Assembly (NCBI GenBank): GCA_963825865.1
Contig: CAWGVG010000033.1
Location: 1 to 64,000, forward strand
Length of the DNA: 64,000 nt
Direction: 5' to 3'
DNA from: an uncultured Nitrososphaeraceae archaeon
Lineage (GTDB): Archaea; Thermoproteota; Nitrososphaeria; Nitrososphaerales; Nitrososphaeraceae
The position numbers and the translations under genes are program-made. Of this stretch, positions 1-64,000 are shown one piece after another (position 1 is the stretch's first letter; each line of letters starts with the position of its first letter). Under the pieces are notes generated by a model that searched no databases, had not been told where the DNA came from, and saw only the letters and a list, made by a program, of their open reading frames with translations.

Positions 1-141
1 ACCTCATTTGGAAGATCAACACCGAATAATAACAATGAATTGATTGTAAATTAAATACTCAATCCATATAAGAGCAGAATAATTTATTATTTTCAAACAA
101 TAGTCATTCTAACTACACAGGCGTTGTCTTTAGGAACTCTA

Positions 142-1291
142 TCATGTGCTGTGCCTTCCACTCACAGGTGTAATTTCATGTGGCATAATAAACTGAATAC
201 CCAAGCTAATAACATATAATGCTGCTAACATTACTCCTACTTTAAGACCTATTTCTCTCTTAAACATTGGGATCAATGCAATAATAGTTACTACAGTGAC
301 TAGAATCATCTGATAAGAAAGCAGTGTATTAACGCCAATTGCTGAAAAGAATCCCCCATGATACATTGCTCCAAAGACTGCAACTGCAAGTAGTAATGTA
401 TTGTTTAATATTTTGGAACCAAGAACATTAGATATAGCTACAGAAACACCCTGAGCACCTTTCCTGGCCAAGATCATCAGGGATATCTTCTCTGGCATCT
501 CTCCTGCTATTGGACTAATTATCACTGCTAGTATAACTGCGGATATGCCAATATCGGCAGAAATACCTTCTAATGAATGTATGAATGGCTCTGCCCCTAC
601 TAAAATTCCTGCTGTTCCAGCCATAAAAATTAAAATCGCTTTGAGCATTTGTTTATCAAAGTCTTTTGGCGTATGTTGAAAATCCTCTTTTTTGATTTCC
701 ACCAGGTCAGGTTCTGGTTCACTTTTTATCGTTGTTTCTATACTCTGACTCTCATTGTCATCTTTTTCACTACATATTCCTGTAACCTTATTTGATCTGA
801 ATCTTAATAATTGCTTTATTCTTTTCTGCTTTCATTTCATATAGTGCCATCATAAAATATGCAATAAACATGCCAGCAAATATGAATCCGTCAAGATAAT
901 TGTAGCCATCAATGAATAATACGGCGCTTACTATTGCTGTTATGATGAGAAAAATCTTGTCTAGTTTAAAATTGCTTACATTAACACCTTTTAAAGGTGC
1001 TTTGGACAGTCTTGTTGTAGCAATAATTAACATGATTGACAAACCAAGAGTCATCATTAACAGGTTACTTCCCAGTCCTGCACCAAGAGCGACGCCATAA
1101 CTTCCACTAGATGGAGCATAAATCACTATTGCAATTTCTGGAAGTGTTGTGGCTATACTTAACACTGTTCTGCCAACAAACTTAGCACCATACTTGAAAG
1201 ATAGGTGCTCGGCACCGTAAGAAAGAGCCCAGCTCGCAATAATTAATTCGCTTAGCCACATAAGCATATTAATTAAATTGTTATCAAACAT
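142..1291 (-). CDS. Na+/Ca2+ exchanger (CaCA family, YrbG-like), split by a frameshift near 790-810
   Basis: Two hydrophobic ORFs, each with one alpha-repeat motif (TTLPE...GSNLL and GEMPE...GSKILN). The downstream frame is open back to ~810. Confidence 0.8.
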
Positions 1292-1694
1292 AATCTTGTT
1301 TCTTACCCCTATTATTCTACAATTCACTCAGGTTTCGACATACAAGATGTTGCTGCTTCTTCTGTTTGCTTTCACGATCCATATTTAAGACGAGATCTAA
1401 TTTGTCATTATTTATTATTATGCTGTGACTCGAATCAAAGCCAGATAAATCCCCAAAGAAACTTCGACTGGAATCATAATCATAATCTCTATGCTCACGG
1501 CGATCATAGAAGAATAGCTTCTAGGTCGATGATAATGACCTCATCATACTCATGGATGCATCAACTGCATTTCTTTTGAACAATTAGCATATTGGACATG
1601 TGCATCTAAAAATAAGCTCATAAGCTGAGTAAGCATTAAAAGACAAGATATTGCTTAAAAACATTCAGGTCCTCAAGTGAAAATGGGTTGTTAA

Positions 1695-3392
1695 ATGAAA
1701 TTATGTAATGATGATGATAATAATAATATGTTGAGAATTATGGCTAATAATAAAAAACAAAAGAACAATTTTTCAGTAGCAATACTCCTTATCTTTTCTA
1801 TGGGATTTTTAGTAGGGCTTGTTCCTTATGTGGTTTCATATCCATTTCCAATTGGCTATGATGTTGTTAATTACTACATTCCGGTCACGGCAAATTTTGA
1901 TTAGCATTGGTCTAAAATATCAATTCAATTCCCTCTTTATGCTTATTTGCTTCATCTTATAAATATCACAACAGGGCTTTCACCCTACCAATCGGTTATA
2001 ATATTAGCATCTATAATGTCTGGAGTTTTTGCGATATCTCTATTCTTACTATCAACGAAATTGCTGAACCTGTCTATTGAATATAGTCTGTTCTTATCTG
2101 TGTTTGTAATCTTTCAAGTAACTGTGCTCAGGACTATCTGGGATTTGCATCGCGACCTTTTTACACTTTCGCTTATGTCTTTAATTTTTTCATTAATTTA
2201 TGGGAAGAGTGGAAAAGATAAAGAAGCGGAAAAGGAAGTGGAGCTAAAAGACAAAGAGAAACAGAGCGGGAAATTAGTATCTATAAGACGACAGTTGCAA
2301 AAACATATTATCATACGCTATCTGAATTTTAAATCTATCCCATTTATTGCATCATTAACTCTTCTTTCTGCATTAACCTCTTCTGCAGATAGAATGACTG
2401 GAGGGTTATTTACTATTTCTATAGTAATTTATTCATTTGCTGTCGTTAGAACGAAAGTATCAATTCTATGCGCATCGATTGCGTTATTCTTTTTTATAAC
2501 TGGAGCAGTGCCAAGCTATAATGTTATAATTAATGGAATATTTCAGGAGCAAGAGTTAACGACTACGTTAAAAAGCCCAATAATAAAATCATCATCATTG
2601 ATATCTTCTAATATCAATGACATTGATAACAATTATAACCCAATAAATCTTTTGGTATTGTTTATAGTCATTACTGGTTTACTCTTACCTACTGGAATAA
2701 TCGGAATTAAAGAACTCTTCAAGTCGAAGAATGTATTGATTATTCCACTAACCATTACCATCATACTGTCATTCTCATGGATACTTTTCCCATATAAAGA
2801 ATCATTAGTTGCTGATAGATGGATTATATTATCTGGTGTATTCTTATCAATATTTTCAGGATATGGTCTCATAAATCTGGTTCAGCGAATAAAGATTGTT
2901 AGCAACAACAATTCTTTACTCATAAAGAAGTATGCTAAAAAAATAATTTTGCTATCTGTTATAGCTATATTCATTGTGATTGGCATAATATACGAAGTAA
3001 TGCCTACAACGCAAGCTTTTGTAATATATGGAATTACACATAAGAACATAGGAAGTTTTATGCCCCTTACAATGCAAATTAATTCAGTAGATATAAAAGA
3101 TAATCAAAAGCTTTTATCCTCAGTCTCTTGGATAAACAATCATACAGAGCACAATGCAATCATTATAGGAGAAAAGCATTGGCGCGGATTTATGGAATTG
3201 TATTTACGTGGCAATCGCACTTTTTACTTTTCTGATAATTTGTATTCCTTGATAAACCAATTAACGCTGAAAAACGATGTTCCCATGTATTTGGTTAAAA
3301 TCTCGGATTACAAAAACGGGAACACTAAAAGTAACAATGATCTGTTATTTTCCGCTAACCCATTCTCTGTCTACAAAGTAGAACACCATTAA
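1695..3392 (+). CDS. Polytopic membrane protein, putative GT-C-fold glycosyltransferase-like; one in-frame TAG at 1902-1904
   Basis: ORFs 1695..1904 and 1947..3392 share a frame. PIGYD loop after TM1, many TM helices, DRW motif, C-terminal soluble domain (SWINNHT...IIIGEKHW). Confidence 0.55.
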
Positions 3393-3755
3393 CCAAGTCA
3401 GGAAAAAAAAGCATACCTCCTTCTCTGATAAAATACTCTTCAACCTTTATGCGGGCAACAACAAAATTCCATTTAATCTATGTAATAACAACAACAATGT
3501 TGTGTCGTGTTTGCTGTGATCTTTCGTTATTTAACGTTCGTTCCTTTATAACAAACCTGGCTGATTATAGTATGAAATCTGAAATGACCTCCAAATACCA
3601 TAAATTAATGGTTATGGAAGGTGTTTTCGTCAATATTAATAATATTAATAACAATATTATTTAAATTTGATTGGTACTATACATATTACCCACTATTATA
3701 CCAACTTTCTTTTGTTTATATAACGGATTAGTTATATATTAATTAAATACGACGC

Positions 3756-4865
3756 ATGCCGACTTTAACAGCAGAAGAATCTAAAATTATAATAATATCC
3801 GCTTTTGCAATACTGCTAACTAGCATTCTACTAGTATATTTACCTGTTTTAGCAGCATATAGTGATATCCAATTAATTTCTTCTAATAATACTGAAAACA
3901 GACATGATAGACATATTACTATCCTAACCGACAATAATTCGACTTTGGGTTCTGGATCTCAGTCAGGCATTGTAAATAAATTAACACCAAAACCTTCATC
4001 ATCAACAACCGAAGCTGAACAAGCGTCCACAGCATCAGCACCTCCAATCAAAATGGTCGCTTTAACTACTACAAATGCAAATTTAACTGGGACCAACAAG
4101 CATGATGGTGGAGTAGATAAATTCGGCATAAAAGAAATACATCCAACTAAGAAAGGTGGAAGAGAATGGTACATTAATATGAATAATCCTGTAAATGATA
4201 CTTTATTTTCTATTGGAGGATCTAGTCAAAGCATTACCCAACAAACTAATGATGGATCCTGGCGCATTGCTAATCCACAGGTAAGAATGCGTGTTACTGC
4301 TCCTCCAGATTCTGCGCAATGGAAGAATGTAGAGATAACCGGTTATGTTAAAGTAAATTCTACCAGCGATAATCGTAAGCATCAAGGAGATATACCTAAC
4401 GATATTGCATGGCTTGCAAGAAGTGGAAGACACAACGATGAAGTCCCATGTGATGGTACAGCTCTAATAGGTGGAATACGTGAAGATGGTAGTGTGGGGT
4501 GGAAAAAAGAGATATGGTTTACAGGCGGTTATACAAAAGAATTGGCTCAAGCTAAACCTACGGATTCAATAGTGGGAAGGTGGATTGGTTGGAAGGTTAT
4601 AATGTATAACATGGCAAATGACACAGCAGTAAGAATGGAATCATACCTAGATGATAATAATAACAACCATTGGGTAAAGGTTACAGATATTATTGACGAT
4701 GGTGGATGGTATGCTGATGCTGGCGACGATGAATTTTATAGTGCGGATTGTGGTAAACCCAAAGACTATATAATAACAGATTCTGGTCCTGTGGTAATAT
4801 TCAGAGCAGATAATATGATATTAGATTTTAAAAACCTCAGCGTAAGGGAGATTGAGTCCAGCTAA
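3756..4865 (+). CDS. Secreted protein with Ser/Thr linker and Trp-rich beta domain (thaumarchaeal DKFGIKEI.PTK.GGREW family; possibly carbohydrate-active)
   Basis: 369-aa ORF with signal/TM segment, low-complexity linker and a Trp/Gly-rich C-terminal domain. Function is inferred only. Confidence 0.6.
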   Translation: MPTLTAEESKIIIISAFAILLTSILLVYLPVLAAYSDIQLISSNNTENRHDRHITILTDNNSTLGSGSQSGIVNKLTPKPSSSTTEAEQASTASAPPIKMVALTTTNANLTGTNKHDGGVDKFGIKEIHPTKKGGREWYINMNNPVNDTLFSIGGSSQSITQQTNDGSWRIANPQVRMRVTAPPDSAQWKNVEITGYVKVNSTSDNRKHQGDIPNDIAWLARSGRHNDEVPCDGTALIGGIREDGSVGWKKEIWFTGGYTKELAQAKPTDSIVGRWIGWKVIMYNMANDTAVRMESYLDDNNNNHWVKVTDIIDDGGWYADAGDDEFYSADCGKPKDYIITDSGPVVIFRADNMILDFKNLSVREIESS

Positions 4866-4984
4866 ATCGCATAGTAGAAGAATCAAAGTTATTTTTATCA
4901 AACTAACAACTTGTTATCTTTGATTGCCGGGAATGTCAGTGTCTTTATATATGTCCGCTGCGATTATTAACAACAATAGTACAT

Positions 4985-6175
4985 TTGAAAAGTAAAATAG
5001 TTTTATCATCTCTAAGGTATATGCTATTTACAGTTATTCCATTAGCTTTATTGGCTTTCACTGATCCTGCGATAGCAGAAGAAATGACAAATTCAACTTC
5101 TTCTTCTTCTTCTAACGAAAACTGTATTAGCTATGATCCTTCTGGTAGGATAATTTCAATAGGGTGTAAATCAGCAAGTCTAACCGATATAGACAACCAG
5201 CTTAACGATGATAGTGTTTTGGATAGACAAGGCGACGGAGTCTGGTTGCTAAATGCAGGTATTGTAATTGCGAACGACGCCACATTTATCATTGATCCAA
5301 AAGATACCACATGGCTAAAGATAGTTGCAGATGGAACAAATGCATACCCAATACAAGTATTTGGTAGCCTAAAGATTGATTCAGTAAAAGTAACTTCATG
5401 GAATCCACAAACCAATGACTATGGCCAAAGTTATGGATCAAGGGAAACTTCTGGAAAAATAGTTCATCCAGGAGCTCCTAGACCATATATTAGAGTGGAA
5501 AAAGAAGCAACAGGTACAACAGACATTACTAACTCAGAGATTGCATATTTAGGATACGAAGGAGGATGGGGTACAGGAACATCTGGGATTCATTATCATT
5601 TGGCAGGACATGGTAGTGTAATAAGAAATAACGATATACACCATCTATATTTTGGGTTTTATTCAGTCGGCGTAGGAAATATGGTGATTGAAAACAATAA
5701 AGTTCATGATATGGGTCATTATGGCATAGATCCGCATACAGGAACTCATGATATGGTAATTAGAAATAACACTGTATATGGCAACAATGGTACAGCTATA
5801 ATCTGTTCGCAAGATTGCTATAACATACTTTTTGAAAAAAATGTAGTTTATAATAATACAGGGTCTGGAATAGCATTTAGTAGAAATGTGACTAATTCTA
5901 TTGCTAGGGACAATAACATCTACGATCAGTCCAGAGCTATTCACGTTTCTCAGTCACACAATAATGAGATATACAATAATACAATTTCAAATGGCAAATC
6001 GGGTATTGTTTTGATTAGCAACTCTTCTGCCAATAAGGTGCATGATAACAATATCATAAATGCCAAAAATCCCTTGAGGATTGATCCTGGTCTTGATCAA
6101 GTCAATACGCTTTATGCTAATAGAATAGAAAATAATAGCACTCCTAGTTCTTCTTCTACTGCTAATCAAGAATAA
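4985..6175 (+). CDS. Secreted right-handed parallel beta-helix protein, AlgG (mannuronan C5-epimerase)-like
   Basis: Signal peptide, Asn-ladder repeats, and RPYI...SEIAYLGY...YFGFYS...YGIDPH motifs in the same order as in AlgG. Confidence 0.75.
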   Translation: MKSKIVLSSLRYMLFTVIPLALLAFTDPAIAEEMTNSTSSSSSNENCISYDPSGRIISIGCKSASLTDIDNQLNDDSVLDRQGDGVWLLNAGIVIANDATFIIDPKDTTWLKIVADGTNAYPIQVFGSLKIDSVKVTSWNPQTNDYGQSYGSRETSGKIVHPGAPRPYIRVEKEATGTTDITNSEIAYLGYEGGWGTGTSGIHYHLAGHGSVIRNNDIHHLYFGFYSVGVGNMVIENNKVHDMGHYGIDPHTGTHDMVIRNNTVYGNNGTAIICSQDCYNILFEKNVVYNNTGSGIAFSRNVTNSIARDNNIYDQSRAIHVSQSHNNEIYNNTISNGKSGIVLISNSSANKVHDNNIINAKNPLRIDPGLDQVNTLYANRIENNSTPSSSSTANQE

Positions 6176-6572
6176 GCAACCAAGGTCAATGAAGGATCTG
6201 ATGTGCTATAATAATATAATTACTTTACTCGTTAAACAGTAGAGGAAATAGCCTATATGCATAAATAGCTCAAAAAAAATCTATTTATCAATAATGATAA
6301 TGATGATGATCCTTATCTTCAAAAAGATAAAGCTATTTGCTATTATAACGAGGTCGTGTTGAGAAGCCAACGAGCATAAGTACGTTAGGCACTATTATTA
6401 TATCATGCATTACTAATTGAAAAAGCCTATAATACCGTATAACACATGGCTTTAGATCAAAAATTTATACCTGTACTCCTCCTCCGGTTTTGCTCACAAG
6501 ATCTGCATGAACATATAATTGATCAAGTTTATATCCTCACCATTATATAGTTGATTGATTTCCTATTATTGT

Positions 6573-6924
6573 ATGTCACAAAGAAACGAGGAACAGCAGC
6601 AACTCCCAACTTATCTAAAATATAGGACCTTAAAAGATATGCTCAAAATCATACTCTTTGTCCGCCCAATCGGCTCTTGGCCTAATCCCAATGCTTTATC
6701 ACATCAACTACAATAATCAACAAATAATATTTCTGCAAACCGGAGCAATAGGCGGCGTCGTAATTCATTATATTGTACAGGATGAAAAGCCGAGTAAGAA
6801 ATTCATCGAGTTAAAGCGATTAACCGATCAATTTAGCTTTGTCGATGATATCGGAACTGATACACAATCATTATACCTTCCCATATTAGAACTGGAATAC
6901 TCAACGCTCAAATTTCCCCTATAA
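6573..6924 (+). CDS. Conserved cren/thaumarchaeal hypothetical protein, frameshift near 6655
   Basis: ATG at 6573 (MSQRNEEQQQLPTYLKYRTLKDML) joins ORF 6658..6924 across a 1-bp indel. Confidence 0.6.
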
Positions 6925-7122
6925 AATTTGGCTTTTAAATGCAAAAGAGCGTTACTTTAGTGGATGCGCCGCTGAAATAATATCATAATAAACCCTATAA
7001 AATAGTAAATTGGGTTCCTTCTGCAAGTTCCATGATGAACATGATATATCTGACATGTATCAAATTTGCGATATATGCATATTCTTAATTAACCCTTGTA
7101 ATCATATTGGCATGTTGTTAAA

Positions 7123-7869
7123 GTGTTGGAAGATAAAGTTGCAGTAGTCACGGGGGCAAGTAGTGGAATAGGCTATTCTACATCTTTAGCGTTATCAAAA
7201 GCTGGTGTAAGGGTAGCAGTTGGAGCAAGGCGCAAAGACAGGTTACAAGAGTTAGAAAAGCAAATAATCAAGATAAACAATAAAGGAGAAATCTTTATCC
7301 AAAAACTTGATGTTACAAGCAAATCAGATTGTGATTCATTTGCTGAAGCTGTAGTAAAAAAATGGGGAAAAATTGATATTCTAATTAACAATGCTGGTTT
7401 AATGCCCTTAAGTTATTTTGAGAATCTCAAAGTGGAAGAATGGGAACGGATGATTGATGTAAATATCAAAGGAGTCTTATACTGCACTTCAGCAGTAATT
7501 CCATATATGTTAGATGGTAAATCGGGACACATAGTCAATATCTCTTCGGTTGCAGGGAGAATAGTATTTGCGGGAGGAAGTGTCTACTGCGCAACAAAAC
7601 ATGCCATTACTGCATTTAGCGAAGGTTTAAGAAAGGAATTAAGCCCAAAATATAACATACGCGTTACATGTATTGAACCAGGAGCTGTTTCAACAGAACT
7701 AATGGACTCAATAACAGATGAATCTATGAGAGGATTTATACAAGCTACTAAGAATATGGAAATATTGCAGTCAGAGGATATAGCAAATGCGGTCTTGTAC
7801 GCAATAGAAACACCGAATCATGTTAATGTCAATGAGATATTGATTAGGCCCACATCCCAAGAAAGGTGA
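7123..7869 (+). CDS. Short-chain dehydrogenase/reductase (YdfG-like)
   Basis: TGASSGIG, NNAG and YCATK motifs; C-terminal VNEILIRPT. Confidence 0.92.
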   Translation: MLEDKVAVVTGASSGIGYSTSLALSKAGVRVAVGARRKDRLQELEKQIIKINNKGEIFIQKLDVTSKSDCDSFAEAVVKKWGKIDILINNAGLMPLSYFENLKVEEWERMIDVNIKGVLYCTSAVIPYMLDGKSGHIVNISSVAGRIVFAGGSVYCATKHAITAFSEGLRKELSPKYNIRVTCIEPGAVSTELMDSITDESMRGFIQATKNMEILQSEDIANAVLYAIETPNHVNVNEILIRPTSQER

Positions 7870-8049
7870 GATCGCATATCATGCTTGAAGCGTATGTATT
7901 GCTCTCTGTTGATTAACCTTTAAAGTAAGGCCTATTAATTGGCAGTTAGGTTATACTTATTATGATAGAAGCAATATTCAAAGTCTATGAGTTGTTGAAA
8001 TCAATGATTGCACAGGTAACAGTTGTTTAACATGTAGTAGCGAGGCATA

Positions 8050-8780
8050 TTTAGAGTTTTACAAACCTGCCCTTATTAGAGCAAACTCGTGCTAGGGTAA
8101 TTAAAACCTTAATGGATGGAATCCAACTTAATATGTCAACCGAAGAATCTAAAAAATTACTAAAAAGACATGTAAACAGCAAAACAAATCTTGTGATTAT
8201 GTTTGTAGATATTAGTAACTCAACGGAAATGAGCCTATCTTTACCAGAGGACAAATTTGCTCTAATAGTGCAAATCTTTGCCCAAGAATTAAGTATAGCC
8301 ATATCAGGTTATGGTGGCTATGTATTCAAGTATGAAGGTGATGCTGTCATTGTATTATTTCCAGCAGAATATGATAAGTAAAAGCATGCAAAAATGCATT
8401 GAATTATTCGAGAGCGATTTTAGAAATCATAAGAGAAGTTATCAATCCTGCTTTTAAGGCAAATAAATTATCTGAAATCTCAGTAAGAACAGGATTGGAT
8501 CACGGTGATGCTCTAGTAGTGCTTTACGGCAAGAACTTAGAAAAGGCACACATAGATATAATCGGGTCTAGTATAAGTATGGAGCAAAGGTTGCATCTCT
8601 TGCACAGCCTAATCAGGTGTTGTTTACAATATTCTTGAGTCATCGATAAGCCACAAAGACTTTGTAAATAATAATAAGTTTATAGAGGTAAATCTCGATC
8701 CAACAAAATGGAGTTACCCTTCTCACTTGAATGCTGGAAGTATATATTGTGTATATGAGTATAGTTATATTGTCATCTAA
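8050..8780 (+). pseudogene. Class III adenylate/guanylate cyclase, N-terminally truncated and disrupted
   Basis: MFVDISNST, FKYEGDAV, RTGLDHG and DIIGSSIS motifs; disrupted at ~8380 (TAA/frameshift) and ~8580. Confidence 0.8.
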
Positions 8781-10028
8781 CTATTTTACCTATAGGAACA
8801 CTAGGTCTAAAGCGTAATGGCAGATGGTTTACTCCATGGAAAAACACTCCGTGAAGAGGTTTTAACGCTTCTTGTTTATATTCATCATCGAATCTTAAAT
8901 CATGTAATCTCTCGAGAATTATCTTCAATACTACCTGTGCTTCCAGACGAGCCAATGTAGATCCTAGACAAAAATGAATGCCGTGGCCAAAGGCGATATG
9001 AGCATTTGGATTACGTGCCATGTCAAATTGTTCTGGAAAATGGAAAATAGATTCATCATGGTTTGCTGATCCTATCCATATAATCATCCTTTGTCCATAT
9101 TGTATTTTTCGTCCACCAATATTGGTGTCGTGGATTGCGAACCGAAATAGTGCTTGAACAGGAGATCGGTAACGTAATGTTTCTTCTATCGCAGAAGGAA
9201 TTAAAGGGTAGGACTTATTATCCTGTAATAATAACAGTTTGAATTGTTGAGGATGTTCAAGCAAGGATCGAATTGTATTGCCTATTAGGTTTACTGTTGT
9301 TACATGTCCAGCTAAAAGTAAAAGTGAACAGAAGGCAAGAATTTCTTGCTCAGACAGAGAATCTCCATCAATCTCTGCATTCAATAGATTGCTTATTAGA
9401 TCATTGCGTCGGTATTGCTTTTCGTTTTCCAACAATATTACCAAAATATGAATCCATTTCATTTTGAACTTTTTTGAAAATGTGTTCTGAATTCTTGTCA
9501 GGAATGTTGCTGCCTACCTGTAGTTGATCCGAGTAACTGGTCTGCCCAATTTCTAAAGAGATCTTGATCCATGACTGGAACACCAACCAATTGTGCAATA
9601 ACTGTTACCGGCAATGGATATGCTAAATCGCTTATCAGATCCATTTTACCTTTTTCAATTATTTTATTTATCATATCATGGCCGATTTCTTCTATTGTTG
9701 GTTTTAGCTTGGATATTGTCTTAGGAGTAAAGGCTGAGGCAATGACGCTGCGTAGCTTGCTGTGATAGGGCGGATCAGATGTGAGCAGACTAGGCCGGAA
9801 ACCCTGCGGTTCTTGTTCTTTTTGTGATGATTTTTTTATGTTGGCTAATTTCTGAACGTCAGAGGAAAAATTTCTATAATCAGTGAGGATAGTTTGTGCA
9901 TCATTATAACCAAAGATTCCCCACATACTATTTTTATCATCATATGCGACGGGATCGAGATGTCTCATTTTTTTATAAAATGGAAAAGGATTCAACAGCT
10001 CTTGTGGCGATGGAAAGATATCAGCCAT
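8773..10028 (-). CDS. Cytochrome P450, split by frameshifts at ~9400-9550
   Basis: LLTSDPPYH, AGHVTT I-helix, EETLRY and heme motif FGHGIHFCLG. Confidence 0.92.
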
Positions 10029-10533
10029 GTTTTCAACACATGTTAAACAATAATTTATGCCTATTCCAAACTCGGTTGTTATTTGATTATATTTGTTCTT
10101 ATATCGTTCATTTTCCTCTTGATTATCAGACTCTTTGCATTTAGCCTGGTTTACTTTGATTTATGTATCATTATTTTTGAGCTTTTGCGACGCCAATTCT
10201 AGAAGAAGTAATGAAACTGCGGATCATCAATGATGTCAGAGGACGGCGAGTATATGGTCAAAGATGTTAAAAATTCGGAATATTCGCTATACGAATGGAG
10301 GGGCTTATCATATCAATCTTACAGGGGAAGCAGTTAAGATACCATACATAATGCAAAAAGGGGCGATAAAAATAATAATAGAGATACCACCTGCTCGTAT
10401 AATTCTCACAGATATCGCTCCCGAAGATAACAATAATGATACAGCAGTAGTAACAAAGATAACAATAAAAATAGTAGAAATATGAATATAGAAAATTATC
10501 AGTACAGTTACTATACTGTTGTATAATTAGTCA

Positions 10534-10734
10534 TCATCTCAGAACTTTAAAACCAATTCTGACTTCCGCTTGGAATTCTATTTTTTCGCCTTCTTTTACC
10601 CGAAATGTGACACGACCCAATTCTCCCCATTCTATATTCTTTACCGTTTTTGCAGCCTCTTTAAAGGCATTATTCACGGCATCAGTAATGTCTGTATTTG
10701 AGGTTCCTATTATGTCCGTATATTTATAAACCAT
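10534..10734 (-). CDS. Dodecin (flavin-binding protein)
   Basis: 66 aa, VYK..IIGTS...DAVNNA...A.KTVKNI.W...FQAEVRIGF signature. Confidence 0.9.
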   Translation of the reverse strand: MVYKYTDIIGTSNTDITDAVNNAFKEAAKTVKNIEWGELGRVTFRVKEGEKIEFQAEVRIGFKVLR

Positions 10735-10996
10735 ATGTTACAGAAGAGCATTGTCATTTATATACATATTATTTAATAATAAATTGTTATTGAAATGCTT
10801 CCAAATACTACTGACGAGAGAAAGTATATTATTATTACTATGTGGTACTGGCAGTTGTTGGATGCTGATGAAGAAGAAGAAGAAAAGACTAGTCCAATTT
10901 TTAAATCAAAGGCAAAGGAAAAGTTAATGTACAAATCATTATTATTAGATCCAATAGAGGCATTATAAAGAATAAATATCATATTTATCGCAATAA

Positions 10997-11314
10997 TTGT
11001 CTCTTGCGCAATTCTTTATACCTCAGACAATTATTAATGGAAATATAACAAGTGCGCAGCAGCCAAATAAAAATAATAGCACTGGTGTTACTAATGCGGC
11101 CGCTAATACTACTAAAGAGGCAAAAGCTGCAGAAAATAAAACAGGTGGAGAAGCACAGTCTTCCGCCGCTAATACGACTCAAGCAGCTAAAAGTGCAGAG
11201 AATAAACTAGAACATGCAGCAAAGACATTTATGAACAATACAGGACATGCAGCAAAACAATTCATTACTAATCTAACTGGAACGACTAAACAATTCCTGG
11301 TCGGCGGCAAATAG
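10997..11314 (+). CDS. Small LEA-like protein with 11/22-residue repeats, probably secreted
   Basis: AAANTTKEAKAAENKTGGEAQS / SAANTTQAAKSAENKLEHAAKT / FMNNTGHAAKQFITNLTGTTKQ. A hydrophobic segment lies just upstream in another frame. Confidence 0.6.
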   Translation: MSLAQFFIPQTIINGNITSAQQPNKNNSTGVTNAAANTTKEAKAAENKTGGEAQSSAANTTQAAKSAENKLEHAAKTFMNNTGHAAKQFITNLTGTTKQFLVGGK

Positions 11315-11702
11315 TAATGCGATAAAATAAAGTCCGGTATACATTTGAACTAATTACTCGCTTACAGACAATTGACTTTAATAATAATACGACAAATTGC
11401 ATTTATTAAATTAGATCATTAAATGTTAAACTATACCTATATGTGACATCTGTCAAAAAAATGGCATTCTACAGTGACTTTTTTCGCATTCATACATCAT
11501 ACCACATTTATGGCATTGATGATGACAAAGCTGTTTCTGTTCTTGTTGCCGTAGGCTACCTCTACTACAACTAACTGCCCCTGCTATTGTCAGTCTAATT
11601 CAACCAAAAATCTCGTTTCATTGGTTGACTTTTTCTCCAATATTCCTTGATCTATAATAGATGTATTGCTAAAAGTTATATTAGTTTAATTTTTTCATAA
11701 TT

Positions 11703-12406
11703 CTATACGTCGTCTTCTTCCTCTCCTGTAGCACTTTTAACCTTTACATTTTCGCTTGTAACTTGGTCGCTTACTGTACGAGTTTCAATAACTGGCTTCT
11801 TTTTGACAGCTACTTCTTCTTTAACATAGGGCTGCTTTGTTACTTGTACTTCTTCTTTCTTTAATGGTATTTTAATTTCTGTTCTAGATTGTACTGGTCC
11901 TTCTGTTGCTTTTCTAGCATCACCAGTAACACGTCTTCTCTCAATAGATATTTCTTCATGTATTACTGGTACTTCAACTGTTTTAGTCTCAGTGAGTGGT
12001 TCTTTTGTTATAGTTGCTTCTTGTGCTGAATCCCTTTTAGATACATCTAACTTTTCTTCTGTTAATGGAACTGCGGTTTCTTCTGCTTCGCCTATAGTCT
12101 TGTCTCTTTTTGGCGTTGAAGTTTCCTCATCAGCTGCCCGATGATGATGACGGTGGTGAATCCCTCGAAAATCTATTCTCTGCATCTTCTTCAGAGATTC
12201 TGAATCGCAGTACAGTCACCATCATAGCTTTCAGCTAAATCTCTTGGAATGTAGAATTTTTTCTTATTTACCATTCCTCTCTGCACTAAAACATAATTCT
12301 GACCAACTTCCTGGACTTCTCCAAGATCTTCGTCGTTACTTCCTCTTGCTTCTTTCTTTGTTACATCATTCCAATCTATGCTACTGCCGCTTGTAGTACT
12401 TGCCAT
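11703..12406 (-). CDS. YsnF/AvaK (DUF2382) domain protein, frameshift near 12190-12215
   Basis: N-terminal KKEARG..DEDLGEVQEV module plus VPLTEEKLDV, VEVPVIHEEISIERR and IPLKKEEVQV..KEEV repeats; paralogous to 12843..13592. Confidence 0.85.
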
Positions 12407-12842
12407 TTTACAACTAGTTATACATGGAATATAATACTTTTAGAAAATCTATTAAAAATGATAATATCATTATATTTAATCTAATATTTCTCTTTCTAGA
12501 ACTAAGGTATACGTATCCAATTGATAAATAAATCGTATATAGTTTTAGTGTTTTGTCTAGGCTGATGATGTATTCATTGATCCTCCAATCCCTGTTATTA
12601 CTGTCGTTGTCGTTCTCGTCCAGACAGATTACTAAAAATCGCATAAAAATTACTGCACCGTTCAATAGGAGAATGCAAACAGAGATACACATATGATTGT
12701 GTTATGTTTAACATGTCATCAAGAACCAAATTCTTCTCTGACTGTTAAATAACATTTTTTGATCTAATTGGATCTGATATCCTTTTACTAGCCTGATATA
12801 ACGGAGCTGATTAAAGGTTCGCAAAAACTAAAGTACTTTTCA

Positions 12843-13592
12843 CTAGTGCTTTTTCATTTCACCTTCTTCTTCTTCTACTAATTCCTCTCCAGCTGCGTTT
12901 CTAACACTGACTTTTTCACTTCTTACCTGTTCAGTTATTGTTTTAGTCTCAGTAACAGCTTTTTTCCTTATCACTATTTCTTCTTTTATATATGGTTTCT
13001 TTGAAACCACCACATCTTCTCTCTTTAACGGTATATTAATCTCTGTTTTAGATTGCGTTATTTCGTGAGATGATGATGACGACTTGGCTGGTACTGTTGA
13101 AATTGTTGATGATTCCGTCGCCTTGTCTGCTTCTGCTACCGATCTCCTTTCAATAATTAACTCTTCATGCGTTAACTCTACTTCAACTGTCTTAGTTTCC
13201 TTTACTGGTTTCTTTATAACTTTTGCTTGTACTACAGATTCTTTTTTAGACACCTCCAACCTTTCCTCAGTTACGGGAATGGGGCTTTCAGGATCTCTTG
13301 TTTGAACTTTTGATCTCTCTTCTCTTTCTGTTGCTGATGATGATGTGTCAGAGATAAATTTCTCTTTTGCTTCTTCCTCTGTGATTTCAAAAAGTAAAAT
13401 GCGACCATTATATCCATGTGGAATAGACTTTGGAATGCAAAACTTTTCCTTGCTTATAGTCCCTCTTTGTGTAAGAACATAATTTTCATTTACCTCTTGT
13501 ACTTCTCCCAAATCTGCATTGTTAAGACCTCTAGCTTCTTTCTTTATAACATCATTCCAATCTGTAACAGGACCAAATGTAGTGGATTCCAT
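12843..13592 (-). CDS. YsnF/AvaK (DUF2382) domain protein
   Basis: Intact 249-aa ORF with IPVTEERLEV, VELTHEELIIERR and IPLKREDVVV..KEEIVIRK. Confidence 0.88.
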   Translation of the reverse strand: MESTTFGPVTDWNDVIKKEARGLNNADLGEVQEVNENYVLTQRGTISKEKFCIPKSIPHGYNGRILLFEITEEEAKEKFISDTSSSATEREERSKVQTRDPESPIPVTEERLEVSKKESVVQAKVIKKPVKETKTVEVELTHEELIIERRSVAEADKATESSTISTVPAKSSSSSHEITQSKTEINIPLKREDVVVSKKPYIKEEIVIRKKAVTETKTITEQVRSEKVSVRNAAGEELVEEEEGEMKKH

Positions 13593-14011
13593 ATTATCGA
13601 AGCGATATTACATTATCTTACATACGATATAATACTTGATAATTTTCAGTTCAAATGATGCAATAGAGAAAGTACAATAATATCCCATTTGATACCGATA
13701 ACAATAATAATAATCCAACTTATTTTAGCATATTTATCTTAGGCTTAATGAGCAATAAGACCTTTCTATCAATGCCTCATACGTCCATTGACGATGGAGA
13801 TCAATAGATGGATTCAATAAATCAGTGGTTGTGAGTTACAATCAGATAGTCTCAATAAGGTATTGCGAGTGTGTCTTATCTATACCCAGCTATTCTAAGA
13901 TAAAGTCACCCATACGATCATTATGAGGTACTCATTGCCACAACGTAAGATAGATTATATTTTTTAATTGTTATAACTTATAATTACCATTAGTATAACA
14001 GCATTCGAGAA

Positions 14012-14599
14012 ATGGAAAGCAACATTGATCAAGAAAAACCTGGCTATCCCAAAGAATTGACCGACGAAGCAGGAACCTCAAACGAACAACAACAGCAGGA
14101 ACAAATAATTCCCGTTATAGAAGAAGAATTCTCGATTTCAAAGGAAACCACAGTCAAAGAAGCAAAAATAGAAAAGAGATGGGTTACCAAGACTAAGACA
14201 GTCAAGGTACCTATAACCTATGAGGAAGTATATATTAATGGAAAGAAAATGAAATCAGTAGAAGATAATTCTGTTTTCTCCTTAATAAAGGATAAGCTGA
14301 GTAGTAGCATAGGCAGTGATTCGGACAAATCAGTCAAGCTTTCTGTAAGAAAAAAAGGTGATCTTAAAGAAGGAGAGCTAGTTCCTTTATTCCCCCCCTC
14401 TTCTGATAATAATGCTTCAGAAACTGAAAAAGTGATTCCTCTTATGGGAGAGGAGTTTGAAATTAATAAGAAAATGGTCAAACTTTCAGAAATTGTAATA
14501 AGAAAAAGAAGAGTTACTGAAAAAAAGAAAGTCGATGTTGATATAAAAAAGGAAGAGGTTACGATAAAATATCCTGACGGCAATACGGAACGATTATAA
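14012..14599 (+). CDS. YsnF/AvaK (DUF2382) domain protein
   Basis: IPVIEEEF.ISK and IPLMGEEFEINKK...EIVIRKRRVTE repeats. Confidence 0.85.
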   Translation: MESNIDQEKPGYPKELTDEAGTSNEQQQQEQIIPVIEEEFSISKETTVKEAKIEKRWVTKTKTVKVPITYEEVYINGKKMKSVEDNSVFSLIKDKLSSSIGSDSDKSVKLSVRKKGDLKEGELVPLFPPSSDNNASETEKVIPLMGEEFEINKKMVKLSEIVIRKRRVTEKKKVDVDIKKEEVTIKYPDGNTERL

Positions 14600-15180
14600 A
14601 CGCAGTAACTTTCGATAACCAGAAAGTTTTGAAAACGATACTGCATCTTGGGATATATTGTCGCTTGAAATAAACTGAGCCTGAATAGTTTTTTGACATG
14701 GTTAATCTTTTTCTAAAAATCCAATACAATACACTTTATAGATTAGATTGATGGTAATTCAAGAGTGGAGAATTTATTACCAAAGCGAAGGAGGTCTAGG
14801 ATTATTTATGTTTTAGTTTTCTAGTGATGGAAGTCGAATTAAGAATCTTCATAATCAATAATATAATCGGTTCTCTCTCCTGGGTTAAAAATAAAATACT
14901 GTATAGTATTTTTTATTCAATAATATTTTCTACGAACCTGCCAACAGCATACTAAGTTTATTATCAGTCTTGCCATATTATCAGTCTTAACAGTTTTGCA
15001 CATTAAGACCTTAAAACAAGGCGAAGCGAATAACTGGTGTGTAAATATTCAATGAACCGATGTTAATGTTTGAATAAATGTTATAAACATTGTTAAATTC
15101 GATCCTATTCTGTATCCTTACAATATATTTTAAAAATTCATATATGATGGCCACTATCATATAGAGGTCGGATTATTAAT

Positions 15181-16759
15181 TTGTCCCTACCAGAACAAGA
15201 AGATAAGGCTGATACTCAAGAATATGTAGACAGTAAAAAGGTAACTAATCCTCTTGCTCAGCCAATAGCATGGAGGTATGGATTCCAGAATCGACTAAAG
15301 TTATTCCCATGGTGGTTGCGCTATAACATGGGCATTGCTGAGGAGGCTGTATTAAAGGATAAGATAATTCGATTAGGCACAGATATTGGATTACAAAATA
15401 AATGGATTAGCAGAATTTTGAGAAACGCGGTATCAGAGTTTTCGAAAAAAGGATTAGGCTCAGATTATTACGGTTATCATAACATAAATCATGAGCTTGA
15501 GGCTGCTTACTTTACTTTATTGGCAGTCAACCCTGGAAAACATGACCAAGCAAACAATAATAACAATGCCAAATTTAATCAAGAGGATATTAAATATCTA
15601 TTTGTAGTCTGCTCTCTACCATGACTATGATCCGTCAAAACGATTTGATAAGCCACATGAGGACTCTGTTGAATGGTACTTAAGAAATGACAATACAGTA
15701 AAAAAATCCATTAAAGATATAGGCATAGATATTGATATCGTAATTGCACTAATACACAGAACTGCTTATCCTTTCAAAAATAAGGTTGCTGAATACGCAA
15801 AAAAGAGAATGCAGGAATTATTTACATGTGCAGGGTTTGCTGAAAATGATTACGTAAAAAGAGAGCACTATGACCGCTTAGGATGGTTTCTATCTGTTTC
15901 AGAACGAATAGCGGGCTATGCGTTGGGAAATTTTGATCATGCGATGGAACTCGCACGTCGTAACGCTCATGCTTTAGGATGGCATCCATCTCTCATAAAT
16001 GAAGAGTCTGTCAAGTACTTTAGCTATTTGAAGGAGGAACAAAGTATGGTTGAATTTGTATTAGAGGGTATACCGAATGTTTATAAAAATAATTTCTTTA
16101 ACAACATACAGGCTTTCAAGAATGCATGGCAAGAAGACATCAAGATAAAAGATTCAGTGAGAAAAGGGGAAATAACTCTTGTTGCTATTGTCCAAGAAAA
16201 AGCTCAGGGAAAACTTAACGATCCTTTCATAATAGAATCTATATTAAATATATACAGAGAATTGCCTACTCCGATACGCATTGACGAAGGCAGGTTCAGA
16301 AAGTTACTTTTTGATAACAATACAATCCTTATTATTTTGAGAATCAATGGTAAATCTGGAGAAATTGTTGGCTATGTAAAGGGCGGGCCATTGGAGAATT
16401 ATGAGCTTCGGCGTGGAACATACGATGGGAATTTGGGAAAAAATAACACTGTCTTTATGGAATGGATCAGTATTAAGCCAGGTTATTGGGGAGCAACAGG
16501 CGGTCATCTTCTCAGGTCGGAGTTCGTCAAAGAGGCAAGGCGTAGAGGTTACACCTATGTGACCAGTTATGTGCATCGTAACGTCATCGCACATAGAATA
16601 AAAGAAGGCGAAAAAATAGAAGTCGTACAAAAATATGACCCTGATAATCTGGATTATTATAGGCTGGATGTCAGAGAGTTAGTCCATTTAGTGCTTCCAC
16701 CAAAAATATTGCCAACTGATGTTGGATTGGATGAAAACTCTTCCCCTATGATAGAGTAG
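15181..16759 (+). CDS. HD-domain phosphohydrolase fused to a C-terminal GNAT-like domain; frameshift at ~15608
   Basis: YHNINH, then (other frame) ALYHDYD...KPHED; C-terminal IVGYVKG...ISIKPGYWG..GGHLL....VKEARRRGY. Confidence 0.75.
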
Positions 16760-17656
16760 AGAAAGGGATTTGTCAATTGTATTGCGAGTACCTACATACG
16801 TGGGAAATAACGATGATGTGTATGTTCAAGGGGTTTTATTCAACAGCAGGTATAGAACAGAATTTAGCAGATAAAGACGTGAAGTATACTTTGGTGATTA
16901 GATACAGGAGATAAAGCAGATAGACTCTATTTTACTTATAGGATTGGCTTCTTCATACAGCAGGATTTGGGCTCAAAGGATATATTTTCTGTCTAAAAGC
17001 ATATTAGGGTACAAGTTTTTTTACCAAAAATAAACTCTACAGTGTCGCTAATCCTCCTTGTAATGATCATGAAACCGGTGTGATGTTCCTGAATGGTACA
17101 TTCTCATGCCTAGTGCCTAGCCTTCATAGACTTTGACGCAGACACAAAGGTAAATGACTGTTTGAGTGGGAAAATCGAAATAGGTTATTTGCGGATATGA
17201 GGAAATGACTTGGAATAAAATTGAGTCTATTTTGAATGGTTTTTGATTGATGGTGTAAATCATTAAATATTATTTTATAGTGTTTGCATTATGACCTTAG
17301 CAAGGGCAATATTTGCGTGTCTTATGCTATTGCTGCTCTGTATTGTATATCTTCTGCAAACCAATACTGCGATTGCAGATGTAACAACAACTACTACTAC
17401 AACTCCAATAAAGCATCTCATAGTTATTTTCCAAGAGAATGTTTCATTTGATCATTACTTTGCTACTTATCCTAAAGCAGATAATAATAATGGATCAGGC
17501 GATCCGTCATTTCTCGCTAAACCACTAAACCAGATACGCCTTCCGTTAATGGTCTTTCAGCAGCAGGATTATTGACGAATAATCCTAATCTGGCAAATCC
17601 CTTTAGGATACCGAGACCTAACGCATCGACATGCGACAATGATCACTCATATACTA

Positions 17657-18796
17657 AGTTAAGTATCTTATTTTATATCAACTATTTATTACCAAAATGA
17701 GAGTTATTTTAGATAACAAGAGCTTTAGCTATGTTATTTCTTCTCATGCATATGAAGCCACATCCTCTTCAATTATCTGCAGTTCAGAAAAGAGAATTAT
17801 TTAATTTTATCAAGAACACCAAAAATAAGGAAGAATACAGACGAGCGATAGCTGTAAAGCAGAAGATAGAAGGACAGTCATTTAGAACTATAGCGAAAAA
17901 CCTTGGTGTTAATTACAGGAACGTATACCGTATGGTAAAGTCATACAAGGAACAGGGTTTAGATGGTATAAAGAGTAAAAGAAAGAACGCAGGCAGAATA
18001 CCAAAGATATCATCTGATAAGAACAAACTGATGATTAAAGAAGAAATAATATCAAAGTCTCCAAGAACATTTGGATACCTAAAGAATACTTGGAGTATTA
18101 GGCTTTTAGCAGCATACCTTACTAGGATTCTAGGAATTAATGTTAGTCCAATGCAGATGTGGAGAATTGTTCATGACCTCGGTATAGTCTCCAAAAAACC
18201 AAAACTGGCCTTAGAACATGAGTCAGATTATGAAGAGAAAAAGAAAACTATAGACAATTACAAGAAGGTAGCGGCAGCACTTTTAAAAAAGGATTCTACT
18301 TGGATTCGAAGATGAGACATGGCTACACTTGCAGCCATATATAACAAATAATTACATGATGAAAGGCTACCAGCAAAAGATATTCCATAAAGGCTCAAAC
18401 GCAAAGGTCAATGCATTCATAACCCTTACCTATCCTTTAAACAAGGTCAAATTCAAAATAAGCAAATCTAGAACAAGCGGTGATTTCATAGACCATCTTA
18501 GAAGCATAAAGCGCTATGTCAAGAATAACGAAATAAAACGCTTCATCCTAGTAATAGATAATGCTTCATTTCATGTAAGCAGAAAGACTAAACAATTTGT
18601 AGAAAAACAATCAAACTGGTTGACTGTGATATTTCTACCAAATCGTTCACCAAATCTAAACCCAGTAGAGACAAGAGTGAACAGAAATCTGGATGTATGT
18701 GCCAATCATAACTACGAAACAGAAGAGAATTTGATAAAGGCAATAAGAAGATATCTTAGATCTATATATAGTTGGCCTAAATTATGATACTTAACT
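17657..18796 (+). mobile_element. IS630-family insertion sequence
   Basis: TIR AGTTAAGTATC at 17657 and GATACTTAACT ending at 18796 (imperfect match extends ~30 bp). TA duplicated at 17655-56 and 18797-98 in a CTAG target. Confidence 0.92.
17731..18787 (+). CDS. IS630 transposase (HTH ORF plus DDE ORF joined by a -1 frameshift)
   Basis: A-AAA-AAG at 18285-18291 leads into GFEDET; later DNASFH and SPNLNPVE. Confidence 0.9.
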
Positions 18797-20208
18797 TAGA
18801 TTACAGGAGGCATACAACGGAGGTTTGATGGATAAATTTGTTCAGACCAATTCGGTATCTAAAGGTTGTAATCCTTCTATAACAATGGGTTACTTTGATG
18901 GCAACACGGTTACCGCATTATGGAATTATGCCCAGCACTTTGCAATGAGTGATAACTTTTTTGGATCGACATTCGGATCATCAACACCAGGTGCCATTAA
19001 CCTCATTTCTGGACAAACACATGGTGCAACACCATCCTACCTAAACACAACTCGCGGATCAGATAATGTCTGGTTTGTCTACAATAGCACTCTGATATAC
19101 GACGCAAATCCAGCCTATGAAAATTGCTTCAATCCTGCTACAAAATCATTTCCCAAAGCTTCCTTTAACGATACTAACATAGGAGATCTCTTGAATAGTA
19201 AAAACATTACCTGGGGATGGTTCCAAGGAGGATTCAAACCCACTACTAACAGGACCGCCAATGGGGATCCTATTTGCGGATCTGCCCATGGAAATTACAA
19301 GGGTAGTCCAGTAACGGATTACCTACCACATCACGAACCCTTTCAGTTTTACAAGTCTACTGCAAATCCAAATCACTTGCCACCAAAATCAGTAGATAAC
19401 ATTGGTCACACAGATCAAGCAAACCACCAATATGATCTTTCTGATTTTTGGAATGCTGCAGAGTCAGGTAATAAGAAAGCCTGCCTTCTGTTAGCTTTCT
19501 TAAGGCTCCTGCATTCCAAGATGGACATGCTGGATACTCTAATCCTTTGCACGAGCAGAATTTCATAGTGCAAACAATAAATCGTATACAAAAATTACCT
19601 GATTGGAATAACACTGCGGTAATAATCACATACGATGATTCAGATGGTTGGTATGATCATGTTATGCCTCCTATAGTCAGCCAATCTAACGACCCAAAGA
19701 ATGATGCATTATTAGGAAAGGACGGTCTATGTGGCCATGCTCCTGCAGGTGCTTATCAAGATCGTTGTGGCTATGGGCCTCGACTTCCTTTCTTGGTAAT
19801 ATCTCCATACTGCAAAAGTAGATTATGTTGACCATCAGTCATAGATCAGACATCTATAATTCGATTCATAGAAGATAATTGGGGGTTGGGACGAATTGGC
19901 AACCAATCGTTTGATGTAAAAGCAGGGTCTATTATCAATATGTTTGATTTTACTACTGCTGACGCACATCATCATAGTGCAGCTAAACTATTTTTGCATC
20001 CTGGTACTGGAATAATAACAACAATGGCACAGCAGGATTCAACAACAACATATGCGATGAAATAACATTAAAAGCTAATATTGATTACATTTCTATATAT
20101 TCGACAGGAAAGGCAATGTATTCTATCCAGATATTTCCATCAATCTATAGTTTAGTTAACAGTTATGGATACATATTGTGTTAGTACGACATTTTATTCT
20201 ACTAATAC

Positions 20209-20499
20209 TGTCCTAGCAAGCGTATCAAGTGTTACCATGCTATTTCAAGGGACACGAGTTGTAGGCCTCATGAGATTTTGAAAATAAGGATCAAAGATAT
20301 ATTTTTCAAAACTAGTGGAAATTATCAGTATGCTGAAGTGCTAGTTAATGGTAAAACAGGTACTAGTCATATACCTTTAATCAATTCAATTCCATATCTG
20401 AAAGACTATCTGGATCTTGAACATCCACAGTCAAGCAATCCAAATGCAATATTGATCTGGCTTGGTGATACTCTATATAGATATCAAAAAGCAACTTGA
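20209..20499 (+). pseudogene. Tyrosine integrase/recombinase internal fragment
   Basis: In-frame CPSKRIKCYHAISRDTSCRPHEILKIRIKD...NGKTG (catalytic R and K); no HxxR or Tyr region. Confidence 0.75.
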
Positions 20500-21362
20500 C
20501 ATTATTATTATTGTATCATGGCTCCAATTGTTGTTGTTGTTGCTGTTGTTCCTTATCTTCCTTAAGCTTCTGCATTTCCATGAATACATCATTTAATTTA
20601 TCTTGAAGTAAAGTGATGTCGTGCTTGAGTTCGTCTATCTCAGCATCCTTTTCAATATAACTTTTCAATATAGTAACTGTGTTACCGTTCTGGTCTGAGT
20701 CTGATCTTTGCGCCTTGTCTAAGATCTGAATACGCTCGCATTTAGATCACATAGAGTCATATTTGCAATGTAGGAGATTTTATTTTTGGAAATGGAATGG
20801 AAGAGACTTGTCTCCACATATATCAGATCTAAGATATATTATCAAATCAAAAAAAACTTTCGATTGTACTTAGCAGACTTAGATATCAAAAATAAGCTAA
20901 AGCTGCTAAGGGAGGAACGGTCAGAATGCAGAATACGAAAAACTATCATGGGAAGAATCAAGATAGGAAAGGGAAACACTTGTTCTAGATCTCTAAAATC
21001 AAGGTAAAAGCACAAGCGAGATAGCTGAAGAAGCTGACTCTGCAAACGTGGCAACTGCAGGTTGGACATCATGGACATTTAATATTCCAGAAGGTCAAGG
21101 AAATTCTGTAATAGTGTGTGTTTATACAGGATTAGGAATAGGTTCGCGGACAAAACTCGTTTGTTCTAATTTGTCCATATACTGGGAATACGTAAAGGCC
21201 TATGTAGAGGTATGGGGTCATAACTGTATACCGCGGCAACGATAGGTAAGGCGCTACATTACAAGCTATATTGCATCCTACAATAGCAGAAAGAAATAAG
21301 TCAACTACTTCTATATTGATTGACATGAAAGAGTTAAATTTCTTATTACACCTTATGATTTA

Positions 21363-21716
21363 TTGATAAATAGAACAGTATATGTGACAGTTATATTGGT
21401 AGTATTTGCTTTCGGACTAGTTTTTGTGTCTGTAAACTACCACACACAGTCAGTACTTGCGCAATCAAGTACAGCAAAGAATGCTACACAAAAAGCCGGT
21501 AGTAGTGCTACAGGAACAAATGCAACCAAAGGAGCTATAGGAAGCGCGCAACAATTATCGCAATTAGGAGTAGGAGCCGGTAGTCAAATGATAAAAAATA
21601 ATACAGATATTGGTAATCCCAACGCTAGTAAAGCGGCTTCTACGGAAGAGAAAGTCAATGCTAGTACACCCAAAACAGGGCTTCCATCAAACCCAACTGG
21701 TGCGGGTCAGAAATAA
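21363..21716 (+). CDS. Small secreted low-complexity protein
   Basis: Signal peptide ending SVLAQ; Ala/Gly/Ser/Thr-rich mature part. Confidence 0.6.
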   Translation: MINRTVYVTVILVVFAFGLVFVSVNYHTQSVLAQSSTAKNATQKAGSSATGTNATKGAIGSAQQLSQLGVGAGSQMIKNNTDIGNPNASKAASTEEKVNASTPKTGLPSNPTGAGQK

Positions 21717-21729
21717 AAATAACTATCGC

Positions 21730-22020
21730 TAGGAGATATTAGAGAATCTACAGAAGGATTTGAGCTCTGGCAAGATATTAAAAATGAGAGCATTTGGACG
21801 TGCTCTTCAATACAGTCTTGAAAACGCGGGGATTGATGATAATGAGAATCTAGATTATGCAATATGGGTAGAGGAAGACTATTGTTCCCCATCATTAGCT
21901 ATGGAAAGAGAAAGTGTGCTTGATCAATACTTTAATGATATTGAAGTGTAGCGTGTTGAATCAGAAGAGGAAGGATGGAATATGATAAAAGAGAAACGGA
22001 GTCTTTGGAATAAAAAATAA
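21730..22020 (+). pseudogene. N-terminally truncated conserved hypothetical protein (WxEEDYCSP family) with in-frame TAG at 21949
   Basis: SGKI..MRAFG.ALQYSLENA...WVEEDYCSP.LAMER..VLDQYF..IEV*RVESEEEGW...SLW. Confidence 0.55.
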
Positions 22021-22102
22021 GATAGATACATATGTCATCATTGCCGTCCTCATCATCAAGAATAACAACATATCCTTTGGAGTATTAGTAAGATGCATAT
22101 TC

Positions 22103-22906
22103 ATGAATAACAGAGAATCACGATCGTCGTTAGCAGGTAGAACAGCACTAGTCACAGGAGGTAGCCGTGGTGTGGGTGCAGCTACTTCAAAGCTATTGGC
22201 TGCAAGAGGTGCAAATGTTATTGTTAATTATTTCAAAAACAAGGATGCTGCGGATAAAGTAGTTGAGCAATTAAATAAAGAAGCACGAGGAACAGAAGGG
22301 TATGCGATAGCCATTCAAGCTGATGTAAGGAAACAAACCCAAGTCGAATACATGGTAGGAGAAGCCATTCAACGATATGGACGTATAGATATCCTAGTCA
22401 ACAATGCTATGGTTGGTCGATATTTTCTTAAGCCGTTCTTAGAAACGACATGGGATGACTTTTTAGAAAAATTCAATGACGAAATTAAAGTCTGCATACG
22501 AAGTAACAAGAGCAGTCTTATCGGATATGGTGAAGCAAAACTATGGTCGAATTATATATGTCGCAACAGGAAGTGCAAAATATCCAAATCCTCCTGGTGC
22601 AATTGCTTTTGGAACAGCAAAAGCAGGCTTGGTGACATTTGCAAAATACATAGCACAAGAGTTTGGAAGAAAAGGAATCACAGCAAACATAGTATCACCT
22701 AGACTGATAGAAACAGATCAAAATGCTCATTTTCCTGCAGAGATAAAACAGCAATATGCATCATTGACTACTATTGGACGCACAGGTAAGCCACAGGTAA
22801 GCCCGAAGACGTGGCAAATGTAATAGCATTTTTTGCTAGTGATGAAAGCGAATACATCACAGGAACTTATGCACCTGTAGATGCGGGACTTGTTATTGGT
22901 GGATAA
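22103..22906 (+). CDS. SDR oxidoreductase (FabG-like), frameshifted at ~22480 and by an 11-bp duplication at 22781-22802
   Basis: TGGSRGVG, LVNNA, FGTAK in place of YxxxK, and C-terminal ITG..APVDAG. Confidence 0.8.
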
Positions 22907-23005
22907 TAATGATAATAGCAATAATAACCTGGCTCAATACCTAGTTGCTCGTTATTATGTAACGTTATCTTTCCTTTATCCTTCCCAGAAGCATTCATTG
23001 AAGGC

Positions 23006-23023
23006 ATGCGCTATATAGCGCAT
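23006..23023. repeat. Perfect 18-bp palindrome ATGCGCTATATAGCGCAT
   Basis: Read directly; the half-site ATGCGCTAT recurs at 23087-23095. Confidence 0.6.
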
Positions 23024-23798
23024 CAAAAATCTCTTTCAATCCTATCTGCACATCTACCAAATGTATCTTTTTAGATGATACAGCATATGCGCTATCGTTT
23101 CAATCTTTTACATGTTGAATGTATTACGATTATATATGCAGGTGGATATAGATATATATCCAACCTAGATATTGCAATTTTCCAAGTCCTCTTCCTGCTA
23201 CTTCTTAAAACCCTCTGCTACACACTAATGGCCTTCTAAAACATCCTTACTGAAAATGAACATTAATCTAAATTTAGTAGATTATCTTTAAAACCTATTC
23301 TGAATCATATTATGTTAACGGCTAGCACCGAGGTAGATCGATGGCGACTGATAGCACGAGATTTAATCATACTGATTGGTCGTTCTCATTCTAGCATCAC
23401 TCAGTCATTCCATATTATCAAACTTATGGAAATCTGAGGCAATAAGAACCACCACCATTATGTCCGTGATCTTTGCTTCTAGAAATTGGTATATGATCAG
23501 CTCTTTGCTTCTGGCTATACTCAAGAGCTATGTGTTTCATGTCATGCTAAAATATCAAACAGACATAAAAGAATGTTTAAAGATTAATCTAAACATATGC
23601 GCTATTTTAATTTAGCACTTGGGATCCTGTATCCCCTGTTTTGTATCTTCCAAGCCATCACTGTATCCTTCATTACCATAATCTATATAACTTATGATAA
23701 CACTTCAAAATTATTATACGAGTTAATTAAATTAACCTAAAAATTCAATATATTACTTCTTTACGATTGATATAGTAAAGTTGTGATATAAAACAGCA

Positions 23799-24008
23799 AT
23801 GTCAAACAACGAAGAGGTTTCTGATACTGACAATAATAGCAGCGATAAAGCAATAATAGAGCATCGAGAAGAAGTAGAAAATCCTAAGGCAATAAAAGCC
23901 GCAGAAGAATTACAAAAGGAAGAGCGAGAGTCAGAGCAGCTGGTTGTAGATCCAGAACAGGTTTTGGAAGAGGAAGAAAAGAGGCAACCACAATCCTTAG
24001 AGGAATAG
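23799..24008 (+). CDS. Small acidic, probably disordered protein
   Basis: 69-aa Glu-rich ORF with ATG start in AT-rich DNA. Confidence 0.6.
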   Translation: MSNNEEVSDTDNNSSDKAIIEHREEVENPKAIKAAEELQKEERESEQLVVDPEQVLEEEEKRQPQSLEE

Positions 24009-24177
24009 CTAATTATTTGTCTTGTGGTTTGTATTCTGGTAACAGAGCATCTTATAAACTATACCGTGAATGTTTTACCATATAATATTTTGGTTTGAAA
24101 TTGTTTGATAATATATTTATATTTATATATATATATTAATTGATTCTAAATAGGATGTGATCATATTAGTTATTGTT

Positions 24178-24324
24178 ATGCCATCTGAAAACCAAGGAGA
24201 ACAGAATCAAAAAGACCAAAGTAAAAGATTAAAGGACAAAAGAGAAGAAGAAGAAGAAGATAGAGAGTTAGAATCTGTCGAGCTAGAATCAACTGGGGGA
24301 GGAATGGGAGCAGGAGGAGGTTAA
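24178..24324 (+). CDS. 48-aa acidic peptide ending in a Gly-rich tail
   Basis: Hand translation MPSENQGEQNQKDQSKRLKDKREEEEEDRELESVELESTGGGMGAGGG; TATA-like AT tract ~40-60 bp upstream. Confidence 0.55.
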   Translation: MPSENQGEQNQKDQSKRLKDKREEEEEDRELESVELESTGGGMGAGGG

Positions 24325-24514
24325 CCACCACTATAACCGCTACCGTCTATAGGTAAGTTTTTTGTTGCCCAGTAGACAACATGCATTTATAATTGATTTT
24401 CGATGGATCAACCATATTGACAAATAATTTATAAGGTCAGTTTCTCTCTAATTTAACTCAACGCGTTATCTACGGCGAAAGTAGAATCCTGGATTCATCT
24501 ACTCTTTCGAGCTT

Positions 24515-25816
24515 TCATGGAAGCAATGGTGGCACCTGGGGAAGCTGTGGAAATCCTGGAATCTGCGGTAATTCTGGTATTGGTCCTAATCCGGCCTGAG
24601 CTTGTGAAGGAGGTGTCTGTGGTCTAGCCTGTAGAGTTGCTGTTAGATCCATTACCTTTCCATCTCTGTTGACTGTAAGCTTAATGGGATCTCCGACATT
24701 CTTGTGTGATTCAATATAGTTGATTATATCGTCAATCTGACTTATAGGGTGTCCATCGACTGCAGTTATTATATCGCCAATGTGTGTTGCAACACCATTA
24801 ATATCATCCTGAGTTAATCCTTGTAGGCCAGCCTTTTCAGCAGGGCTACCTGCCTGGACAGAACCTACAACTACTCCTTTATAATTTGCAGGTAAACCAG
24901 CAGACTTTGCCAGAGTGGGATTCAATTTACCACCGGAAATTCCAAGCCACGGATGAATATAACTTCCATTTTTTAACAGTAAGGGCACTTCTTTAGCAAT
25001 TGTATTTGACGGGATTGCAAATCCTACTCCAGAGTACGCTCCTGTTTTAGAAAAGATAGCAGTATTCATTCCTATAACCTCACCTTTGATATTAAGCAAA
25101 GGACCTCCGGAATTACCTGGATTTATTGCAGCGTCAGTTTGAATTGTATTTGGTATTGTAAATCCTGTATCTGGATTTGGCAATAGTCTGCCTTGTTGGC
25201 TTACTATACCTGTTGTTATAGTACCGCTAAGACCAAATGGGTTACCAATAGCTATTACTTGCTCTGCAGTTCTTACATTAGAAGAATTTGCCATCGGAAG
25301 AGGCACAACTTTCTCTTCTGAAAAGTTATCAGTTATTTGCAGTACAGATAGATCTGCATCAGGATCTTTTCCTATGACTTTAGCAGAGTAAGTATTGCCG
25401 TCTGTAAATGTAACATCAGCCTTATCTGCATCTGCAATCACATGATAGTTAGTAATTATGTGACCTTGGTTATCATACACAAATCCAGAACCTAATGCTG
25501 TACTTCTCCCTGTAGCAGGTATGCCGTTTATAATTATAAGTTGATTAGTGTTAGACCTTGTGCTTGTTATTTGAACCACAGAGTTTTCTACCTTCTTAAA
25601 AACATCCGGTAATGAATTGGATGATGAAGGGAGATTTGCTGGATCTGATGATGACACAGTAGGTTTTCGTTGTTGTTGTTGTTGTGCTATAGTTAACTGC
25701 ACTGGCAAAAAAATAAGGATTGTTGATGATGCGACAATTGTAGATATCAATATTAATAATGCAATTGCTTTTCTACTATCATATATCTTAAATGCTATAC
25801 TAGTGTCATGTTTCAT
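24515..25816 (-). CDS. htrA: HtrA/DegP-family serine protease with PDZ domain
   Basis: N-terminal TM, GSGF, TNYHV, DLSVL, TDAAINPGNSGGPL, PDZ, Pro-rich tail. Confidence 0.95.
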   Translation of the reverse strand: MKHDTSIAFKIYDSRKAIALLILISTIVASSTILIFLPVQLTIAQQQQQRKPTVSSSDPANLPSSSNSLPDVFKKVENSVVQITSTRSNTNQLIIINGIPATGRSTALGSGFVYDNQGHIITNYHVIADADKADVTFTDGNTYSAKVIGKDPDADLSVLQITDNFSEEKVVPLPMANSSNVRTAEQVIAIGNPFGLSGTITTGIVSQQGRLLPNPDTGFTIPNTIQTDAAINPGNSGGPLLNIKGEVIGMNTAIFSKTGAYSGVGFAIPSNTIAKEVPLLLKNGSYIHPWLGISGGKLNPTLAKSAGLPANYKGVVVGSVQAGSPAEKAGLQGLTQDDINGVATHIGDIITAVDGHPISQIDDIINYIESHKNVGDPIKLTVNRDGKVMDLTATLQARPQTPPSQAQAGLGPIPELPQIPGFPQLPQVPPLLP

Positions 25817-25843
25817 GAATATTTTCGCATAGTTGTCTGGAAA

Positions 25844-25909
25844 TATAAATGTAGTGACATTTTTGTCATTTTATATATACATAAATGACAAAATATTTTA
25901 ACATTTATA
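25844..25909. promoter_or_regulatory. Nested inverted repeat over the htrA promoter
   Basis: TTTTGTCATTT (25861-71) pairs with AAATGACAAAA (25883-93); outer TATAAATGT (25844-52) pairs with ACATTTATA (25901-09) around nearly the same centre. Confidence 0.55.
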
Positions 25910-26305
25910 ATTAAGAAGTACATCTCACTTTAGTACAATTATAACATTACATAAAATATATTATCATCTCTTGTTCTTCTAGTCTCTGCTATCTTTTAGA
26001 TATCAAGCACATCCTCCATTACCAGATTGTAACTTGCTTTATCAGCTGGTCAGAGCTTGATATCAAGGCAGCAGTAAAATGAAGCTGCATTTAATTTCTT
26101 TTTTAAACTTATGTTTTTTAAATTTGTATTATTCATCGGATTAGGTAAGGAACCCAAAGAGGTATAGTATGGTATTAGATGATAACAAGAGGGTAACAGG
26201 ATTCAGGTTTGATCTAAAGACAGCAGCATGTTTGAGTATATGTACCTGCTGTCTGTTTTTAACAAAGATTCTCCTGTATTAATTTGGATTCTGAGTGCTA
26301 GCTGC

Positions 26306-26329
26306 TTGTTGCTAACCCATTAGCAACAA
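26306..26329. repeat. Perfect 10-bp inverted repeat TTGTTGCTAA-ccca-TTAGCAACAA
   Basis: Read directly; ~150 bp upstream of the asparaginase gene. Confidence 0.45.
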
Positions 26330-26477
26330 ACGAACTATACAAAAATATATCAGATATATTGGCTATGTAGAGTTTGATAACTCTGATTATAAGTGTCAAA
26401 GATTCAGCAATTATTATTTATTCAATAGAAAGCTTATTTCAAATACAGGGTCATTAGTCCTAAGAAATTAGCAATAG

Positions 26478-27507
26478 ATGACTATAAAGAATTTTGGAAT
26501 ACTAGTACATGGAGGAGCAGGCAGCAATAAAAGAAAGACAAAAAAAAATTTTAATGAAACAGAAATTGCAAAAACAATTGAACAAGCTGCGTGCAGTGGT
26601 TTTGATATCCTGAAAAACCATACTACTAACACAAATAATAATAATACTAACACTTTTGCTCTTGATGCTGTAGAAATTGCTGTGGTACTTATGGAAGATA
26701 GTGGTTTATTTGATGCAGGTATTCTTGGTTCATACCTTACAGCTGATGCAGAGGTAGAAATGGATGCGTCCATAATGAACGGAAAGGATTTATCAGCAGG
26801 CTCTGTTGGAATGGTAACAGAATATACAGAATCCAATAAAATTAGCTAGGTTAGTAATGGAACATACTGATCATGTAATGCTAGTTTCTGATGGTGTCAC
26901 GCAGTTAGCAAAGTTTTTCGATAATGAAATAAAATATAGAAAACCTACCAAACAAAATTTAAAGAAGTATGTCAATTACTTAAAGAATAAGGATAAAAAA
27001 ATTGTGAAAAAAGAATGGCCCAAAAATCATAAATTATTTTTTTCTCTTCCTAAATTTACCTATGATCATTACGGAACAGTAGGCGCTGTTGCAATCGATA
27101 GAGAAGGAAATGTAGCATCCGCAGTTTCGACAGGTGGAAGATGGTTTAAAATGCATGGCAGAATAGGTGATTCTGCAATCATTGGTTCCGGTTTGTATGC
27201 AGATAATGAATCAGGCGCAGCATGTATTACTGGTGTTGGAGAATTGATTATGCGACTATGCCTTGCAAAGACAACATGTGAATATATGAGAGGAGAAAGC
27301 GCACTAACCTCAAGTAAAAAGGCAATTGAATTAATAACACAGAAATTTGGAAAAAATACTGGAGGCATAATTGCAGTAGACAAAAATGGCCAATTTGGTG
27401 TAGAAATGAATACCCAATCAATGCCAGTAGCGTTATATTCCAGCAATACAGGTAATAGGGTTAAATTAGCGCTCAGAAGAGAGGAAGCTCATCATCTAAT
27501 ATTGTAA
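26478..27507 (+). CDS. iaaA: Isoaspartyl peptidase/L-asparaginase (Ntn hydrolase), frameshift near 26825
   Basis: VHGGAG, EMDASIM.G, GTVGAVA (nucleophile Thr), STGG and GRIGDS motifs. Confidence 0.9.
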
Positions 27508-27777
27508 TATTAGCAACAACAAATATAATTGCTGTAACTCTAGTCACAACCGTCAAGGTAGGCCACAATTGAGAGCAGCTCATAATCTTTTGGCATGTCA
27601 GCAATCATTTACAGTCTCAAACCATAATAGGAACTCGACTTCCATAGTAGTGAACCGTAGCAATACACTATAGTGAGGGATCATCAGCAATCTTTTTACA
27701 TTTCGATTTTCAACAACGAAGAGCCAACAACAATCCAAAAATTTATAAAAAACTCAAACAGAGTAAACTAGAGATAT

Positions 27778-28041
27778 ATGACACTCCCAAAAGGATTTGG
27801 AACTTCTCAATCTAGCAAAAGCAGGACTTATGACGAATGGTGGGCTACCGTCCCTGAAGACTTGAGACAAAAGACACGTAAAGGAGATGAAGGAAATAAA
27901 CCTCTATTAAACCAGCTCAACTACGTTCTATTACACCTTCATTTAGCTGGCAAACATGATGCAAAACCAAGTCATAAGGAACTAAAGGATTGGTTGCACA
28001 GTGGTCAGGTAGATGTTCTTAGAATGACCGCAAAGAAATAA
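27778..28041 (+). CDS. Conserved thaumarchaeal hypothetical protein
   Basis: 87-aa ORF with TATA box upstream; MTLPKGFG...YDEWW...WLHSGQVD. Confidence 0.7.
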   Translation: MTLPKGFGTSQSSKSRTYDEWWATVPEDLRQKTRKGDEGNKPLLNQLNYVLLHLHLAGKHDAKPSHKELKDWLHSGQVDVLRMTAKK

Positions 28042-28411
28042 GTAGATATTAGATTGTAATGGGATATCTGCTAATTTTTATCAACCACAGCCTTGACAGA
28101 ATACAAAGCTTTGTAATAGAATGACTTAAAAAAGATATCTTGTATAAGCCTTAGCTAACTTGTGACATCCGGAAAATTCCTATACCGCTTTTTTTCTGTT
28201 TTTATTAACGATAGTTTTCGTAACATTTTATACCGCTGTATCAATGAATTTAAAATGCATTAAAGATTGAGATACATCTGTTATGAATGTACGACCAGGA
28301 TTATTTGGACCTTAGGTTATTAACAGCTACTCTTGAATATCTTTTGTTCTTTCCTTTATCAATTCCTGCCACCCCCATTTTCTCGGACATTCTCCAAAAA
28401 GATATTACTGA

Positions 28412-28527
28412 TGATGCAGCATCGGCTCCCCAGCCCTTAACAACTAGTCAACTTCCTCAGGCTACACATTGATCTTACTGATCAGAATTACAGGACCGAC
28501 ATTTTCTTCTTCCATTTGCTCTGAGAG
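28412..28527 (-). pseudogene. Antibiotic biosynthesis monooxygenase (ABM) family fragment
   Basis: LSEQMEEENVGPVILISKINV*PEEVD*LLRA...DAA; two stops. Confidence 0.5.
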
Positions 28528-29557
28528 CCTCCAGGCTGGATCGTGGATATTCGTACGGAAGCTAGGCCAATTCACAGGCCATCCTTTTTCTATTCTATTT
28601 GTCTTTGTAGGAATATCATATTTATGAAAATCCTTATTGCCTTAGCGAGCTATATCTCCACCTCCTTCCATGAGTCTATGAGAGTGGGATATAGTAGAGT
28701 GAGATTTTCTACTATTATTATATACGATTTCACCAGTTTCGCCTAGGCTTCATATTCGGCCCTACCCTTTTGTCGGTATTTTTAGACCCCAATCGTTATG
28801 GAGAGAGTTCCGCCAATAATCTTTTGTAAAATTTTTTTTCCAGTTTTTCTTTTATCTACTATCATAATATTTTATGATGTTATAACACTTTGCAAAAAAA
28901 GTGGCTAACACTGGCATAATACCAGTTGTTTTCTTATCACATTTTCCGGAAAATTTTGTTATCACTTCATAGAAGTATTATCTCACTAGACAAGGTTCTT
29001 ATCAGTTTTATCACATCTATTCGGAAACATACATAACCCTTTTCCTTCAGAGTATTCTTTGATTAGATGATATCTAGCTCTGTATCAGACAGTCTAGTTG
29101 TGATTGAGTTGTGTTCACGTGCAATAGAATCGCCCTTCCTCCTTTTTCCATCATATTACTATTAGCGATCACTTGTTAATACTGCGAATAACATACAAAA
29201 ACCATCTGAGTTTCGATCTTTGTAAATAAAAAGTCTGTACCTTCTCTATGCGTAGCCTTATCTATCCTCATTTTCTGCTCAGCAATTTTGTCTTGAACAA
29301 TATCTTCTAGTTTACCGATATGAACCTTCTTTTGTGTTGTATATTCTAAAACCCATTGCAGGGTACGTATTTCAGTTTAGTTGAAGTCCACAATAGAATC
29401 GTCTTCCCTCCCTTCTTCTTTTTGACTTTTGACTTTTTATTGGCTATATGACTGTAGCCTGAGATATTGCCGTAGAATAATAAGGATCTTGTTTAGTTAT
29501 TTCTGCCTTGTAAATTCATTAACAATAGGCTTGCTTGATTATCAAAGGAGTTCATTT

Positions 29558-29830
29558 TTAACAAGGCTTATTCTCTTGGTGCTCGTTATTTTTTTCTGAT
29601 TGAATAAATGTATATTCTTCTCTATATGCATGAGTCTGATTAGCTGTTGTTGGACTTGATCTTACATGACTTTGTTGTTCTTCATTAGATGGTGGAAGCA
29701 TTGGCAATAATGATGATGATTCACTATCGTCACTTGCTACATCACTAATGGTCTTATTAGTAAGGTCTTCTACCATTTTGTTATAGAGCTCCTCAGATTC
29801 ATCTAACAATATCTTCTCGCAAATGTATGA
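29558..29830 (-). pseudogene. C-terminal fragment of a thaumarchaeal coiled-coil protein
   Basis: EKILLDESEELYNKMVEDLTNKTIS plus a Ser-rich tail; no credible start. Confidence 0.35.
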
Positions 29831-29842
29831 AAATTTTGAATT

Positions 29843-30070
29843 CTACCTTGTTTTTAACTCATAATTGACTTCGAACATTGTCAATATATCTTTGAAATTT
29901 TCATCAGATGTAAATCTACAAATTGTAACCCAGGTCCTTCTTATATTTGCCTTTATCTCGCAAACAGCGTCGTAAGGAACTATTCCTACTTCAACATCGT
30001 ATTTGTGCCTTAACTTTTCTTCCAATTTGCTGGCAATCTGTCCTGGTGCATATATTAAAATCCTTCGCAT
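29843..30070 (-). CDS. Small hypothetical protein
   Basis: 75-aa ORF with ATG start and globular alpha/beta composition. Confidence 0.6.
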   Translation of the reverse strand: MRRILIYAPGQIASKLEEKLRHKYDVEVGIVPYDAVCEIKANIRRTWVTICRFTSDENFKDILTMFEVNYELKTR

Positions 30071-30319
30071 AGAATAGATTCACAACTGTATTCTAATATT
30101 GCACAATGAATACTAAAGTCTATCTAATCTAATACAGAGATCTTTGATGCAGAAAAGAATTTCAACCTACTCTACATACGTGAGCCAAATCTCAGTATCT
30201 GGATTCCTAACCTAATGGGTTGACTCTCCGATGTTATACTTCAATAGTTCTATTCCATATTCCTTTGTTTTTCAGTTCGTTCAAAATAATTTATTTCTTT
30301 AATAAATACATTTCATCTT

Positions 30320-31715
30320 ATGCAAAGTTCGATTTTTGTAACCATAAATAACACGTCAAAAAAGAACTATAGTAACAGAATTAAAACATACTATCGATTA
30401 CAGCTCTATAAGCAAACCATTTATAATCTCAGCTGTTATTCTTCTATTTTTAGGATCATTTGTTGGATTAGTATGGATGATGTCAATATTTGGCATATGG
30501 TCGCCATTGCCTCATTGGTTTTATGGCTTATCATTTCAACTTCATAAGACTCTACAAATGGATGGATTTCTAACGCTGCTTATAATGGGTATCGGATATA
30601 TGATAATCCCAAGGTTTAGAAATATACAGCTTGCATCGATAAAGCTTGCTTATCTTTCTTTCTTTCTTGTACTTTTTTCTTTGGTATTTAGGATAGTAAT
30701 ACAAACTGTCACAGTTGTAGGAAATGATAGTGTTAACTATTTGTTGTCAATATGTATCATGACTTTAAGACTTGCCGGCGTAATTATATTTCTAATAATA
30801 GTTTTGCAGATGTTGAGAATTAGGCCAAAGCTCCTTGGATTATCAGATTATTTTATTGCTCTATCTGTCCTTACTTTGATAATTGTGAATATAATTGAAC
30901 TACTATCATTGTACAGATATGCTAATTCTGATTCGTTATCTTATATTCAGTATTGGTTACTGTTTCCTATACTTATGATCTATGGAATTGAATACAAAAC
31001 ACTACCATCTTTTCTTGGTTTCATAAGACCGAGGAAAACTTTGGGCATAGCCTCATTGATAGTTGCATCAATTTCTATTATTCTAGGTCTCCTGTCTATT
31101 ATTATCTCTATTGATATTTTACCACTTGGAATAATTTTTAATGCTTTACTATTGGTGTCCTCATTATTATTTGCCAGTTCACATTATGCATTTGGCTGCG
31201 TATAATTCAAGGAGAAAAGAAAGCGCGCTATCACTTTACTGTGATTCATATTAAAATGTCATTTTTATTTCTTTTTATCGGCATTACGCTGGCCCTTTTA
31301 TTTAGCTTGGTTGGCCATCAGCAACAGAAATACCGTTTTATTTTTTATGATCTTGCTATTCATAGTATAGTCTATTGGGTTCATTGGAATTACTATTGCA
31401 TTATATTTGCCACTTATGCTCCCACCAATTATTGGAAAAATAATTAATTTTACCAATTTCAATAAAATTCCTTTGATTTTGATCATTGCATCATTAGGCA
31501 TTCGTGCAATTGGAGGCTTTTATGTTCCGATACAAATATCCTTCTCCTCCGTTAGAGATGATAATATCCCTATTTTACTTCATAAGATGCTGACGTATTG
31601 CTTCAGCTTGTCTGGTTGGCTTGTTATTGCAGCCATGTTAATTTTCGTCTTAATGTTACACAGATCTATTAAGGAGATTAACCATTTACCACAGAAAGAC
31701 AGTCGTAACAAGTAA
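30320..31715 (+). CDS. NnrS-like / heme-copper-oxidase-like polytopic membrane protein, several frameshifts
   Basis: Consecutive hydrophobic ORFs with LHKTLQMDGF...GIGYMIIPRF, LPSFLG and DLAIHS..IGF motifs. Confidence 0.55.
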
Positions 31716-31957
31716 TAAACAGTTAGTTTGCGATAGACAATAACTCCTATGTCAATGGAGCTATAATAAGAGACAGCAAATAAATAGGAATATAACATTG
31801 TTTCTAGCAATTGATAACATAATCTATAATACACAAACAAACAAGTATCAACTCGGATAAAGAATGATCTAATATTCTGTCCTAACTTAAAACTTAATTA
31901 AAACACAAATCTAACGCTTCTGATAAGAGTGATTTTATACACAAAAGGTAAGGAACC

Positions 31958-32762
31958 TCAGAGTATCTTTCCTCCCATCTTACGTATCTCTTCAAGCATC
32001 ATGCTTGAGATATTATTATATCTAGTTTCAACTTCAGATTTATTTCTTCCTCTTGATACAATCTGCACACGCAACATTGGCTTATTATCGCTAGTATATC
32101 CTCTGGGATGTGTTTTCAGATAAATCGAATCTGACTGATATGATTCAACTATCTTGGTTAGAATAGGCGCAAGCATTGCTTCGGTAATACTAATTATTTC
32201 AAAACTAGATTCAGTAATGTGAAAATCACCAGTGTTTTTCTTTATTTCAGGAAGTGTGCTTTCTAAAAATATTGCTTCCATTTCTTTAGGGTACTCCTGG
32301 AAGGCAAATAATCTTTGTTTTGGCAGTTTCTACTAGAACAGAGGGTGCGGAGCCGACAGGGTTCTGGATTGGAATTGATCCTATTGGAATCGTTGCCATC
32401 TTTAATTGTATTTCGTTCAGTTCATCATAATTCACTAAATGGCGTGAATAACTTTTTCTTAACATTTCTACTGCTCTCTTGTCAAGTGCAAGTTCCACTC
32501 CTAAACTTATTCCAACTCCTTGCAGAGTTTTATCATCATAAGTAGGTCCAAGGCCACCAGAAATAATCAACCAACTTGGTCTCCGTGCTAATGACTCCTT
32601 TACTGCGAAAGCTATTTCATCAATATCGTCTCTGACGATTGTTATCCTTATTACACATCCACCAGCCTCGGTAATTTTTTGTGAAAGCCACTGAGCATTA
32701 GTATTCACAGTTCTGCCGGAAAGCAATTCATTCCCTATGCATAATATTTCGAAGGTAAACAT
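31958..32762 (-). CDS. cinA: CinA-like molybdopterin-binding domain protein, frameshift near 32288
   Basis: IGNELLSG...NTNA.WL, SGGLGPTYDD.T, LPGVP and YLKTHP motifs. Confidence 0.88.
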
Positions 32763-33705
32763 TGATATAAAATGTTCTTCTATTTCCTATATGACTGCTA
32801 CGGAATTAGCAAGTGGGATTACTTTCATGGATATTCTAATTTGCAATCTATTTAAATTAGCCTCTCATAATCATCTCCCCACCTTTTCCATAATTTGATT
32901 TTGTCATAACCGTATATGAATTCCAAGGACCTTCCATTTGTGTCCAAATCCATTAAGGGGCAACGCGCTTTTCCTCCCCTGTGAAGTCTTTTAAGACAAA
33001 ATTAAAGATATAATCAGGCCATCCGGCTTCACATAGTACACACTTTCAAATCGACTTACTTTCTACTTTATCGCTTTTTGACAGCGGATTCAATCCTTTT
33101 GCAGTTTCAATAGCTAAAAAACTTCCTATATATATAATCTAAAATGTTTAGACATATGTGCAATCTCTTCTGTAAGAGGGGTGATGGATCTGTTTGCTCG
33201 TCAAAAACAAATGAGGCAGGTTCTAGACTCAAAAAGAGTAAACTATTTTTAATAATGAATTCGATTCGATGTATCGTTTTATCTTCAATTTCAATGGTGT
33301 CTTCTGCAAGTTTCATAGGATTGCCCCTTGAATGACATAATGTTCTTTTTGAAGGAGAAATGAATGATCTTAATGCTTCAGTTGATTTCTTTTTCAACTT
33401 ATTAAAGTACACGTGTTATTAATGTATCATAAAGGTTCATACCTAAAAATATTAATATCGCTATTTAATCGATTTACTGCTAGTAATATAACGAACTTCT
33501 TACAATTAACAGTAATTCTGGTCTCATAAGAATTGTACTTGCGTAATCTATTATGAGTTATATAGTGTCCAATGAATACCCATATAATAACTAACAATAA
33601 AATCATGCAGTAGTATTTTACCCTATTTACAAACACAACTTGTGCGGCTAGGTGTATTGAGGAGGAAGAGGATAATAATATCTAGACAGCAACGCTATAA
33701 CAAAA

Positions 33706-33924
33706 TCATCCTTTAGTTATCCTATAGGTCACAAATGATATTGGTTGCTGTTCTCTTGGATGATGCAATTTTGTTACCTTCTCCTTCTCTTTTTCTATCC
33801 TCTCAATCTTCGGATGACATGAGTAACAGTAATTACATCCGATACAAATATGGGGAGTTCTTTTCATACACTCACAACATTGACCGTACTCAGGATCCGT
33901 GTATAATGTAATATATTCATGCAT
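33706..33924 (-). CDS. Small Cys-rich zinc-finger protein
   Basis: CCEC...HICIGCNYCYSCH. Confidence 0.55.
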   Translation of the reverse strand: MHEYITLYTDPEYGQCCECMKRTPHICIGCNYCYSCHPKIERIEKEKEKVTKLHHPREQQPISFVTYRITKG

Positions 33925-34323
33925 ATTGCATGTATAGTTTACAATGTAAGTAAATAAAATGTATAATACTATAGTGGGAGGGAGGGGATTATACCAGATA
34001 ATAACGATTAAAAGATGTCCAATCTGAGTAAAAATATTCAAGGTTGAAGTTACTACAGAGGATATGAGGAGCACTCTAAGATATTATATATAAAATATGA
34101 GACTGTGGGATTGTGTTTAAGAATATGCTCTTTAACTTGGTTCCTTATTAAGAGTTATCAAATTGACATACATCGCTAATTGTCGCGATTACCTTTGTAA
34201 TGGCTTTTAATTGTTGGCACAATTATAATTCAGTTTGTATGTTTTCTAAAGTAATATGAAAAATTAATAATAAAACAAAAGGCAGTAGTAATATGTAAAA
34301 AAGCTCTTTTGTAGCCTTTATAT

Positions 34324-35082
34324 TCATTGTTTCTTTTTCAATTCCATGAATTCTTTATATCCTTCTCCAAATTCTTTTTCTACTAGTTGTAGCAACTCCA
34401 TGAATTTGTTATCATTTGAGAGAAGTGTCTTCATCGCATTCTCGAGTTCGTATAATACCACATTAGCATTATCCTTATCACTTTCGGGGTTAGTCATAAG
34501 CATATTTGATCCATTATACATTAAAGCTAGTTTAAATCCCAAAGCTTTAGCATGCCATTCCAAATCAAATCCCAATCTTTTAACATACTTCTTTCTATCT
34601 TCTTCTACATTTGAAGCTTTAATATCGCCAAGCGCATAAAGAGTAGTCTCACAGCACTCTCGTAGATGTTGAGTTATTGCAAAGTACAAACGAGCAGTAC
34701 AACGTCTTATGGTATCTATTTGGAGGTACGGATAAATTAAGGTTTTTAATATGATATTATCCTGATATTTTATTAACAATGTAGGTGGGTAGCTCAACAT
34801 CGTCGAAAAGATATAAAACAAACCACAAGTAGTGAACCTGTAATATATTGATCCGCGCAATAATTTTCCTTCTTGTTCAATTAAATTTAATTTTTGAAGT
34901 CTCTCTACTGTAGCATGCTCACTCTTGTAAACCATCGGTTGACGTCTAGATTTGATGTAAGATGTTATTTTGAACGATGAATCTTGACCGCTCATAATTT
35001 TGAAAAGAAATGATTTTTCTGCCTCTCCAAGTTCTATTCGTTCATACGTCGATACTTCTGACATATACATCGAATAGTCCAC
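34324..35082 (-). CDS. Hypothetical protein with probable N-terminal winged-helix domain
   Basis: 252-aa ORF; V.RL.KL.LIE...G.IYY.FTTCG pattern. Confidence 0.6.
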   Translation of the reverse strand: MDYSMYMSEVSTYERIELGEAEKSFLFKIMSGQDSSFKITSYIKSRRQPMVYKSEHATVERLQKLNLIEQEGKLLRGSIYYRFTTCGLFYIFSTMLSYPPTLLIKYQDNIILKTLIYPYLQIDTIRRCTARLYFAITQHLRECCETTLYALGDIKASNVEEDRKKYVKRLGFDLEWHAKALGFKLALMYNGSNMLMTNPESDKDNANVVLYELENAMKTLLSNDNKFMELLQLVEKEFGEGYKEFMELKKKQ

Positions 35083-35233
35083 ATATGTAGATGTTATCGT
35101 ATACTCAATAAGTATTTCTTAATTGTTGCATTCAATGACTAAAGAGTAGTAGATGGTGTTGTTAAATTAAGGTTAAGAATTAGAAGAGCGGTACCAAAAT
35201 GATTTTATTAGCGAAGGCTAGAGAGGAATTCCA

Positions 35234-37799
35234 ATGATGCAGCGAGTAGGAGCATGTCTCCTTTTTGCGTCATTTATAATATTTACACTTTTGCTATTAT
35301 CCTCGATATTTATATCATCGTTATTATCATCACCAACATCACCAAATTCTAATGCTATTGCATACGGACAAGATGAAAAGAAAGGTGCATATGTTGATCA
35401 AATCAATTTTGTTCATTATCTTGATGAAAACGTGGCGCTTCAAGATCTAAAGGTTGGTAAAATTGATACGTATTTTTTTAATATACCTTTAGAAGTAGTC
35501 TCAGACACAAAGAATGATCCAAATCTTAACGTCTATGATACAACTGGTGGCTCAGAAGATCTCCTGTTAAATCCAGCTCCATCAAAAAACCCAGCTACCG
35601 GTGATTTTAATCCCTTCTCAATTAAGCAAGTAAGATTTGCTATGAACTATTTGTTAGATAGAGACTTTATAGTCAATGAAATTTTGAAAGGCTATGGGTC
35701 TCCAATGAATGATCCATTTGGATTGTATTCTCCAGAATACCTCAATATAATTGACACAGTACAGTCATTTGGATTTAGGCACAACCCAGAATTGGCCCAA
35801 AAGATAATTTCAGATGCTCTGAAGCAGGCTGGCGCGGTAAAAGATGTCCGCGGTGGTGATGGTGGTAAATGGACCTATAATGGTAAACCTATTACGATTA
35901 AAATCTTGATTCGGGCGATATTTCTAATAGGAAGTCAATTGGAGAGCTGGTAGCATCAAATTTGGAGACATTTGGATTTAATGTTGTAAGGGATTATGGC
36001 GACTTAAACAAGGCAAACTCTATAATATATGGCTCTGACCCACAAGACTTGAAGTGGAACATCTACGAAGAAGCAGTTCGCTTCATCTGGCTTTGCAAAA
36101 GTACGATCCAGGGAGTTGTAGCCCAGATGTACGCTCCTTGGAGATGCGAATATGCCTGGAACTCAAAATCCAGCATTTTGGAATTATAAAAACACTACAC
36201 TTGACACAATTACACAGAAAATCACTTTGGAAACTATACTTCTGAAAATGAACGAAACAATCTTTTAAGAAGCGCTATGAAAAACGGAATCCAAGAATCT
36301 GTTAGAATTTTTATAGCTAAAGACATAAACCCTTATGTTGCCACAAAAAATGTCAAAGGTTTGATAAATGATTTTGGCGCAGGAATTACAAGCAGATTTT
36401 CGTTAATTAACAGCAGATTGGACGACACTGGTACAAATAATATCAATGTTGGCATGAAGCAAATCAACGTGGGAGCATGGAACGGTGTTGCAGGATTCAA
36501 AGATGCATACAGCACACAAATGTAGAACAACTATATCAGATCCAGGAGTATACAGTGATCCATACACTGGAGAAGTAATACCAGTCCGCACGCCATGGAC
36601 TGATATTCAAACAAAGGGACCTCATGGTAAGGTTGCGGTATCCCCTGATGCGATCATATGGGATCCCGTAAACCAGCGTTGGAAGAAGGTTAGTGAAAAT
36701 AACAATAATAACAATAACAATGCTACTTCATCCATCAGTAAAGTCACTTATGATTTGAAATACAGCAAATGGCACAATGGAATAATGATGGATAAAAATG
36801 ACCTATTATACTCTGCCTATTTTGGACATGAATGGGGAACAAATACAGGGCAAAGCGACAAAACAGTGGATTCTGAATATACTAGCCAGGCTGGCACAGT
36901 CTATAAAATATGATAAAGGTATAAGGTTTCTCTCTGATAGCAAAGTAGAAGTCGTACCGTGATTTTTGGCACTTTGATAATAAGGAAATTGCGGGAGCTG
37001 CAGGTATATGGGCAGGTGAGCCTTGGGAAATCGGCCGCAGCGACAGAACGTCTGGTTACAGCCGGCAAGTTCGCCTTTTCAAAAACGGATTCCACTTCAA
37101 AAGGTGTGGATTGGCTTTCATCTAATAATCACCGATCTCATGCAACCGCAATAAAAGAAGAACTTCAAAAGATGAAAGACTGAAGGCTATGTACCTATCG
37201 CATTGAGGGATACGGTAATGTAGTTCAGGCAAAAAAAAGATATGATGCAAGCATCAACTGGATAACGCAACACAATAACGCTATAATAGGCAATGGTCCA
37301 TTTTACCTTGATAATTACAATCCTGCAGGAGGCATCATTACAATAAAGGCATTTCGTGACAATTCCTATCCATTTGAGGTAGGATACTGGAATAATAAAT
37401 ACGAACATCCGAAATTGGCCACAATTGAAAATGTAAATGATGTTCCAAGATTCATTCGTATAGGCCAACCGGTAAATATAGGAATACAAGTCCAATGTGG
37501 ATGGAAAACCTAGTAACAATGCTATAGTAAACTATTACCTATCAAATAGTAATGGAAGTGTTGTGTTAAGTGGGGTAGCAAAACCTTCTTCTTCTCTTCC
37601 TCCTACTAATAATAGCAATCCCACAACAGCAAATAATGCTGGTATATTCACAATTGATCTTAGCAGCAAGGATACTGCTAAATTATCTACGGGTCCTAGT
37701 ATTCTAAAGATATTTGCAAACAGTTTACAGGCGTACAAGCCCTATATACTCACAAAAACCATTATAGCTGTGAAAAGACAAACGATATCACAGGGGTAG
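35234..37799 (+). CDS. ABC transporter substrate-binding protein (family 5, peptide/nickel), heavily frameshifted
   Basis: Signal segment, LLLNPA...FNPF....VRFAMNYLLDR, WHNG..MD..D and IGNGPFYL motifs spread across many short ORFs. Confidence 0.85.
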
Positions 37800-38276
37800 C
37801 ATTAATGTACAGAACCTAATAGGATTGATATGTATGCATAAATTAGTAAAACTATAAAAAATTGTGAACAACAAATGATTTGAATTCTCTTACCACCATA
37901 TAGGTGCTTGAATTTCTTGCATTGAGGTTTTTAAAACTAATATCATATTATCAAATCTGAACCCATACGTAGAACCAGAATTTGTTGTTATTATATGGTC
38001 TTTTGCTTGCCACAATTGGCACTTATGCTGCTACTACTACTGTTAACGTCAATGCTATCAGCATACTATGGCGTTCGCCTAGAATATCCGTCACCATTGC
38101 CCAATGACTGTACATCATAGACTATTATTTTCATCTAAATATGGCTCATCTATTTTTTGATTTATATTTATAAATGTAGCATGCAATACTCTTGCAAATC
38201 CGCCCGTTAACAGTTTACCAACAAAGAAATATCACAAATTAGATTAAAAGGCCTAACAATATGATTACTGTTATTT

Positions 38277-38625
38277 ATGGCCATCAGAGTTGATATATCG
38301 TTCCTTCCTGGAGATTTAAAATACACTATTCTTAATAGTATTGAGGTAAAATCTAATTTAGATAATCAAAGCAACAACGATGTTATTATCTTTACAGAAG
38401 AAAATAACATTCAAAAGATTAAACAAATGATGCAAAAAATTCTTAGACAAAACCGTATTAATGCCTACATCGTTGCAGAGAATTCTGAAGAAGAAAATGA
38501 GATTACGATTCTTAAACAAGGTGATATGGAACAATTTGGAATCTATATATGTACCTCACTGTGGAATGTCGTTTGAAAGCGAAATTCAACGAACTGTACA
38601 TCAGAGAATACACTATTTCACATAA
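38277..38625 (+). CDS. Protein with C-terminal C2H2 zinc finger, frameshift near 38553
   Basis: Joined reading GIYIC(P)HCGMSFESEIQRTVHQRIHYFT*. Confidence 0.7.
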
Positions 38626-38681
38626 AAGAGATAAACAATAAGAGTCGCCTCAATTGCCAGCCATAGGCAACTGTGAGATAA

Positions 38682-39645
38682 TTATTGTCTAGTCTGGTTT
38701 TGTTGTTGCACTTGTGGTTGCTGCTGTCCTTGTAGTGGTAGCTGGAAAAATGGAAACGCACCAGTTCCTCCTAGAGAATAGGGCATTTGTCCATTCCATC
38801 TATTGATAGATTGCCATTGCAAATACTGTGGACTTTGTCTAAGCTGTTCGGTAATTATTTTGATAGCCTGTCCTTCACCCGATGCTCTGGCTACATTTGC
38901 TCTTGCTTGTGCCTGTGCTTGAACAACTGTCTGGTTTGCAATTACCTGTACTGACTTTAGATTATTTTGTTCAGTCAAGTATTTTTGAAATGCTACTACT
39001 TTTTGTTCAATTTGAGACGCAAATGCTTCTGAGAATTTAAAGTCAGTTATAAACACGTTCTCAACGTTTATGTCTCTTGCTGAGAGAGTGTTACGAATGG
39101 CAGTAGCTATTACCCCTTTCGCGGTTTCTCTTTTTGTTATGAGTTCTTCGGCGTTGAATTTTGCGACACTTGCTTTAACAGATTCTTGGATTGTAGGGGC
39201 AATTATTCTATCTGAATAGTCAGCACCTAGCTGTTGATATATCACGTTGGCATCACTTGGATTGATATGGTAGTTCAATGCTATCGTCGTTGCTACCTCT
39301 TGCAGGTCGTTTGAAGCAGCCGATGCATCAGCTTGGAATTTTAATGTACTGTACTTCTAACTGTATGACCTGTTCAGCAAATGGTACTATGAAATGTAGT
39401 CCTTCTCCTAATACCCTATTCTCAACTGCACCTACATACAGAACAACCCCTCTATGTCCTGCCTGTACAATGACTACTGATTCTGACATGACTATGATTA
39501 TTATGATAAATGTCACGATTCCTGCTAAAATTTTTAGTTTGTTAGACCCCAAGATGGATCCTGACTGTCCTGTATATTCAAGTGGCTCTCCGTCAGGGGT
39601 TCTTCTGTCATACGGTTTACCCGTTTTCTTAAAGGGATTCCTCAT
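38682..39645 (-). CDS. Prohibitin/band 7 (SPFH) protein, frameshifted near 39280-39350
   Basis: TM, V.AGHRGVV..GLHF..PF, FNAEELITKR and IEQKVVA motifs. Confidence 0.9.
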
Positions 39646-39750
39646 AAAATTAACTTTTCAATGGTACCTAGTATTGATTGTAATTTAAATTTGTTGGAGA
39701 TCAATGAGCTATCGCTCTAAGTATACTCATTTTGACCAGTTCATTGAACC

Positions 39751-40197
39751 TCATTCTCTAGTATCGGGAGCAACGCTTGCGGAACGAATCACAGATGAAA
39801 GAGAACGAAACAAAATCATTGGTGCTTTTCTGATTCCAGCACTTGTGGTTTTACCAATATACCTCATACTAGAGCTCCTGCTAACTAAGTCATTCACATA
39901 TCTTCTCCTTGCATAATTATATATCCGCTCGAAGTCTACAGAATAAGTCGATTTGCGTGGTCTCGGAGTGTAACTATACGATCGATGATAGTAAGTGTTG
40001 CTATCATAGTTTTTCCTTGACTGCTCGTCAGAAAGGACCTCATAAGCTTCAACGATCCGCATAAATTTTTGCTTTGATTCTTCGGAGTTTTTATTTCTAT
40101 CCGGATGATATTTTAACGCTAAATTACGAAATGACCTTCTAATTTCTGCTTCTGAAGCAGTGTCAGTAACCCCTAATACCTTGTAGTGATTCGTCAC
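39751..40197 (-). CDS. J-domain (DnaJ-class) protein
   Basis: YKVLGV...LKYHPDRN...EAYEVLSD; HPD motif present. Confidence 0.88.
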
Positions 40198-41006
40198 TTT
40201 TGGTATATACTATATCAAGTTAATACGTTATAAACTGTGAGTAAGTTTTTCTTACTATCTGGCACCATGGTTTATATCAATTACTGTGTTTTTGTGACAA
40301 AGGAAAGCATTCGTAAATCGAAGCTTAAATAACACATGTCCTATTTGCCATTTGTTTCTGTCATCATTCTGATTTAGTTTCTGTGTGCCAATCAGTAGGA
40401 GGAGGATTAAGGAGTGGAAATGTCCTTAGTTATATTATTTTGAATGATACCCAACCGAATTTGAATTTATTAATTCAATCTTTTGGTAAACGAAATCGTT
40501 GTCTGAGAAAAAGATGAGAAAGTGTCAAGGTATTCTTCCAACAATAAAATACAGAATAACCAAAGACATTAAAAATAATATGCCCTGAAAGGGGTTAAGT
40601 ATACTTTGTTTTGTATCTGAAACAATCAGGCCACCAGCACCATATTATCAGCCATCTGCAGGAGGAGGCGGGGAAGTAGCAGTATAGCTCAAGCAGTTCA
40701 TCATCAAGTTGTAGATAAACAAAAATATTTTTTAATCTATTCTTCTTTGTTATTTCGTTAACCAATATAATTTCATCTTTTTCTTCTATATATAAAAAGA
40801 ATCGTCTATCAAATTATATGTTATGCTATAATGCTGAGATTATATTTACACTGAAGTGTTCAAAAGTAAACAGATGTTCGTTTGTTGTAGGATATTATCG
40901 CTTTACTATGGAGGTGAGACGTTTAATCTTCTCGTTATTGATGCAATCAGACTGACATATATAATCTCTTTTGAATCATAGATAATTCCTAACTGCATTT
41001 CGCATG

Positions 41007-42212
41007 TTATGGAGGTATATTATTTTTTATGATATTAGAATATAATATATTATTTTTTTCTGCCCCACTTTCCACTGCTATAGCATTCGATGATGATGAT
41101 TGTGGATTTACTATGACAGTATTATCATGTACCCTGTTATTAAGAGATTCTTTATCTAAATCTATCCCACTAATGCTGTTTGAAACCGTATTGTTGAAAA
41201 TTTCGTTATCATGTGACTCGGAAATAGTTATAGCTTTTTCCTCGCCGCTTATCAGATTATCCCTTGCAGTAGAATCAAACATATTTCTGCTAAACATTAT
41301 ACCTCTATTGACATTATTGTAAACGGTGTTTTTTTCTATTGTTATACGATAGCAATTCAAAGAACAAATTATACCGATAGAGCCATTATCATGAACTGTA
41401 TTGTTGCGGATTACCATATCATGGGTTCCTGTATGAGGATCTAATCCATAGTGCCCGTTGTCATGTACGTCGTTATTTTCAATAAGGAAGTTGCCTACAC
41501 CATTTGAATAAAAGCCAAAGTAAAGATGATGTATATTATTATTCACTATTATGCTTCCATCTCCACCAGCGTATCTCAAACCAGAAGTTCCTCCACCAAT
41601 TCCTGACTCATATCCTAAATACGCAATTTCTGAATTTGTAATGTTTGTCGTTCCAGTAGCGCTGTTCCGCACTGTTATGTATGGCCTTGGTCCACCAGAT
41701 GACACCTCGTATTTATTTCCAACCAATATCCTTGTTCCGTTACTTATTGCATAATCGTTTGTCTGAGGATCCCATGAAGTTACTTTCACTGAATCAATCT
41801 TTAAACTACCTGATACATCTATAGGATATGCAGTTCTTCCATCTGCTATTATTTTTAACCATTTTACATTATCTTTTGAGTCAATATTAAGTACTGCTCC
41901 TTTATCAATCATAATGCCTGCATTTAACAGCCAGACTCCGTCGGCTTGTTTATTTAACACACTATCATCATTAAGCTGATTATGTATATCGGTTAGACTT
42001 GCCGATTGACATTTTATTGTAATTGTTCTATTAGGGGGATCATAGCTAACGCAGCTTTCACTAGGAGAAGGAGAAGGAGCAGTATCAGTTGCAGTTGTTA
42101 TCGATTTTATCGCCGCTCCTCCGTCTGGCATTTCAGAATCGATTAAAGCTATTAATGACATAATTGTAATTAGCAGATACCTTAGAGAGGAAAAATCAAC
42201 TTTTATTTTCAA
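41007..42212 (-). CDS. Second AlgG-like beta-helix protein (paralog of 4985..6175)
   Basis: Shares ASLTDI.NQLNDDSVL, GVWLLNAGI, SLKIDSVKVTSW, SEIAYLGYE and YGLDPHTGTHDM. TTG start at 42212 chosen by alignment with the paralog. Confidence 0.75.
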   Translation of the reverse strand: MKIKVDFSSLRYLLITIMSLIALIDSEMPDGGAAIKSITTATDTAPSPSPSESCVSYDPPNRTITIKCQSASLTDIHNQLNDDSVLNKQADGVWLLNAGIMIDKGAVLNIDSKDNVKWLKIIADGRTAYPIDVSGSLKIDSVKVTSWDPQTNDYAISNGTRILVGNKYEVSSGGPRPYITVRNSATGTTNITNSEIAYLGYESGIGGGTSGLRYAGGDGSIIVNNNIHHLYFGFYSNGVGNFLIENNDVHDNGHYGLDPHTGTHDMVIRNNTVHDNGSIGIICSLNCYRITIEKNTVYNNVNRGIMFSRNMFDSTARDNLISGEEKAITISESHDNEIFNNTVSNSISGIDLDKESLNNRVHDNTVIVNPQSSSSNAIAVESGAEKNNILYSNIIKNNIPP

Positions 42213-42256
42213 GAGATATTGCTCTAATTTGCAATAGTGGTTATATATAAATTCTG

Positions 42257-42281
42257 TACAAAATGCTATAAACATTTTGTA
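42257..42281. promoter_or_regulatory. Inverted repeat TACAAAATG-N7-CATTTTGTA just upstream of the TATA box of the beta-helix gene
   Basis: Read directly; TTTATATATAA box on the minus strand at ~42241-42251. Confidence 0.4.
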
Positions 42282-42424
42282 TTGTACAGTACATGGTATT
42301 TTCTAATCACTACAACATAGGGTATATGATGTCATCTGAATGATGCTAGATATAATATAGATCTCCATCTTAAGAATGAGACAAGAGCTTTTTATATGAA
42401 TACACAAACAAACAACGCTACTTA

Positions 42425-42844
42425 TTATCTTAAATCTTCCAAATCCTCATCTAGAAAACCTTTCGGCGAAAGTGGTTTTCTTCCAATAAAACCTTCGTCT
42501 TTTGCATGCCAGAATTTGATTTCAGTTTCTCCAGATTTCCAACATAGCCATACTTCTTGGTCAAATCTCAATGAAGGAAAATCAAGTAGGCCTTCATCTA
42601 CGCTTTTTATCATGACTCCCATATCTTCAAGTTGCTCTATTGATTTGTAAAGATTCGTAACAGCTAAATTTAGCTCTTGTTTCTTTTTAATGAATCTTTC
42701 TAATGTAGAGCCTGATTCAATAATCATCTGTAATTCTCGTTGAATTGCAACAACATGATTCTTTTGAGACACAATAGTATTGAACCGACGTTTAACTTCT
42801 GGTAGGGCTCTATTCGCATCCTGAGGGGTATATGCTATAAACAT
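42425..42844 (-). CDS. DUF2203 family protein
   Basis: YTPQDANRALP...GV.IK.VDEGLLDFP...V.LCWK.GE.EI.FWH...GF.GRKP. Confidence 0.85.
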   Translation of the reverse strand: MFIAYTPQDANRALPEVKRRFNTIVSQKNHVVAIQRELQMIIESGSTLERFIKKKQELNLAVTNLYKSIEQLEDMGVMIKSVDEGLLDFPSLRFDQEVWLCWKSGETEIKFWHAKDEGFIGRKPLSPKGFLDEDLEDLR

Positions 42845-42899
42845 CAGACAAACTTTTTTCAGGAGCAGATAATTTATGTATTCCCGTAGCAAAAAGTGA

Positions 42900-43301
42900 C
42901 TAATGTCGATATCGCTTCTTTTTTCTTTTGTTGCTAATATTCCGTGCGCTTTTATATGTCGCAGGCATGCTTTGGTTATTCTTATCGAAGTCTCCTAGTC
43001 CATGTGGATAATTTTCCCAGGTGTTTGATCTTCCGAATAGATTATCAAGTTTTGCTGATGTAATACATGAGAATTTATTTAACGCTAAATGTAAAGTTTC
43101 GTGACTTAATAATGAGCTTGCTATTTCGGCGATCCTTCCCTCATTATAATATTCTTGCCAAGACCTATAATTTGAAATAAAAGCACGAGATCTTCCGTAA
43201 TAGGGTACAAACATTAATCCACGTTTACCCGCCATTCCTTTAAGCCCAAGTTCTATCACCATTTTTTGCCACCTTAGACGTATATCTACTCTCATTAACA
43301 A
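42900..43301 (-). CDS. Small hypothetical protein with HExxH motif
   Basis: LLSHETLHLAL; basic C-terminal tail. Confidence 0.55.
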   Translation of the reverse strand: MLMRVDIRLRWQKMVIELGLKGMAGKRGLMFVPYYGRSRAFISNYRSWQEYYNEGRIAEIASSLLSHETLHLALNKFSCITSAKLDNLFGRSNTWENYPHGLGDFDKNNQSMPATYKSARNISNKRKKKRYRH

Positions 43302-43817
43302 AAGATTGATTAACCTTATCCTTAAAAGAGTAAATAATTTACCTCAAAATCATATTTGTTCTTTGTTTTTTTCCGATGTTTTATAAGTAAAAATAGAGCT
43401 ATTTACCCGATACGATAAATATTGACTGGCTCTGATAAGGTGATCAGGTAATTAGAATAGAGAAAATATATCTTTTAATAGCAAAAGTTAAATTTTATAA
43501 CTAGATTTAAGATTATGTTAAAAAAAATGCACATAAACCGTATAGATACGATTTTTTTTGATGTATAATGGAATATTTGGAGTTGAAAAATGGTCTTAGC
43601 AATAACTATAATTTTAACTGCTTAGGCTAAAGTCAATCATGTTTGATTACTCATAATGGTTTTCTTAAACCATGTATATTTATATAAGCTCTTAATCGTT
43701 TGCTCTAGACTGGGAGAAAGAGATGATAAGAAAATTGTAGAAGATTACTTGATTGATTGATTGACTTTTTACTAGACAATACTTTCTATAACCTATTATA
43801 TTAAGCAACAAATAATT

Positions 43818-45226
43818 TTGATATTGGGCATTATTATAAATCGCTCCATACTAGAAAGACATCACCAGAATTATCGTTCTTTAAACATTGCGCTTTCTGC
43901 TTTAGAATATTCAATTAAAAATGTAGATCCCAAAATTCTTGTTAATAAAACGGTGAAGTTAAAAGGTTCAAATTTAAGCTTGAATGATATTCAAGGTAAA
44001 ACGGTAGAACTAAATCTCGATGATTTCAATTCTGTGTACATAGTTGGCGCAGGAAAGGCAACAGCTAGAATGACAGCGGCTCTCTGTAATATTTTAAAAG
44101 GAAGAATTTCATATGGTGCAATCAATGTTCCCTATCATACCAAGGGACAAATTGATAGAATTTCGATAACAGAAGCTAATCATCCGTTACCTGATGAATC
44201 AGGAGTTAATGGGACAAAAAAAATTGTCAATATTTTGAAAAAAACTAAGAGCATAGACCTAGTTTTTGTTTTGATTTCAGGCGGGGGTTCTGCACTGCTG
44301 CTGCTTTCCTGCTGAAGGCATAACGGTATTAAACAAACAAGAAATTGCAAGCACTATCATGTCTCGTGGGGCGTCCATTCATGAAATCAATGTTGTACGG
44401 AAACACTTATCGATGATAAAAGGTGGCCAGCTCTTAAGATATGTCAATAGGGGTTGCACTGTAGTTTCTTTAATTTTGTCAGACGTTATAGGAGATAATA
44501 TAGAGATAATTGCATCTGGTCCTACAGGTACCTGACAGTTCGACATTTAAAGAAGCTGGGTTAGTTCTAAAAAAATATCATCTTTGGAATGATAAAAATG
44601 CACAGAATACTGCAGTCAAAGAAGTAATAATTAATGGAATGAAAGGTAATATCAATGATACCCCAAAACCTGGAGATCCAATTTTTAAGAATGTAAATAA
44701 TTTGCTGATAGGTAACAATACACTTGTCTGCGAAAATGCTGTTAAATATTTAAAAAAACATAGGTTGCAGGCTTTAAATTTAGGTTCATCATTTGATGGT
44801 GAAGCAAAGAATTTTGGAAGAACGCTTGCAAGGTTAGCCCATAATTTTGGGATATCCTTTTCACCATTCGGTTTCGTTTTAGGAGGAGAAACGACTGTTA
44901 AATTGAATAAAAAAAAAAATAATGGAGCCGGAGGAAGAAATCAAGAGGCTATACTAGCAGCTATATTAAATTTCAAGTTTCAATGTCGTGATGATATTAG
45001 TATTGTGTGTATGGGAACAGATGGGATAGATGGAAACACTGATGCCGCCGGGGGCCTTTTAACTCCCAAAACGATCTCTATAACCAATGAAAAGAAATTA
45101 GAACTGAAAAGGTACCTAAACAATCATGATAGCTACAATGCACTGAAAAAAGTAAACTCATTAATAATCACTGGAAGAACCGGAACTAACGTAAATGATA
45201 TCGCCATAATTTGCAGATTGAAGTAG
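43818..45226 (+). CDS. Glycerate 2-kinase (MOFRL family), frameshifted
   Basis: GAGKA, HPLPD, LISGGGSAL, GGETTV, GGRNQE, GTDGIDG and TGTNVND motifs. Confidence 0.92.
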
Positions 45227-45509
45227 CATAATTCTAACAATGTATTTAATTTAATTCCAACTGCAGAATCTGTTCAACCTGAATGACTGATGGACGAGTT
45301 TTATATAATTAATTACTCTGCACTAAACCAACCGCTACCATCTAAAGCTAGGCTGCCCCAATCTAGCCAATAGAAGTTATGTCTTAGGAGAGAATATAAC
45401 AACGCCTTATCTACTTTATTTCTTTTTCCTATAGCGTAGATATATAATAAGTCCCGCCATAGCTAATGTTCCAGGCGCGACATAGTAGAGCATTAATTGG
45501 CCAAATGGT

Positions 45510-46121
45510 TCAAGTCTTTTTATGCTCAATAGTTCTTCTACTGTTCTTTTTTCTTCTATTTACAAGGACTGTTCCCGCTACTATTACAGAAATAGCGACA
45601 CTGGCAATAGGGAGTAAAAGCGAAGACGAAAAATAGACAGCAAATGAATCCAATACATTAATTGGATATGTAAAGGTAATACTTTGACCAGAATAACCAT
45701 TGTCATTTATATCAATATTTAGTGTATAAATACCAGATTTTGAAAACACATACTCATGTGTAAAATGATTATATGGCACAAATATTGGATGTGTCTTTTC
45801 TAAATTAACTCCATCCTTGATTATTGTAATAACAATAGGAATATCCACTAGCTCGTCACCATTAACACTACTGATTCTCAATAAAATTTGTGTATTCTGA
45901 CCAGCTATAGGTATTTTTGGATCTGTTTTCATTTCTATATTATAATTGCCAATCCTCTGGAGGATAGAGTTTTTAAGAGGATCGGCAATTGCCAGTTGAG
46001 CAGATGATAATCCAATTATTAACAGTACCACAATAATGAGCAAAAAAACTATGTTGAACATCATATACTTAATTTTCTGCATTTTTCTTCTTGAAAAGCT
46101 CGCTAACCAAGTATACAACAA
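45510..46121 (-). CDS. Secreted, C-terminally anchored Ig-like (YtkA/FixH-like) protein
   Basis: Signal peptide, P..P.AG...F.KSG.Y.L beta-sandwich pattern, C-terminal TM and basic tail. Confidence 0.55.
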   Translation of the reverse strand: MLYTWLASFSRRKMQKIKYMMFNIVFLLIIVVLLIIGLSSAQLAIADPLKNSILQRIGNYNIEMKTDPKIPIAGQNTQILLRISSVNGDELVDIPIVITIIKDGVNLEKTHPIFVPYNHFTHEYVFSKSGIYTLNIDINDNGYSGQSITFTYPINVLDSFAVYFSSSLLLPIASVAISVIVAGTVLVNRRKKNSRRTIEHKKT

Positions 46122-46274
46122 ACTTTAATTTCAATTTTTCTTTTTTGACTATAACTCATTGAGTTTCATTTGTTGTTTCTAACTCCATCAATCATTTCAG
46201 CGGCATATATCATTTACGACTTTTTCTAAAAAGCGTATAGTACCTGAGCAACTATATCTCCTTATTTAAAGAAT

Positions 46275-46311
46275 TGACATTGTCACTTTATTACAGTGAC
46301 ACTGTAATAAA
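46275..46311. promoter_or_regulatory. Perfect 25-bp palindrome TTTATTACAGTG-A-CACTGTAATAAA (46287-46311) plus adjacent TGACATTGTCA
   Basis: Read directly; lies between divergent genes. Confidence 0.55.
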
Positions 46312-46544
46312 ACGGTTGTTTGGCGAATAGATTGCATCAGGATTAGTAAGAACACAGAATAGAGAGTTATCATTCAAATGTATTGCTTACAACATGCATA
46401 GACTAACTAACCTTGTCATTATTGCGATGTTTTCTACATAGCCAAAGTAAAGTTCAGTTCAGGAACGAATGGATGTAGATACTAACAGTTATCAAACAAT
46501 TATTATATATAGACATTAAATTAAGCTATAAACTGGCTTATTAA

Positions 46545-47207
46545 TTGAGATATATCTTGGTATCTTTAGTCACTTTGACATTGTTTGTCATTTTAGCTAT
46601 ATTAGTTTCTCCCCGTCTAAATAGCAATGCTAACTCTATAATTATTAAACAAGATGCTCTAGCTTTTCTAAAGATTAACAACTCACACTACTACGCACTT
46701 AATGAATTGATGGTCTTGATGAGCAAATATGGAAGAGAAGTAGTTTGGTCTTTGACAATATTACTTTTGTTTATTTTTGGTGGTTGGAAAGGAAAGGAGA
46801 CAGCTGTAATTATGGCATTAGCAATGATTGTCATAATACCAATAGGTACTGCAGCAAAAGATATTATAGCAAGGCCCAGACCAGTAACTCCTAAAGCAGA
46901 TTATCTAGTTGCAGCAGATAGAGAATATGCTTTTCCTTCAGGTCATGCTATGATAGTGTCTGCTGGCGCTACTACGGTCTTAGCCTTATTCAGAGATTCA
47001 CCTAAGAAATTGGCAATATCTTTAGCCTTAGCTGTGGAAGCTGCTCTTTGTATCCTTTTCAAGAGTATATGTTGGTGGACACTATCCTTTGGATGTAGTC
47101 GGCGGTATATTGTTGGGAGTTGGAATATCATTTATTTTTATAGGGGAGGCAAGATATGTAGAACAATTACTTATGAAAATAAGGAAAGTAATAAAACCTC
47201 AAAGTAA
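46545..47207 (+). CDS. PAP2-family phosphatase, frameshift near 47050
   Basis: K...ARPRP, FPSGH and (other frame) SRVYVGGHYPLDV. Confidence 0.9.
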   Translation: MRYILVSLVTLTLFVILAILVSPRLNSNANSIIIKQDALAFLKINNSHYYALNELMVLMSKYGREVVWSLTILLLFIFGGWKGKETAVIMALAMIVIIPIGTAAKDIIARPRPVTPKADYLVAADREYAFPSGHAMIVSAGATTVLALFRDSPKKLAISLALAVEAALCILFKSICWWTLSFGCSRRYIVGSWNIIYFYRGGKICRTITYENKESNKTSK

Positions 47208-47386
47208 ATAATTGGCGTTGCTTGAAAACTTTTATTCCGACCGTATCTTCTTATTCTTTCTAATAAAGCAATTTCTACATTCACCATTGGAAATCTTAAT
47301 GCATCATAATACACTTATCGGACTGAAATAGATCCTAGATACCTTATTGTATATTTTCTTATCTCTATATAATTCAAAGCAATCAT

Positions 47387-48303
47387 TTAGGCGTTGAATG
47401 TCTGAGGGAAAACACCAGAATAAAAAAACGTTTTTCCTCTCGTTCTATATTTCTTTCTAGCATATGGCATTGTAGGTAATATATTGCTCAAAGCAGATAT
47501 TACTTCATTTAAATTCTTACCAGAACTTGTCAACACTAACATGACCTGATTCTTATCTCCTCCAGTTGTTGAGCCGCCCTCCACGCAAACTCATAAATGG
47601 ATATTGATTGTCAATCCCAAAGCCTTGACCTTTAACTTCTGAAACAATTTTATCAAGTAGTATTTGCTGGTACCATAAGTGTAGCTATAGTGTCAATATT
47701 ATTAGTTGCTGTTGCTGGCTGGGCAGAGGTAGTGTCAGTAGCATTACTGGTAGAATTAAAAGAAGTATTGAGTGATTGGTCTACAACTGTTACTGTTCCA
47801 TTCATTTTATAGTTTGGAACCGCTTTATCATCGCTTGGGCCAGAATAAACAAAAGTACCAGTATTATTAAACATAATTGGCTTTGAAGCGGCATAATTGT
47901 CGAATGGACCGCTATCATATACGGCGTTCTTTGAATTATTGTCTACTATACTTATAGTGTGGGGATGATGGCCAACATCTCCATTAAACCATGTTACCGT
48001 AGTACCAACATTTACTACTGCATTCTGAGGAAGGTATGGTTGATTGACAACTCTCAATTCCTTTGGCTGCGTGGGATCTTCGTGTCCTTCATTTGGAAGT
48101 AATATTACAAGGTTCTTGATATCCTTGCCAAGAACCATAGTATAATATTGGTAAATGTCAGATGCTTTTATGTCTGGTTGCCAAACTTGTTGAGTTTCTC
48201 CTACTGCAAATGCTGAATAGGATGATGGATTAGCAGCAAGCTGTATTAACGCTGCAAAAATTACATATACAACAATAGCAACTATTGTATTATTTATCTT
48301 CAT
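47387..48303 (-). CDS. Secreted cupredoxin-like protein, frameshifted C-terminus
   Basis: Signal peptide, VNVGTTVTWFN.D..H.H, F..TGTF.Y...M.GTVTV; no type-1 Cys. Confidence 0.7.
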
Positions 48304-49042
48304 TAAAGACTATGCGATACGTTACGATTATTAAAACGTAATTGATTCTAAAAAATATAAAATGAATGCTTCGAAGCACTACCTTTTTCCATATTCGTTT
48401 TCATGTAAAATAAAATAAAACATAGAAGCTACTGTTTCAAAAACTCAATTCTGTTAAGTATAAATTGCTACTAGTAACGCGTTAGAAAAAAACAAATAAT
48501 ATATTAAAATAAGTTTATGTAGAAGTCACTTCGGAATTAACTCAGTTATTTGGAGAAGTGCTCTACACTTGATTTAAATGAATTATTGCATCTTTGCTGT
48601 TTCCTTTTTTTAGTGAATCTATCTCTGTTATTTATGTCGCTAGTTACTAATATAGCTGAGGCTGAATTTGCCCATGCTAAGTGTAAAACTAGCTGTTGAA
48701 TTCATAAACGAGACATTGCAACTTATGAACTGTTACCACTATGTATCGCCTTCATTGCTTCTTTAAATCATTTTTTGATGATTGGGAGAAGGAGAGATGA
48801 CTGACTAATGCTGAAGCCAGCAAAGTCACTTCAACTAATGTATTTAATGTTAATATTGCTGTAAGTATACCTGTAGAAGGAGCAACGTTTCCTAAATCTA
48901 TAGGATATTAGCTGGATCATTGAGAAGGTTCTTTTGAACGAACAATAATGGTTTCTTAAATTTAGATTCCCAGTTTTGAAAATAGGATATATCAATCTCT
49001 AATCTTGTAGAATTAAGCGCGATGAAAGTAATGTATTATCTT

Positions 49043-49417
49043 TTAAGGAGGTGGAGGATGTTTTTCCATGCATACATCATAAAGATAAAAGGAATACATC
49101 ATTGCTCCTGTTGCGATCAAAACTGGTTGCATGATCCTAAAATCTACTGGCTTCCCAATCGCAATTAGGTATGGGAATGGATAGAATCCAGCAACAAAAA
49201 ACCACATTGCAATAAAAAGCATTACAAAGTGTATATTACGTCTTAAAAAGTTATATGGCGGTTTTTTCAATGCACCACATTTTATACACTTGCTTCTATC
49301 CTGTATGATACATGATGAGCACACAGACTTGGTGCAGTAAACACATATACTATCTGCAAAACGCGACCCACATATATGACAGCTTGTCAAATGAACCTGT
49401 TGTATTAGAAACACCAC
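49043..49417 (-). CDS. Zinc-finger membrane protein
   Basis: CHIC...CVYC...CSSC...CIKC followed by two TM segments. Confidence 0.65.
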   Translation of the reverse strand: MVFLIQQVHLTSCHICGSRFADSICVYCTKSVCSSCIIQDRSKCIKCGALKKPPYNFLRRNIHFVMLFIAMWFFVAGFYPFPYLIAIGKPVDFRIMQPVLIATGAMMYSFYLYDVCMEKHPPPP

Positions 49418-49676
49418 AGTATTATTATATTTGCATTCGTTTGCATAGCTATTTTAAACGCCATAAGAATGTTAAAACAAAATAGCAACTTTTTGCTTTT
49501 GTCTCTTCTAATTCTTATTTTTTATGCCACAATAAGACCTTTAGCCAAAGGATTCACGGCCATCTCATATGGCAATGCATGTATATATATATAATAGAAA
49601 CACCTCTGCACAAATAGAAGAAGAGCAATAACTATAATTAAATTTTTAATAAACGTCACGTTATATTAGTATTGTA

Positions 49677-50223
49677 ATGACAAGGTTAATTCAAACAATC
49701 ATCCATAAACATATATTTACTGGCTTAAAATGTTGCAAATTAATATCCAAAGATGGAATAACAACACAAGAGCTAATTATCGATAGACTTCAGGGCCTAT
49801 TTGAAGGCATAGATATAAATCTTAAACCCCAACGTATCAAATTTGCAAGTGTCGGCCGTGCTGCCAAGCATAGCAAAGAATTTGGACGAATATCAATTCA
49901 TTATCTGCTCTGAAATTTCCGATATGCCTGACAGCAACCCTATGAAATTGCAATTGCAAAAATATAGAATAGGAATATTTGGAGCATTTGCGAAATTAGT
50001 TCCTTTGCTGATATCTCTAAATTCCAACGAAGAATTGCAGAGCTGGAATTCTTTTGCAAATATCTTGCTAATGGAGGTCTCTGAATCTCTTGTCAAGGCT
50101 CGATCAAATCCGAAAGAATGGAAAAGGTCGTATAATATCAGACTAAAAGAGGCGTTAGACTTTTTTGAAATCCCAGAAAAAGAGGTCGAAGAAGAACTAA
50201 TCAGAATCTATCAGAATGAGTAG
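49677..50223 (+). CDS. Hypothetical helical protein, frameshift near 49835
   Basis: Overlapping ORFs 49677..49913 and 49843..50223. Confidence 0.5.
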
Positions 50224-50368
50224 TTTTGCTTAATCTAAAGCGACATTTTACTCTTAAATTTGAATAATTCAAAATGTTCTTTTAATTTGAACTGTACAAT
50301 AAATTTCATATTTGAACGTTCAGAATATATAAAAGAGGAGATTTATTATACAGACAGGTCCAATTTTC

Positions 50369-50629
50369 ATGAGTGATCAAAATTCAGATCAGGAGAAAAC
50401 TAATTCTTTAGATAAATGCCAGGTATGTGATGGGAATAAAAGAACCTACAATATGGTTCCGTGTTTTTTTTGCAACGAAACAGGCCTAAGTAATAGGTTT
50501 GCAGAAGCCTTTATAAGGAATCATATTTGTTACTGTTCAACCACTTCTGATAGGAAAAGTTGTCCTATTTGTAAGAAAAAATGTCACCACGAATCTGCGT
50601 TAAGGCCACGCATATTGGTTGTTCCATGA
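50369..50629 (+). CDS. Small Cys/His-rich zinc-binding protein
   Basis: CQVCDG...CFFCNETG...HICYC...CPICKKKCHH. Confidence 0.65.
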   Translation: MSDQNSDQEKTNSLDKCQVCDGNKRTYNMVPCFFCNETGLSNRFAEAFIRNHICYCSTTSDRKSCPICKKKCHHESALRPRILVVP

Positions 50630-50998
50630 ATAAAGACGAAGAGGATTAAAGGAAGAATATAAACGACTATATGGGACTTAATAAACTGCCGTTTTGATGG
50701 TTATGGGAGAAATTTTAAACCTATGACCTGTTATACCTTATACCTTAATCTTTTGTATACATCAACATGCCTTGCATGATATTACCGCCCAGAATCAAGA
50801 CTACTGTATTAAATGGCTTCTAAGATATCATCTATCTGTGCAGCGGTAGGACTGTTACAAATAATAATCGATATGGATGAATTCACTATTGATATTTTTC
50901 AAACTGTGACATTATGCCACGATGAATTGGATATTTGTCTAGAAAAGCATAAAAACAATTTTATTCAAAATAAAATTATTAATTGATGTATATTATTC

Positions 50999-52001
50999 TT
51001 GAAAAGTATTAACTTAGTTGTACTTGGAGATCACCATCGAATTGCGACAGAATTAGGTGGAAAGAGAGGTACTACCAAGTGATATTGTCATTTATGACAG
51101 AAAAACTTTGGATACTCTTTATTCATGGATCGCACCCGTAACCTTTCCAGCTAAAATACAACCTCTGATGCAAGCTATAAACATTGCAGAGTACGCTATA
51201 TTAGATGTCACAAAAATAGATAAATATCTTGGAGAGCAGATACTCGCTTTGGATTGCCTTGATTTTAGACATGGTTTCATCCTTCATTCATATGACATTG
51301 ATGAAGCAAAACTGAATGTGTTGATTAAAAATACTTCTGTTTCACATTTTAAACTAATTGATAACATTGACCAATTAAAATATGAGGTGTCCAGACTCAA
51401 ACCAAAACCAAATGCTGAGGAGGCAGGAGAGGAGAAGGATAACCTAGAAAAAGGTGGAGGTAGTAATCATGATTCAGTAGTAATACCCATTGACCACGCC
51501 TTTGACGTTAAAGGCGTTGGAACCGTTATACTTGGCGTTATAAAACAAGGAATTGTCAAAGTACATGATCAGTTAAAAATTATGCTTGTCGGAAAGGATA
51601 TAATTGTAAAGTCAATTCAAATGCATGATGATGCAGTTCAAGAATCTAAATGTCCAGCAAGAGTAGGTCTTGCTGTTAAAGGAATTACTGCTGATGAGAT
51701 TTCAAGAGGAGACATACTATGTTATTCTCAAGATAATCATGTGAATGTATTATCAACCGATCGTACAATATCTGCAATCTTTCAAAAGAATCCTTACTAT
51801 AAAGAGGACTTGGTAGAAAATCAAACATATATGGTTTCAATAGGGTTGCAAATAAGACCGGTAAAAATCAAGAATCATCGAAGCAATACGATTGAAATTA
51901 CCGCTGAGAAACCGATCGTATATATGCCTTGTCAGAGGTATGTTCTATTAAAGCCAGATAGTCATGGAACGAGAATAATCGGACAGGGAATTATGCAATA
52001 A
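50999..52001 (+). CDS. Archaeal SelB-like / EF-Tu domain II protein with degenerate G domain, frameshift near 51060-51080
   Basis: TTG start MKSINLVVLGD; IDHAFDVKGVGTVILG, KSIQMHD and RVGLAVKG...RGD motifs. Confidence 0.8.
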
Positions 52002-52039
52002 AAACACTCTTTCCGTAGGATCTTCGTTAGCAATTGATT

Positions 52040-52290
52040 GTTCAAAACTGTCCTTTACCGCTAAATATTTTGTCATGTCTTTTGGTAATTAGTGGGACAG
52101 CGATAAAGGCTATCAAAAAATACAGAGTGACACCTGCGTACTCTATACTATCCTTATTGGGAGCCATGTTTCTTATTGCTGCCTTACATCACTAGTATTC
52201 TTCCACTATTGATGTCAATGCAAACAAGACCAGTAATATGGAGAGGAAGAACAATTGTATACAACGTAAAAAAAGAGAAGAATCAGCGAT
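52040..52290 (+). pseudogene. Possible C-terminal remnant of a membrane GT2 glycosyltransferase
   Basis: Hydrophobic stretch ending in V.WRGR. Confidence 0.35.
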
Positions 52291-52454
52291 ATCAATGTAT
52301 GACAAACAACTTTACTCTAATCACATGCAAAGTTATATTCTCATCTCATTCTGCCGTAATGGCTAACTAAAGTTATGGCCATTTAATGCTAACTCAAGCT
52401 TTTTACTGTACCCACTTATTTAGAGTAAAAAAATGGATAGTGTTACCATTTATT

Positions 52455-52769
52455 TCACGTATCTTTTTCAACACAACGGTAGTAGGTTATTCCATTAATC
52501 GTAACATCTTCTATTTTAATTAGCTTTTGTGTTTTGTGAGAATTGTATTTTCTTGAAATTATACCACCAGTAAGATCACTGATCAAGTCAATTAAACCCA
52601 ATTTTACCATAGCGTGATTTACATCTTCTTCCCTTATGCCCACGGCTTGGGCAATCTCCTTTGCTGAAAAACCTCTTTCCTTATTTCTGCGAAGAAACAT
52701 GGATATTATTATCATCAGATCCTTGTGTGCGTCAAATTCTGCTGCATCTATGGGCGGAGGAGGGCTCAT
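52455..52769 (-). CDS. Small winged-helix protein
   Basis: FL.RN..RGFSAKEIAQAVG...INGITYY. Confidence 0.65.
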   Translation of the reverse strand: MSPPPPIDAAEFDAHKDLMIIISMFLRRNKERGFSAKEIAQAVGIREEDVNHAMVKLGLIDLISDLTGGIISRKYNSHKTQKLIKIEDVTINGITYYRCVEKDT

Positions 52770-52954
52770 ACTACGAATTCATCTCTGTCTACATATAATC
52801 TAAAAGCAACAGCAAGGTCTAATTAATAATGGAAATTCCTAAATGTTTGACATCTAAGGGTATCAAATGAGCCGCTGACGGAGTAGTATTCTAAAAAATT
52901 AGTATAGATTTTTTATTGAATAAAAGATTAAAAAGAAGAATGTAATCCTATAAG

Positions 52955-53872
52955 ATGGAACAGCAGTTTATTTATATGAGATTACAAGTGATAAAAAGCT
53001 GGTTTCGTGTAATTAGGACGAGATTTCTTTTGGCATCTGTTATCGCAGTCACTAATGGCTTAGCAATCGCTGTATGGAGATACAGGCAATTTGACCTTTT
53101 ATATGCTATTTTAACCTTTGTAGGAGTTATTTGCCTTCATGCTAGCGTAGACTTGCTGAATGATTATTGGGATTATAAAAGAGGTATAGATACTGTTTTT
53201 ACAAAAAGGACGAAGTTTAGCGGAGGAACAGGAGTATTACCGGGAAAATTATTGAAGCCAAACAGTGTTTATAGTGCGGGCGTAATTTTTCTTCTTCTAG
53301 GATCCTTAGTCGGCGCATATTTTGTTATAACTCGAGGAATAACAGTTGCGATAATACTGGGCTTCGCAATAGTTGCAATATATTTTTATTCAACAACTAT
53401 AGTTAACGTAGGACTAGGAGAAGTTTTCGTAGCGGCTAAAACGTACTATGATACAGTACTTGGAAGTTTTTATGTTCAAACTGGAGTTATTGAACTGTCT
53501 GCAGTTTATATCGGAATTATAGTTGGCATTTTATCAGCATCGGTTTTGTTTATTAATTCGTTCCCTGATTATGAGGCAGATCGTTCCAAGGGGCGACGAT
53601 CACTTGTTATATTACTAGGAAAACAAAAAGCCTCTCAAGTATTTCGTATACTGATTATATTTCCATACATTTTGGTCATAGCAGCTATATTTCTCGGTTA
53701 CGCAAAAATCTATTCGATAGTATGCTTTGTATCGATCCCGTTTGCTTTTAAAATAATTAAATACATACAGAAATATTCTGAGAGTATCGATAAATTTGTA
53801 CCAATAATGGCTGCTACTGTAATGTACGCTAGGATTACAGGGTTCACATTGGCAATTAGTTTGTTATTCTAA
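52955..53872 (+). CDS. menA: UbiA-family prenyltransferase (MenA-like)
   Basis: NDYWDYKRGID, SGG.GVL, GLGE and NSFPD.EADR.KGRRSL motifs. Confidence 0.85.
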   Translation: MEQQFIYMRLQVIKSWFRVIRTRFLLASVIAVTNGLAIAVWRYRQFDLLYAILTFVGVICLHASVDLLNDYWDYKRGIDTVFTKRTKFSGGTGVLPGKLLKPNSVYSAGVIFLLLGSLVGAYFVITRGITVAIILGFAIVAIYFYSTTIVNVGLGEVFVAAKTYYDTVLGSFYVQTGVIELSAVYIGIIVGILSASVLFINSFPDYEADRSKGRRSLVILLGKQKASQVFRILIIFPYILVIAAIFLGYAKIYSIVCFVSIPFAFKIIKYIQKYSESIDKFVPIMAATVMYARITGFTLAISLLF

Positions 53873-54038
53873 ATAGCAGTTCCTAGCAAAAGCAAACTCT
53901 ACCTTCTGTCCACCATCAAACTGTGCATTCATTACCGTTGCAGTTTGGCCAGCTGTTCAGACACTTCTCTGTGTAGTCCTCTGAACAAAGCACAATTTCA
54001 CGTCTAAAGAGTCTTCTGACTCAATCAAATGTGGAATA

Positions 54039-54981
54039 TCAATTGTCCAGATGACTTAAATGCATTTTAGACAAATCTAGACGACTTTTTAGATCCTTGA
54101 ATCTGTTTCTTACGGTCACCTCAGTTACTCCGGCGGCATTTGAAATATCCAATTGAGTCCTGTGTTCTCCAGTATTGAGGCACGATAAATAGAGGATTGA
54201 CGCAGCAAGACCCATAGGATCTTTTCCAGCCGATAAGCCATTCTGCGTGACGTCTTTCATGATATTCATTGCCCGGTATTTTGTTTTCTCACTTATGTCA
54301 GCTTTGTTTGCAACTCTTACAATACACTTTACAAGATCAATCATTGGAACTTTAAGATCAAGTTCAAGCACCAGTATTCTATAAGTTCTTGAGAGCTCTG
54401 TGCGTCTTATATTACTGGCTATAGCAACATCATTTAAAGTTCTCGAGACTCCCATTTCTCTACATGCGATATAGACTACAGCAGCTGAGTACTGCAGGTA
54501 TAGACCGCCCACGAATAAACCCCCTATCCTGAGCTTTTCTGTATATGTATGCACTCTTTTCAATTATTGCATCAGATAGTCCGACCTTGCTTTTCAATAT
54601 ATCAAGTTGTTCAAAAGCCTTCTTAAGATTCCTATCCGTAGAACTGTGAGCCTGCGTTCTTAAGTCCCATACCCTTAGCCTTTCCATTGTCGAACGCATG
54701 GCTGCATCAATTTTGCGTCCACTAGCATCCTTATCTGTCCTTCCAATAATAGTAGCAAGACCCATGTCATGACGAGCCAAGGAAGTTGGAATTCCTGTTC
54801 TGCTTCTGTCATTTACCTCCTCAGTATTGAATGCGCGCCATTCGGGTCGAATTTCCTGAATCTTGTCAGAAATTACAAGTCCGCAGTTACTGCAAATAAG
54901 CTCACCAGATTCAAGATCTGTAATTGTCTGACTTTTATTACATATAGAACATGTTATTGTTGAAGCTTTGACTTTTAACAT
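54039..54981 (-). CDS. tfb: Transcription initiation factor IIB (TFB), frameshift near 54490
   Basis: Zn ribbon CSIC...CSNCG, PEWRAF, HD.GL.T, cyclin repeats, GKDPMG and VTEVTVRNRF. Confidence 0.95.
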
Positions 54982-55080
54982 AATGTGTATACCAAATATA
55001 TTGTCGTTAATCAGACATTTAAACAATATTACATATGAAACTTTAGGAGAAGAAAGCATAGATATACAACCCTGCAATTA

Positions 55081-55395
55081 ATGGCTGGCAAGAAGATCGA
55101 TGAAGAGAAAGTAGAAGAAGAAATACTTTACTTCCTTCGTGTTAATGAAAGGCTAAGATATGCTGGTTTCTTATTGAATCAATGGGCTTCTAGCAACAAT
55201 CACAACGTATCGAAGATTGATAAAGCATTCCTTAATTCTATAGGTTTATTAAAAGGAGCAAATGCAAACTTTTTACCATTGATTTTTGGTGCGAGTGCTA
55301 TTGATTACAAATTATGTTTTCCAAGATGGAGTTTGAAGATATCCAAAGTGGCTTCTTTTGATGGTTCAAAACTAGACATTATTGAGAGAATCTGA
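55081..55395 (+). CDS. Hypothetical protein
   Basis: 104-aa ORF with ATG start; no recognised motif. Confidence 0.4.
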   Translation: MAGKKIDEEKVEEEILYFLRVNERLRYAGFLLNQWASSNNHNVSKIDKAFLNSIGLLKGANANFLPLIFGASAIDYKLCFPRWSLKISKVASFDGSKLDIIERI

Positions 55396-55579
55396 CAAGT
55401 CGGTCGTTTCTATAGAATTGTACATTTCGGTCTTGACAATCATGGTGTTGATAAATGTTATTGTAGAAAAAAGAGATTTTACTTTTGTTCTAATGACTCG
55501 ACCTTCTTATTCAGATAAGCAACAAGCTTGGCAATCTTTAGGTCCATTCCATGATGTTGGCTGGTCAAATGCTCTTCTA

Positions 55580-56747
55580 AGTCAAGTGTCATAACTAATG
55601 TCGTCATACCATCTTCCAAATCGTTTGTCCAAATATTCTGATACTGCAGCTTTCTGGTCTTCCATATGTTCATAGAATCTATTCGCACATACATCTGACT
55701 TTATTTGCTGGTTTACTTTCCTTTCATTCGGATTTAGGTATGGTGCTTTCTTTGGAAGGTGGATTATGGTCAGCCAGTCTTCTTTCTCTGTGCATTGATA
55801 TAATTCCGTACCATTAGGCTTACATGATATGAAGCGTTATCCCATATGAGTACCAGTCTTTTCCACCATATCATTTTTCATAATGTTTGTCTTGAGATTC
55901 TCTAGATGGTCGATAGTATTCGTAGAATCCATTTTATCATAGAAATCATACGTCATTAATTTCTCTTCAGGCCATACCATGGATATGTATGCAGAGAACT
56001 TCTTTCTACTACCAGTATGTTCTATCCTTTGTTGCTCACCTTCAAAACTCATGGATTTTCGAATACAAGGTTTCTGTGTTATAATATAGTCTCATCTTCA
56101 AATGCTACTACAACTCCCTTTTTTTTTGAGCTGAAGCTATCTGTTTGTAGTTTTGCACTTTCTCTTTTCCCTCTTCATAATCCTTTCCTCCATGTAGCAG
56201 TTCCAGTTTTGGTCTTTTGCACCTAACTCCTAAATCTTTTGTTTATTCTCTGCAGGTGCTTGAAACTGATTGGAATTCCTAGCTCATTTGTCAGACAGTT
56301 TGCAAGTAATCTCAGACTCCATGTATTTCTAAGATAACCAAAGATGTGCGGGTCGTTAAATAATGCTGATAGAATAATCTCTCTTTGTTTTCATCTGTTA
56401 TGCCAGATTTTGTTCCGCCAGGTTTCTTCATCTTTATTCTATCTATCCCACTTTGGATATAGGCAATAACCCATCTCTGTACAGCCTGCTGCTGACTCCG
56501 TGTTCATTTGCTATGTCTTCGTAAGTTCTACCTTCAGCTTTTTGGAGTATAGCCAGTAGCCTGCGGTATTCTTTTTTGTTACCCGTATTCTTCATAAATG
56601 ACTTTAATTTGTTCCTCTGTCCTATGGTAAGTTTGAGTTTGAAAGGATGATTCACAGAATGAAAATATCTCATTTACTAAGCTTTAACTATTTCCAAATC
56701 TAGGTTATGTAATGAACAAATAACGACATAAATTCAGACACTTCACT
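55580..56747 (-). mobile_element. Second IS630-family element, transposase disrupted by indels
   Basis: TIRs AGTCAAGTGTC (55580) and GACACTTCACT (ends 56747), TA on both sides. NTWSLR, an A9 slippery run leading into AFEDET, DNAS.H and APYLNPNE motifs. Confidence 0.85.
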
Positions 56748-56955
56748 TACATGATACACAGTTATGCTTTTTTTTCCTTACCCGCAGTACAAATATGATA
56801 CTCTATTTAGCCATCTAGTAACTAGTGAAACAATTTGAAAGGAAATTCATATACGGCTATCAGTCCTTGCTTAAAACTCATAGACGATTTGTACATTCTT
56901 GGCCCTACGAGTTAAATGACACTATATGATAAGAACTGGTAAGTGCTAATTAACT

Positions 56956-57169
56956 GAGGCTGGGACATAATTGCCTGCTTATATTTTTACCAATATCTAT
57001 TGATGGTTTTGAATAAAGCTATCTTCAGATGTTTGGTGTTTTGGTGAAATACAGTAAAACAATCCCAAAGACTAGCCTCAGGATATGTATCAGAATCTAT
57101 CCACCGTTAGGAAGATAATCAACCAGAAAACTGCTTGAAAATTGCGTGATCAAATTATGCCCCAGTCTC
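56956..57169. mobile_element. MITE, 214 bp
   Basis: 17-bp TIR GAGGCTGGGACATAATT / AATTATGCCCCAGTCTC (2 mismatches); 8-bp direct repeat AATTAACT at 56948-55 and 57170-77; no ORF. Confidence 0.75.
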
Positions 57170-57263
57170 AATTAACTAACTAACTTTTTCTGCATACAGA
57201 TTGGCTATAACAGAAAACGCCATAACCTAAATGGATAAATTTAGTATGAACTAAACAAAACCT

Positions 57264-57929
57264 GTGAAGATAAATCATTGTACATTTCCAGAAGGACTGT
57301 TTTATGATATCGAGAACTTTGTATGGATAAATATCGATACTGATAAACTAGTAACTGTTGGAATTACTTCTGTATTAGCGTCTATTGCTGGAAAGCTATC
57401 TACCATCAAATTGAAACAAATTGGCACAAAAATGGAAAAAGGAAGAAGCATCGGGACAATAGAAAGTATCAAGTATTTTGGGGTAGTGCGAACTCCTGTA
57501 AGCGGTAGGCTTGTAGAAATCAATGAGTCCATAATTAATCGACCCAAGATAGCAAATGATTTTCCATACACAGAAGGTTGGTTTGCCAAGATAGAGTGTT
57601 CTAACCTCCCAGAAGATCTTAAAACTCTGGAAACCATTGAGAATTCTCAAAAGAAAATAAATTCTCTAATTGAAAAACTACATATCAGATGCTTTATAGC
57701 ATTCCCAGACTATCAGATGTTTGAGATAGGAGTTGAATGCGCTGCTACTCTTACAAAGCTGGACGAACTAGTGAAAGAAATAGCCATCGGCGAAGTAGTA
57801 CACCTAGTGTCCGACAATCCAACAGCAGATCTGGAAATCATAAGATGGTCAGAACAAAACAAACAGTCTCTCTTAGAGATGAGAAGTGAGGCAAACCTTT
57901 TTCATTTTATACTAAAGAAGATAAAATAA
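57264..57929 (+). CDS. Lipoyl-domain (GcvH/LbpA-like) protein fused to a TusA-family sulfur carrier domain
   Basis: GTIESIK70 lipoylation motif, PVSG...N..PY.EGW, Cys6 and Cys143; then G.EC159...IGEVVHLVSD.P....I.RW...F.F.LKK. Confidence 0.85.
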   Translation: MKINHCTFPEGLFYDIENFVWINIDTDKLVTVGITSVLASIAGKLSTIKLKQIGTKMEKGRSIGTIESIKYFGVVRTPVSGRLVEINESIINRPKIANDFPYTEGWFAKIECSNLPEDLKTLETIENSQKKINSLIEKLHIRCFIAFPDYQMFEIGVECAATLTKLDELVKEIAIGEVVHLVSDNPTADLEIIRWSEQNKQSLLEMRSEANLFHFILKKIK

Positions 57930-57940
57930 AAATTGCGCAG

Positions 57941-58093
57941 CTATTCTTGATGTATTGCACTTTTCTATCGAATTAGCAACCATATTTCTTCATTCAGTCC
58001 ATGACCAGTCATAATTCTTCACATTAGGATAGCCTAGCAAATATTTCAGAACGAACTATGTATAGGACACCATTCTCCTATCCTGGTAACTAT
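57941..58093 (-). pseudogene. C-terminal relic of a rhodanese (SseA/CysA-type thiosulfate sulfurtransferase)
   Basis: RIGE..SYT*FVLKYLLGYPNVKNYDWSWTE*RNMVANSIEK; Trp positions replaced by TAG (58056-58) and TGA (57990-92). Confidence 0.8.
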
Positions 58094-58184
58094 TTATTGT
58101 TATAAACAACCTAAATCTAAGTGCATGTTATTATAGATAAGCAAAAAAAAGATATTGTTGAGTTGCCTAATTTGATTGTAGTCT

Positions 58185-59051
58185 TTATTCATTCAAAAGA
58201 TCTCTAGATCCTACCTCATTTTTCAAACCATAATAGCCAGCCAACCTATCCATATCTTTATTACTTATCTTACACTTATCATGTGCCAATTTCAAACAGT
58301 AAGGATACCCCGAAATACTATGAAAAGATAACCTATCTAATATTGTTTCAATTTCAGACTCACTGATGTTACCAATTGCAGTACCTGATATTTCAACCTT
58401 GATTATAGGTGTACATTCTTTTAACCTCGCGTATATTTCAATAACTTCGCAGTGTTGGATATACTGTTTATTTTCGAATGGAATACTAAACCCTGCAGAT
58501 TTCCCTATCTGATTAAAGTAGTAAATATCGGCAGCCTTCGCACCTAATGATCCAAACTGTGTTCTTGTATCTGAATTCTTTGATATGAATAGCACTTTCG
58601 GATACTTCTTAAGGATATCACTAATTTCCGATACATCACAAGGCTTATTTCTAACGAATCTCGAGATAAGAGACCCGTCAATAGAAATAATATCCACCTT
58701 TTCATTTTCGTCTTCTATTACGCGTTTTGCTACATTTAATTCCATTAAATTGGCTTTGGATTCTAAGGATTCACTTCTAACCGTATCTAGTCCATAATCC
58801 CATTCCCCATATTGAATTTCGCTTTTAGAATCGGCTGCAATTGCATCAACAATATAAAAATCAAGACCCTGAAAAGCCCTCTTGTTCCAACTGCTATCTA
58901 TTCCAACAGAAGTACAATGTTTTTGGTTTGGTTCATATTTAATCCAGCATGACGAGGCCGCATATATAACGTTCTGATAATTAACATCCTTGATTTGCGA
59001 TAATTTGATTTCTTTGCTACGTATGGCATCAATATATACGTCATGAAGCAT
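58185..59051 (-). CDS. nurA: NurA 5'-3' nuclease
   Basis: GIDSS, ISIDGSL, ISKNS and GYPYCL..AH..C.I motifs. Confidence 0.85.
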   Translation of the reverse strand: MLHDVYIDAIRSKEIKLSQIKDVNYQNVIYAASSCWIKYEPNQKHCTSVGIDSSWNKRAFQGLDFYIVDAIAADSKSEIQYGEWDYGLDTVRSESLESKANLMELNVAKRVIEDENEKVDIISIDGSLISRFVRNKPCDVSEISDILKKYPKVLFISKNSDTRTQFGSLGAKAADIYYFNQIGKSAGFSIPFENKQYIQHCEVIEIYARLKECTPIIKVEISGTAIGNISESEIETILDRLSFHSISGYPYCLKLAHDKCKISNKDMDRLAGYYGLKNEVGSRDLLNE

Positions 59052-59301
59052 TCATCTCGTAAATAGATACTGACTAAAAAGAGTAATCATGCTTTCTTAG
59101 TATCTAAAAATTAAGTTATAGAATCCCTTCTTTAACCTATGCTGTCTACAGCAAAAGACGGTATTTCTGAAATTACACAGATAACCTATTGTCGATGTAG
59201 AGACGCGCATCTACAGGCATTTGCTGATCATCCTCATGCCTACTGCTCACCTTCAGATATGGGTGATGATGCGAACATTATTCACAATGGCATAAACTGC
59301 A

Positions 59302-60256
59302 TCACCGCTCCTTACTATTCGCCGATCCTGCACCTTTCGTGTCTATTTCTAAATGGTATATTCCCATTATTTGTCTGATTGCTTTAACATATTTACTTGG
59401 ATGGTAGTAGACATCCATTACCATATCCTTTAGCATTTGTGAGTTTATTGTTCGAATTAAATTACTATTACTGCCAATACTAGAACCAAGATCTCTGTTG
59501 GCATCAACTAACTCGCTTTCAGTAACTATCCATGTGCTTTGTTCTTCTTTTCGCTTCCAAAATTTCTCACGTTCTAGATCATCTTTTTCCTTTTTTAATT
59601 TTTCTAATTCCTCTTTTAGTTGCAGGTTTTTATCGAACAATGGCCTGCTATTTTTAAATTCTTGCAGTAAATTTAGCGTTGCATCATAATTTTTCAACGC
59701 ATTTTGCTTGTCAACCTTTATCTGGTTTATTTCGCTTAGCAGATTATGTGCATTCTCTTCTAATTGTTTAATATAACTAGGCAACTCGTCAAGAGTAACA
59801 TCCAGTTTTTCCGCTGCCGCAATATATTTCCCTAACATGGTCGAAAAAATCCTTTACTGATAGGTTCTGTTTGAAACAAAAAACCTCCAGGCTTATTATT
59901 AGAGATTCGATTATTCTTTCTGTTTTATCATCGAATCCTTCGACTTCTTCTCCTTTTCTAATATCTAGCAACCATTCTTTTTCTTCAAGTACTTTTCTTA
60001 GTCTAACCAAAGGTGCAAATGTTTCTATATTCAACGCATTCTTTTTGAGGTTTACGGCGACTTCTCTCAATAGATCAATTTCAGGATCTTTTTTCCTACT
60101 TTCCTTAATTATATTACTTACAGTACCGGCCCCTATATGTGATTCACTTGCAACTTGATCTCTGGATTTGCCTTGAAGCCATTTTTTAATAACCTCAACT
60201 TTTATAGGGCTTGGTATTCTGGCACCCCTTTCGATGGGTATTAGCATAATTGCCAA
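59302..60256 (-). CDS. HTH plus coiled-coil protein (Nitrososphaeraceae-type), frameshift near 59830
   Basis: VIKKWLQG.SRD.VA....IGAGTVSNII HTH followed by a long coiled coil. Confidence 0.65.
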
Positions 60257-60451
60257 TAAAAAACAATATACGAGTTACAAAATTCATTCATTCAGCAAGA
60301 TGGTAAGATTGCTATACTGAGCCTAAAACGCATTTGACGGGCATTTGACGATATGAGTTGCAAGTTTCAGTCGTTATGGTTTCATCCTTGTTTCGTTGAT
60401 TGTACAACAATTTGGAATAGTCGGGCTTCATCTCGATTCGAAATTACAAAT

Positions 60452-61669
60452 TTACAAGACACTTGTAAGGGAAGGCATAACTCTACGGATAAGTCTATCG
60501 CCGACTACAATTCCCAGTATCCCCATTGTCATGGCTGGGATAACTACTAAAGGATATACGTATTTAATCATTCCAAAATAAATAGACACAGTAAGACTCG
60601 GCCAAACGGGCTGCTTTGTAAGCAACTCATTATAGGTATAAGTTATTAAGGGATACTGGAGCATGAAGAATGGTGCCCCTAAGAGTGCACCTGCAATAAA
60701 GACGTAGTATAATTTCTTAGTCGAAATTGACAGAATAACATCAGCTACTATCATTGGGATTATGTTAATTATGTAAAAGGGAAGAGTTGGCAGTAATGAT
60801 TCGTTTGGCATTATGACGGTCAATACGTTGATTATAAGGTACACCCCACCTGTTATCGAGACAATGCCAAATCTTCTTGTTAATCCAAACGACGAAAACA
60901 GAATAATGGATATCACAAACGGATAGCCCATAGTAGCAAAAATCACAGCTAAAGATGGCTCTGGATTAAAGGCGAAATATTTAGTATTCGAAAATGGCAA
61001 CGTAAACATGCCTACTATTCCAGAAGCTACTAACCATATTGGAAGCATTCCAATGATAGTTAAAAGCGTAGATCTAGAGTAATAATTGGACTTATTCAGT
61101 CCGGTCATAACAGAGGGAGGCTTATCTTTAATATTACTAATGTTATTTTTGTCATTATTCCTGCATTTTATTGTTCCCAGCATGGCACCAACGCTGCTCA
61201 TCGTCATTCCCATTAGCAAAACAAAGTGAGGAGGACTCAATAAGCCATCCAGACCAAATGCAGAGTGCCATGCAAAATCTACAGGTCCAGCGACTAACAG
61301 CGTCAAAATTCCAGCGAACACTAACTCGACAGGTCTATGTAGTTCTGGGTAATAATTAGCAGAACAGCGCCAACCATGGAACATAATTGCAGACCCCAGT
61401 AGCGCCAAAGCTATTCCTGTATACAATACAGCGTGTGGAGGTGCAAAAAAGGTTTCTGGTTTATTTAATAGGTGATTTGTAACGTCCCAACTACCTCCGC
61501 TAGCAGATAATAAGATTCCCAAACTTACTAAGACGCAACCCATGACAAATCTTGATTTGTAATCTGCCTGTAAGTAAGATGGTGCCAGTATAACATCGAC
61601 AGTATCATCTTCTTTGTTTTTGCTATTGGTGATTTCCACTAGTCTTTTAATAAAGTTCAATGCAATCAT
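60452..61669 (-). CDS. Polytopic membrane protein with two D-x3-H-x12-H motifs (AmoC/PmoC-like metal sites)
   Basis: Intact 405-aa ORF; WDVTNHLLNKPETFFAPPH and VDFAWHSAFGLDGLLSPPH. Confidence 0.7.
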   Translation of the reverse strand: MIALNFIKRLVEITNSKNKEDDTVDVILAPSYLQADYKSRFVMGCVLVSLGILLSASGGSWDVTNHLLNKPETFFAPPHAVLYTGIALALLGSAIMFHGWRCSANYYPELHRPVELVFAGILTLLVAGPVDFAWHSAFGLDGLLSPPHFVLLMGMTMSSVGAMLGTIKCRNNDKNNISNIKDKPPSVMTGLNKSNYYSRSTLLTIIGMLPIWLVASGIVGMFTLPFSNTKYFAFNPEPSLAVIFATMGYPFVISIILFSSFGLTRRFGIVSITGGVYLIINVLTVIMPNESLLPTLPFYIINIIPMIVADVILSISTKKLYYVFIAGALLGAPFFMLQYPLITYTYNELLTKQPVWPSLTVSIYFGMIKYVYPLVVIPAMTMGILGIVVGDRLIRRVMPSLTSVL

Positions 61670-62102
61670 CAGCCTTATCTGCTGTCTTAGGTATCATATC
61701 TACAATAATAATGACGTCTTTTTTAATCTTATCATTAAATCTTTGAATAGGTTAACATTGCCACTAATGCAAGCAAATTATAGTGATTAATAGATGATTT
61801 CCTTATTTTGTTGAATAGGGAAAAGAGGCAAATAGAAGTTTAAGAACAATAGACAACCTTAAGAGAAAGATGGATTCTTTACATCAATCATCATAACACG
61901 GGCGCTAAACTTAATAGATAAACATTAACAGTTGCAACTTCATATCGCATTTAAATTATAGTGAAAATTGTCTTGTCTACGAGGATTTGACTGATAGCCG
62001 TTGGCAAGATGAATAATAGTCATAATTTATTTCTACGTTAATTAAAAGTTATGGTGAGCAAGGTAACAAAAAATGGAAGATATAGTTTGAACGAAGCTTA
62101 TT

Positions 62103-62795
62103 CTACAGGATTATCACTTCGAATGGTCGTTTCTCTTTTAAGTATATTGACTGTCGTAAATAAGCATCGGTTACATTGATAGAATAAACATTCACAAATT
62201 CTCCTTGCTGATCTTTAATGCCTTCGCGTGGATAGTGCGATAATTGATTAGAGTAGGGCAAGGCAATAGTCTTTACAAATATGACGAATCTTCCTATCGT
62301 GTATGGTCTTACCTGGATCACGATATGATGAGTATCATGAGAATGCCAAGGTCTGTTATATGCCTCAATCAAAGGATATTTCGATCTAATAGGAATTTCA
62401 TTTTCCAAATATCCTGATCCTGATTCATCACCTTTTTTCACAATTATGGGCCTTTGATTAAAGTCAGATTCTTTTACCTGTGCAAAGCTATCTGTACTGG
62501 TAAGGTTTGGAAAAGCCACAGAGATAATCTGGAGGTCTGCAGAATTACCTTGATTGGATCCGATTAAAGATATTTCGAAGGGATTGCCAACTGGAACTTG
62601 TAATGGGGATATGTGGACGTTGGTTAGAATAGGTAGTGGTTTTGATCTGGACATTGAAAGATAAATCCTTGGAAGTACATGAATCGACAATGAAAAATAA
62701 ATTGCCAGAGAAGTAGCAATGGCTCCAACCAAGATAATATTTCCTGTACGGCCACTAAAAAAACGGAGGTTATGTTTTATGTTCACATCTGTCAA
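62103..62795 (-). CDS. Membrane-anchored protein with Ig-like beta domain
   Basis: N-terminal TM followed by a beta-rich domain; 230-aa ORF. Confidence 0.6.
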   Translation of the reverse strand: MTDVNIKHNLRFFSGRTGNIILVGAIATSLAIYFSLSIHVLPRIYLSMSRSKPLPILTNVHISPLQVPVGNPFEISLIGSNQGNSADLQIISVAFPNLTSTDSFAQVKESDFNQRPIIVKKGDESGSGYLENEIPIRSKYPLIEAYNRPWHSHDTHHIVIQVRPYTIGRFVIFVKTIALPYSNQLSHYPREGIKDQQGEFVNVYSINVTDAYLRQSIYLKEKRPFEVIIL

Positions 62796-63437
62796 TATGT
62801 CTCATCTTTCAACTTATATTTGTTGGAGTAAGTGATGGTCAAGACTTGGTATGTGAATTGATATGATATCAAGTCTACTTCCGTTTGAACGATTTGATAA
62901 GATGGGTAGATTAACAATACTAAATGCAGTAGTTTGCAAGCCCAATTAACAATGAACGAAACATATCCTGATCTAGTTTTTTTATATCCATTCATTGTTA
63001 TAATGATCGTATCCATTGTTAGGTAAAAATCAAATGACCATTATCACGATTAGGGATCACGCGCTCCCTATACAACAATGGCAATAATTAACAGGTATAA
63101 ATATTATGATAACATTGACCATCAATAACTTGGCTATTTCGCTTGTAGGTGGCAGCTATACTAAATTCTACTACCAAATTTTGATTAAAATGTGGTCGTC
63201 TACATCAGGAATCTATATTTAATTAGATCACTTGTAATGGATGTCCGGAACGATATATCCACAGAGATGAAAATTTCCCGTCCTTCATAAAACCAAATAA
63301 GAGATCGTTATTCCTGTAGCAATCTAATTATATAAAAAAAATTAATAATAATTAAATAGATGATTTTAGACTAAGTATTATGAAAAACCTATTTAATTTG
63401 ATATATTGTGAGAATGTGACGGTGGTAATTTACTAGA

Positions 63438-63620
63438 ATGGCTGACGGTCATTGTGACTGTATGGACTGCAAAGAGCCGATAGTAGGATGGATTCCTTTA
63501 CAAGCAGACAACAACATGATATCCGGAAGGTTTGACCTCTGTGCAATGCATAAGGAGAAGTTTATACAGGAAGAATGGAGCAAGGGCGGTATGAGGGATA
63601 GTAGGATAGGTACAGAATAA
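63438..63620 (+). CDS. Small Cys/His-rich protein
   Basis: HCDCMDC...LCAMH; 60 aa. Confidence 0.45.
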   Translation: MADGHCDCMDCKEPIVGWIPLQADNNMISGRFDLCAMHKEKFIQEEWSKGGMRDSRIGTE

Positions 63621-63810
63621 CTAACAAATTTTTCAAAGTATATCAATGTGAAAAAGTATATCTGATTATGTATATAGCTGGTTCTACTTGGGATCAGATA
63701 AGAATATGTGTGTTAGATTTACCAGATTTCAGATTATGACAATAGGAAGATCTGCCTTCGTATTCACCAAACAATACGAATTTAACACCATTACGTTTTA
63801 GTAAGTAGTA

Positions 63811-64000
63811 TTGATAAATAATATTATCGCCATTGTCGCAATCTCATTTATAACCGTTGGCAGCATCTGGGCCATCGGTAATTTTATGATCCCGCATAAA
63901 GGATCAATGTTAAAGAATATCAAAGGAATTTTATTAGTTGCACAAAATAATGCTTTCAATGGAACTAATCCTGATATCTATGCAACGGTAAATATTCCAA
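63811..64000 (+). CDS. 5' part of a membrane-anchored, possibly cupredoxin-like protein running off the window
   Basis: TTG start, TM segment, LVAQNNAFNGTNPDI; frame open to the window end. Confidence 0.45.
   Translation, partial: MINNIIAIVAISFITVGSIWAIGNFMIPHKGSMLKNIKGILLVAQNNAFNGTNPDIYATVNIP

What the first reader, a model, noticed from the sequence alone, without database searches (positions are those of the whole stretch)
57264..57929. LbpA-type lipoyl domain fused to TusA: a one-polypeptide sulfur relay
Seen: intact 221-aa ORF with lipoyl Lys70 (ESIKYFG), Cys6 (HCTFPEGLFYD), Cys143 (LHIRC) and a TusA domain with Cys159 (CAAT rather than CPxP). Established: LbpA proteins of the sulfur-oxidising sHdr pathway differ from GcvH by conserved N- and C-terminal cysteines, and TusA carries persulfide in that pathway. 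No gcvT/gcvP or shdr genes are in the window. Inference: a Rosetta-stone fusion passing persulfide from TusA to lipoyl or Cys groups, for sulfur trafficking, detoxification or cofactor synthesis in an organism not known as a sulfur oxidiser. Homologs may already sit in databases annotated as GcvH.
Basis: partly seen in the sequence, partly recalled or inferred. Interest (0 to 1): 0.72.

Follow-up and report, generated by a model that had tools for sequence, protein, structure and literature searches.

The report
LbpA-like two-cysteine domain fused to TusA
This soil-archaeon gene encodes a conserved protein joining a lipoyl-carrier-like domain to a TusA sulfur-carrier domain; its three invariant cysteines, not the lipoyl lysine, look like the working parts, so it is probably a cysteine-based sulfur shuttle.

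Summary
Window 57264..57929 (+) is an intact 221-aa ORF with a GcvH-fold domain, a TusA domain, and Cys6, Lys70, Cys143 and Cys159 as described.

It belongs to an archaeal family of more than 1000 database proteins, named there as GcvH, TusA family or hypothetical. No paper on it was found.

- **LbpA-like features:** Cys6 and Cys143 fall in the columns of the N- and C-terminal cysteines that define LbpA. The domain branches away from canonical GcvH.
- **Lysine not conserved:** the lipoyl lysine is present in only 11 of 31 diverse family members (Arg in 17), against 57 of 58 stand-alone GcvH-like proteins. The three cysteines are near-invariant.
- **No lipoate machinery reported:** a published census finds no lipoate ligase, lipoyl synthase, GcvH or sHdr in 18 of 18 Nitrososphaera and Nitrosocosmicus genomes.
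- **Rhodanese neighbour:** a tandem rhodanese lies directly downstream in 10 of 16 informative related loci. In the window it is only a decayed 36-codon remnant.

Best reading: a lipoate-independent, cysteine-based sulfane-sulfur carrier. It is not a glycine-cleavage H protein or an sHdr component. Cysteine distances could not be measured.

I rate it a new variant of a known kind, of moderate interest.

The parts
57264..57929 (+). Intact gene for the 221-aa two-domain protein (GTG start, TAA stop)
   Evidence: It is 97-99% identical to nine 221-aa proteins from metagenomes (P0002-P0010) and 58-72% identical to the 12 full-length Nitrososphaeraceae/Nitrososphaera genome loci L001-L013. It keeps every invariant and near-invariant family residue.
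57264..57692 (+). LbpA-like module, residues 1-143: GcvH fold with N-terminal Cys6 and a cysteine (Cys143) just after the last helix
   Evidence: Pfam GCV_H 14-132. Foldseek matches to GcvH. Two-Cys columns shared with 18 of 18 stand-alone two-Cys proteins. NCBIfam GcvH models are below cut-off: 95.9 vs 117 and 72.9 vs 115.85.
57279..57281 (+). Cys6 codon (TGT)
   Evidence: Cys in 30 of 31 diverse members and 120 of 121 close members, the other being a gap.
57471..57473 (+). Lys70 codon (AAG), the position of the lipoyl lysine
   Evidence: Aligns with the ESVK lysine of solved GcvH. Lys in 114 and Arg in 7 of 121 close members. Lys 11, Arg 17, other 3 of 31 diverse members.
57690..57692 (+). 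Cys143 codon (TGC), equivalent to the C-terminal cysteine of LbpA
   Evidence: Cys in 30 of 31 and 121 of 121. Same column as the C-terminal Cys of 18 of 18 two-Cys proteins.
57711..57926 (+). TusA domain, residues 150-221 (beta-alpha-beta-alpha-beta-beta)
   Evidence: Pfam TusA 156-219. Secondary structure. Foldseek to E. coli TusA, TM of target 0.88-0.91.
57738..57740 (+). Cys159 codon (TGC), the TusA active-site cysteine at the start of helix 159-172; local motif CAAT instead of CPxP
   Evidence: Cys in 31 of 31 and 121 of 121. Pro follows the Cys in 5 of 31 diverse members and a full CPxP occurs in 2 of 31, P0136 and P0162 (read from the alignment).
57960..58067 (-). Decayed remnant of the neighbouring tandem-rhodanese gene: only its last 36 codons, with two in-frame stops
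   Evidence: tblastn with 10 of 10 locus rhodaneses gives 72-81% identity, E 1e-10 to 1e-12, to their residues ~245-280. The translation shows W-to-stop at two places and no intact CRIGER loop. The rest of the gene's place is taken by a NurA gene at 58185..59051 (-).
57235..57243 (+). A/T-rich ATAAATTTA box about 25 nt upstream of the GTG; possibly an archaeal TATA box for a leaderless transcript
   Evidence: Read. The promoter reading is my inference and no tool tested it.

Best explanation
The gene encodes a member of a conserved archaeal family. An LbpA-type module (GcvH fold plus the N- and C-terminal cysteine pair) is fused to a TusA sulfur-carrier domain.

I think it is a cysteine-based carrier of sulfane sulfur (persulfide). 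TusA Cys159 is loaded by a sulfurtransferase, most plausibly the tandem rhodanese encoded next door in relatives. The Cys6/Cys143 pair of the LbpA-like module then acts as the next acceptor or as a resolving dithiol.

Lipoate is not a conserved part of this, and Lys70 is probably unmodified in this lineage. The protein is neither the H protein of glycine cleavage nor part of an sHdr sulfur-oxidation system. It more likely serves housekeeping sulfur trafficking or sulfane-sulfur handling.

Shown: the architecture, the fold, the conservation pattern and the neighbourhood. Inferred: persulfide carriage, the donor, the direction of transfer and the physiological role.
For: 1. Three cysteines are the conserved core. 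C6 is Cys in 30 of 31, C143 in 30 of 31 and C159 in 31 of 31 diverse members. In close members the counts are 120, 121 and 121 of 121.
2. C6 and C143 coincide with the LbpA cysteine pair (the definition is in passages of PMC6067878, and of bioRxiv 10.64898/2026.10.01.755906). The preprint reports that the pair sits at disulfide distance in an AlphaFold model of Hyphomicrobium LbpA2.
3. C159 is at the N-cap of TusA helix 1, where TusA carries its persulfide. Basal members keep CPxP.
4. The lysine is free to change only in the fusion family: Lys in 15 of 35 fusion rows against 57 of 58 stand-alone rows, with at least 8 changes.
5. A published census detects no lipoylation enzymes, GcvH or sHdr in 18 of 18 Nitrososphaera/Nitrosocosmicus genomes. 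The glycine cleavage family is reported lost or contracted in the ancestor of ammonia-oxidising archaea (passage of PMC7554672).
6. A 280-aa tandem rhodanese with a CRIGERS loop lies convergently 6-128 nt downstream in 10 of 16 loci that have enough flank. These include a Nitrosocosmicus agrestis locus only 41% identical to the query.
7. Rhodanese-TusA sulfur exchange and TusA-LbpA co-purification are documented for sHdr systems (passages of PMC11094781).
8. The model is compact, with pTM 0.88 and linker pLDDT of 90 or more.
Against: - No biochemistry exists for any member, as far as could find.
C143 lies 16 residues before C159, on the far side of TusA strand 1, so direct intramolecular transfer is not assured.
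- The rhodanese is convergent, not co-transcribed. It is missing in 6 of 16 informative loci and is dead in this window.
- Lys70 is kept in 114 of 121 close relatives. That leaves room for a lysine-dependent role in this subclade.
- The census is HMM-based and could miss divergent ligases. It does list LipA and Lpl in a few rows with placeholder names near the Nitrososphaera rows.
- The window's own genome could not be searched.
- The TusA Pfam score is only 1 bit above its cut-off.
Confidence: 0.5

Rival explanations
1. One reading: a lipoylated LbpA-TusA relay, in which persulfide passes from TusA to the dihydrolipoyl arm on Lys70, serving an sHdr-like or other lipoate-dependent sulfur pathway.
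For: Lys70 is present and aligned with the lipoyl lysine and is kept in 114 of 121 close relatives. The aromatic residue after the lysine resembles LbpA (W/F) rather than GcvH (A). In the published census, LbpA1 is scored present without sHdr in 2 of the 11 Nitrosocosmicus rows and in 11 rows with placeholder names listed beside the Nitrososphaera rows. These hits may be this family.
Against: Lys is replaced in 20 of 31 diverse members and in 6 of the 18 related genome loci where the residue could be read, including all four readable Nitrosocosmicus-type loci, while the cysteines stay. There is no Lpl, LipA, LipB, LipM, LipS1/S2 or sHdr in 18 of 18 Nitrososphaera/Nitrosocosmicus rows. None was found in the window.
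Confidence: 0.12
2. A thiol-disulfide redox, metal-binding or sensing protein. The three cysteines would form a redox switch or bind a metal or Fe-S centre, with no sulfane-sulfur transfer.
For: There are three near-invariant cysteines and a conserved basic residue at the hairpin tip: K or R in 28 of 31 members. The LbpA Cys pair is modelled at disulfide distance. A GcvH-like protein is reported to promote oxidative-stress resistance in Staphylococcus aureus (abstract of PMC12440151 in the listing only).
Against: The third cysteine sits exactly at the TusA persulfide site, and the rest of the TusA signature is kept: the family consensus reads SDDPTA..E..RWS..TG. A sulfurtransferase is the conserved neighbour. 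No conserved His or fourth Cys was seen.
Confidence: 0.2
3. A genuine H protein of the glycine cleavage system that merely carries an extra domain.
For: Databases name it so. It has the GcvH fold and the lysine is present.
Against: It scores below both NCBIfam GcvH cut-offs. It lies outside the clade of Cys-less GcvH-like proteins, which is split off by a branch with bootstrap 96 / SH-aLRT 91; the 8 canonical GcvH form a 100/94 clade inside that group. The lysine is not conserved. No gcvT/gcvP was found in the window. GcvH is scored absent in 18 of 18 related genomes.
Confidence: 0.03
4. A relic in this particular genome. The gene is still open but no longer used, because its partner rhodanese has decayed and the region is full of broken genes.
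For: The rhodanese survives only as a remnant with stops. Many genes in the window are split or truncated.
Against: The ORF is full length, keeps every conserved family residue, and is 97-99% identical to nine other 221-aa proteins from separate contigs.
Confidence: 0.1

Closest known systems
[quoted passage not shown] 2018, PMC6067878)
   Same: GcvH fold. N-terminal Cys in a GCxxP(D/E)xLxY context and a C-terminal Cys after the last helix, in the same alignment columns. An aromatic residue follows the lysine. The domain is nearer to two-Cys proteins than to canonical GcvH on the tree. A functional link to TusA is documented for LbpA.
   Different: It is fused to TusA. The lysine is not conserved in the family, whereas it is reported as strictly conserved in LbpA. 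No shdr, sLpl(AB) or LipS1/S2 genes are nearby or reported in related genomes. The hosts are ammonia-oxidising and other archaea, not known sHdr sulfur oxidisers.
TusA (PF01206; E. coli TusA, PDB 3lvj/3lvk/1dcj)
   Same: The fold matches (TM of target 0.85-0.91). The cysteine sits at the start of helix 1. The family consensus reads SDDPTA..E..RWS..TG in the second half.
   Different: The motif is CAAT rather than CPxP; CPxP occurs in only 2 of 31 diverse family members. The Pfam score is marginal. The domain is the C-terminal part of a larger protein.
GcvH (glycine cleavage H protein)
   Same: Fold and lysine position; the database name.
   Different: It is below the NCBIfam cut-offs and carries the two extra cysteines. 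It lies outside the group of Cys-less GcvH-like proteins that contains the canonical GcvH clade. There is no T or P gene context.
Rhodanese-TusA-DsrE/LbpA sulfur-transferase cascades (Tanabe et al. 2024, PMC11094781)
   Same: A rhodanese next to a TusA module and an LbpA-like module gives the same cast of carriers.
   Different: Here two of the carriers are one polypeptide. No DsrE or sHdr was seen. The rhodanese is a tandem CRIGERS type and is convergently oriented.

Membership tests
LbpA | GcvH-type fold | tested here: met
   Pfam GCV_H E 9.3e-29. Foldseek to GcvH, TM of target up to 0.93.
LbpA | [quoted passage not shown] | tested here: met
   Cys6 and Cys143 share columns with the cysteines of 18 of 18 stand-alone two-Cys proteins and with none of 8 canonical GcvH. 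The stand-alone proteins are called LbpA-like from this motif and from their sources (Acidiferrobacter, Hydrogenophilales, Burkholderiales), not from verified shdr context.
LbpA | Strictly conserved lipoyl lysine | tested here: inconclusive
   It is present in this protein (Lys70) and in 114 of 121 close relatives. It is Lys in only 11 of 31 diverse family members.
LbpA | Encoded in or next to an shdr cluster, with dedicated sLpl(AB)/LipS1/S2 | tested here: not met
   None among the 49 ORFs scanned in the window or in the conserved or annotated neighbours of the 19 related loci (17 ORFs scanned). The sHdr, Lpl and LipS1/S2 columns are 0 in 18 of 18 Nitrososphaera/Nitrosocosmicus rows of the published census. 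The window's own genome was not searchable.
LbpA | Actually lipoylated | not testable with these tools
   Needs mass spectrometry.
TusA | TusA fold above the Pfam gathering score | tested here: met
   29.6 bits against 28.6, which is marginal. Foldseek 3lvj_C TM of target 0.88.
TusA | Active-site cysteine at the N-terminus of helix 1 | tested here: met
   Cys159 starts helix 159-172. It is invariant in 31 of 31 and 121 of 121.
   The motif here is CAAT. CPxP occurs in only 2 of 31 diverse members and C-P in 5 of 31.
GcvH | Scores above the NCBIfam GcvH cut-offs | tested here: not met
   NF002270 95.9 against 117; TIGR00527 72.9 against 115.85.
GcvH | Groups with canonical GcvH and sits with gcvT/gcvP | tested here: not met
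   A branch with support 96/91 separates 32 Cys-less rows, including all 8 canonical GcvH, from the fusions and the two-Cys proteins. No T or P genes were found in the window.

The most novel reading that the evidence does not exclude
The fusion family is a lipoate-free descendant or precursor of LbpA. On this reading the 'lipoyl' domain has become an apo scaffold whose cysteine pair takes persulfide directly from the fused TusA. With the neighbouring rhodanese this gives a three-station, cofactor-independent sulfur relay. The relay would be widespread in Nitrososphaeria, Bathyarchaeia, Aigarchaeota-type and Thermoplasmatota archaea that have no sHdr. If so, it reads as a Rosetta stone for the still unexplained conserved cysteines of LbpA: they would be the TusA-facing sulfur acceptor site. 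It would also point to an unrecognised sulfane-sulfur pathway in ammonia-oxidising archaea.
Probability: 0.3. Interest if true: 0.7.

Novelty: new variant of a known kind. Interest (0 to 1): 0.5.

Why it matters
The role of the two conserved LbpA cysteines is open. The 2026 preprint read shows they are dispensable for ligase recognition and says they may still have an important function.

This family keeps those cysteines and welds them to TusA, while letting the lipoyl lysine drift to arginine. It lives in organisms reported to lack lipoylation enzymes. That argues the cysteine pair has a lipoate-independent job linked to TusA.

It also flags an unstudied sulfur-carrier module in abundant soil nitrifiers, and it corrects the 'glycine cleavage H protein' names that many of the database entries seen here carry.

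Tried and rejected
- **Frameshift artefact.** I considered this because the window is rich in split genes. I rejected it: the same 219-232-aa architecture recurs in 118 of the 120 listed homologues and in 15 uninterrupted full-length genome loci.
- **Cysteine distances.** I wanted to measure them on the AF2 model. The model file is not placed in /data, so this was not possible.
- **LbpA structure by sequence.** None appeared at E<=0.01; all 13 hits were GcvH.
- **MST-type neighbour.** I considered that the neighbouring rhodanese might be a 3-mercaptopyruvate sulfurtransferase. NCBIfam gives 147 bits against a cut-off of 250, and the loop reads CRIGERS, which I recall as the thiosulfate-sulfurtransferase type. 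I therefore dropped an MST/dihydrolipoate story.
- **Other syntenic genes in the window.** I searched with all locus ORFs. Only the fusion and the rhodanese tail matched.
- **Literature.** Searches found no description of a GcvH/LbpA-TusA fusion.
- **Complex prediction.** Not used. A rhodanese with its carrier is the kind of pair the tool text says is rarely worth a job.

Full report
**Observation**

The window carries one ORF at 57264..57929 on the plus strand, with a GTG start, 221 codons and no internal stop. A fifth cysteine at 112 is not conserved: it is Cys in 18 of 121 close homologues.

- Pfam finds GCV_H at residues 14-132 (E 9.3e-29) and TusA at 156-219 (29.6 bits against a cut-off of 28.6).
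- Both NCBIfam GcvH models fall below their cut-offs: 95.9 vs 117 and 72.9 vs 115.85.
- Lys70 aligns with the lipoyl lysine of solved H proteins.
- An AF2 model built on a 45-row family alignment (A1) has mean pLDDT 96.3 and pTM 0.88.
- Foldseek matches its N part to GcvH structures (TM of target up to 0.93) and its C part to E. coli TusA (0.88-0.91). No solved chain spans both domains.

**Organism and state of the window**

The genes and composition point to a Nitrososphaeraceae-type archaeon. A TFB-type transcription factor is present, GC is about 35%, and all 19 related genome loci come from Nitrososphaeraceae, Nitrososphaera, Nitrososphaerales or Nitrosocosmicus records.

Many genes in the window are split or truncated: a Na/Ca exchanger, a P450, the TFB, a DUF4147/MOFRL glycerate kinase, an asparaginase and others. 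I therefore asked whether the fusion could be a frameshift artefact. It is not.

- The word-indexed search returned 1119 homologues. The 120 listed are 192-246 aa long, and 118 of them carry both Pfam domains.
- The exhaustive search found 32 representative clusters at E<=1e-30 and full-length two-domain relatives down to 25-28% identity.
- 15 of the 19 genome loci carry it uninterrupted and full length. L016 is cut by the contig end and L015's match begins with a non-start codon. L017 and L018 are frameshifted there.

**Taxonomic range and database names**

Source names place members in the following groups:
- Nitrososphaeraceae and Nitrosocosmicus
- Bathyarchaeia
- Aigarchaeota / Calditenuaceae
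- Thermoprotei
- Thermoplasmatota (Sysuiplasma)
- one Methanomassiliicoccales MAG

The databases name it 'glycine cleavage system H protein', 'glycine cleavage system H lipoate-binding protein/TusA-related sulfurtransferase', 'sulfurtransferase TusA family protein' or 'hypothetical protein'.

**What is conserved**

I aligned the window's protein with 30 representatives that I picked because they cover the whole query (31 rows). I also aligned it with the 120 homologues listed (121 rows).

| Residue | 31 diverse rows | 121 close rows |
|---|---|---|
| Cys6 | 30 | 120 (one gap) |
| Cys143 | 30 | 121 |
| Cys159 | 31 | 121 |
| Lys70 | Lys 11, Arg 17, V/T/S 3 | Lys 114, Arg 7 |

In the genome loci the residue at position 70 is as follows:
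- Lys in L001-L010, L013 and L016
- Arg in L011, L012, L014, L017 and L019
- Thr in L015 (Nitrosocosmicus agrestis)

On the tree data set, Lys is present in 57 of 58 stand-alone GcvH-like rows but in only 15 of 35 fusion rows. At least 8 Lys/non-Lys changes are needed among the fusion rows. Constraint on the lysine has therefore been relaxed specifically in the fusion family, while a basic residue is still preferred (K or R in 28 of 31).

**LbpA or GcvH?**

[quoted passage not shown] The 2026 preprint places them at 7 and 145 in Thioalkalivibrio LbpA2. It reports them at disulfide distance in a model of Hyphomicrobium LbpA2, and dispensable for ligase recognition (passages).

Among the hits are about 145-aa stand-alone proteins with exactly this pattern. 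Two of their clusters come from Acidiferrobacter and from Hydrogenophilales/Burkholderiales.

I aligned 6 fusions, 18 such two-Cys proteins and 8 canonical ESVKA GcvH.
- Cys6 and Cys143 share columns with the cysteines of 18 of 18 two-Cys proteins.
- GcvH has no residue or a non-Cys residue there.
- The residue after the lysine is aromatic in the fusions and the two-Cys proteins, and Ala in 7 of 8 GcvH.

I then built a careful ML tree of 93 rows.
- Rows: 35 fusion N-domains and 58 stand-alone proteins.
- Left out: 62 of the 150 representatives, as fragments, multi-domain proteins or proteins outside 120-170 aa.
- Added: 5 rows.
- Flaw: a few N-domain cuts were imperfect, for example P0032 at 128.

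Results of the tree:
- 28 fusions, the window's included, fall in one group (bootstrap 99 / SH-aLRT 96).
- 32 Cys-less rows, including all 8 canonical GcvH, are split off by a 96/91 branch.
- The two-Cys proteins lie between these groups.
- One fusion (P0147) nests among the two-Cys proteins.
- With 144 columns many forks are unresolved, the tree is unrooted, and the rows were sampled by similarity to the query.

**Is lipoate available?**

The archaeal presence/absence table of PMC10332631 is supplement s009.xlsx. I read its header and its part 16. [quoted passage not shown]

- All 7 Nitrososphaera rows are zero throughout.
- 8 of 11 Nitrosocosmicus rows are zero throughout. Two have only LbpA1 = 1 and one has only DHDL = 1.
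- sHdr is 0 in every row of that part.
- Rows with placeholder names listed beside these show LbpA1 = 1 without sHdr in 11 more cases, and LipA and/or Lpl in a few. I assume from recall that these rows are relatives.

The LbpA1 hits without sHdr may be this very family, but I could not check that. A passage of PMC7554672 says the glycine cleavage family was lost or contracted in the ancestor of ammonia-oxidising archaea.

These are HMM-based calls on other genomes, not on the window's.

**Neighbourhood**

In 10 of the 19 loci a roughly 280-aa protein with two rhodanese domains lies convergently 6-128 nt beyond the fusion's stop.
- Three further loci end too soon to tell.
- Six have other genes there: a TYW1-like radical SAM gene in L009 and L011, and an unannotated 237-aa ORF in the four Nitrosocosmicus-type loci.

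The rhodanese has a CRIGERS active-site loop in all 10.

In the window, tblastn with all 10 rhodaneses finds only their last 36 residues, at 58067..57960 on the minus strand (72-81% identity, E 1e-10 to 1e-12). That stretch holds two tryptophan-to-stop changes and has no intact active-site loop. A NurA gene (58185..59051, minus) fills the rest of the space.

So the synteny is ancestral, and the partner gene has decayed in this genome while the fusion stayed intact.

**Mechanism**

Shown:
- an LbpA-type two-cysteine module rigidly joined to a TusA module;
- three cysteines under strong constraint;
- a lysine that is not under constraint;
- a sulfurtransferase as the recurrent neighbour.

From established knowledge (passages of PMC11094781):
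- TusA carries persulfide on this cysteine.
- Rhodaneses exchange sulfur with TusA.
- Aquifex TusA co-purifies with LbpA proteins.

Inferred:
- Cys159 is loaded by the rhodanese or another donor.
- The Cys6/Cys143 pair is the next acceptor or a resolving dithiol.
- Lipoate plays no necessary part.
- The role is housekeeping sulfur trafficking or sulfane-sulfur handling.

I put this at about 0.5.

**Novelty**

No paper describing a GcvH/LbpA-TusA fusion was found in six full-text searches. bioRxiv supplements were closed, and the PDF supplements of PMC10332631 could not be read, so a mention there cannot be excluded.

The architecture is catalogued in databases but unstudied. I rate it a new variant of a known kind. 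Its value is as a natural experiment on the unexplained LbpA cysteine pair, and as a pointer to an unstudied sulfur carrier in soil nitrifiers.

Noticed in passing
window 142-1327, 8773-10028, 43818-45226, 54039-55077, 22103-22702, 26857-27507, 35234-35953, 38682-39278: Many genes appear split into two ORFs or truncated. Split: a Na/Ca exchanger, a P450, a DUF4147/MOFRL glycerate kinase and TFB. Truncated: a short-chain dehydrogenase, an asparaginase, a solute-binding protein and a Band 7 protein. ORFs of >=110 aa are sparse for an archaeon. The rhodanese remnant carries substitution-type stops, which suggests real gene decay rather than only sequencing indels.
   Followed up: partly
window 17731-18787 (+) and 56443-56673 (-): An IS630-like transposase lies in two ORFs (HTH domains, then DDE_3). 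A 76-aa HTH_23 fragment about 600 nt upstream of the fusion gene may be a transposase remnant. Mobile elements may explain the rearranged surroundings of the fusion.
   Followed up: no
window 11703-12185 (-), 12843-13592 (-), 14012-14599 (+): Three neighbouring genes with DUF2382 domains.
   Followed up: no
window 4985-6175 (+) and 41007-42275 (-): Two NosD / right-handed beta-helix proteins.
   Followed up: no
protein P0168 (one search hit, 1391 aa; not in the window): A giant protein with three GCV_H domains, followed by FAD_binding_4/FAD-oxidase_C, 4Fe-4S ferredoxin and two CCG (HdrD-like) domains. This is a separate natural fusion of lipoyl-type domains to a heterodisulfide-reductase-like module.
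   Followed up: no
L017 8001-8691, L018 3461-4145, L019 8001-8690: Two Nitrosocosmicus-type MAG loci carry frameshifted copies of the fusion gene. L018 and L019 come from the same MAG on different contigs, one broken and one intact. This could be a duplicate, a strain mix or an assembly error.
   Followed up: no
window 57302-57637 (-) and 57396-57650 (-): Antisense ORFs inside the fusion gene recur in relatives (cluster 2). I take them for shadow ORFs of the conserved coding strand.
   Followed up: partly
L011 2013-10099; L007 and L010 likewise: In one subgroup of relatives the fusion sits among tRNA-modification and housekeeping genes: a YchF-type GTPase, Kae1/TsaD, a Bud32-like kinase, Ham1 and, after the fusion (and the rhodanese, where present), a TYW1-like radical SAM enzyme. 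This could hint at a tRNA-thiolation link or be plain synteny.
   Followed up: no
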